Assembly: GCA_000175855.1 (NCBI GenBank)
Contig: ACYB01000011.1
Coordinates: forward strand, 1-32,000
DNA length: 32,000 bases
Reading direction: 5' to 3'
DNA from: Raphidiopsis brookii D9
GTDB taxonomy: Bacteria; Cyanobacteriota; Cyanobacteriia; Cyanobacteriales; Nostocaceae
Shown: positions 1 through 32,000 of the stretch, in pieces
Layout of the letters: every line of letters starts with the position of its first letter
Position numbering within the stretch: the first letter of the stretch is position 1
Notes under the pieces: model-generated
Seen by the model: only the letters and a program-made list of their open reading frames with translations
Databases searched by the model: none
What the model was told of the DNA's origin: nothing
Translations under genes and position numbers: made by a program

Positions 1-123
1 TAGGGTGGGGATCATTAACACACCGAACCAGCCAATATAGAGGCGGTTGTTGGTGCTTGTAATGAATTCGCAGAAGCGGTCCCAGATGTTAGCACTCTGG
101 CGCTGTTGAATGGCAGTAGTCAT
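1..123 (-). CDS. psbA: Photosystem II D1 protein, first 41 codons only; the gene continues past the left edge of the window
   Basis: The reverse complement of 1-123 starts with ATG and reads [41 protein letters not shown] without a stop. This is the canonical D1 N-terminus. It is absent from the ORF track because it is open-ended. Confidence 0.9.
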
Positions 124-191
124 GGTTTTATAATTGCGGTTTTACGAGAGATTTATGTATGTTCCGGTAGGTGTTTCTACCTTATGAACTT

Positions 192-220
192 ATATTAAGA
201 CAAATGTTTAGATTTGTAAA
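192..220 (-). promoter_or_regulatory. Putative sigma70-type promoter of psbA
   Basis: On the minus strand: TTTACA (220-215), a 17-nt spacer, then TAATAT (197-192). This predicts a leader of about 60 nt before the ATG at 123. Confidence 0.5.
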
Positions 221-255
221 GAGTTTTTTACAAAAAATTTAATAAATTTGCCAAT

Positions 256-335
256 TAGGGATTTTGCTATATGTGGTAGGGGTTTCCGGGCATGGGAGAG
301 TAGGCGTGAGTTTTTAAAAAGGCGGATTTTGCATA
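256..335. repeat. ~80-bp imperfect direct repeat, copy A
   Basis: The core 261-326 (attttgctatatgtggtaggggtttccgggcatgggagagtaggcgtgagtttttaaaaaggcgga) matches 2356-2421 at 58 of 66 positions in the same orientation. Weaker similarity extends a few bases on each side. Confidence 0.85.
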
Positions 336-442
336 GCAAGGGAATAAAAATCCTTAGCTGAAAGCTTAATTTAGTTTTCAACCGACTGTTATTTGAGAGT
401 GCGAAGTCGCGTAGCGGGTGAAGTTCCATCTCAAAATTTCCC

Positions 443-691
443 TTGAGAAGATTCGGGGAAGTGCTATTGCGCGGGTTCGATGGCGAAGCGATAGCACTCT
501 TGATAGTAGTTGCCAACTCCAACGAACCACGTTATCGTCGCGCACGTCAAGCATATAAAGTATTGCAGAACATTGGTGTTCGCATTGACGTAATTGTTAT
601 GAACCGTGAAGAGGTAGAAAGGAAGGTAAACGTTCCCATTTCCTTAGTCAGTCGTATTGTCCATGAGGGCAAACTCCTTCATAAGGCATGA
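443..691 (+). pseudogene. Truncated, degenerate MNT-type nucleotidyltransferase (antitoxin-like) fragment
   Basis: The C-terminal part (LLIVVANSNEPRYRRARQAYKVLQNIGVRIDVIVMNREEVER...HEGKLL) resembles minimal nucleotidyltransferase / DNA polymerase beta-like domain proteins. An in-frame stop at 419-421 removes the N-terminus, and only a TTG start remains. The expected GS...DxD signature reads GE...AIA. Confidence 0.5.
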
Positions 692-740
692 AAAGTATGA
701 TGAAATTGCCCAGTGGTTACAACCTCAAAACGGTTGCTTA

Positions 741-1550
741 TCAGTTCCAGACCGCCAGCACTTCTTTAACAGATTTGCGAGAAGTTCCCTTAGCAGATAT
801 AGTTCTACCGACATTGATAGATGTAATCTGAGCAGAGGAATACAGTTCTCGTGCTGTAGGAGTGTCATGATTGCTTACAATCACACGAGCACCACGATTG
901 GCCAGCGATACTGCTAAATCACGCAGACGAACTTGGTCATCATAATTAAACCCACCAGTAGCATAATCACTAAAGTTTGCAGTATCTGAGAGAGGAAGAT
1001 AAGGCGGGTCAAAATATACTACAGTGCTAGAATCCAACTTTTGATACAGATTCTCGTTGGCAAAGTCACCGACAGAAAATTCTACTGATTGCCCTGCAAA
1101 TACCGAGATAAAGTTCTCCATCTCTTTACGAGGAAAATATGGAGATTTATATCTACCAAATGGTACGTTGAACTCACCAGATTTATTGTAACGTGTCAGT
1201 CCATTAAAACAATGGCGATTCAGATATACAAACAGACTAGCACGTTCACTAGGTTCTAAACTGGTGTTAAACTGATTACGAAAGTAATAGAAACTCACTT
1301 GATTATTGTTATCGGCAAAATATTTTTCACATTCATTGATAAAGTCGTGATTATAAATAATAAATTTATATAAACTAATTAAATCCTTATTGAAATCGTT
1401 GATAATATAATCAAGTGCGACAACATTTAAAGCAACAGATAAAGAGCCAGCGAACGGTTCAATGTAACGCTTAGGTGTGCCAATCAGTGGCAGAATGTGA
1501 GGTAGAACACGATACTTACTGCCTGCCCATTTAAGAAATGGTTTGTTCAT
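741..1550 (-). CDS. dam: Dam-type (D12 class) N6-adenine DNA methyltransferase, probable GATC specificity
   Basis: The 269-aa product is collinear with E. coli Dam from my recollection of that sequence. Shared blocks are FLKWAGSKY, EPFAGS, LYLNR..FNGL.RYN..GEFNVPFGRYK.PYFP, the catalytic DPPY, and SNHDT. Confidence 0.9.
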   Translation of the reverse strand: MNKPFLKWAGSKYRVLPHILPLIGTPKRYIEPFAGSLSVALNVVALDYIINDFNKDLISLYKFIIYNHDFINECEKYFADNNNQVSFYYFRNQFNTSLEPSERASLFVYLNRHCFNGLTRYNKSGEFNVPFGRYKSPYFPRKEMENFISVFAGQSVEFSVGDFANENLYQKLDSSTVVYFDPPYLPLSDTANFSDYATGGFNYDDQVRLRDLAVSLANRGARVIVSNHDTPTARELYSSAQITSINVGRTISAKGTSRKSVKEVLAVWN

Positions 1551-1862
1551 TTGATGATAAAAGAAGCGAAACTACCTAGGAAATAAAATGCCATTGCTTT
1601 ATCTTTCAATTCGACACTATTATAGCACAAACGACTATAATTGCCATTTCTATATTTACTTCCTTTTGTACGAATTTGAATAAACTTATTAGGTCCATTG
1701 ATTGTATGAAGAGTTTTCTCGTTCCATTAGAATTTCTCATGAATGCTTGCCCTTCCAACAAACCGACTAAAAGCATCTAGTTTTTAAAAACAGGTATTTT
1801 CTCACCCATAAAAAAAACGCCCCCCAACCAGTGAGGAGCTTTTCATTTAACAGTATTGATTA

Positions 1863-2428
<566 letters not shown>

Positions 2429-2687
2429 ATTACTTAATTTTCTATTATACAATCTAGCTCCATGACAGATTATGCAGGTGATCGCTTTTGAGAAAGGGGG
2501 ATTGTTCGTGATCTGTAACGGCTAACAGTCCTCAGTAGGGTCTCGTGAAGGTCTCGCGAGTGCGAGATCGCTTTTCTCATTTTGTATAGCCTTTGTGAAA
2601 GATGCTACTTGAGTTAAGAATTGTTTACAACTAGCAATACTTTGCTGTACAGTTGGTAGTATGCTATGTAGCTACGGAATCTTACCT

Positions 2688-2840
2688 ATGAGCAAACCAC
2701 AAATCACCATTAGATTATCTCCATCTCCACTGCAAGAACTTAACAACTATGTTGAGCTAACTAGCACGTCGAGAACTGATGTGGTTGTCAGTGCGATCGC
2801 TCAGTATCTTGGTTGTACTGACAATGTACCGTTGAATTAG
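2688..2840 (+). CDS. Small ribbon-helix-helix (CopG/Arc-like) protein, 50 aa
   Basis: The ORF runs from ATG at 2688 to TAG at 2838-2840 and encodes MSKPQITIRLSPSPLQELNNYVELTSTSRTDVVVSAIAQYLGCTDNVPLN. An N-terminal beta-strand (ITIRL) followed by two short helices fits the RHH pattern. It is below the size cut-off of the supplied ORF track. Confidence 0.55.
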   Translation: MSKPQITIRLSPSPLQELNNYVELTSTSRTDVVVSAIAQYLGCTDNVPLN

Positions 2841-2893
2841 GGGGTGGGTGTGTTAGAAAAAAGACTTACTGAGTTAGAACTGGTAATAAACAA

Positions 2894-3352
2894 ATGAGAT
2901 TATCAAATTCGGAAACTGAAAAACTTTTTGAGGCTTTATTGGATGCTTATCGGGATTATGACAGTCTCAGAATCATGGTGAGATTGAAGCTTGGAGAAAC
3001 CTTAGAAAGATTTGCTGGAAGGGGTGATTTAGAAACTGTTGTTTTTAATCTTATTGACTCAGCAGAAAGGAGGGGGAAATTACAGAGCCTAATTGTAGGA
3101 GCTTATGAAAAAAATCCTGATAATCCAGAGTTAAAAAGGTTTTATAAAACAGTCTTCACAGACTTTAAGCAAAGAGCAATCTTAGATTCTGATACTCATC
3201 ATGCCAGTCATCTAAACACCACTCCCATACGTTGCCGTGCATATCGTATAATCCGAAGTTATTGGCCACTCCAAAGCTCCCTACTTCTGTTGTTTTTTGT
3301 CTATAAACTCCCTTGGGTCCTTGACCATAAGTTTCATTGCCATTATAGTTAG
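2894..3352 (+). pseudogene. Effector-associated-domain (EAD1-like, death-like fold) gene with a disrupted 3' part
   Basis: The first ~90 aa (LFEALLDAY..SLRIMV...L..FAGRGDLETVVFNLIDSAERRGKLQSLIVGAYEKNPDNPEL) fit the pattern I recall for cyanobacterial EAD1 N-terminal modules. From ~3186 onward the frame is just the antisense of the FGE fragment and reads as nonsense ([17 protein letters not shown]...). Confidence 0.5.
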
Positions 3353-3815
3353 CCAAATCCGTTGTTATCGTCTCTCCAAAGTGGAATGGTGTCTTTGTCC
3401 CTGCTCGACAAGCATATTCCCATTCTGCTTCACTAGGTAAACGATATTGTCTTTTAGTATGCCTTGAAAAGCGATCGCAAAACTCCACCGCATCATACCA
3501 AGACACTCTTTCAACAGGGTGATTATCACCTTTAAATCTAGAAGGGTCTGGGTCTAGTTTTTTATTGACTTGGGGGAGTTTGGCTACAAATTTCCATTGT
3601 GCTTGAGTGACTTGATATTGACCGAACCAAAAGGGTTTTATTGTAACTTCATGTTGTGGACGTTCTTCATCATAACTATCCTTCTCTTCTTCCGGTGAAC
3701 CCATGACAAAAGTGCCACCAGGAATCAACATCATGTCCAGTTGAATATCATTACCTAAATCTTCTCGAAAATACTGTGCTGTTCTTTGATACTCATGAAT
3801 CACAAGTTTTGGCAT
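3165..3815 (-). pseudogene. Formylglycine-generating-enzyme (FGE-sulfatase / SUMF1 family) domain fragment, truncated at the C-terminus and probably also at the N-terminus
   Basis: [14 protein letters not shown]...[10 protein letters not shown]....[39 protein letters not shown] and [21 protein letters not shown] are hallmark FGE-sulfatase blocks. The usual final ~50-60 residues (the ..RGGSW.. region) are missing, and the ORF ends LRLLFA* at the junction with the EAD gene. Confidence 0.8.
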
Positions 3816-4166
3816 TTTTTGTCACCCAATTGTTACATCTGTTATTCATTTATAATTATTGACTACTACTATAAGTAATTACAAATATGATTTATTTAAC
3901 AGCATTTTATCCCCCCTAAACCCGCTAAAAAGGGAACATTTTAGACTGAACCTACTGCATAGCAATACATTTATATTGTAAAGTCTATGAGGCGATCGCC
4001 TGCTAAAAATTCTTGTCCTTATTATACATCATCCCGTGCAGGTGTAACGCCCAATTTGCTGTTGAGGGAGAATAAGGGTGCTAAGGTATTGTTTTCGGAT
4101 ATCTGTTAATTGACATTTTAATGTACAATCACTTCTACTTCCTCAAAAGATGAAGAGGTTTTTTAA

Positions 4167-5513
4167 ATGACTCGTGTGATTATTGTGCGTCATGGACAAA
4201 GTACCTATAACACTGAAGGACGCATTCAGGGACGGACTAACACGTCCAGCTTAACAGAAAAAGGTTCCGAGGATGCTCTCAGGACTGGTCAGGTGCTGAG
4301 TAGTATACCATTTGCAGCTATATATAGCAGTCCCCTCACTCGAGCTAAACAGACTGCGGAAATTATCCACAATCAGTTGACAGGTCATCCAGTTCCATCG
4401 GTGGAGACTAGTGACTATTTACTGGAAGTGGACTTACCCTTGTGGGAGGGAATGTTATCTGGGGAGGTGAGGGAAAAGTTCTCCCTTGATTATACCATCT
4501 GGAAAGAACGTCCCCAGGAGTTGCTAATGACCATTAGTGACCCAAATGGCACAAGAGATCACTCCCCCATATTATCTTTATATGAACAAGCACGACAATT
4601 TTGGCAGCATATCCTATCCCATCCCTCGGCAAGGACTATTCTTGTAGTTGCACATAATGGCATTAACCGTGCTCTAATTAGTACAGCTTTGGGTATTCCT
4701 CCTAGTCGCTATCATGCTATACAACAGTCTAATTGTGGAATCAGTGTTCTTAATTTTAGCGGAGGACTGGGTGAACCTGTACAGTTGGAGTCCATGAATC
4801 AAACCCAACATCTGGGAGATATTTTGCCTAGTTTGCGCCCAAATCATCAAGGGTTTCGTTTACTATTGGTTCGTCATGGAGAAACTGAATGGAATCGTCA
4901 AGGGAAGTTCCAAGGACAAATTGATGTACCTTTGAATGACCATGGTAGGGTTCAAGCAACAAAAGCTAGAGAGTTTCTCAAAACCATATCTCTTGATTTT
5001 GCTTTTAGTAGCACTATGGCCCGTCCCCGAGAAACAGCAGAAATTATTCTTCAAGACCATCCCCATATCAGTTTACAATTATTGGATGGTTTAAGGGAAA
5101 TTAGTCATGGAAAATGGGAAGGTAAGTTTGAATCGGAAATAGACCAGGATTTCCCCGGTGAGTTGCATCGCTGGCGCACTATTCCTGCTCAGGTGCAAAT
5201 GCCAGAAGGTGAAAATTTACAAGAGGTATATCAACGTAGTGTGGGGTCGTGGCAAGAAATATTACACACTGCTCAAAGTCAAAACTTGGGTATAGGTCTA
5301 GTTGTGGCTCACGATGCAACAAATAAAACTCTGCTTTGTCACATACTCGGTCTGTCCCTAGAAAATTTCTGGAATTTCCGTCAGGGAAATGGCGCAGTTA
5401 GTGTGATCGATTATCCTCAAGGTGCTCACAGTTCACCCGTTCTACAAGCTATGAATATTACTGGACATTTAAGTGGTGGAGTGTTAGATAAAACTGCCGC
5501 AGGCGCTCTCTAA
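4167..5513 (+). CDS. Protein with two tandem histidine-phosphatase (phosphoglycerate-mutase family) domains
   Basis: There are two RHG catalytic motifs, each starting a domain (VIIVRHGQSTYN at the N-terminus and LLLVRHGETEWN near residue 235). Each is followed by the S..RA.QTA and V.HD/HN blocks of His_Phos_1. Confidence 0.85.
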   Translation: MTRVIIVRHGQSTYNTEGRIQGRTNTSSLTEKGSEDALRTGQVLSSIPFAAIYSSPLTRAKQTAEIIHNQLTGHPVPSVETSDYLLEVDLPLWEGMLSGEVREKFSLDYTIWKERPQELLMTISDPNGTRDHSPILSLYEQARQFWQHILSHPSARTILVVAHNGINRALISTALGIPPSRYHAIQQSNCGISVLNFSGGLGEPVQLESMNQTQHLGDILPSLRPNHQGFRLLLVRHGETEWNRQGKFQGQIDVPLNDHGRVQATKAREFLKTISLDFAFSSTMARPRETAEIILQDHPHISLQLLDGLREISHGKWEGKFESEIDQDFPGELHRWRTIPAQVQMPEGENLQEVYQRSVGSWQEILHTAQSQNLGIGLVVAHDATNKTLLCHILGLSLENFWNFRQGNGAVSVIDYPQGAHSSPVLQAMNITGHLSGGVLDKTAAGAL

Positions 5514-5538
5514 TAAGCATTGGGGAATTGAAGCAGAT

Positions 5539-6795
5539 ATGATTGAATTGCTAAAGGAAGTGCGGGTCATTGATGCAGTTATGCAAACTGACCAAGTAGC
5601 CGATGTGTTGATTTTTGATGGTGAAATTAAGGCGATCGCCCGGCAAATTCCCAATCCCAGCCCTGAAACTGTGGTGAGAGATTGTCAAGGTCTATTATTG
5701 GGCAATGGTTTGGTGGATCTATACAGTCATTCTGGTGAACCTGGGTTTGAAGAAAGGGAAACTTTGAGTTCTTTATTAAGGTCGGCTCAAGTGGGTGGAT
5801 TTACTAGAATAAACGTCTTACCTGATACATGTCCAGTGATTGACCAACCATCTTTAGTGGTACAATTACAACAAAAATATAGGGGTAAAAATGCCCCCAG
5901 ACTACAAATTTGGGCGGGAATAACCCTGGATTTAGCAGGTAAGCAGTTAATCGAATTTGCTGATTTAGCCAATTGTGGTGTGGTGGGTTTTACAGATGAT
6001 AAACCCTGGGAAAATTTGGGTATGGTTAGGAAGATTTTAGAATATTTACAGCCATATAGTCAAGTTGTGGCTTTTTCACCGTGCGATCGCTCTTTATGTT
6101 TGAATGGTAAAGTGAGAGAAGGTGTGGAGGGGTTGCGCATGGGATTACCAGGGATACCAGCGAGTGCGGAAACCAGTGCCATAGCGGGACTATTAGAATT
6201 AGTAGCAGAAGTTGGGACTCCTATACATATTATGCGGGTATCTACAAGCAGGAGTGTGGAATTAATTGCCAGGGCTAAATCCGATGGTTTACCCGTAACT
6301 GCAAGTAGTACCTGGATGCACTTGTTATTGAGTAGCGAAGATATTCACAGTTACCATACTAGTTTACATTTAAAACCACCTTTGGGAAATGTTAGTGATA
6401 TGAAAGCGTTGCGTGAGGGGGTGCGTCAGGGTATAATAGATGGTATAGCTATTGATCATGCTGCATTCACCTATGAAGAAAAGGTGCAGGCTTTTGCTGA
6501 GTCCCTACCAGGAGCAATTGGTCTAGAACTGGCCCTACCCCTATTGTGGCAAAATCTGGTAGAAACCGGGGAATTTACGGCCTTGGAATTATGGAAGAGT
6601 TTAACTTATGGACCTGCAACTTGTTTAAAGCAGAAAATAAGTCCCATTCAACCAGGAGAGAGGGCAGAATTAACACTGTTTAATCCTGACAAGACTTGGG
6701 AAGTAACCATAGATAATCTTTGTTCTTTGAGTAATAATACACCGTGGTTAGGAGACGAAATAAAAGGAAGAGTGATCCAGATCTGGTGTGATTAA
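5539..6795 (+). CDS. Dihydroorotase-like amidohydrolase, possibly non-catalytic
   Basis: The 418-aa product has a cyclic-amidohydrolase layout: V.VIDA....D...DVLI.DG.I.AI, then DLYSHSGEPG at the place of DLHVHLREPG, and IDHAAFTYEEK at the place of DHAPH..EEK. Confidence 0.75.
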   Translation: MIELLKEVRVIDAVMQTDQVADVLIFDGEIKAIARQIPNPSPETVVRDCQGLLLGNGLVDLYSHSGEPGFEERETLSSLLRSAQVGGFTRINVLPDTCPVIDQPSLVVQLQQKYRGKNAPRLQIWAGITLDLAGKQLIEFADLANCGVVGFTDDKPWENLGMVRKILEYLQPYSQVVAFSPCDRSLCLNGKVREGVEGLRMGLPGIPASAETSAIAGLLELVAEVGTPIHIMRVSTSRSVELIARAKSDGLPVTASSTWMHLLLSSEDIHSYHTSLHLKPPLGNVSDMKALREGVRQGIIDGIAIDHAAFTYEEKVQAFAESLPGAIGLELALPLLWQNLVETGEFTALELWKSLTYGPATCLKQKISPIQPGERAELTLFNPDKTWEVTIDNLCSLSNNTPWLGDEIKGRVIQIWCD

Positions 6796-6817
6796 AATAG
6801 AAGTATAGAAATTATTG

Positions 6818-7525
6818 ATGTCTAATCATAGCAATTTACTGTCTAAAACTATGATTTCCGATTTAAAGGTTCCCGGGGAATGGGGTAGTGTTCTCTCGGA
6901 CGAGTTCCAGAAACCTTATTGGAAGCAGCTGGGAGAGTTTCTGGTTCAAGAAAGAAGGTCTCAAACCATTTACCCACCAGAGTCAGAAGTTTTTTCTGCT
7001 TTTGAATTAACACCCTACCAACAGGTAAATGTTTTATTATTAGGACAGGATCCCTATCATCAAAGAAATCAAGCCCATGGTTTATGTTTTTCCGTCAAAC
7101 CTGGTGTTAAACCACCACCTTCTCTCAAAAACATTTATCAGGAACTTCAACAAGATTTAGGATTTCCTATTGCCAATCATGGTTACCTAGCTAATTGGGC
7201 TAAGCAAGGTATCTTAATGCTAAATGCGGTGTTAACCGTAAGAGAAGGACAACCCAATTCTCATAAAAATCAAGGTTGGGAACTTTTCACTGATAAGGTG
7301 ATTAGAAAGGTTAATGAAAAACCAGAACCCGTCATATTTGTTCTTTGGGGTGGATATGCACGAAAAAAAATCAAACTAATTGACACAAATCGACACTTAG
7401 TGATTGAGTCAGCTCACCCTTCTCCTTTATCCGCCTATAATGGTTTCTTTGGTAGCAAACCCTTCTCAGCCATAAATTCAGCCTTAAGGATCCAGGATAA
7501 ACCAGAAATTGACTGGGGATTATAA
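6818..7525 (+). CDS. ung: Uracil-DNA glycosylase, family 1
   Basis: It contains the GQDPYH catalytic motif, the PPSL.N block and the C-terminal HPSPLS motif. I placed the start at ATG 6818 rather than at the track's TTG at 6815. Confidence 0.9.
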   Translation: MSNHSNLLSKTMISDLKVPGEWGSVLSDEFQKPYWKQLGEFLVQERRSQTIYPPESEVFSAFELTPYQQVNVLLLGQDPYHQRNQAHGLCFSVKPGVKPPPSLKNIYQELQQDLGFPIANHGYLANWAKQGILMLNAVLTVREGQPNSHKNQGWELFTDKVIRKVNEKPEPVIFVLWGGYARKKIKLIDTNRHLVIESAHPSPLSAYNGFFGSKPFSAINSALRIQDKPEIDWGL

Positions 7526-7596
7526 GGGAATTATGGATTTAAACGAAAGCACGGATCCAATCTGTTAGAATTACTTTATAACTACCTTATGAAAAT

Positions 7597-9075
7597 ATGA
7601 GCATAGCCACAGCTGTAAAAACAGAATACGAAGCCATCATAGGATTAGAAACCCATTGTCAACTTAGCACCAATACCAAAATTTTTTCCAGCAGCTCTAC
7701 TGCTTTTGGTGCTGAACCCAATACCAATATCGACCCAGTCTGTATGGGTTTACCGGGTGTCTTACCAGTCCTCAATGCTAAAGTTCTAGAATATGCAGTT
7801 AAAGCAGGATTAGCTTTAAACTGTCAAATTGCCAAGTATAGTAAATTTGACCGTAAACAGTATTTTTATCCTGATCTACCAAAAAACTATCAAATTTCCC
7901 AATATGACCTACCCATAGCTGAACATGGTTGGCTAGAAATCGAAATAGTAGATGATCATGATCAGCCCATTCGTAAACGGATTGGTATTACTCGTCTACA
8001 CATGGAAGAGGACGCAGGAAAGTTGGTGCACGCTGGTAGCGATCGATTAGCTGGTTCCAGTTATTCCCTAGTAGACTACAATCGTGCTGGTGTACCCTTA
8101 GTAGAAATTGTTTCAGAACCCGATCTACGTTCCGGTCAAGAAGCAGCTGAATATGCCCAGGAATTACGTAGAATTATGCGCTACTTGGGTGTGAGTGATG
8201 GGAATATGCAAGAAGGTTCCCTGCGCTGTGATGTGAATATTTCCGTTCGTCCAGTAGGGGAAAAGAAATTTGGCACCAAGGTAGAAATCAAAAATATGAA
8301 CTCCTTTAGTGCTATCCAAAGAGCAATAGATTATGAGATTCAACGTCAAATTGCTGCGATCGAAGCGGGAGAGAGAATAATTCAAGAAACCCGCTTGTGG
8401 GAGGAAGGTTCCCAACGCACTAGTAGTATGCGAGTGAAAGAAGGTTCTAGTGATTATCGTTATTTCCCCGAACCAGATTTGGCACCCATTGAAGTTTCCC
8501 ATAGCCAACTAGAAACCTGGAGATCTGAATTACCAGAATTGCCCGCTCAAAAACGTCATCGTTATGAACGTGAATTGGGACTTTCAGCATACGACACCAG
8601 AGTTTTAACGGAGGATCTACCAGTCACAGAATACTTTGAAAGTACTATAAATGCTGGTGCTAACCCTAAATCAGCTGCTAATTGGATTACTCAAGATATA
8701 GCTGCCTACTTAAACAAACAAAAACTTACCATATCAGAAATTAAACTGACACCGCAGACCATGGCGGAGGTGATTAGTCGTATTGAGAAAGGTAAAATTA
8801 GTAATGCTCAAGCAAAAGAAAAATTGGGGGATTTACTGACAGGTATTTCTGTAGAAGAAGTATTTGCTGGTCAGGAATTAATCACTGATCCAGATGTGTT
8901 AGGTCCCATAGTGGATGAAATAATTGCTGCTAATCCACAACAGGTAGAGAAATACCAAGGTGGCAATATTAACCTCAAGGGTTTCTTTGTGGGACAAGTA
9001 TTGAAAAAGACTAATAAACGAGCGGAACCCAAACTAACCAATGAACTAGTGGAAAAGAAACTCCACAACTTTTGA
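7597..9075 (+). CDS. gatB: Asp-tRNA(Asn)/Glu-tRNA(Gln) amidotransferase subunit B
   Basis: The 492-aa product carries YEAIIGLETHCQL, TRLHMEEDAGK, NRAGVPLVEIVSEPD and a YqeY-like C-terminal tail. Confidence 0.95.
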   Translation: MSIATAVKTEYEAIIGLETHCQLSTNTKIFSSSSTAFGAEPNTNIDPVCMGLPGVLPVLNAKVLEYAVKAGLALNCQIAKYSKFDRKQYFYPDLPKNYQISQYDLPIAEHGWLEIEIVDDHDQPIRKRIGITRLHMEEDAGKLVHAGSDRLAGSSYSLVDYNRAGVPLVEIVSEPDLRSGQEAAEYAQELRRIMRYLGVSDGNMQEGSLRCDVNISVRPVGEKKFGTKVEIKNMNSFSAIQRAIDYEIQRQIAAIEAGERIIQETRLWEEGSQRTSSMRVKEGSSDYRYFPEPDLAPIEVSHSQLETWRSELPELPAQKRHRYERELGLSAYDTRVLTEDLPVTEYFESTINAGANPKSAANWITQDIAAYLNKQKLTISEIKLTPQTMAEVISRIEKGKISNAQAKEKLGDLLTGISVEEVFAGQELITDPDVLGPIVDEIIAANPQQVEKYQGGNINLKGFFVGQVLKKTNKRAEPKLTNELVEKKLHNF

Positions 9076-9137
9076 CACCTATTTTCTTGTAACCAGGGAA
9101 AAAATGGAAAAATTTGAAAAAAAGATTAAAAAGGGGT

Positions 9138-9166
9138 TTGACCCCTCGCACTAATAATGTTATAGT
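9138..9166 (+). promoter_or_regulatory. Near-consensus sigma70-type promoter in the gatB-argJ spacer
   Basis: TTGACC (9138-9143), a 17-nt spacer, then TATAGT (9161-9166). The -35 element lies inside a small hairpin, aggggt-ttg-acccct (9132-9146). Confidence 0.4.
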
Positions 9167-9172
9167 GTGATA

Positions 9173-9222
9173 AGTAGATGCACCCTGATGATTTGGAGAG
9201 CTATTTCATGGCTCTCTTTTTT
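9173..9222 (+). ncRNA. Candidate ~50-nt small RNA (promoter plus intrinsic terminator unit)
   Basis: The predicted transcription start is ~7 nt after the -10 element. The terminator stem is gagagc (9196-9201) / gctctc (9211-9216) with a 9-nt loop, followed by TTTTTT (9217-9222). A separate TATAAT (9283-9288) lies downstream and could serve argJ. I do not recognise an RNA family. Confidence 0.35.
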
Positions 9223-9327
9223 CATTCCTGGTAATTTTTGGTGATTTTTTTAGGTTCCCTTCACCATATATATATTATAGTTTATAATATTTGTGCTAAA
9301 AACTTGTGGAATTTTGGGGCCTTGATT

Positions 9328-10569
9328 ATGGCAGACTGGGATGAAATCACGGGTGGTATCACCGCAGCACGGGGATATAGAGCTGCAGGAATCGCAGCTG
9401 GGTTAAAACCTTCGGGACTACCTGATTTAGCTTTAATTCTATCAGACGTAGATGCAATTGCTGCTGGTGTATTCACCACAAGTCATGTAAGGGCCGCCTG
9501 TGTGGATTATTGTCGTCAAAGACTACAAACCAAGCATACAACCAGGGCTATACTGTGTAATGCAGGTCAAGCTAATGCTGCAACTGGTGACCAAGGTATC
9601 AAAGATACAATAGAAAGTGCAAACCTATTAGGGAAAGAACTAAATATAAACCCGGAGTCAATTTTACTTGCTTCTACAGGGGTAATTGGTCAGAGAATTA
9701 AAATGGATGCTTTGGCAAATGGTATACCGAAACTGGTTGCCCAACTCTCGGAAACGGGTTCAGATGCAGCAGCTAAGGCTATTGTGACCACGGATTTAGT
9801 TACCAAATCCATTGCATTAGAAACCACCATACATGACCGCCCAGTACGTATTGGTGGTATTGCCAAAGGTTCGGGGATGATTCACCCCCAAATGGCTACC
9901 ATGCTGGCATTTATCACCTGTGATGCAGCAGTTTCTCCCACTCTATGGCAGCAAATGTTAACACGCGCTGCAGATAGAAGCTTCAATTCCATTACCGTAG
10001 ATGGTGATACCAGCACTAATGATAGTTTAATTGCCTTAGCCAATGGAGAATCGCGCACACCCGCTATTACCGAAATAGGACCAGAATCCGAAAAACTAGA
10101 AGGGATGTTAACAGCTGTTTGTCAACATTTAGCAAAAGCGATCGCTCGTGATGGTGAAGGTGCAACTTGTTTAGTAGAAGTACAGGTTACAGGTGCAGCG
10201 GATGAAACTGCAGCGCGACAAATAGCTAAAACCATTGCTGGGTCATCCCTAGTCAAGGCGGCAATTTTTGGACGTGATCCCAATTGGGGAAGGATTGCTG
10301 GTGCTGCTGGACGTGCGGGAGTGCCATTTGAACAAGATGACCTAAAAATTAAGATTGGTGACTTCCTGCTGATGGAAAATGGTCAACCCTTACCCTTTGA
10401 TAAAGGTGCTGTCAATGCCTATTTAAAACAAGCAGCTTCCGGAACTTATCTCAAAGAAGATACGGTGTTAATTACTGTCAGTGTTGGTCATGGAAATGGT
10501 TTTGGTAAGGCTTGGGGTTGTGATTTGAGTTATGACTATGTAAAAATTAATGCCGAATATACAACTTAG
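9328..10569 (+). CDS. argJ: Bifunctional glutamate N-acetyltransferase / amino-acid acetyltransferase
   Basis: It reads MADWDEITGGITAARGYRAAGIAAGLK, with the autoproteolytic ATMLAFITCDA site and a C-terminal CDLSYDYVKINAEYTT. I placed the start at ATG 9328, in frame with and 30 codons downstream of the track start. Confidence 0.9.
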   Translation: MADWDEITGGITAARGYRAAGIAAGLKPSGLPDLALILSDVDAIAAGVFTTSHVRAACVDYCRQRLQTKHTTRAILCNAGQANAATGDQGIKDTIESANLLGKELNINPESILLASTGVIGQRIKMDALANGIPKLVAQLSETGSDAAAKAIVTTDLVTKSIALETTIHDRPVRIGGIAKGSGMIHPQMATMLAFITCDAAVSPTLWQQMLTRAADRSFNSITVDGDTSTNDSLIALANGESRTPAITEIGPESEKLEGMLTAVCQHLAKAIARDGEGATCLVEVQVTGAADETAARQIAKTIAGSSLVKAAIFGRDPNWGRIAGAAGRAGVPFEQDDLKIKIGDFLLMENGQPLPFDKGAVNAYLKQAASGTYLKEDTVLITVSVGHGNGFGKAWGCDLSYDYVKINAEYTT

Positions 10570-10616
10570 ATAACCTAAGTATAACCTAGATATAACTTTA
10601 GACATAACACATAACT

Positions 10617-11912
10617 ATGAGTGCGACTTCTCAGTTTTTAACTCTAGCGGGGATAATCAACCTAGAAAATAAGGTAATTCCTTGGGAAGAACTAGGCCAG
10701 AATGTACAAGAACGGGTGGGATTGGCAATAGATCAAACCCATCCCAGTTGTATGGTTTATCCCCAAACCCAAGAAGAACTAAGTGGGATTATAGCCACAG
10801 CAAATAGTAATAGATGGCGAGTTCTGACCTGTGGGGGAATGACAAAAATTAACTGGGGTGGTTTAACCAGTACTGATATCATTGTCAGCACGGAACATAT
10901 AAATCAACTCATAGAACATGCGGTTGGTGATCTGACTATTACAGTAGAAGCAGGAATAAAATTCAGGGAAATCCAGGAGATTTTAGGCAACCGTGGGCAA
11001 ACCTTGGGACTAGATCCTGCTTTTCCTGAACATGCGACTATTGGGGGTATAGTAGCGACTGGGGACACTGGTTCTCTGCGTCAACGTTATGGAGGAGTGC
11101 GTGACCAACTTTTAGGCATAACTTTTGTCCGCGCTGATGGAAAAATTGCCAAAGCTGGGGGAAGAGTGGTGAAAAACGTTGCTGGTTATGATCTGATGAA
11201 ATTGTTTACTGGTGCTTATGGTACTCTAGGGGTTATCAGTCAAGTTACTCTTAGGGTTTATCCTTTACCAGAAACTTCAGGAACAGTAATACTAACTGGT
11301 CAACCCGAACCTATTTCCCGAGTTGCCAAAATTCTTCAGAGTTCTCAATTAACACCAACCCAAGCTGATTTAATATCCCATGGATTAGTTTCCCAATTAG
11401 GTTTAGGAGACGGTATTGGTTTAATGGTTAGGTTTCAAAGTATTGAGAGCAGCGTCCAGCAGCAGTTACAAAGATGTTCAACTATGGGAAAAGAACTAGG
11501 TTTAACATCAACAGTCTATTTAGGTAATGAGACCAAGCAAGAAGCCAGTCTATGGCAACAATTACCAGAATTAATCTATAACTGCGGGCACAATGGGGAA
11601 ATTACTGCCAAAATAGGAGTACTGCCAACTGCTGCTGTGAGCATCATTAGTCAAATCCAGTATGGATTAATTCATCTCAATAGCGGGTTAGGTTTAGTCC
11701 GGTTAGAGAATGAAAATCCGGTTCTCACCTTGCGCAGTTTGTGTCAAGAGAATTTAGGATTTTTAAGTATTTTATCCGCACCGGTAACTATCAAAAAAAA
11801 TATGGATGTTTGGGGTTATAATGCCAATAGCGTGGAAATTATGCGACGGATTAAACAACAATTTGATCCCAATTCCATATTAAATCCTGGTCGATTTGTA
11901 GCTGGGATTTAA
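10617..11912 (+). CDS. glcE: FAD-binding oxidase, glycolate oxidase/dehydrogenase subunit GlcE-like
   Basis: It has an FAD_binding_4-type N-terminal half (V.P.T.EEL..II..AN....RV...GG.TK..WG; KNVAGYDL.KLF.G..GTLG). It sits immediately upstream of glcF. Confidence 0.7.
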   Translation: MSATSQFLTLAGIINLENKVIPWEELGQNVQERVGLAIDQTHPSCMVYPQTQEELSGIIATANSNRWRVLTCGGMTKINWGGLTSTDIIVSTEHINQLIEHAVGDLTITVEAGIKFREIQEILGNRGQTLGLDPAFPEHATIGGIVATGDTGSLRQRYGGVRDQLLGITFVRADGKIAKAGGRVVKNVAGYDLMKLFTGAYGTLGVISQVTLRVYPLPETSGTVILTGQPEPISRVAKILQSSQLTPTQADLISHGLVSQLGLGDGIGLMVRFQSIESSVQQQLQRCSTMGKELGLTSTVYLGNETKQEASLWQQLPELIYNCGHNGEITAKIGVLPTAAVSIISQIQYGLIHLNSGLGLVRLENENPVLTLRSLCQENLGFLSILSAPVTIKKNMDVWGYNANSVEIMRRIKQQFDPNSILNPGRFVAGI

Positions 11913-12044
11913 ACTTTGATAATTTATTTGATAGTTTATTTGATAATTTAAATTATGGCAATTTAAATTTTGGTAATAATTAATCAAGCAGATTTTCAAA
12001 AAGTATAAATCAAAAATATCAAAAACTGAAAGAGGAACAAAATC

Positions 12045-13385
12045 ATGCAAATTGCTAGTGGTTCCAGCAATAATATGAAAAATTTACAGGGATTTGATTC
12101 CAACCATCCCCCGGACCCGAAATTAATTGATAGTTGTGTGCATTGTGGATTTTGTCTTTCCACCTGTCCTAGTTATCGGGTGATAGGTAAAGAAATGGAC
12201 TCACCCAGAGGTCGTATTTATTTAATGGACGCTATTAACGAGGGGGAAATTGCCCTAAATACTGCTACAGTTGAACACTTTGACTCTTGCTTAGGTTGTC
12301 TTGCCTGTGTTTCTACCTGTCCTTCTGGAGTGCAGTATGATAAGTTGATTTCCGTGACTCGTCACCAGGTAGAAAGGAATTATCAGCGCAGTTTTGCGGA
12401 TAAATTAATCCGACAATTAATCTTCTCCCTTTTTCCCAATCCAGATATTTTAAGAATATTGCTTTTTCCCCTATTTCTCTATCAAAAGTTAGGAATTTCC
12501 CAATTGTTACGCGCTACCAGACTAATTGAGAAAATATCTCCTAGGTTAGCTGCGATGGAATCAATTTTACCCAAAATTACCATCCAGTCTTTTGGCAATA
12601 ATTTACCAGATATCATTCCCGCTCAGGGTGCAAGACGGTATCGAGTAGGAATGATTTTAGGATGTGTACAACGTCTGTTTTTCTCTCCTGTTAATGAAGC
12701 AACAGTGCGGGTTTTAACTGCTAATGGTTGTGAGGTAGTCATTCCCAAGTCCCAGGGTTGTTGTGCTGCACTTCCCGAACACCAAGGACAAACAGAACAA
12801 GCAAAAGCTTTAGCAAGACAAATGATTGATAGTTTTGCAGATAGTAATGTGGATTTTATCATTATTAATGCTGCTGGTTGTGGTCATACCTTAAAGGAAT
12901 ATGGTCATATTTTAGCTGATGACCCAGAATACACAGCAAAAGCTCAAATATTTGCAGCAAAGGTAAAAGATGTCCAGGAATTTTTAGCGTCGGTTGGTTT
13001 GACTGCTGAACTTTCATCCTTGAGCGATAAACCTTTAACTTTAGTTTATCAAGATGCTTGTCATTTATTGCACGGTCAAAAAATTAGTCTTCAACCTCGT
13101 CAACTTTTAAAACAAATTCCAGGAGTAACTTTAAAGGAACCTTTAGATGCTGCTTTGTGTTGTGGAAGTGCAGGAGTTTATAATCTCCTACAACCAGAAA
13201 TTGCTCAGGAGCTAGGTGAGCAAAAAGCACAGAATTTGTTAAATACAGGTGCTGATATTATTGCTTCTGCTAACCCAGGATGTAGTTTACAAATCAGTAA
13301 ATATTTACCGGATAGAAAAGTATCTGTAATGCACCCTATGGAATTATTGGACTATTCTATTCGTCATCAAAAATTAGAACGGTAA
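12045..13385 (+). CDS. glcF: Glycolate oxidase/dehydrogenase iron-sulfur subunit GlcF
   Basis: It has two ferredoxin-type cluster motifs (CVHCGFCLSTCP and CLGCLACVSTCP), followed by two cysteine-rich CCG-type regions (GCCAALP..., ALCCGSAG..., NPGC). Confidence 0.85.
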   Translation: MQIASGSSNNMKNLQGFDSNHPPDPKLIDSCVHCGFCLSTCPSYRVIGKEMDSPRGRIYLMDAINEGEIALNTATVEHFDSCLGCLACVSTCPSGVQYDKLISVTRHQVERNYQRSFADKLIRQLIFSLFPNPDILRILLFPLFLYQKLGISQLLRATRLIEKISPRLAAMESILPKITIQSFGNNLPDIIPAQGARRYRVGMILGCVQRLFFSPVNEATVRVLTANGCEVVIPKSQGCCAALPEHQGQTEQAKALARQMIDSFADSNVDFIIINAAGCGHTLKEYGHILADDPEYTAKAQIFAAKVKDVQEFLASVGLTAELSSLSDKPLTLVYQDACHLLHGQKISLQPRQLLKQIPGVTLKEPLDAALCCGSAGVYNLLQPEIAQELGEQKAQNLLNTGADIIASANPGCSLQISKYLPDRKVSVMHPMELLDYSIRHQKLER

Positions 13386-13399
13386 ACATTAATCTGAGA

Positions 13400-14383
13400 T
13401 TATTTCATAAATAATTTGAATAAATATTTACTAGCTTTAGGAAGGAAGTATTTAAGTAAATTGGGGAGTAGGAGCATAAATAAGGAATTTGCGATCAATA
13501 AAACCGAATCACGGGAAAAAACATTGATACTAATTACCAAGTTAGTTCCTACCCAAACCAACCAGCTAATAACAGGTTCTATAAATTTATCTACAGATTT
13601 ATTTTTTATCCTCACCAGTAATTTTTTCAATTGACTGATAATTAGTAAACCCAATGTTCCCAAAACTAAAAATATTATTATCCAACCCAAGGTTGAGATT
13701 AATATTGATAACCACAATGACATTCCGGAGGTGATTTTCCAGGTTATAACAGCTGCGGGGAATATAGCAGACACAAACCAATACACTGAATTCAAATTAC
13801 TTCTTAGACATTTGGTGACTTGTTCTGTTAGCCAATAATGGGAATTGACAATTTTAGAAGCATCCCCATTGCTTATTAAGTTTTGGGAGATTTTTTGGAT
13901 GATATCACCGTCAAATAGTATGGTGCTTTGCATCATAATATTTTCAGTTGATTGATAATAGGAGTTAAAGGTAAAACCACATTGAAATTTAATGGTTTTA
14001 TTGCGGTTCTGACTGGTAAGTATTTTCCAAGTTTTTACTAGAAAGAAATATATTAAAACTGATAACTGGGGATGTGGATAAATATCCGCACTCTTATCAT
14101 AATTCTCATCCCTATCAACAGCGGAATCAAAAATAGAATAGTACCATAAATTCAATAACAGTCCCTTAGGTATATCTAGAGATATACCCTGCAATTTTAA
14201 TTGTGCAATTTTTTCCAAAATAGTTCTATTTAAATAAAAACTATATGCTCCTTCCTCAGCTTTTACTTCTAAGCAACAATTATCCTGTCCATTATTTTGG
14301 GGAAATTGCCAGGGAAATAAAAAACTATAATTCAAACTATAATTCAGGTCTGGTTTTTGGTAATTTTCTTGGAATATATTCAC
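13400..14383 (-). CDS. Hypothetical membrane protein: ~200-aa soluble N-terminal region with a DGDI...His module, then about four predicted TM helices
   Basis: A 327-aa ORF, last of three co-oriented genes. Hydrophobic stretches are SVYWFVSAIFPAAVITW, MSLWLSILISTLGWIIIFLVLGTLGLLII, VISWLVWVGTNLVISINVF and VLLIANSLFMLLLPNLL. I recognise no known domain. Confidence 0.6.
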   Translation of the reverse strand: MNIFQENYQKPDLNYSLNYSFLFPWQFPQNNGQDNCCLEVKAEEGAYSFYLNRTILEKIAQLKLQGISLDIPKGLLLNLWYYSIFDSAVDRDENYDKSADIYPHPQLSVLIYFFLVKTWKILTSQNRNKTIKFQCGFTFNSYYQSTENIMMQSTILFDGDIIQKISQNLISNGDASKIVNSHYWLTEQVTKCLRSNLNSVYWFVSAIFPAAVITWKITSGMSLWLSILISTLGWIIIFLVLGTLGLLIISQLKKLLVRIKNKSVDKFIEPVISWLVWVGTNLVISINVFSRDSVLLIANSLFMLLLPNLLKYFLPKASKYLFKLFMK

Positions 14384-14421
14384 GCATCACCCACCCAAAC
14401 AAACTACTAACATATCTAACT

Positions 14422-15201
14422 TCAAGAAGCAATACCTTTGATAAAATTAATCAAAAAGTCTATCACCTCACGCCATTGTTTTTCTCCAGATACTACTCCA
14501 TCATTATGAACCTTCATAATTAGATCTTTGTCAGACTCCTTCAAACCAAATAACTCGCGGTGATAACGAGTAATAATGTCCCCATCTAATTGTATGATGG
14601 TTTGAGCATAGATGGTATCCACATTTTCACTGGTGACATCACCACCATCCAGTGCTGCTTTCATTTCTGAAACCTTCCGCAAGGTCAATACAAACTTATC
14701 ATCAGTCACTAGTTCGGCAATTTTCTGATAATTTTCTACCTGACTTTCCTGGTCAAAAGGTGAGGGTAAAACTATTTGGGATGCTTTTGTGCCATCGGAA
14801 TTTAAGCGATTTTCATCTATATATTTCAGACGACTACGATACCCCTGCACCACCTGAGCTTTGGGTGATGGAGACTCTAATTCCTTGGTTAAAAAGGTAT
14901 AAATATATTCTCTTTCCAATTGCAAGAATATATTAATATAACGTTCTTCTAACTCGGACACAATGTTCTTACTGTCAAAATAATTCGGTTCACTTATGGC
15001 ATAAATATTATAGTATGATTGCCAGGGGTTGAATTTGGAACCGCTAATATTATTTACAACAATTGTATTTACCTCTAAGCTTGTAATGTCCCTAACTATT
15101 ACGCCCACGGTATCAACAAATTTGCCCAGTAGGTCTTTAGCTCTCCCTGCTGTACCTTGATTTGGCTGAGATTCTAAAGAATTTGAGTCTTTTGCTAACA
15201 T
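14422..15201 (-). CDS. Hypothetical soluble protein, larger paralogue of the upstream 162-aa protein (DGDI...His module)
   Basis: A 259-aa ORF, 26 bp downstream of the previous gene. It shares two sequence blocks with the 162-aa protein (see findings). I recognise no known domain. Confidence 0.6.
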   Translation of the reverse strand: MLAKDSNSLESQPNQGTAGRAKDLLGKFVDTVGVIVRDITSLEVNTIVVNNISGSKFNPWQSYYNIYAISEPNYFDSKNIVSELEERYINIFLQLEREYIYTFLTKELESPSPKAQVVQGYRSRLKYIDENRLNSDGTKASQIVLPSPFDQESQVENYQKIAELVTDDKFVLTLRKVSEMKAALDGGDVTSENVDTIYAQTIIQLDGDIITRYHRELFGLKESDKDLIMKVHNDGVVSGEKQWREVIDFLINFIKGIAS

Positions 15202-15227
15202 AATGATTTCTCTTAGTTGGATAAATG

Positions 15228-15716
15228 CTAGGGAAGTTTTGCTAATTGGGAACTTTGGCTATTTTGACTTTGTTTAACCATTGACATCAAAATCTCACCC
15301 AGTTTTTGCACGCTTTCTATATTTTTTTGAATTATTTCCCGACCTTCTTGAACTTGGCTTAAATGAAATTCCCTCAGTTCTGTATATGGACCACTACCAA
15401 TGAAGCTAGTACCTATTTCATTTCTAATGTCACCATCAACCAGGTTAATACGGGTTACCATTTTGTTCTCTGGTTTGGTACTGGAAGCATTGTCATTATA
15501 TGATGACTCATCAATAACAGAAGTTTCAATTTGTAACTCAATTACATCGGCAAGGACTGTCTTAACAATGTCCATGACACTACTTAAGTTCACACTATTG
15601 CTCTTAAAATCTAAATTATTAAGCTGGCTTTGGAACTTATTTACTTTTGGTGACTCGACCTTTTCAATTTGCACTGTTTGGATTTCTAGGTTGGCGGAGA
15701 AGTTGGTTTCAGGCAT
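15228..15716 (-). CDS. Hypothetical soluble protein (DGDI...His module), first gene of a three-gene operon
   Basis: A 162-aa ORF with an ATG start at 15716-15714. I recognise no known domain. Confidence 0.55.
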   Translation of the reverse strand: MPETNFSANLEIQTVQIEKVESPKVNKFQSQLNNLDFKSNSVNLSSVMDIVKTVLADVIELQIETSVIDESSYNDNASSTKPENKMVTRINLVDGDIRNEIGTSFIGSGPYTELREFHLSQVQEGREIIQKNIESVQKLGEILMSMVKQSQNSQSSQLAKLP

Positions 15717-15942
15717 ACTATGTTTTAGGTACTATGTTTTAGATGCTATGTAAACAGGTGTGGATAGGAATGTATGGGTTTCCATTAGCACCACACCAGG
15801 GCATTATTGACTACTTGAGTTTTTTTTTCCATTGTTTTTAAAAAAACTTAACAATGATAGAATGATAGTAAACAATGATAAAGATGACCAGCAAAAAAGT
15901 ATCGGACTGGTTATGTTCTAAACCCATTGTTATGAGTAGGAG

Positions 15943-16737
15943 ATGATGTATTGGTATTGTGGTCAATTGATAAAATCAACAACACTGACATTAGATGTTG
16001 ATGACCCAGGACTAATTTATGGAGCTACAGTTTTTACAACTATTAGGGTATATCAAAACTGTATAAATTACAAACTAACTAACTGGCATGCTCACTGCCT
16101 TCGTTTAAAATCCACCCTGGAGATATTTGACTGGAAAGAACCTAACTGGGTATCCATACGTCAAGGTGCGGAAATACTCTCACAAAATTTCCCCGTCATC
16201 AGAATCACCATTTTCCCCGATGGTCGAGAATGGATTACAGGTAGATTCCTCCCAGAAAACCTAGCTGAAAGACAAAATCATGGTATAATGGTGGCCGTTG
16301 GCAATGTCAGATGGAACCGTTCCCTACCCCAGCATAAAACAGGTAACTATCTGGCTCCTTGGTTGGCAAAAACTAATGCCCAAAGTCTCAAAGCCCAAGA
16401 AGTAATCTTAGTAGATAACCAGGGAAATTGGCTGGAAACTGCCACTGGTAACCTTTGGGGTTGGAAAGACCACTGCTGGTGGACACCACCTCTCACGGAG
16501 GGAATTCTCCCGGGAATCGCGCGATCGCTCATTATCGGGCACTTGGAAGAAAACCAAATTTCCGTCAAGCAAGAACCATGGACAGTAAACCTGGTCAAAG
16601 ACCTAGAGGCGATCGCCTATAGCAATAGCATAGTAGAGATAGTTCCCATATATATGGTGCAGGATTGTCAAGAGAGGTTAGAATATAATCCTAGACATTC
16701 ATGCTTTTGGGAGATCAAAAGATTATTTTTATCATGA
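15943..16737 (+). CDS. Class IV aminotransferase-fold protein (aminodeoxychorismate lyase / branched-chain aminotransferase family)
   Basis: It has the catalytic-lysine block HKTGNYL, the ETATGNLW block and TPPL.EGILPGIAR, all typical of fold-type IV PLP enzymes. Confidence 0.7.
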   Translation: MMYWYCGQLIKSTTLTLDVDDPGLIYGATVFTTIRVYQNCINYKLTNWHAHCLRLKSTLEIFDWKEPNWVSIRQGAEILSQNFPVIRITIFPDGREWITGRFLPENLAERQNHGIMVAVGNVRWNRSLPQHKTGNYLAPWLAKTNAQSLKAQEVILVDNQGNWLETATGNLWGWKDHCWWTPPLTEGILPGIARSLIIGHLEENQISVKQEPWTVNLVKDLEAIAYSNSIVEIVPIYMVQDCQERLEYNPRHSCFWEIKRLFLS

Positions 16738-16846
16738 CAGGAGTGAAGTTTTGGTATATCTTAAGATAAGTTAACATAATTCTCATAAAATCTCTCTTAT
16801 TTTAGAGAACTTAGACTAACGCCCAAAACTAGGAGGATATACCTCA

Positions 16847-18688
16847 GTGAACAAGAAATGGAGAAATGCGGGGCTGTACGCGCTGTTATTTATCGTAGTA
16901 ATAGCCTTAGGGACAGCGTTTTTTGACAATCAACCGCCACAGGTAGAAACGTGGAGATATAGTGAGTTTATCCAACAGGTGGAACAGGGGCGGGTAGAAA
17001 GAGTTAGCCTCAGTTCAGATCGGACCACAGCGGTAGTGACACCCAAATATGATCCGAACAAAAAGCGGGTCATTCTGGTCAACGACCCAGATTTAATCAA
17101 CACCCTAAGCAGTAAAGGTGTAGATATTGCCGTACTACCCCAAACAGACGACGGATTTTGGTTTAGAGCGCTCAGTAGCCTATTTTTCCCTGTATTGCTG
17201 TTAGTCGGTTTATTTTTCTTGCTACGTCGAGCCCAGAGTGGTCCTGGTAGTCAAGCCATGAACTTTGGGAAATCCAAAGCCAGAGTGCAAATGGAACCCC
17301 AAACCCAAGTTACCTTTGGGGATGTGGCGGGTATTGACCAAGCCAAACTGGAATTAAATGAAGTTGTAGACTTTTTAAAAAATGCCGATCGCTTTACTGC
17401 TGTTGGCGCGAAAATTCCTAAAGGTGTATTATTAGTAGGACCACCAGGGACAGGTAAAACCCTATTAGCACGAGCAGTAGCAGGGGAAGCAGGTGTACCC
17501 TTCTTCAGTATTTCCGGGTCGGAATTTGTGGAAATGTTCGTGGGTGTGGGCGCATCTAGAGTGCGAGACCTGTTTGAACAGGCAAAATCCAATGCTCCTT
17601 GTATAGTCTTCATTGATGAAATTGATGCGGTAGGTCGTCAAAGAGGTGCGGGTTTAGGGGGAGGTAACGATGAAAGGGAACAAACCCTCAACCAATTACT
17701 AACGGAAATGGATGGTTTTGAAGGTAATACGGGAATTATCATTATTGCTGCCACTAACCGTCCAGACGTTCTTGATTCAGCTCTATTGCGTCCTGGTCGC
17801 TTTGATCGTCAAGTAGTAGTAGACCGTCCTGACTACGGTGGAAGGAGTGAAATCCTCAGAGTTCATGCTAGAGGTAAAACCCTATCAAAAGATGTAGACC
17901 TGGATAGAATTGCCCGTCGCACTCCCGGATTCACTGGTGCGGACCTATCCAACCTATTGAACGAAGCGGCAATTTTAGCAGCACGTCGCAACTTGACCGA
18001 AATTTCCATGGATGAAATTAACGATGCTATTGATCGGGTATTAGCAGGTCCAGAAAAGAAAGACCGGGTAATGAGCGAAAAACGCAAAACCTTGGTAGCA
18101 TATCACGAAGCTGGTCATGCTTTAGTTGGTGCATTAATGCCTGATTATGACCCCGTCCAAAAAATTAGCATTATCCCCCGTGGTCGTGCAGGTGGTTTAA
18201 CTTGGTTTACACCCAGTGAAGATCGGATGGATACAGGCTTGTATAGCCGCGCATATCTAGAAAATCAAATGGCCGTTGCGTTGGGTGGTCGTTTAGCAGA
18301 AGAAATTATTTTTGGTGAAGAAGAGGTAACCACTGGTGCTTCCAATGACTTGCAGCAGGTAGCTAGAGTAGCTAGACAAATGATTACTCGTTTTGGTATG
18401 AGCGATCGCTTGGGTCCTGTGGCCTTAGGTCGTCAGCAAGGTAATATGTTCCTAGGTAGAGACATCATGTCCGAACGGGATTTCTCGGAGGAGACTGCTG
18501 CTGCAATTGACGAAGAGGTTCGCAAACTTGTTGATATGGCATACTCCCGTGCCAAGGAAGTACTACTAAATAACCGTCAGATTTTAGACCAAATTGCTCA
18601 AATGCTGATTGATAAAGAAACAGTTGATGCTGACGAATTGCAGGATATCCTATCTAACAATGATGTAAAAACGGCAGCATTTGCCTAA
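16847..18688 (+). CDS. ftsH: ATP-dependent zinc metalloprotease FtsH
   Basis: It has an N-terminal TM, Walker A GPPGTGKT, Walker B VFIDEID, the SRH region, the zinc motif HEAGHA and a second TM. The start is GTG, preceded by AGGAGG about 12 nt upstream. Confidence 0.95.
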
Positions 18689-18696
18689 ACTAGCAA

Positions 18697-18722
18697 TTCA
18701 CCGATCTTATTAGGTCGGTGAA
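18697..18722. terminator. Hairpin between convergent ftsH and the CheA-like gene (possible shared terminator)
   Basis: ttcaccga (18697-18704) pairs with tcggtgaa (18715-18722) around a 10-nt loop. It overlaps the last codons of the minus-strand gene, and the flanking T tracts are weak. Confidence 0.3.
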
Positions 18723-20182
18723 ACTAGATTTAGTTGAGTGATAATTTCCCAGGGGTCTGCTACAAAAACAATAGTACCATCTGAGCCGATAGTCACTCCT
18801 GCAAGACCAGTGGGTTTGGGTAAAATTCCCGGGAATTGTTTAACAAAGATTTCCCGTTCACCCAAAACCTGGTCAACCTGGAGAGCGACTATAATATCAC
18901 TACTACCGGGGTGAAGAATAACTACAGAAGTGTTTTGATGATTGTCCGTTAAGGGAGTGTCAATAATGTGATGATTAAATCCTAACACTTCAGTGAGAGT
19001 GCGTAAAGGCAAAGTCCGTTCTCTCCAGCGGATAAATGGTTTGCCTTTAGCATCCCTGGCCACATCTTTCACAAATATATCCATGGTTTCCATCACATAT
19101 TCCTGATGGAAAGCAATTGTATGGTTATGGAAAACACAGCATATAGCTCCACAAGCAGTCAAACCACTTAAACTAATAGGTAACTTAATAGTCAAAGTTT
19201 TTGGGTGAGCGATAGAGGAATCAGTGCTAATAGTGCCATAAACTTGGTGAAGAATTGGTAGCAAATTTGGGATTAGTCTATGGTAGTTAATTCCCAGAGT
19301 ATTATTAGCTACAGATATAAAAGTTATAGATATCAGATTGTATTTACCCTCGACAGAAACCTGGATAGTGATTTTTCCTGCAGGTGATTTACCAGAAGCA
19401 ATGCGGACTGGAGGATTTTTAGTTTCCTGGGACATAGCATGATGGAGTATATAAATCAGACAATCAGTCAGGTGGGGTAAAATCAGCTTATCCATAGGTG
19501 TTTCTTGTCCTTGGATAACCAAGTCCACCTTTTTGCCATACTTCACTCCATCAATAGTCACCTGATTACGTAATCGTTCACTAGCTCGAGCAAAAGGGAT
19601 CCGTTGTATGGTGACACAACTATGCCGTAATTTTTCCGTGACTTGATCAAACTGCTCACTTAAAGTTTGAATTTCCTCTTGAACAACATCAATATCTAAT
19701 GCGGACTCCACCATGCTGGAAGTACATTCTATAATTTCTTGGTGCAGGGAATAAAAAGAACTAGATGGGTCATTTAACTCTTGTATTCTGATACCGATTT
19801 GGGAAAGGTGTTGAATTTGAGAGAGCAGATGGTCTAAAGATTGGCACAGGTGCTGGTGATTATGCGCTAGGACATGGTGACTGGTCAGCAATTCCCCCAC
19901 TAAATTTGCTATTTCATTTAAATGATCAAAAGAAATATTGACACCCTCCTTACCCCCAAGAGAAACGGGATCTGGTATTTTAGTAACTTGGGGTTTTCCC
20001 GCTGTAGGAGCAGTGGTGACAACCTGCTTTCCTTTTTCCCTGACTATTTGTGATGAGACTTGTTTAGAGCCTGCTAACAAGCTATCTTCCAATTCCTTAA
20101 TCAAATCTTCCAAATTCTCATCTACAGGTTTTTTTTCAGGTTTGTTTCCTGTATCTTCCCAAAAACTATTAGCATCATGCAT
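18710..20182 (-). CDS. CheA-like protein with dimerisation (P3), degenerate HATPase (P4) and CheW-like (P5) regions only; predicted pseudokinase
   Basis: P3-like: ISFDHLNEIANLVGELL. P4-like: KKVDLVIQGQETPMDKLILPHLTDCLIYILHHAMSQE...ISVANNTLGIN...TLTIKLPISL. P5-like: the C-terminal ~140 aa ending GLAGVTIGSDGTIVFVADP. There is no Hpt/P1 or P2, and only 41 bp separates its start from the upstream gene. Confidence 0.75.
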   Translation of the reverse strand: MHDANSFWEDTGNKPEKKPVDENLEDLIKELEDSLLAGSKQVSSQIVREKGKQVVTTAPTAGKPQVTKIPDPVSLGGKEGVNISFDHLNEIANLVGELLTSHHVLAHNHQHLCQSLDHLLSQIQHLSQIGIRIQELNDPSSSFYSLHQEIIECTSSMVESALDIDVVQEEIQTLSEQFDQVTEKLRHSCVTIQRIPFARASERLRNQVTIDGVKYGKKVDLVIQGQETPMDKLILPHLTDCLIYILHHAMSQETKNPPVRIASGKSPAGKITIQVSVEGKYNLISITFISVANNTLGINYHRLIPNLLPILHQVYGTISTDSSIAHPKTLTIKLPISLSGLTACGAICCVFHNHTIAFHQEYVMETMDIFVKDVARDAKGKPFIRWRERTLPLRTLTEVLGFNHHIIDTPLTDNHQNTSVVILHPGSSDIIVALQVDQVLGEREIFVKQFPGILPKPTGLAGVTIGSDGTIVFVADPWEIITQLNLVSPT

Positions 20183-20223
20183 ACTTTTTGTTTTTACCTA
20201 ACCTAAGTTTAAATCAATGGTAT

Positions 20224-21681
20224 TTAGGGAGAGTTAAGAGTTGCTTTCTCAATTGAGGAGTCTATATCAGCTATTATAGGGGTAATATCATCCAGAGATT
20301 GCCTAGCTTGTTGTGCAAGTTTCGTGCTAGTAATCACTCGTTGTTTGCTCCCTTCCATAGTTAGTATGAGATGGTTAGCCTCCTTGTCAATATTTCCAAA
20401 CATCTCTTGAATCTGCTTAACAGATTTAGCTGTCTTATCTGCTAGTTGGGATATTTCATTAGCCATAATTGCCAGTCCTCTTCCTCCTATACCAGATTTT
20501 GTTGCTTCAATACTGATATTTAATGTTAACAAATTAGTACGAGAGGATAATTGGGATGCTAAGGTAGCTAAGGAATTAATTTCTTGACAAGTCTGGGCCA
20601 AGTATTTTAGTTGAGGTTCGGTTTTGGTTAAGGTTTCTCCCACTACCAAAATTTCTGCCACCATGTTTTCTAAAACTTCACTAACTTGACTATTAATTTC
20701 ATTAACGCGATGAACCGAGGTTTGAGCCGCTTTACCTATTTTTCTGACTTCCTCTAGGGATTGCGTCATAGTTACTACAGAGTTAAGAGTGACTGCTAAC
20801 TCTTTGTCCTGACCGGAGTTTTGTTCATGAAAAGCACGTCGAACAGATTGATGTGCCAGACCACCCATGGAAGCAGCAGTGATTCCACTTAGGATTCCAG
20901 CACCTAGAGGTACTCCCCAATTGACATTTCTCATCCATTCACGTTGGGTGGGTGATATCCATGAACTACTTCCAAAGCCAATCACAGCAGCTGTTAGGGC
21001 TGAGGTAAAACCTACTACTAGTGCGGTAGACCACTGCTGTTTTTTTAAGATAGCATTTAAGGAAGAATTTTCCCCAACGGGAACATTCTCTGGTATTGGG
21101 TCTTGGGTACTTAAGGATTTATCTTCTAGTAACCTTTGGTTATGGTTACCAGCCAATTCATCATGGGTATCTATGTTTTCATCTATTTCTACCGGTTCCA
21201 AAGATGAAACACTTCTTAAATCATCAAATTCATCAAAATTAGCCAGGAATTCAATTTTGTCCATATCGTTATAACTATACTTTTTATCTGATTCTAAAGG
21301 TTGTGGTGGATGATTTTCTTCTATGTCCGAAAACAATTGTTCAACACTACTGGGATCTGCAACGAAAGCACCATCAGAACCACTCTTTAAAGCAGAGCTG
21401 TAAGTGACTAGCTCCTGTTCAATCACTTGTAATTTTTGACGAGCTGAACCTAGTATTTCTTGATTATTTGTTAAACCCAATACCCGATCATATTCCCCTT
21501 TGGCAACCTTAAATTTTCCTAAAGCATAGTATATATCACCGCGCAACAGGTGAGAATTAGGGTCTTCTCCTAGAATGCTGACTACTCGGTCTATTAGAGT
21601 AGCAGCACCTTGATAATCACCTCTTATGTAAGCTGTTAACGCCTGCTCATATTTGGAATTTGGCTCATCTGTATTTATCAT
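20224..21681 (-). CDS. Methyl-accepting chemotaxis protein-like transducer with an N-terminal TPR region
   Basis: The signalling-domain hairpin tip reads SSRTNLLTLNISIEATKSGIGGRGLAIMANEISQLADKT. There are two TM helices around residues 217-276, and TPR-like repeats in residues ~10-90. Confidence 0.85.
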   Translation of the reverse strand: MINTDEPNSKYEQALTAYIRGDYQGAATLIDRVVSILGEDPNSHLLRGDIYYALGKFKVAKGEYDRVLGLTNNQEILGSARQKLQVIEQELVTYSSALKSGSDGAFVADPSSVEQLFSDIEENHPPQPLESDKKYSYNDMDKIEFLANFDEFDDLRSVSSLEPVEIDENIDTHDELAGNHNQRLLEDKSLSTQDPIPENVPVGENSSLNAILKKQQWSTALVVGFTSALTAAVIGFGSSSWISPTQREWMRNVNWGVPLGAGILSGITAASMGGLAHQSVRRAFHEQNSGQDKELAVTLNSVVTMTQSLEEVRKIGKAAQTSVHRVNEINSQVSEVLENMVAEILVVGETLTKTEPQLKYLAQTCQEINSLATLASQLSSRTNLLTLNISIEATKSGIGGRGLAIMANEISQLADKTAKSVKQIQEMFGNIDKEANHLILTMEGSKQRVITSTKLAQQARQSLDDITPIIADIDSSIEKATLNSP

Positions 21682-22262
21682 TTCCCCTCCTGATTAAATT
21701 TGACCATACTTGCCCATTTATCACTTTGCAGAATTACTTTTTGATTAATCAGCTTTACGGACTTGTTATTTTCACTATCTAGCCATTCCCCCTGCACAAA
21801 AGGAACTATGTCATCTGGCACATCGGTTGGAGCTACTACGGATTCCATATCTAACCAAAACGTAGCACATATCTGGTCTACCGCTAAACCAATTATGGCA
21901 TCTTCGTACTCAGTCGTAATAACTGATACTTGTGATCTACGTTCTATATTTAAGGGTATCATTTCTCCCATAAACTTTCCTAAGTCTACTACCCAAATTA
22001 ACTGACCTCGCCAATTGACTACTCCTAAAACCAATGGGGAGGTGCTAGGAATGGGTATGATTTGATGGGGAGTGATTTCTATTACCTCCTTGATGCCAAT
22101 TAAGGGTAGGGCAAATTCCTCCGGTGAGGACAAATAAAACCTCAGATACAACTCGTCTTTCAAGGATGGGGATTGATTGAGACCTTTAGTATCAGTATTT
22201 TCTGGTAATTTGGCATGTCGGTTCTGGCGAGGGTCTATTACAAAGTCCGGTTTGCTGACCAT
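21678..22262 (-). CDS. CheW-like coupling protein
   Basis: It has a CheW-domain pattern: YLRFYLSSPEEFALPLIGIKEVIEI....IPIP.....LGVVNWRGQLIWVVDLGKF. Its stop overlaps the MCP start by 4 bp (ATGA). Confidence 0.85.
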   Translation of the reverse strand: MVSKPDFVIDPRQNRHAKLPENTDTKGLNQSPSLKDELYLRFYLSSPEEFALPLIGIKEVIEITPHQIIPIPSTSPLVLGVVNWRGQLIWVVDLGKFMGEMIPLNIERRSQVSVITTEYEDAIIGLAVDQICATFWLDMESVVAPTDVPDDIVPFVQGEWLDSENNKSVKLINQKVILQSDKWASMVKFNQEGK

Positions 22263-22298
22263 ATTTTCAGGAGTTTTCCAAGTGGGTTGTAGCCCATT

Positions 22299-23306
22299 CT
22301 AACTTTCTTTTTCTGTTGGAGTTAGAAACGGTTGTCGAATAACTATGGAAGCATTTTCTACTATTGCTATGCTACCACCAGGAAAAGGATCACTTTGAGA
22401 ACGGTTGGGAGCGTTAATTAAATCCCTGATTTTTTCAATATGATCAAAATTGGGGGTTTGTGGTAACGCTTCCTGCAATATTTGACGAATCACCCGGCGT
22501 TGAATAGCTAAGGGCTGTTGTTTTAATAAATCACGATTCAGACGCAAATCACCGTCTTCACACTTTGTTGAGGCTTGTAACCGCAACTGGTGAGCTATTT
22601 GTTCTAAATACTCTACTTCTGCTCGTAACAACTCTGCTGTGTGAGATAAATGGGATTCCACCTGGGGGTTGAAGTTTGCTGCAAGATAGGGGAGTAATTG
22701 CTGACGAATACGATTTCGCGGATACTGTAAGTTTTGATTTGTGCTATCCACCCAAACTGGTAAGTCAAGGTCTTGGCAAAATTTTCCAGTTTGTTCCCGG
22801 GTAATCTCCAACAGAGGACGAACCAACATCGTCTTCTCCCCTAAAGATCTTTGCCAAGTTAAGGACTGTAAACCATCAGCACCAGTCCCCCGAATCAGAT
22901 TGTATATTAGGGTCTCCGCTCGATCACTACTGGTGTGTCCCGTAACGATGTATTTATAACCATAATCTTCAGCAATTTCCCTAAACACTCTATATCGCCA
23001 ATTCCTAGCATCACCTTCGCTATTTACCGGGTCAATGGCAATTTGTAAGTGGAATGGTAAATCCCAACTAGTTGCTAGATTTTTTACATGATCCGCGTTC
23101 GCTTGGGAATCTTCTCGCCAACGATGATCACAATGGGCGATCGCCAGTTTCCACTTCCATTTAACTTGTAAATCCACTAACAACTTAATTAAACACAGTG
23201 AGTCCTGTCCACCGGATAAGGCAACCAATAAATGTTCATGAGGTGCAAATAAATGACGATGCCGGATTGTGCGATGTATTTTAGCGTGTAAAGAAGTCCA
23301 TACCAT
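22299..23306 (-). CDS. tilS: tRNA(Ile)-lysidine synthase
   Basis: It carries the PP-loop motif LVALSGGQDSLCL and has the typical TilS length and layout. Confidence 0.9.
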   Translation of the reverse strand: MVWTSLHAKIHRTIRHRHLFAPHEHLLVALSGGQDSLCLIKLLVDLQVKWKWKLAIAHCDHRWREDSQANADHVKNLATSWDLPFHLQIAIDPVNSEGDARNWRYRVFREIAEDYGYKYIVTGHTSSDRAETLIYNLIRGTGADGLQSLTWQRSLGEKTMLVRPLLEITREQTGKFCQDLDLPVWVDSTNQNLQYPRNRIRQQLLPYLAANFNPQVESHLSHTAELLRAEVEYLEQIAHQLRLQASTKCEDGDLRLNRDLLKQQPLAIQRRVIRQILQEALPQTPNFDHIEKIRDLINAPNRSQSDPFPGGSIAIVENASIVIRQPFLTPTEKES

Positions 23307-23313
23307 GTATTAA

Positions 23314-24585
23314 CTAGATTGGGTTATCCTTGGGATTAACTAGTTTTAATAGTTTCTGTTTAATTTGGGCATCGAAAACTTCCCACTTAATCTTAGCGTA
23401 TGCAGAATTCTCATTACCACCAGACAGAAATCCCATGGGAATCTCAAACCCACCAGCACCAGTACGTCCACCACCAAAAAATCTTCCCGTGCTATCTTGT
23501 CCAAAAGCTTCTTTAATAAACTCATCCGGATCTAAGGTCAACTTTGTAGTTCTCAAGGATCCAATCACCACTTCTAACTCATCATCCTCATCATGTACTA
23601 TTCCATATACCATGGCAGTATGCACATTTTCTTCTGTCACCAAAAAGTCCGCCGCTTGAGGTATGGCATCCCGATCATCATACCGTAAATAACCAACACC
23701 AGCTATAGAAAAGTTATTCTGAACAATGCGATTTTTCAGAGAACGCTCAATTACATCCATTACGCGCTTAGAACGATTAGCTTGTAAAATGGCATTAAGT
23801 AGTTGAGCATCATAGAACTTGCTTAGGTATGCAGCAGCCATAAAGTCTTCTTCCTGGGCTTGCATCAACCGATTAGTATCAGATCTTAACCCATGCATCA
23901 ATGCTGTAGCACATTTCACATGCTGTCCCATGCTACTATCCAGGGTGAGTAGACCCGACTGTAAATACTGGGTAAAAATAGTTGCTGTTGCTCGCACATA
24001 GGGACGAACATCAGTAAACTCGGCTTTCAGTTCCCCCTGTAAACTATGATGATCTACCAAGGTAATCAAAGGGATTCCAGCTTGCTGAAGAGCAGATGTT
24101 AAAGCAGAAGTAGTTCCTTGATTATCAATCAAGACGAAACCCTGATAAGAAACCAAATCTTTGGTTTTAATGCTTTGTGCTGTACAGCGTTGGGCAGGTA
24201 AGGCAGTCAATTTCACTAAAGCGATATTTTCCTGATGGCTGAGAGTGCCCGCATAAATAATTTCACACTTGATGTCATACTGTTGAGCAATGAGCTGATA
24301 TGCCCAAGCACTAGAGAGAGCATCCGGGTCAGGAAAGTCTTGGAGGATAACCAAATGGCGCTCGTGTCGGTGGGCGAGAAGAGTTTTTTGTAATTCTTCT
24401 GACTTTTGAGTGGCCAGGGAACTAGGACGGGAAACATTAGCAATGCTCCCATCACCATTAGATAGTAGCACCTGAGTTCGATGCAGTGGAGGAATGTCAA
24501 CCGTAGTCTCTGTTTCTATATCTTCCCCCTTTGGCTCTGTAGTCAACGTGAAAGTCCCAATTTGAGAAACACTAGAATTCAACAT
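23314..24585 (-). CDS. DHH/DHHA1-family phosphoesterase (NrnA-like)
   Basis: DHH motifs are present: DFPDPDALSS, VLIDNQG, LVDHHS and GLRSDTN. The C-terminal region is DHHA1-like (GGGRTGAGGF). Confidence 0.8.
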   Translation of the reverse strand: MLNSSVSQIGTFTLTTEPKGEDIETETTVDIPPLHRTQVLLSNGDGSIANVSRPSSLATQKSEELQKTLLAHRHERHLVILQDFPDPDALSSAWAYQLIAQQYDIKCEIIYAGTLSHQENIALVKLTALPAQRCTAQSIKTKDLVSYQGFVLIDNQGTTSALTSALQQAGIPLITLVDHHSLQGELKAEFTDVRPYVRATATIFTQYLQSGLLTLDSSMGQHVKCATALMHGLRSDTNRLMQAQEEDFMAAAYLSKFYDAQLLNAILQANRSKRVMDVIERSLKNRIVQNNFSIAGVGYLRYDDRDAIPQAADFLVTEENVHTAMVYGIVHDEDDELEVVIGSLRTTKLTLDPDEFIKEAFGQDSTGRFFGGGRTGAGGFEIPMGFLSGGNENSAYAKIKWEVFDAQIKQKLLKLVNPKDNPI

Positions 24586-24679
24586 GGTGCGGACAGTTCT
24601 AATTGTTATGGAATTATATATCTATATGATCTGTTAATCCTTTTCGCCCAAACATCCCCATTCCCAGTTAGTTAATTGG

Positions 24680-25177
24680 TTAAAGTCCTATAACATATTT
24701 TTGCCACTCCTGATGAAGTCCACTTTTCAGATGTTTCGTTACCTCAAAGTAGAGACTACTATGAGGTTGGCGCGGCGGATACCTTAATGGCATCCGGGCT
24801 TCTTGGGGGGTGCGACAGCCTTTTTTGACGTTGCAACGTACACAAGCAGTAACAATATTCTCCCAAGTGTCACCTCCACCACGAGATCGGGGTATTACAT
24901 GGTCTAAGGTTAGATCATCGCCGGTACAACCACAGTATTGACAACTGTGACCATCACGGTGAAAGATGTTTCGACGTGTAAGTGGGATTTCTTTGTATGG
25001 AACGCGGACATAATGACGCAACCGAATTACGGTTGGCAGTGGAAAATCGGAACAGAGGAATTTGCCATTGTGTTCCACATGTTCTGCTTTGCCTTTAATC
25101 AACAAAACGATGGCACGTCGCCAAGTGGTAATGTTGAGTGGTTCGTAGGAGGCGTTTAGGACTAAAACCTTCCCCAT
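24680..25177 (-). CDS. HNH endonuclease-domain protein
   Basis: CQYCG....LTLDHVIPRSRGGGDTWENIVTACVRCNVKKG is an HNH (beta-beta-alpha-metal) motif with a CxxC...CxxC zinc pair. Confidence 0.85.
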   Translation of the reverse strand: MGKVLVLNASYEPLNITTWRRAIVLLIKGKAEHVEHNGKFLCSDFPLPTVIRLRHYVRVPYKEIPLTRRNIFHRDGHSCQYCGCTGDDLTLDHVIPRSRGGGDTWENIVTACVRCNVKKGCRTPQEARMPLRYPPRQPHSSLYFEVTKHLKSGLHQEWQKYVIGL

Positions 25178-25322
25178 TGATTTTAGCTCAAGGTATTAGT
25201 TTCGGACATTCTAACACAAATATACCTTTTTAGACAGATGAGATCGCCCAAATGGTAAAAAAGGATGGTTAAATAGATGTTAGAATTTCACATCTCCCCA
25301 CTTTAAAAAGTATCGGGAAAAT

Positions 25323-26486
25323 ATGAAAATGCTTACTCCGCAAAATACTTACGCTTGGTTTTCACAACGTGCCTGGGTAGAGATTGATTTAGGAGCTTTG
25401 TCTAATAATGTGAAGCAGTTAGTAGGGTTTTTATCCCCGGGAACCCAATTGATGGCTGTGGTCAAGGCCGATGCTTACGGACACGGTGCTATTACTGTAG
25501 CTACAACTGTTTTAGCGGCGGGGGCCACCTGGCTAGGAGTAGCTACAGTTACCGAGGGTATTCAATTACGGGAGGCTGGAATTAAGGCCCCAATCCTGAT
25601 TTTGGGTGCCACCTATACACCAGAACAAATTCATGCTATCACCTCTTGGCAACTGGAACCTACTTTATGTAGCCCAGGACAAGCTTTAATATTTTCTCAG
25701 TTCTTAAATTCTATTGACCATAATTATAAGTTACCGGTTCATATTAAATTGGATACAGGAATGTCAAGACTGGGTGCTGAATGGCAACAAGCAGGTCAAT
25801 TTGCTCAGTTTGTTCAAGAACTACCTCGGTTACATATTGCCAGTGTTTATTCTCACTTTGCCACAGCGGATAGTCCTGATACCACAATTATGGAACAACA
25901 GCATGGAAGATTCCAACAGGCGATCGCTCAAATTAGAGCAAGAGGCATAAAAATACCAAGTTTACACTTAGCCAATTCTGCTGCTACCCTAGGGGACAAA
26001 GAATTACACTATGACATGGTGCGTGCGGGACTAGCCATTTATGGACTTTATCCAGCTGCTCACCAGAGAAATTATTTGCAACTGCGCCCCGCACTACAGG
26101 TAAAGGCCAGAATCACACATATAAAAACAATCAGTAAAGGAACAGGGGTGAGTTATGGTCACAAATTTATTGCTCCTAGAGAGATGCGAATTGGAGTAGT
26201 TGGTATTGGTTATGCTGATGGGGTGCCCAGGGGTCTTTCTAACCAAATGGAGGTGTTGGTGCAGGGTCACAGAGTTCAGCAGATTGGTATGATTACCATG
26301 GACCAACTGATGATAGATATTAGTCCTTTAGTGGAAGTACAGGAAGGGGAAATAGTCACTCTGTTGGGGGAACAGGGAGAAGAGAAAATCACAGCAGATG
26401 ATTGGGCAAATCAATTGAATACTATTTCCTGGGAAATCATTTGCGGATTCAAACATCGTCTACCCCGGGTGGCCATAGAAATTTGA
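25323..26486 (+). CDS. alr: Alanine racemase
   Basis: It has the PLP-lysine block AVVKADAYGHG, RAWVEIDLGAL at the N-terminus, and a VSYG block in the C-terminal beta domain. Confidence 0.9.
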   Translation: MKMLTPQNTYAWFSQRAWVEIDLGALSNNVKQLVGFLSPGTQLMAVVKADAYGHGAITVATTVLAAGATWLGVATVTEGIQLREAGIKAPILILGATYTPEQIHAITSWQLEPTLCSPGQALIFSQFLNSIDHNYKLPVHIKLDTGMSRLGAEWQQAGQFAQFVQELPRLHIASVYSHFATADSPDTTIMEQQHGRFQQAIAQIRARGIKIPSLHLANSAATLGDKELHYDMVRAGLAIYGLYPAAHQRNYLQLRPALQVKARITHIKTISKGTGVSYGHKFIAPREMRIGVVGIGYADGVPRGLSNQMEVLVQGHRVQQIGMITMDQLMIDISPLVEVQEGEIVTLLGEQGEEKITADDWANQLNTISWEIICGFKHRLPRVAIEI

Positions 26487-26515
26487 TCGAAAAGAAAAAA
26501 AATAGCAGATCCCTC

Positions 26516-26544
26516 TTGCCAAGGAAAAGTTGTTGTGATAGTAT
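26516..26544 (+). promoter_or_regulatory. Putative promoter of tRNA-Leu
   Basis: TTGCCA (26516-26521), a 17-nt spacer, then TAGTAT (26539-26544). The predicted start is a few nt before the mature tRNA 5' end at 26556. Confidence 0.4.
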
Positions 26545-26555
26545 TAGATACTAAT

Positions 26556-26637
26556 GCGGATGTGGCGGAATTGGCAGACGCGCTAGATTTAGGTTCTAGT
26601 TCCGACAGGAGTGAAGGTTCAAGTCCTTTCATCCGCA
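26556..26637 (+). tRNA. tRNA-Leu, anticodon UAG
   Basis: Folded by hand. The acceptor stem is GCGGATG/CATCCGC with discriminator A. The anticodon stem is CTAGA/TCTAG with loop TTTAGGT (anticodon TAG). It has a long variable arm (TCC-GACA-GGA) and a T arm GAAGG-TTCAAGT-CCTTT. CCA is not encoded. Confidence 0.9.
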
Positions 26638-26706
26638 TTATATAGGCCCGTGCACAATCTATTCAGTGCTTACAAGGTAATAGAAACATAACGGTTTAGT
26701 AGTTTT

Positions 26707-27327
26707 ATGGATAATATACAACGTCCATCAATTCTCAAAGTCGGTGAAACCTATACCTTTCGGAAATACTTCGATTTAAAATTTGCCCCTGGTGATATTT
26801 TAAGAGAATTAGGTGCAAATTTAATTAAGACTGGGATTGATCTACCAACGAGTAAGAATGAGATTACTAGATTGGAGGATTTAAAACAGAGATTAGAAGA
26901 GGCAATTCAAATAGTCAATCTCACCAGTGAAGCAGCTAGAAGAGAGGTTTTAATAGCTCCAATTTTATTAGAAATTGCCCACATTACCCGGTCCACCATT
27001 AATATAGAATACCCTATAGAAATCAACCAATTTTTGCGGGGAGATTTAGACTATTACCTAAAATCTGAACACCAAATATTGGTTGTGGAAGCCAAACAAG
27101 CGGATTTAACTAGAGGTTTTACTCAACTTGCTGTGGAACTAATTGCCCTAAATGAATGGACATGGAGGACCGAACCGATATTGTATGGAGCAGTAACCAC
27201 AGGAGAAATTTGGCAATTTGGTAGTTTTCAACCTGAGAGCAAACTGGTTACCCAGGATCTAATGCTATATCGCGTCCCTATGGATTTGGAAATACTCATG
27301 AAAGTATTAGTGGGCATTTTAACCTAA
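26707..27327 (+). CDS. Hypothetical protein with a PD-(D/E)xK nuclease-like core (HsdR-N-terminal-like)
   Basis: RGDLDYYLKSEHQILVVEAKQADLTRGFTQLAVEL fits the D...(E)xK...Q pattern of restriction-endonuclease-fold domains. The rest is unrecognised. Confidence 0.45.
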   Translation: MDNIQRPSILKVGETYTFRKYFDLKFAPGDILRELGANLIKTGIDLPTSKNEITRLEDLKQRLEEAIQIVNLTSEAARREVLIAPILLEIAHITRSTINIEYPIEINQFLRGDLDYYLKSEHQILVVEAKQADLTRGFTQLAVELIALNEWTWRTEPILYGAVTTGEIWQFGSFQPESKLVTQDLMLYRVPMDLEILMKVLVGILT

Positions 27328-27335
27328 TTATAGCC

Positions 27336-27368
27336 AAAGGCTGTGGTTTTACTCATTACAGCCTTTTT
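27336..27368. terminator. Bidirectional intrinsic terminator between convergent genes
   Basis: A perfect 9-bp stem, aaaggctgt (27336-27344) / acagccttt (27358-27366), with a 13-nt loop. It has an A-rich 5' side and a T-rich 3' side. It lies between the stop at 27327 (+) and the aspS stop at 27402 (-). Confidence 0.55.
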
Positions 27369-27401
27369 CTACCTATATTTAAACTACATTTAAATAACAG
27401 G

Positions 27402-29198
27402 TCAAAGGCTACCTTCTTTAGGTTTTGTAGTGGAAGCTACATGAAGTTCTTTTAATTGCTTAAGCTCTACCATGGCAGGTGCATCGGTCAATAAACAGCG
27501 AGCTTGTTGGGTTTTGGGAAAAGCGATCACATCACGAATGGACTCTTCTTGAGCTAGTAACATAACTAGTCTATCCACCCCATAAGCGATTCCACCATGG
27601 GGAGGTGTGCCATACTCAAAAGCTTCTAAAAGAAAACCAAATTTGTTTCGTGCTTCCTCTGAACTAAGCCCAATAGTCTCAAATACTCGCGCTTGTATTT
27701 CTCGCTGGTAAATCCTTAAACTTCCTCCACCTACTTCAAATCCATTTAACACTAAATCATAGGCTTGAGCGCGAGCAGTCTTCAAATCATGTAAATCATC
27801 CGGGTGGGGAGCAGTAAATGGATGATGTAAAGCTTCTAATCTTTTTTCGTTAGCATTCCATTCAAACATAGGAAATTCTGTAATCCAGAGGAAGTTCATC
27901 TTCCCGGGAGGAATCAAGTTAAACTCCCTAGCAATAAACTGGCGCAATCTGTCTAAAGTCTTATTAACAACAGAAGCATCAGCAGCAGCAAAAAGTAATA
28001 AGTGTCCCTCCTTTGCAGCAGTTCTAGTTAAAATTTCTTGTTTTTGTGCCGTTGTTAAATTGTCCTTAATTGCACCAATAGTGTCAATTTCCCCATTATC
28101 CCTAACCCGAATATATGCTAAACCTTTTGCACCAGCTTCTGCTGCTTCTCGAAAAATGTCTCCACCGGGTTTAATCCTTACGTTGGAAATGGCATCATTC
28201 CCATGGGGAATAGGTAAGATTTTCACCATACCCCCCCCAGCAACCACATCCCTGAACACCTTGAAACCACAATCTTGGACCACGTCAGAAACATCCACCA
28301 GTTCCAAACCATAGCGGGTATCTGGTTTATCCGTACCATACTTATGCATGGCATCCTGATATCTTAACCGGGGAAAGGGATGGGGTAGGTCAATATCTTG
28401 AACGGTTTTGAAAATATGACAAACTAATTTTTCGTTCAGCTGGATAATTTCCTCTTCTGACATGAAACTCATTTCCATATCCAGTTGGGTAAACTCTGGT
28501 TGTCGGTCTGCACGCAAATCCTCATCCCGAAAACAGCGAGCAATTTGATAGTACCTATCCATCCCCGATACCATTAATATTTGTTTGAATAACTGGGGGG
28601 ATTGGGGTAAGGCAAACCATTGACCTTCATTAACCCGACTAGGAAGAATATAGTCCCGAGCACCTTCAGGAGTAGAACGGGTCAAAACAGGAGTTTCTAT
28701 TTCTATAAAACCCTCCTGGTCTTCTAAATAACGACGCATGGCTTTGACCACTTGATGGCGCAGTTGTATGTTCTTAGCCATCCGTTCCCGTCGTAAGTCC
28801 AAATAACGATATTTTAACCGCACGTCCTCCCTCACATTCTCTGTCTCCCCACTGGAAACCTGAAAAGGTAAATTCTTACTAACAGAATTGAGCAGTTCTA
28901 TATGATCTGCGTATACTTCTACTTCACCCGTGAGCAGACGGGGATTTAGTGATTCAGCTGGACGCTCCGTCACTCTACCAATGATTTTGACGACATATTC
29001 GTTGCGTATGCTATTGGCTATTTGATAAGATTCCGGAGTCCGCTGTGGATCGCTTACAACTTGTACAATACCAGAGCGATCGCGCAGGTCTAGGAAAATT
29101 ACACCTCCATGATCCCGGTGACGGTCTACCCAACCATATAATATTACATTTTCTCCAATATGATGTTTTCGAGGTTCCCCGCAATAGTGAGTTCGCAT
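27402..29198 (-). CDS. aspS: Aspartate--tRNA ligase (class IIb)
   Basis: MRTHYCGE...[20 protein letters not shown] (OB fold), class II motifs [18 protein letters not shown] and GGGSLRI, and the insertion domain. The start is at ATG 29198; the track's extra 22 upstream codons are not AspRS-like. Confidence 0.93.
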
Positions 29199-29320
29199 AG
29201 TAAGTTCTTTTTTCGGTCTGAAATAAATAAATGTCAAGATTTGCCCATTGTAGATCATAGGCAAAAAGCAGGCAAAGATTTGAGAATATAGACGGTTTCA
29301 CCTAGAAGATCCCAAAGATC

Positions 29321-30664
29321 TCACTCCACCAGTTCACCACTTAAACTAAAAGCGCGAACCTCCTGAATTTTTACCCTGACCATTCTTCCTCTCAGTTGGT
29401 TGATATCCCCCTGAAAGAAGGCCAGACGGTTCCCTCTGGTTCTACCCATAACCTGGGATTGATCCTTGGGATTTTGATCTTCTACCAATACTTCCTCCAT
29501 TCTCCCCAGATAACGCTGCGATCGCTGTGCTGCTTTCACATTCACTAAGTGATTCAATCTTTGCAAGCGATCGCTCTTGATTTCTTCACTCAACTGATTA
29601 TCCCACAGTGCTGCTGGAGTACCGGGACGGGGTGAATAAGCAGCAGTATTTAAATGGTCAAATCCAATGTCATCAACCAATTGTAGAGTATTTTGAAACT
29701 GTATTTCTGTTTCTCCGGGAAATCCCACAATAGCATCTGCGCTGATAGAAGCATCTGGCATATAGCTACGAATTGTGTTAATAATCCGCCGATATTTTTC
29801 TTGAGTATAACCTCGGGACATGGCCTTCAGTATTTCATTATCTCCGGATTGAAAGGGAATATGAAAGTGTTCACAAATTTTGGGTAGCTCTGCACATGCT
29901 TTAATTAACCTTTCTGTAAAGTAGCGAGGGTGACTAGTAGCAAATCTAATTCTTTCGATACCCGGCACATCGTGAACATAATAGAGTAAATCGGTAAAAG
30001 TGTGCAAATTGCGACCTTCAGTGGTTGAACCGGGTAGATCTCTGCCATAAGCATCAATATTTTGACCCAAAAGAGTGATTTCTCGATAACCCTGTTGACC
30101 CAGAATTTCCATTTCTCCACGAATAGCTTCGGGGGTACGAGACTGCTCCACACCCCGGACATTAGGGACTACACAATAGGTACAACGTTCATTACAACCA
30201 TAAATTACGTTCACCCAAGCAGTTACCCGACTATCACGACGGGGCTGGGTAATATCCTCTAAAATGTGTACCTCTTCTGTAGCTACCACTTGATTGCCCG
30301 CAAAAACCGAATCCAATAAATCCTGCAAGCGGTTAGCATATTGGGGACCCATAACTAAATCTAATTCTGGCACTCGTCGCAACAAAGCCTGACCTTCTTG
30401 TTGTGCCACGCAACCAGCAACAACTAGAGTCAAATCCGGTTCTTGGTGTTTACGTTTGGCCTGTCTACCCAAATAAGAGTAAACTTTTTGTTCTGCATTG
30501 TCCCGAATAGTGCAAGTATTATAGACAATCAGATTAGCATTCTGAGGATTTTCTGACCATTCAAAGCCCATATCTTCCAGTATACCAGCCATGCGCTCTG
30601 AGTCAGCTTTATTCATTTGGCAACCGAATGTGGTAATGTGATAACGACGAGGTAAACCATTCAT
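29321..30664 (-). CDS. miaB: tRNA-2-methylthio-N6-dimethylallyladenosine synthase
   Basis: It has the UPF0004 N-terminus [11 protein letters not shown], the radical-SAM [11 protein letters not shown] motif and a C-terminal TRAM domain. Confidence 0.93.
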
Positions 30665-31286
30665 AGTAAATTACGCTTAATCAATTTTACTTACTTTACT
30701 TACTTTATAGTAGCGAGGAATTAGCAATTAACTTAATATAACCCAATTATTTAGAATGAGGTATTAGCCTGTAAATCAATCTTTCTTTATCACATATATG
30801 ATATATTAGTCAATATATCCTAGGGTAGATATTAACTATGTCTTAGGGTAGATGAGAGAGAGAGGAAAACGTTATATCTTCTACATGAGATATAACTAAA
30901 GTCTATTCATGGGAATACTCTAGTCAAAGCTGGGTTGTTTTAACAATTGCAGTCAATCAATTATCAAACTCCTTGCTTGCAAAAAACATTAATGACTTCA
31001 AAATACCTCTAAAAGGTCTCTACCTACATAGAAACTGATTAGGGGTATTTTTATTGATAATGATTTAACGAGTTTATTTAAAAGTATGTGGTATCCTAAT
31101 TCAAGATTAATTAATACAATAATCGTCACTTGTCATCAACCAATCATATAAAATATTAAAATAGAAGATAAATCCTTTTGCTATTATAGCTTTAGTCAGA
31201 ATGCTGGGTAAAAGTGAGAGCAGGCGTTTTGACTCATTTTGGGGCTATAAAGCCAAAACAGTTAAGTAGGTTATCAAGCGAATCGC

Positions 31287-32000
31287 ATGAAAAGTAAACA
31301 GAAAAAAGCCAATCAAATACTAACAGGCGTTGCCATACTCAGCATAGTCTTTTCGCCCAGTTTTGTCCTAGCAACCCCACCGCGAAATCCAGACAAAATC
31401 GTTAACTGTGAAATTCTCATTGTAGGTGGTGGACTTTCAGGAATTGCCACAGCTTACGAAAGTTTACTAACAGGGAACACAGTTTGTTTAACTGAAATAA
31501 CTGACTGGTTAGGGGGACAAATTTCCGCCCAGGGTACATCAGCACTAGATGAAAGACCAACCCAACGGATCAAAAGATTTTACTCTCGCGGGTATTTAGA
31601 ATTAAGAGACCGGATTGCCAAAAAATATGGGACAATTAACCCTGGTGACTGTTGGGTAAGCGACTCTTGTTTTCTCCCCGGGGATGGTCATAGGATTCTT
31701 TACCAAATGTTGCAAGATGCACAAAACAAAGGAAGAGGAAAATTACACTTTTTTCCCAATACCGTGGTTAAAGATCTAGAGATTTCTCAAAATGGTAAGA
31801 TCATTAACAGCGCGATCGCAATTCAACATCAACCAGCGAAAAATGCACCACCGCTGAATACATTCCCCCTATCTCAGACCATAGAGGATTCTTACAGTTA
31901 TAAAAACTCATCCAGCTTGGATAAAACCATTATCCGTTTTGTTCCCAAAACATCCCCAAAAACCAAACAATGGTATATTGTGGATGCTACTGAAACTGGG
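31287..32000 (+). CDS. Secreted FAD-dependent oxidoreductase, N-terminal 238 codons; continues past the right edge
   Basis: From ATG 31287 it reads MKSKQKKANQILTGVAILSIVFSPSFVLA (signal-peptide-like), then ILIVGGGLSGIATA (GxGxxG dinucleotide fold). The frame is open to position 32000. It is absent from the ORF track because it is open-ended. Confidence 0.7.
   Translation, partial: MKSKQKKANQILTGVAILSIVFSPSFVLATPPRNPDKIVNCEILIVGGGLSGIATAYESLLTGNTVCLTEITDWLGGQISAQGTSALDERPTQRIKRFYSRGYLELRDRIAKKYGTINPGDCWVSDSCFLPGDGHRILYQMLQDAQNKGRGKLHFFPNTVVKDLEISQNGKIINSAIAIQHQPAKNAPPLNTFPLSQTIEDSYSYKNSSSLDKTIIRFVPKTSPKTKQWYIVDATETG

Follow-up and report, generated by a model that had tools for sequence, protein, structure and literature searches.

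A conserved three-gene cassette of filamentous cyanobacteria encodes an undescribed x-G-D-I/His module and probably a membrane-anchored protein complex

Here, we describe a cassette of three genes, A, B, and C, in the window, a stretch of 32,000 nucleotides from Raphidiopsis brookii D9, the products of which share a previously undescribed module with no detectable sequence or fold relative. Since the same cassette is found in at least 183 species and corresponds to no known family or fold, we regard it as real but uncharacterised and as probably encoding a membrane-anchored protein complex. We tentatively favor a hetero-oligomeric scaffold built from A, B, and C, with C as the membrane anchor.

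The cassette consists of three neighboring minus-strand open reading frames of 162, 259, and 327 codons (A, B, and C, respectively), and the coordinates, lengths, and strand given in an initial annotation of this DNA agree with the list of open reading frames.

15228..15716, minus strand: gene A, 162 aa, soluble, acidic (pI 4.8); from the open reading frame, homologues, conservation, and an AlphaFold model
14422..15201, minus strand: gene B, 259 aa, soluble, acidic (pI 4.9); from the open reading frame, homologues, conservation, and an AlphaFold model
13400..14383, minus strand: gene C, 327 aa, GTG start; from the open reading frame, close homologues, an HMM run on loci, and a diverse alignment
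15717..15942, no strand assigned: divergent intergenic region between gene A and the class-IV aminotransferase gene, presumed cassette promoter region

Direct reading of the sequence likewise returned the spacers of 26 bp between A and B (15202-15227) and 38 bp between B and C (14384-14421) that had been reported, and the flanking genes are those named at the outset, a glcF-like gene (Fer4 and CCG domains) and a class-IV aminotransferase gene (PF01063, E=3e-38). The intergenic region upstream of A showed little conservation across genera, and its -35/-10-like sites reached consensus level only, in numbers not above shuffle expectation. Promoter- and terminator-like sites were no commoner than in shuffled sequence, and an Rfam scan of the cassette region gave chance-level matches only. 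Conservation of the CTATCATT repeats upstream of A does not extend to Sphaerospermopsis, and the window shows no enrichment of this word.

Relatives of B are encoded in at least 183 cyanobacterial species, and among the named members seen, all are filamentous and none lies outside cyanobacteria. All homologues of A (n=58) carry the name "hypothetical"; for B, 77 homologues were collected. A word-indexed homologue search with C returned only 4 close relatives, and C orthologues were recovered by an HMM run on fetched loci. Linkage was counted in 80 genome loci retained from among the 183 species with a B relative. The neighborhoods bear out the earlier view of the three genes as one unit: C directly follows B in all 80 loci, and A-B-C occur in the same order and on the same strand in 74 of the 80, with one further locus ending at a contig edge. 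In most Nostoc loci, the B and C reading frames abut or overlap. A Nostoc subclade in which A is not adjacent still encodes A elsewhere in the genome; in Nostoc sp. ChiSLP02, P0128 and P0058 are on different contigs. In 69/80 loci, the cassette has an aminotransferase gene and ftsH as its flanking genes, an arrangement limited to Nostocales, while Psb34-PsbP-Maf flank it in two other loci and an EVE-domain gene does so in Spirulina. Beyond the cassette genes, no neighbor conserved across orders was found among the loci read. The cassette is conserved over a range that reaches from Nostocales to Spirulina and Leptolyngbya-like lineages, and it is retained in the streamlined Raphidiopsis genome. 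In Anabaena PCC 7120, all3642/all3643 and alr3644-46, which we take to represent the ftsH neighborhood, were considered as candidate cassette tags; alr3646-49 resemble devBCA, and no link between all3643 and the cassette could be established.

The module is marked by a DGDI motif, which occurs exactly three times among the window reading frames of at least 100 aa, once per cassette protein, and by a histidine located 21, 23, and 21 residues past the Ile in A, B, and C, respectively. Motif positions and spacings were as first annotated.

15426..15437, minus strand: DGDI of A, residues 94-97, predicted beta-hairpin turn (sequence, AlphaFold, conservation)
15363..15365, minus strand: His118 of A, invariant (94/94 sequences)
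15510..15578, minus strand: N-proximal helix-strand block of A, VMDIVKTVLADVIELQIETSVID, residues 47-69 (hhalign to the B block, E=0.017-0.019)
14575..14586, minus strand: DGDI of B, residues 206-209, predicted beta-hairpin turn (sequence, AlphaFold, conservation)
14506..14508, minus strand: His232 of B, invariant (107/107 sequences)
15052..15120, minus strand: N-proximal helix-strand block of B, FVDTVGVIVRDITSLEVNTIVVN, residues 28-50 (hhalign to the A block; conservation)
13901..13912, minus strand: DGDI of C, residues 158-161 (sequence, conservation, diverse alignment)
13838..13840, minus strand: His182 of C, conserved (81/83 sequences; invariant in diverse alignment A6)

The smallest form of the module is A, for which AlphaFold (pLDDT 71) predicts a helix (44-57), a strand (60-66), two strands (85-91 and 97-101) on either side of a D94-G95 turn, and a long helix (112-159) holding the invariant H118. 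The same core was predicted for B (pLDDT 74), with a helix at 17-38, a strand at 41-47, strands 197-204 and 209-213 flanking the D206-G207 turn, and a helix at 222-258 holding the invariant H232. Both models are of moderate confidence (pLDDT 71-74, pTM 0.59) and show a common alpha-beta-beta-turn-beta-alpha core with the same element order. In B, about 150 mostly helical residues (48-196) are inserted after the first strand, which fits the original description of B as an A paralogue enlarged by some 130 inserted residues. The signature of the proposed family, an x-G-D-I hairpin turn with an invariant His opening a long helix 21-23 residues further on, was found. The expected conservation of the motif in orthologues held for G-D-I and the His, which are invariant or nearly so in all three families, but not for the first Asp. 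This position is invariant in the B family and D/N/S across the A family; in C, it is D in Raphidiopsis, Sphaerospermopsis, and non-Nostocales proteins and Y/H/N in most Nostoc proteins.

Hydropathy analysis detected no hydrophobic segment in A or B (pI about 4.8). In C, an N-terminal domain (residues 1-198), which we read as cytoplasmic and which carries DGDII and H182, is directly followed by a membrane domain.

13448..13789, minus strand: membrane domain of C, residues 199-312, about 3-4 hydrophobic helices (hydropathy, loop charges)

At a Kyte-Doolittle threshold of 1.6 over 19 residues, one long segment (219-257) and overlapping ones (271-312) were found in this domain, and a weaker additional helix was read by eye at 199-215, so that we arrive at about 3-4 transmembrane helices. 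This comes close to the approximately four C-terminal helices initially proposed for C, but the number does not extend beyond Nostocales, where the C proteins are shorter and show about two hydrophobic stretches by eye. The loop at 251-269 and the C-terminal tail at 309-327 are rich in Lys and Arg (K+R, 6 and 5, respectively), which suggests an N-in/C-in topology. Together with the hydrophobic segments, these positive-inside loops support membrane anchoring.

Of five non-Nostocales loci read, four contain an additional gene, A', between A and B, resulting in the order A-A'-B-C. Its product is an A-domain followed by an acidic, proline-rich, disordered tail of approximately 350-900 residues. 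Such tails comprise 28% D+E, 10% P, and only 2.6% K+R, and they contain 103 occurrences of a PhixxPhiF[GDE]-type motif, compared to 37 +/- 6 in shuffles. Further motifs of the A' tail are [DN]PF and poly-Pro-RFPNQNN. In the wider family, A-type tails are longer still. The A-domain was found in 669 representative clusters; among the 150 listed, the majority span 400-1400 aa, with the domain at residues ~8-120. The co-linear order A-(A')-B-C was observed. At the cassette locus, Raphidiopsis and other Nostocales have the A-B-C core only, and any argument for a hub in the window organism is therefore borrowed from other lineages.

We propose that A, B, and C constitute a vertically inherited cyanobacterial operon of diverged paralogous subunits, each presenting a version of the same module: an amphipathic helix, a strand, a beta-hairpin with a tight x-G-D-I turn, and a long helix opening with the invariant His. 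C would set its module on the cytoplasmic membrane face, directly ahead of the transmembrane helices, and the acidic soluble proteins A and B may dock on it via strand and helix pairing of like modules, yielding a membrane-anchored hetero-oligomer. We infer the physical complex, its topology, and its scaffold role from these features. Where A' is present, this fourth paralogue contributes an acidic, proline-rich, disordered tail with enriched short hydrophobic motifs. Because this tail is acidic, disordered, and motif-rich, a membrane-tethered scaffold or hub, recruiting or spacing other components, is the most likely function of the complex rather than that of an enzyme.

A metal-binding or catalytic membrane complex would account for the conservation in another way, with the Asp of G-D-I and the His of each subunit meeting at interfaces to form a metal or active site, e.g., to handle metals or to carry out redox or hydrolytic chemistry at the membrane. 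In all three families, a carboxylate and an imidazole are invariant or nearly so at fixed spacing and could equally indicate such a site, and A (N91, N99, E113, Q121, and R126) and B (E43, N45, D185, Q200, R212, Q242, and W243) possess additional invariant polar residues. However, x-G-D-I falls on a predicted hairpin turn, and turns of this kind often contain D/N-G for structural reasons alone. A Cys or second His motif is missing, and no known metalloprotein or enzyme family or fold is similar. The acidic-tail paralogue A' moreover points to scaffolding. We consider a metal or catalytic role improbable on balance, though it is the strongest of the alternatives.

It is conceivable, at still lower probability, that C works as a small membrane protein of the channel or transporter type, with A and B as cytoplasmic regulatory or gating subunits. 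The 3-4 transmembrane helices, the module abutting the first of them, and the tight gene coupling are compatible with this notion. Yet the transmembrane domain is the least conserved part of C, carries few conserved polar residues, and matches no transporter family. Since it is poorly conserved and shrinks outside Nostocales, an anchor fits better than a pore.

The preferred scaffold would be assembled from related subunits, and relatedness of A, B, and C was claimed initially from side-by-side reading. At the level of pairwise BLASTP, essentially nothing of this was seen: the A-B and A-C pairs in the window gave no significant match, and B-C gave a weak one over the DGDI block (E=0.021). Relatedness was seen, however, at the level of profiles and predicted structure. 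In hhalign, DGDI and the His were aligned in B-C (E=8e-4, probability 24%) and A-C (E=0.016), and the N-proximal block was aligned in A-B (E=0.017-0.019); the blocks singled out by the initial annotation are those that align in these weak profile comparisons. Paralogy of the three proteins thus appears likely. As profile-profile probabilities are low, between 3 and 24%, common descent is plausible rather than proven. The opposite view, that A, B, and C are unrelated neighbors with a convergent or accidental motif, draws on these low probabilities and the insignificant BLASTP results, but we find it very hard to sustain. The motif is kept family-wide, with the His 21-23 residues later, the composition-based chance of DGDI in all three proteins is about 3e-8, A and B have the same predicted secondary structure around the motif, and linkage is kept in at least 74 loci.

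No characterised domain had been recognized in these proteins at the start, and database searches yielded the same picture. Against Pfam-A and NCBIfam, nothing in A, B, or C came near the cut-off (best, 16.9 bits versus a cut-off of 23), and 17 C-family, 28 B-family, and 9 A' proteins likewise had no match to Pfam/NCBIfam-type profiles. An hmmsearch of PDB sequences with the three family profiles gave no match (best E=0.05-1.7), Foldseek returned nothing at E<=0.001 for the A and B models against PDB and nothing significant for the B model against BFVD, and literature searches turned up no description of such a system. Searches against PADLOC-DB produced only marginal, unrelated matches, namely a Type I specificity subunit over a helical stretch (E=6e-4) and CARF (E=0.017), and PHROGs had no match (best E=0.017, to families without known function). 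A gas-vesicle GvpA identity was rejected for A because the protein is acidic and hydrophilic, gvp genes are missing from its surroundings, and GvpA (PF00741) did not appear in the Pfam results.

The best-ranked Foldseek PDB matches of the A model were YbaB (1pug) and a YbaB-like protein (1ybx), raising the question of a YbaB/EbfC-like nucleoid-associated DNA-binding module. We take YbaB to be an alpha-beta3-alpha tweezer fold of about 100 residues, with a helix, a three-stranded antiparallel sheet, and a long C-terminal helix, a topology resembling that of A. However, the match is not significant (E ~0.45, TM 0.25/0.36), and there is no sequence-profile match, the YbaB family (PF02575) being absent from Pfam matches at E<=1. 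The acidity of A and B (pI 4.8-4.9) argues against DNA binding, and one cassette paralogue is membrane-anchored, which together make this identity highly improbable. No better placed is a mobile anti-phage defense or toxin-antitoxin-like cassette, suggested by unannotated genes lying antiparallel between unrelated housekeeping genes with a GC content below that of the flanks, but already largely refuted by a location beside aminotransferase and ftsH genes that is kept across Nostocales, the lack of significant PADLOC or PHROG matches, of relatives on viral contigs, and of any nuclease, ATPase, or other effector domain, and a GC dip common to all Nostocales orthologous cassettes checked and hence not a mark of recent transfer.

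With regard to known membrane and polar assemblies, PopZ-type polar hubs combine a small oligomerizing domain with an extended disordered region that is acidic, rich in Pro and Glu, and carries short interaction motifs. A' has a comparable design of domain and disordered tail, which we regard as functional analogy and not homology. In contrast to PopZ, the domain order is reversed, with the folded domain N-terminal in A', no sequence relation exists, and a paralogue dedicated to membrane attachment would tether the cassette hub. PilN and PilO are co-operonic diverged paralogues that hetero-oligomerize at the inner membrane; however, no sequence or fold similarity to the cassette was found, and only one cassette paralogue has transmembrane helices, which are C-terminal. 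The cassette also resembles the "filament core" hypothetical genes of cyanobacteria, e.g., CyDiv/All2320 (Stucken et al. 2010, PMC2821919; PMC4748335), in that uncharacterised proteins are kept in filamentous cyanobacteria including streamlined Raphidiopsis and Cylindrospermopsis (PMC2821919; PMC4748335), although A, B, and C were matched to no locus tag in that gene list.

Little is known about the genes that separate filamentous, multicellular from unicellular cyanobacteria, and most candidates are "hypothetical proteins" (PMC2821919). It is tempting to speculate, as a rather unlikely extension of the scaffold proposal, that the cassette encodes a membrane-tethered organizing hub specific to filamentous cyanobacteria. 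C would anchor this hub, A and B would build it, and the acidic, multivalent A' tail would recruit partners, the tail subunit having been lost from Nostocales or moved elsewhere in their genomes. A hub of this kind could be the basis of a trait of the filamentous lifestyle, e.g., septum or cell-cell junction organization, trichome integrity, or the gliding apparatus. With its three genes, the cassette lends itself to knock-out studies in Anabaena or Nostoc. Should it turn out to be an enzyme or to hold a metal site, the cassette would found a new catalytic family; if it is a membrane hub, it would be a new component of cyanobacterial cell organization and a new protein fold family.

Three adjacent minus-strand genes, A and B encoding soluble proteins and C a protein with a membrane domain, make up the cassette, and the ORFs of 162, 259, and 327 amino acids described in the initial annotation are all present.

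13400-14383, minus strand: C, ORF of 327 aa with a GTG start
14422-15201, minus strand: B, ORF of 259 aa
15228-15716, minus strand: A, ORF of 162 aa

The spacers measure 26 bp (A-B) and 38 bp (B-C). A glcF-like Fe-S/CCG-domain gene is convergent with the cassette, and a class-IV aminotransferase gene, followed by ftsH, is divergent from it. The codons for DGDI and for a downstream His, which had been placed in all three proteins, were confirmed in position. In the full set of window ORFs of 100 aa or more, DGDI occurs three times, once each in A, B, and C, a pattern with a composition-based chance of about 3e-8. The window comes from a Nostocales cyanobacterium of the Raphidiopsis/Cylindrospermopsis type, and its A shares 98% identity with a Raphidiopsis sp. 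BLCC-F218 protein. Upstream of A, intergenic positions 15853-15881 (minus strand) hold two exact tandem copies of CTATCATT plus TTATCATT; Sphaerospermopsis does not keep these repeats, and across the window the word shows no enrichment. A tRNA scan gave one tRNA-Leu gene (26555-26638) and no other notable result.

In agreement with the initial view that A, B, and C contain no recognizable characterized domain, searches of Pfam-A, NCBIfam, PADLOC, and PHROGs gave no significant profile match to them. Pfam likewise gave no match for 17 C-family members, 28 B-family members, or nine long products of A', a fourth cassette gene outside Nostocales; nothing was found when PDB sequences were compared with the three family profiles, and full-text literature searches turned up no account of a cassette like this. 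All named homologs are "hypothetical protein" in their source, except for a single JGI entry labeled ClpS adaptor, located on a 1.4-kb contig and without a precomputed Pfam domain. As a cyanobacterial gene set, the cassette is both widely conserved and undescribed, and its module has no detectable known relative.

Cluster-level homologs of B (n = 77) and A (n = 58) come from Nostocales, Leptolyngbyaceae, Kastovskya, and Spirulina, and scanning of genomes located relatives of B in 183 species. When the three family HMMs were run on ORFs of the best 80 of these loci, the genes were found to travel together: C lies directly downstream of B in 80/80 loci, often abutting or overlapping it, and A lies upstream of B in 74/80, with one more locus ending at a contig edge. 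The aminotransferase and ftsH genes are flanking neighbors of the cassette in 69/80 loci, but glcF is not. In the nearest other genus (Anabaena aphanizomenioides LEGE 00250 contig, Sphaerospermopsis-type), A-B-C is kept and an inserted acetate kinase gene separates C from the glcF-like gene, indicating that the glcF neighborhood is conserved only locally. In one Nostoc subclade (L016, L064, L068, L072, and L077), only B and C are adjacent, and the place of A is taken by a divergent gene of ~264 aa with a hydrophobic N-terminus; Nostoc sp. ChiSLP02 still encodes A, with its A and B homologs on separate contigs. Immediately upstream of A, Kastovskya (L083) and one metagenomic contig (L086) carry Psb34, PsbP, and Maf genes on the same strand; these were not seen there in other lineages. 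No cassette relatives were found on viral contigs, and the cassette is a vertically inherited chromosomal locus. Its GC content is 6-10 points below that of its surroundings (0.342 versus 0.403 in the window; 0.32-0.33 versus 0.40-0.43 in three Nostocales loci and the Leptolyngbyaceae-labeled L009 [L001, L009, L020, L047]), and Spirulina and Kastovskya (L081, L083) lack the dip. As a conserved gene property, the dip is not a sign of recent transfer.

The A, B, and C families have in common a hydrophobic strand, x-G-D-I, and a His 21-23 residues further on.

A: N91, G95, N99, F105, Y111, E113, F117, H118, L119, Q121, N132, and E134 invariant; D96 and I97 nearly so; first Asp of DGDI is D/N/S
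B: E43, N45, T46, Q200, T201, D206 (first Asp of DGDI), G207, I209, I210, R212, H232, Q242, and W243 invariant; D208 in 106/107
C: G159 invariant; D160 in 80/83 (E in 3), I161 in 76/83, H182 in 81/83; first Asp is Y/H/N in most Nostoc and D in Raphidiopsis, Sphaerospermopsis, and all non-Nostocales members

Within the DGDI/His signature, G-D-I and the His are invariant or nearly so, but the first Asp varies in A and C. The main rival to a scaffold or hub role, with a rather small chance of being right, is that the conserved Asp and His form a metal or catalytic site.

C contains a long hydrophobic segment (219-257), overlapping ones at 271-312, and, by eye, a weaker helix at 199-215. Together with the Lys/Arg-rich loop 251-269 and C-terminal tail, these segments fit a predicted N-in/C-in topology that would place the module in the cytoplasm, just before the first helix. 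A regulated channel is a slighter possibility still than a metal or catalytic site: the transmembrane part is the least conserved region of C and is shorter outside Nostocales, which fits an anchor better than a pore.

Sequence support for paralogy is modest but consistent. The N-proximal blocks of A and B that had been paired by eye were aligned by hhalign (E = 0.017-0.019), and with a taxonomically broader C alignment the DGDI-to-His block aligned with DGDI and His in register for B-C (E = 8e-4, probability 24%) and A-C (E = 0.016). AlphaFold models of moderate confidence (pLDDT 71 for A and 74 for B, pTM 0.59) have core elements in the same order.

A: helix 44-57, strand 60-66, strand 85-91, DG turn, strand 97-101, helix 112-159
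B, N-part: helix 17-38, strand 41-47, then ~150 mainly helical residues
B, C-part: strand 197-204, DG turn, strand 209-213, helix 222-258

The helical stretch fits the proposed ~130-residue insertion in B. Common descent of A, B, and C is likely but not proven, and it is unlikely that they are merely unrelated neighbors, a YbaB-like DNA binder, or a defense or toxin-antitoxin cassette.

Four non-Nostocales loci (Spirulina major, Kastovskya adunca, and two metagenomic contigs) have the order A (136-151 aa), A' (485-1041 aa), B, C (235-270 aa); a fifth, L087, lacks the long A' and carries a 237-aa gene upstream of B.

L081, 6436-7893: A', between A and B
L083, 4054-5982: A', between A and B
L085, 4968-6878: A', between A and B
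L086, 3785-6910: A', between A and B

Against the A profile, the A' N-terminus scores as a clear A-domain (E = 5e-29 to 6e-40); it is followed by a long, very acidic, Pro-rich, low-complexity, disordered tail. When the A family profile was searched exhaustively, 669 representative clusters proved to carry the domain; among the 150 matches listed, most measure 400-1400 aa and have the A-domain at residues ~8-120. One match, the 1724-aa repeat protein P0240, has 11 stretches matching through a repeated ELEVTTWFVKFQDG segment; this non-cyanobacterial protein is probably unrelated and the match spurious. Across 119 tails, composition is 28% Asp+Glu, 10% Pro, and 2.6% Lys+Arg, the net charge per residue is about -0.25, and a PhixxPhiF[G/D/E]-type motif occurs 103 times versus 37 +/- 6 in shuffles, mostly in the last third. 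By eye, [DN]PF motifs recur, and many tails end in a KRVPPPPPPPSRFPNQNN-like sequence (poly-Pro-RFPNQNN). Every named member, in what is a limited sample rather than phyletic proof, is a filamentous cyanobacterium (Funiculus, Trichocoleus, Lusitaniella, Oscillatoria, and Elainellaceae, in addition to the taxa named above).

The initial observation was confirmed, and its interpretation survived the checks set beforehand for a known-family match, motif loss, and lack of co-occurrence. Our best-supported reading, held tentatively, is that the cassette encodes a dedicated hetero-oligomer of paralogous modules; the physical association of the subunits, the membrane concerned, and the role in the cell are all inferred. 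C would anchor this complex to the membrane, in the four-gene form it would bear a multivalent acidic disordered arm, and it may serve these cyanobacteria as a scaffold or hub rather than as an enzyme.

What the first reader, a model, noticed from the sequence alone, without database searches (positions are those of the whole stretch)
18710..22262. Stripped-down chemosensory module (CheW, TPR-MCP, CheA-like) with no response regulator, adaptation enzymes or phosphotransfer domain
Three tightly packed minus-strand genes encode the three proteins that build a chemoreceptor array. The CheW stop overlaps the MCP start by 4 bp, and the next gap is 41 bp. Nothing that would make it a signalling pathway is encoded here: no CheY or PatA-type regulator, no CheR or CheB, no Hpt. 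The flanks are tilS on one side and convergent ftsH on the other. From my recollection, the characterised cyanobacterial Che-like loci (Synechocystis tax/pil clusters, Nostoc hmp and ptx) carry CheY-type genes and a hybrid CheA. This locus looks different. Combined with the degenerate kinase (next finding), it suggests an array used as a scaffold or sensor, with an output other than phosphorelay.
Basis: partly seen in the sequence, partly recalled or inferred. Interest (0 to 1): 0.7.

Follow-up and report, generated by a model that had tools for sequence, protein, structure and literature searches.

The report
Kinase-dead remnant of hmp chemosensory locus
This Cylindrospermopsis/Raphidiopsis locus is the cut-down descendant of the cyanobacterial hmp pilus-control system: it has lost its response regulators, HmpF, the phosphotransfer domain and the kinase ATP site, yet the three remaining array-building proteins are still kept by selection, which suggests a role that does not use phosphorylation.

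Summary
Three packed minus-strand genes encode a CheW (194 aa), a TPR-MCP (485 aa) and a CheA-like protein (490 aa). No REC, PATAN, Hpt, CheR or CheB is encoded anywhere in the 32-kb window (Cylindrospermopsis raciborskii CENA303).

The locus is not a separate class. It is the in-situ orthologue of hmpC-hmpD-hmpE (the Hmp/Tax3 type-IV-pilus system). In Nostoc punctiforme the order is tilS | hmpF | hmpA | hmpB | hmpC | hmpD | hmpE. Here tilS is 36 bp from hmpC, so hmpF-hmpA-hmpB are deleted.

- HmpD has lost HAMP and the outer part of its hairpin.
- HmpE has lost Hpt, REC, the G2/F boxes and the ATP lid, and its N and G1 boxes are mutated.
- A published family table places four Cylindrospermopsis/Raphidiopsis genomes only in the HmpC family.
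- The short CheA form has no counterpart outside this genus among the best 150 hits of a search of 1.84 billion representatives.

The genes are not pseudogenes. dN/dS is 0.2-0.5 (p down to 1e-10), all indels are in frame, and the predicted folds are intact.

Best reading: a kinase-dead receptor-CheW-CheA(P3-P5) complex kept for a role without phosphorelay. That role is unknown. The absence of CheR/CheB is ordinary for these systems.

The parts
21678..22262 (-). hmpC orthologue: CheW-type coupling protein, 194 aa
   Evidence: Pfam CheW 2e-21. 48% identical over its full length to N. punctiforme HmpC, and it shares the MVSKPDF N-terminus. 44% identical to Snowella HmpC. The R. brookii D9 sequence listed in the HmpC family of PMC7002697 is identical to the window protein. 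dN/dS of the CheW domain is 0.25.
20224..21681 (-). Trimmed hmpD orthologue: TPR - acidic linker - two hydrophobic segments - short MCP hairpin, 485 aa, no HAMP
   Evidence: Pfam TPR_2 plus MCPsignal. Collinear with HmpD proteins, but it lacks ~200 aa (HAMP and the N-arm extension) and the last ~55 aa of the C-arm. AF2 gives a confident TPR and hairpin. dN/dS 0.21-0.35.
21382..21663 (-). TPR domain of the MCP (aa 7-100)
   Evidence: 52% identical to the N. punctiforme HmpD TPR, a higher identity than the signalling domain shows to any HmpD (39-46%). pLDDT ~90. dN/dS 0.20.
20851..21033 (-). Two hydrophobic segments (aa ~217-240 and ~255-277) joined by a short loop: a membrane hairpin
   Evidence: Kyte-Doolittle peaks of 1.76 and 1.37. 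Aligns to the TM region of HmpD. Low AF2 confidence.
20236..20808 (-). MCP signalling hairpin (aa 292-482), turn at aa 396-402
   Evidence: AF2 helices 292-395 and 397-482, pLDDT 80-90. The tip keeps 72% of HmpD-family invariant residues against 31-43% in the arms. The tip carries substitutions at otherwise invariant positions, e.g. GRGF->GRGL and DEVRQLA->NEISQLA.
20183..20223 (.). 41-bp gap between the MCP and the CheA-like gene
   Evidence: Sequence. It is too short to hold any remnant of the ~900 N-terminal residues of HmpE, and tblastn finds none.
18710..20182 (-). Trimmed hmpE orthologue: CheA-like pseudokinase (linker motif - P3 - degenerate P4 - P5), 490 aa; no Hpt, no REC
   Evidence: Collinear with residues 956-1456 of a 1616-aa Hpt...REC hybrid CheA. 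Residues 2-42 match that protein's internal residues 638-678. In the exhaustive search the only other short form is P0001, plus one fragment. AF2 with Foldseek matches CheA P3-P4-P5 in 6s1k_A, E 5e-24.
19604..19930 (-). P3 dimerisation hairpin (aa 85-193)
   Evidence: AF2 helices 85-135 and 142-193. Weak H-kinase_dim hit. A ~35-aa deletion relative to the extended P3 of HmpE-type proteins.
19163..19603 (-). Degenerate P4 (aa 194-340): ATP-binding site dismantled
   Evidence: N box NNAIAHGIE->HHAMSQETK. G1 DDGAGI->ANNTLGI. A ~47-57-aa deletion removes the F box, the G2 box (GRGVGM) and the lid. No Pfam HATPase_c hit. The degenerate motifs are invariant in six strains. dN/dS 0.27.
18725..19162 (-). 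P5 / CheW-like domain (aa 341-486)
   Evidence: Pfam CheW 6e-12. The C-terminal subdomain is almost invariant among strains. dN/dS 0.29.
22263..22298 (.). 36-bp tilS-hmpC junction: the place where hmpF-hmpA-hmpB (~4 kb) lie in N. punctiforme
   Evidence: N. punctiforme order and coordinates, tilS | hmpF | hmpA | hmpB | hmpC | hmpD | hmpE, from PMC7002697 Supplementary File 2. Window sequence. No remnant by tblastn.
22299..23306 (-). tilS, the conserved synteny anchor of the hmp locus
   Evidence: Pfam ATP_bind_3 plus TilS. 65% identical to the N. punctiforme TilS encoded directly next to hmpF.

Best explanation
The three genes are the in-situ remnant of the hmp locus. Hmp is the 'type 1', Tfp-class chemotaxis-like system (Hmp in Nostoc, Tax3/PilG-L in Synechocystis) that in other cyanobacteria controls type IV pili through HmpF.

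In the Cylindrospermopsis/Raphidiopsis lineage:
- A deletion between tilS and hmpC removed hmpF, hmpA (PatA-type regulator) and hmpB (CheY).
- HmpD lost its HAMP region and, on both arms, the membrane-proximal part of its hairpin.
- HmpE lost everything except a short linker motif, P3, a gutted P4 and P5.

The module therefore cannot bind ATP in the normal way, cannot autophosphorylate (no P1), and has no receiver to phosphorylate. These points are shown by sequence.

The three proteins have nevertheless been kept intact under purifying selection throughout the diversification of the genus. The parts best preserved are the TPR domain, the receptor tip, CheW and P5, which are the parts that make protein-protein contacts in a core signalling unit.

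I infer that they still assemble into a membrane-anchored receptor-CheW-CheA(P3-P5) complex that acts by binding, by localisation or by a conformational change passed to a partner (most plausibly through the TPR domain), not by phosphotransfer. Assembly and output are inferred, not shown.

Transcription probably now comes from the DHH-tilS unit or from a promoter inside the 3' end of tilS. This too is inferred.
For: Orthology and synteny:
- N. punctiforme has tilS immediately before hmpF-hmpA-hmpB-hmpC-hmpD-hmpE. The window has tilS, 36 bp, then hmpC'-hmpD'-hmpE'.
- CheW is 48% identical to Npun HmpC over its full length. The MCP TPR is 52% identical to the Npun HmpD TPR.
- The MCP is collinear with HmpD proteins that sit in hmpF/hmpA/hmpB/hmpC loci.
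- The CheA-like protein is collinear with the P3-P5 part of 1000-2500-aa hybrid CheAs, and its N-terminus matches an internal linker motif of those proteins.
- Its nearest relative is Cuspidothrix HmpE/HmpD.

Loss of catalysis and partners:
- No Hpt, HATPase_c or REC hits. N and G1 boxes are mutated; F, G2 and the lid are deleted.
- No remnants in the window.
- CS-505, ITEP-A1, CR12 and D9 appear only in the HmpC family of the six Hmp family tables.

Maintained function:
- dN/dS is 0.21-0.52 against 0.01-0.2 in flanking genes. The test of omega<1 gives p from 4e-3 to 1.6e-10.
- Every indel among 6-7 strains is in frame, and the degenerate motifs are invariant.
- The same three ORFs are found in all assemblies examined.
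- The AF2 model of the CheA-like protein matches CheA in the E. coli core signalling unit (6s1k_A, E 5e-24, TMt 0.70).
- The MCP hairpin and TPR are modelled with confidence.
- The receptor tip keeps 72% of family-invariant residues against 31-43% in the arms.
Against: - Selection is relaxed: omega is 3-10 times that of neighbouring genes.
- About half of the residues invariant in the HmpD/HmpE families are substituted. These include tip positions that I recall as important for kinase control and trimer packing in model receptors (Phe->Leu in GRGF; my own knowledge). Array assembly is therefore not assured.
- The obvious partner, HmpF, appears to be absent from the genus, so no output partner can be named.
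- I could not inventory the whole genome. Another CheA, Hpt or CheY, or a divergent HmpF, may exist.
- One assembly (L011) shows split MCP and CheA-like ORFs. I attribute this to assembly indels because other genes there are split too, but real decay in that strain is not excluded.
- There are no expression data.
Confidence: 0.55

Rival explanations
1. Evolutionary relic. After the loss of hormogonium-type motility and of hmpF/hmpA/hmpB in a genome-reduced planktonic lineage, the remaining three genes have no function and are decaying slowly. Their apparent constraint is residual or incidental.
For: - All catalytic, phosphotransfer and output parts are gone.
- Divergence from other Hmp proteins is very fast: HmpC is 48% identical here against 90% between Nostoc and Nodularia, and about half of the family invariants are lost.
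- omega is several times that of neighbours.
- The genus has reduced genomes (PMC2821919, PMC5913679).
- Split ORFs in L011.
Against: - omega is significantly below 1 in all three genes and in every folded domain.
- Across pairwise dS of ~0.1-0.17 there is not one stop or frameshift in the good assemblies. The roughly ten or more indel differences seen among the strains are all multiples of three (my count from the alignment).
- The hairpin was shortened on both arms, and the CheA-like protein still models as P3-P4-P5. Truncation that preserves the fold is not what random decay gives.
- A genome under reduction would be expected to have purged 3.5 kb of useless DNA.
Confidence: 0.2
2. Split system working in trans. 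The module is an accessory receptor/adaptor layer that feeds a genuine CheA, Hpt protein and CheY encoded elsewhere in the genome, as R. sphaeroides CheA3 works with CheA4 or as bipartite CheAs do. A phosphorelay would then still be the output.
For: - Precedents exist for a degenerate P4 in CheA3 and for bipartite CheA proteins (PMC10782961).
- Nostocales usually carry several che-like loci (PMC5913679).
- P3 and P5 are retained, so heterodimers or mixed arrays are conceivable.
- I could not inventory the genome.
Against: - The protein lacks P1, so it has nothing to be phosphorylated in trans. CheA3, in contrast, keeps P1.
- The cognate HmpA and HmpB families are not found in four genomes of the genus.
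- The word-index search named no second CheA from this genus, though that search has limited sensitivity.
- The receptor tip carries substitutions at otherwise invariant positions, which would hamper coupling to a foreign kinase.
Confidence: 0.15
3. A separate, previously unclassified minimal chemosensory class unrelated to the characterised cyanobacterial loci.
For: The domain content differs from every characterised cyanobacterial locus.
Against: - Synteny with tilS, gene order, the TPR of HmpD, HmpE-specific motifs and the best hits all point to descent from hmp.
- Among the best 150 hits of a search of 1.84 billion representatives, the short form occurs only in one cluster of one genus.
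Confidence: 0.03

Closest known systems
Hmp chemotaxis-like system of Nostoc punctiforme (hmpF, hmpA-E); Tax3/PilG-H-I-J-L of Synechocystis; 'type 1'/Tfp-class systems
   Same: - Same chromosomal place, next to tilS.
- Same order hmpC-hmpD-hmpE.
- N-terminal TPR plus two membrane segments in the MCP.
- The CheA-like protein derives from the P3-P4-P5 part of the multi-Hpt hybrid kinase.
- No CheR/CheB in either.

   Different: - hmpF, hmpA (PatA_N-REC) and hmpB (CheY) are deleted.
- The MCP lacks HAMP and the outer hairpin: 485 aa against 800-980.
- The kinase lacks Hpt, REC and a working ATP site: 490 aa against 1100-2500.
- The sequences are far more diverged than between distant cyanobacteria.

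In Nostoc the system moves HmpF on and off the pilus motors (PMC12288463, PMC9239167). That output cannot exist here in the same form.
Cereibacter (Rhodobacter) sphaeroides CheA3
   Same: A CheA-family protein whose HATPase domain has lost helices and the Mg/ATP-binding residues. It does not autophosphorylate, yet it stays in the array through P5 (PMC10782961).
   Different: CheA3 keeps a functional P1 that is phosphorylated by CheA4, which is encoded in the same operon. Here there is no P1, no partner kinase in the locus, and no receivers.
Canonical CheA P3-P4-P5 core (T. maritima CheA-delta289, E. coli core signalling unit)
   Same: Same three-domain fold by AF2/Foldseek (6s1k_A E 5e-24; 1b3q_A E 3e-23) and by sequence (8c5v_A E 2.7e-14).
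   Different: P4 lacks the lid and the F and G2 boxes, and its N and G1 boxes are mutated. P3 is the long cyanobacterial type.
Non-kinase array components with a CheW-like domain (e.g. Vibrio ParP; Myxococcus FrzB)
   Same: These are precedents for CheW-fold proteins that integrate into receptor arrays, or act on them, for structural or localisation purposes rather than catalysis (PMC5706961, PMC6952110; abstracts listed).
   Different: They are not homologous beyond the CheW fold. They act alongside an active CheA, whereas here no active kinase is encoded in the module.

Membership tests
Hmp / Tax3 (type 1, Tfp-class) cyanobacterial chemotaxis-like locus | Gene order CheW (hmpC) - TPR-MCP (hmpD) - CheA (hmpE), located next to tilS as in N. 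punctiforme | tested here: met
   Window order and 36-bp tilS junction. N. punctiforme table in PMC7002697 Supplementary File 2. TilS 65% and HmpC 48% identical.
Hmp / Tax3 (type 1, Tfp-class) cyanobacterial chemotaxis-like locus | Closest homologues of each protein are HmpC/HmpD/HmpE proteins | tested here: met
   No tree was built.
Hmp / Tax3 (type 1, Tfp-class) cyanobacterial chemotaxis-like locus | Two response regulators (PatA-type HmpA and CheY-type HmpB) | tested here: not met
   None in the 32-kb window. Four genomes of the genus are absent from the HmpA and HmpB family tables. The whole genome was not scanned by me.
Hmp / Tax3 (type 1, Tfp-class) cyanobacterial chemotaxis-like locus | HmpF (PF28019) as output protein | tested here: not met
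   No match in the window or in related loci. Absent from the HmpF family table for the four genomes. My own genome scan was mis-aimed.
Hmp / Tax3 (type 1, Tfp-class) cyanobacterial chemotaxis-like locus | Hybrid CheA with Hpt domain(s) and a C-terminal receiver | tested here: not met
   No Hpt or Response_reg hit. The alignment to P0104 covers only its residues 956-1456 plus 638-678.
Hmp / Tax3 (type 1, Tfp-class) cyanobacterial chemotaxis-like locus | MCP with HAMP between the membrane segments and the signalling domain | tested here: not met
   No HAMP hit. ~200 aa are missing in the alignment to 23 HmpD proteins.
CheA histidine kinase (core P1, P3, P4, P5 as defined in PMC10782961) | P1/Hpt with the phospho-accepting His | tested here: not met
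.
CheA histidine kinase (core P1, P3, P4, P5 as defined in PMC10782961) | P4 HATPase_c with N, G1, F and G2 boxes | tested here: not met
   No HATPase_c hit. Motifs are mutated or deleted, and this is invariant across strains.
CheA histidine kinase (core P1, P3, P4, P5 as defined in PMC10782961) | P3 dimerisation hairpin and P5 CheW-like domain | tested here: met
   AF2 helices 85-193 and the P5 barrels. Foldseek to CheA P3-P4-P5. Pfam CheW 6e-12.
Chemoreceptor core signalling unit (MCP + CheW + CheA P5 forming arrays) | All three structural components encoded | tested here: met
Chemoreceptor core signalling unit (MCP + CheW + CheA P5 forming arrays) | Physical assembly of receptor tip, CheW and P5 | not testable with these tools
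   No multimer prediction or experiment was available. The tip keeps 72% of family invariants but has substitutions at otherwise invariant positions.
Pseudogene / decaying remnant | Frameshifts or stops, and dN/dS near 1 | tested here: not met
   ORFs are intact in all good assemblies. Indels are in frame only. omega is 0.2-0.5 with p down to 1e-10. The L011 splits are probably assembly errors.
CheA3-type degenerate CheA working with a partner kinase | Retained P1, and a partner CheA in the same operon | tested here: not met

The most novel reading that the evidence does not exclude
A chemoreceptor-CheW-pseudoCheA complex has been kept by selection as a phosphorylation-independent device in a bloom-forming toxic cyanobacterium. 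It would be an array, or a smaller complex, whose TPR-bearing receptor still senses something (in Nostoc the Hmp input may be proton motive force). It would pass this on by binding or releasing a so far unknown partner. This would be the first natural example of a chemosensory core unit whose output is not a phosphorelay.
Probability: 0.3. Interest if true: 0.7.

Novelty: new variant of a known kind. Interest (0 to 1): 0.5.

Why it matters
A recent survey of thousands of CheA proteins treats P1, P3, P4 and P5 as present in every CheA (PMC10782961). Here nature has removed everything needed for signalling by phosphorylation from the most widely conserved cyanobacterial chemotaxis-like system. 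It has kept only the parts that build the receptor-CheW-CheA lattice, and has kept them under selection.

If the complex still forms, it is a natural test of whether chemosensory arrays can have structural or binding-based roles. It also offers a handle on what the TPR domain of HmpD does.

It documents, step by step, how a motility-control system is dismantled in a planktonic lineage with a reduced genome.

Practically, the CheA-like protein is currently named 'CheW' or 'histidine kinase' in the source databases, and one related sequence is named 'ChpA sensor histidine kinase/response regulator'. All three names are misleading.

Tried and rejected
(1) A chimeric HmpF+HmpA+HmpB+HmpE query in the word-index protein search, meant to reveal Cylindrospermopsis orthologues.

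(2) The single genome-contig scan with the HmpF of locus L002. I had assumed L002 was a Nostocales locus. It turned out to be Snowella, so only Chroococcales relatives were returned and the presence test for Cylindrospermopsis failed. The question was answered in part from the family tables of PMC7002697 instead.

(3) The promoter/terminator scan of 18400-25400 gave fewer promoter-like sites than the shuffles and nothing between tilS and cheW. It gives no operon boundary.

(4) The split MCP and CheA-like ORFs in L011 were considered as evidence of pseudogenisation. I rejected this as unreliable because several unrelated neighbouring genes in that assembly are also split or shortened.

(5) Literature searches for any description of chemotaxis, Hmp or pilus genes in Cylindrospermopsis/Raphidiopsis found nothing relevant. 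The genome paper does not mention them. The key HmpF paper (PMC8000345) is not held.

(6) A functional link to ftsH or tilS was considered and not pursued. The tilS adjacency is ancestral to the hmp locus, and in several strains a 3.2-kb cassette separates tilS from cheW. The ftsH adjacency is conserved only within the genus.

Full report
**1. What is there**

The window is from Cylindrospermopsis raciborskii CENA303. The MCP is 100% identical to a protein of that strain.

The first stop overlaps the second start in ATGA. The next gap is 41 bp.

Pfam gives:
- a CheW domain (2e-21) for the first protein;
- TPR_2 plus MCPsignal (2e-21), and no HAMP, for the second;
- only a CheW-like domain (6e-12) and a sub-threshold H-kinase_dim match for the third.

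NCBIfam CheA models align only to residues ~160-304 of the third protein.

tilS lies 36 bp upstream. ftsH is convergent, 21 bp downstream. None of the other ORFs of 100 aa or more in the 32 kb encodes a receiver, PATAN, Hpt, CheR or CheB domain.

**2. Where it comes from**

The nearest relatives of the MCP outside the genus are ~800-aa cyanobacterial TPR-HAMP-MCP proteins. These sit in loci of the form hmpF (PF28019) | PatA_N-REC | REC | CheW | MCP, and in Cuspidothrix next to a 1581-aa Hpt...HATPase...CheW...REC kinase.

An exhaustive phmmer search of 1.84 billion representatives with the CheA-like protein found one other short protein (94% identical, same genus) and one fragment. All the other best 150 hits are 600-2500 aa long (most of them 1000-2500 aa) and 33-43% identical. 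The four that I scanned are hybrid CheAs of the Hpt/HATPase/CheW/REC type.

BLASTP against one of them shows three things (P0104: Hpt 9-106, H-kinase_dim 979-1035, HATPase_c 1176-1314, CheW 1321-1457, REC 1492-1603):
- The window protein is collinear with residues 956-1456.
- It has one ~35-aa deletion in the long P3 and one ~47-57-aa deletion inside P4.
- Its first 40 residues match an internal linker motif at 638-678.

The decisive piece is published. Supplementary File 2 of Springstein et al. 2020 (PMC7002697) tabulates the N. punctiforme locus as tilS (7354842-7355837, +), hmpF (-), hmpA, hmpB, hmpC, hmpD (977 aa), hmpE (1865 aa). The tilS adjacency in the window is therefore ancestral. 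Window TilS is 65% identical to the Npun protein, window CheW is 48% identical to HmpC over its full length and shares the N-terminus MVSKPDF, and the MCP TPR is 52% identical to that of HmpD.

The locus is thus the in-situ orthologue of hmpC-hmpD-hmpE. A ~4-kb deletion has removed hmpF, hmpA and hmpB and left 36 bp. tblastn with HmpA, HmpB, HmpF and full-length HmpE finds no remnant of the lost parts in the window or in related loci.

**3. What has been lost**

Against 60 HmpE-type proteins:
- the N box NNAIAHGIE reads HHAMSQETK;
- G1 DDGAGI reads ANNTLGI;
- the F box, the G2 box (GRGVGM) and the lid are deleted;
- of 209 columns conserved at 95% or more, 97 are kept, 23 deleted and 89 substituted.

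The alignment to E. coli CheA shows the same changes.

Against 23 HmpD proteins, the MCP lacks about 200 residues (HAMP and the N-arm extension) and the last ~55 residues of the C-arm. Of 192 invariant columns, 59 are kept, 71 deleted and 62 substituted. The tip motif [36 protein letters not shown] has become SRTNLLTLNISIEATKSGIGGRGLAIMANEISQLAD.

The same supplementary file lists the members of the six Hmp families in 364 genomes. C. raciborskii CS-505 and ITEP-A1, Cylindrospermopsis sp. CR12 and R. brookii D9 each occur once, in the HmpC family only. Nostoc PCC 7120 occurs in all six families, and the two Nodularia assemblies occur 12 times.

Their absence from the HmpD and HmpE families is explained by the divergence shown above. 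Their absence from the HmpF, HmpA and HmpB families is the best available evidence that these genes are gone from the genomes and not only from the locus. It rests on another group's clustering, and I could not repeat it on a whole genome.

The absence of CheR/CheB is not informative. None of the hmp-type loci examined has them.

**4. Dead or alive?**

The three genes occur with the same order and nearly the same lengths in all Cylindrospermopsis/Raphidiopsis assemblies retrieved.

Nei-Gojobori dN/dS between four divergent strains:

| Gene | dN/dS |
|---|---|
| CheW | 0.23-0.44 |
| MCP | 0.21-0.35 |
| CheA-like | 0.24-0.52 |
| ftsH (flank) | 0.01-0.03 |
| DHH gene (flank) | 0.02-0.06 |
| tilS (flank) | 0.09-0.19 |

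A binomial test of omega<1 gives p from 4e-3 (CheW, the short gene) to 1.6e-10. Every folded region has omega of 0.2-0.3, including the gutted P4 (0.27), the receptor tip (0.21) and the TPR (0.20). The exceptions are P3 (0.58) and the membrane segments (0.48).

All indel differences among 6-7 strains are multiples of three and lie in linkers. The degenerate N/G1 motifs are invariant.

AlphaFold2 models:
- The CheA-like protein models as a long P3 hairpin, an alpha/beta P4 remnant and a P5 double barrel (mean pLDDT 72.9). Foldseek's best match is CheA in the E. coli core signalling unit (6s1k_A, E 5e-24, target-normalised TM-score 0.70).
- The MCP models with a confident TPR and a confident two-helix hairpin of about 100 and 85 residues.

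The hairpin has been shortened on both arms, which is how receptor length classes differ naturally (my own knowledge). The tip retains 72% of family-invariant residues against 31-43% in the arms.

These are not pseudogenes. Constraint is relaxed but clearly present.

One assembly (L011) has split MCP and CheA-like ORFs. Other genes in that stretch are also split or shortened, so I attribute this to assembly indels.

**5. How it most likely works**

*Shown.* The module cannot autophosphorylate or transfer phosphate. It has no P1, no ATP lid or G2 box, mutated N and G1 boxes, no receiver of its own, and no receiver genes nearby. [quoted passage not shown]

*Inferred.* What has been kept is the set of parts that make contacts in a core signalling unit, plus the TPR domain. 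So the proteins probably still form a membrane-anchored receptor-CheW-CheA(P3-P5) complex, and its effect is exerted by binding or localisation. In Synechocystis, HmpF co-precipitates with PilJ (the HmpD orthologue), PilB and a twitching-motility protein (Slr0161) (PMC7002697 main text). Receptor-level protein contacts with the pilus machinery therefore exist in the ancestral system. With HmpF apparently gone, the present partner is unknown.

*Transcription (inferred).* The deletion removed the hmpA promoter region. Only 36 bp separate tilS from cheW, with no promoter- or terminator-like site. Transcription is therefore probably read-through from the DHH-tilS unit, or starts inside the tilS 3' end. 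In strains that carry a 3.2-kb cassette between tilS and cheW, ~235-270 bp of the tilS 3' end and cheW 5' start are duplicated in front of cheW.

*Rivals.*
- A functionless relic (0.2). Purifying selection and in-frame indels argue against it.
- A module that works in trans with a kinase, Hpt protein and CheY encoded elsewhere (0.15). The lack of P1 and the absence of the HmpA/HmpB families argue against it, but it is not excluded without a genome inventory.
- An unrelated new class (0.03). Contradicted by synteny and homology.

**6. Comparison with what is known**

The locus works least like, but descends from, the Hmp/Tax3 system. It fails the membership tests for regulators, HmpF, hybrid CheA and HAMP. 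I therefore file it as a derived variant, not a member in function.

The nearest mechanistic precedent is R. sphaeroides CheA3, whose P4 is also degenerate and inactive (PMC10782961). CheA3, however, keeps P1 and has CheA4 beside it.

The CheA survey states that HATPase_c, P3, P5 and (after correction) Hpt are found in all CheA homologues. This protein would not be counted as a CheA at all. In the source databases it is named 'CheW' or 'histidine kinase'.

I found no paper that describes this locus.

**7. Verdict**

'No phosphorelay from this module' is right. 'A different kind of locus' is wrong.
- This is a new variant of a known kind and is restricted to one genus.
- Interest is moderate (0.5). 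It is a natural kinase-dead chemosensory core under selection, which is unusual and testable. But its function is unknown, the lineage is hard to manipulate genetically, and the ordinary explanation (a slowly eroding remnant with some residual role) is not far away.

Noticed in passing
window ~15854-15942 (junction); L012 14240-15064: The window lacks an ~825-bp stretch that other strains have between the class-IV aminotransferase gene and the 162-aa ORF. That stretch encodes a 261-aa protein without Pfam hits. It is a strain-specific deletion in CENA303.
   Followed up: partly
L006-L009 (e.g. L008 4473-7683); corresponds to window 22158-22516: In several C. raciborskii strains a ~3.2-kb cassette (two methyltransferases and a GT4 glycosyltransferase) sits between tilS and cheW. 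It is flanked by a ~235-270-bp direct duplication of the tilS 3' end and cheW 5' start, which leaves a 42-aa cheW 5' fragment ORF.
   Followed up: partly
window 10617-29264 compared with L012: Synonymous divergence between CENA303 and the L012 strain is mosaic: 0.0025 in aspS, 0.03-0.05 in the FAD oxidase gene, ftsH and the DHH gene, but ~0.11 over tilS-cheW-MCP. This points to a recombination tract across the che module.
   Followed up: no
window 1863-2351 (-): A 162-aa ORF matches only the C-terminal part (profile positions 155-258 of 260) of the photosynthetic reaction-centre protein family (psbA/psbD type). It may be a truncated copy or a mis-started gene.
   Followed up: no
window 2894-3352 (+) and 3165-3815 (-): An ORF with an Effector-associated domain 1 (EAD1, 1.2e-18) overlaps, on the opposite strand, an ORF with an FGE-sulfatase domain (8e-48). 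A Dam-type D12 methyltransferase gene lies at 741-1550.
   Followed up: no
window 13400-15716 (-): Three consecutive conserved ORFs (327, 259 and 162 aa) have no Pfam match and no significant NCBIfam match. Their dN/dS of 0.07-0.25 among strains marks them as real genes of unknown function.
   Followed up: no
L011 (GCA_002321935.1), whole locus: Many genes in this 3.48-Mb single-contig assembly are split or shortened relative to other strains: the MCP, the CheA-like gene, the aminotransferase gene, the 261-aa ORF and the 327/334-aa ORF. Indel errors from long reads are likely. Annotation of this genome should be treated with care.
   Followed up: partly
PMC7002697 Supplementary File 2: Other planktonic or symbiotic Nostocales also show incomplete Hmp family membership. 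Dolichospermum circinale AWQC131C is listed in 3 of the 6 families and 'Nostoc azollae' 0708 in 5 of 6. Erosion of the hmp system may therefore not be unique to Cylindrospermopsis.
   Followed up: no
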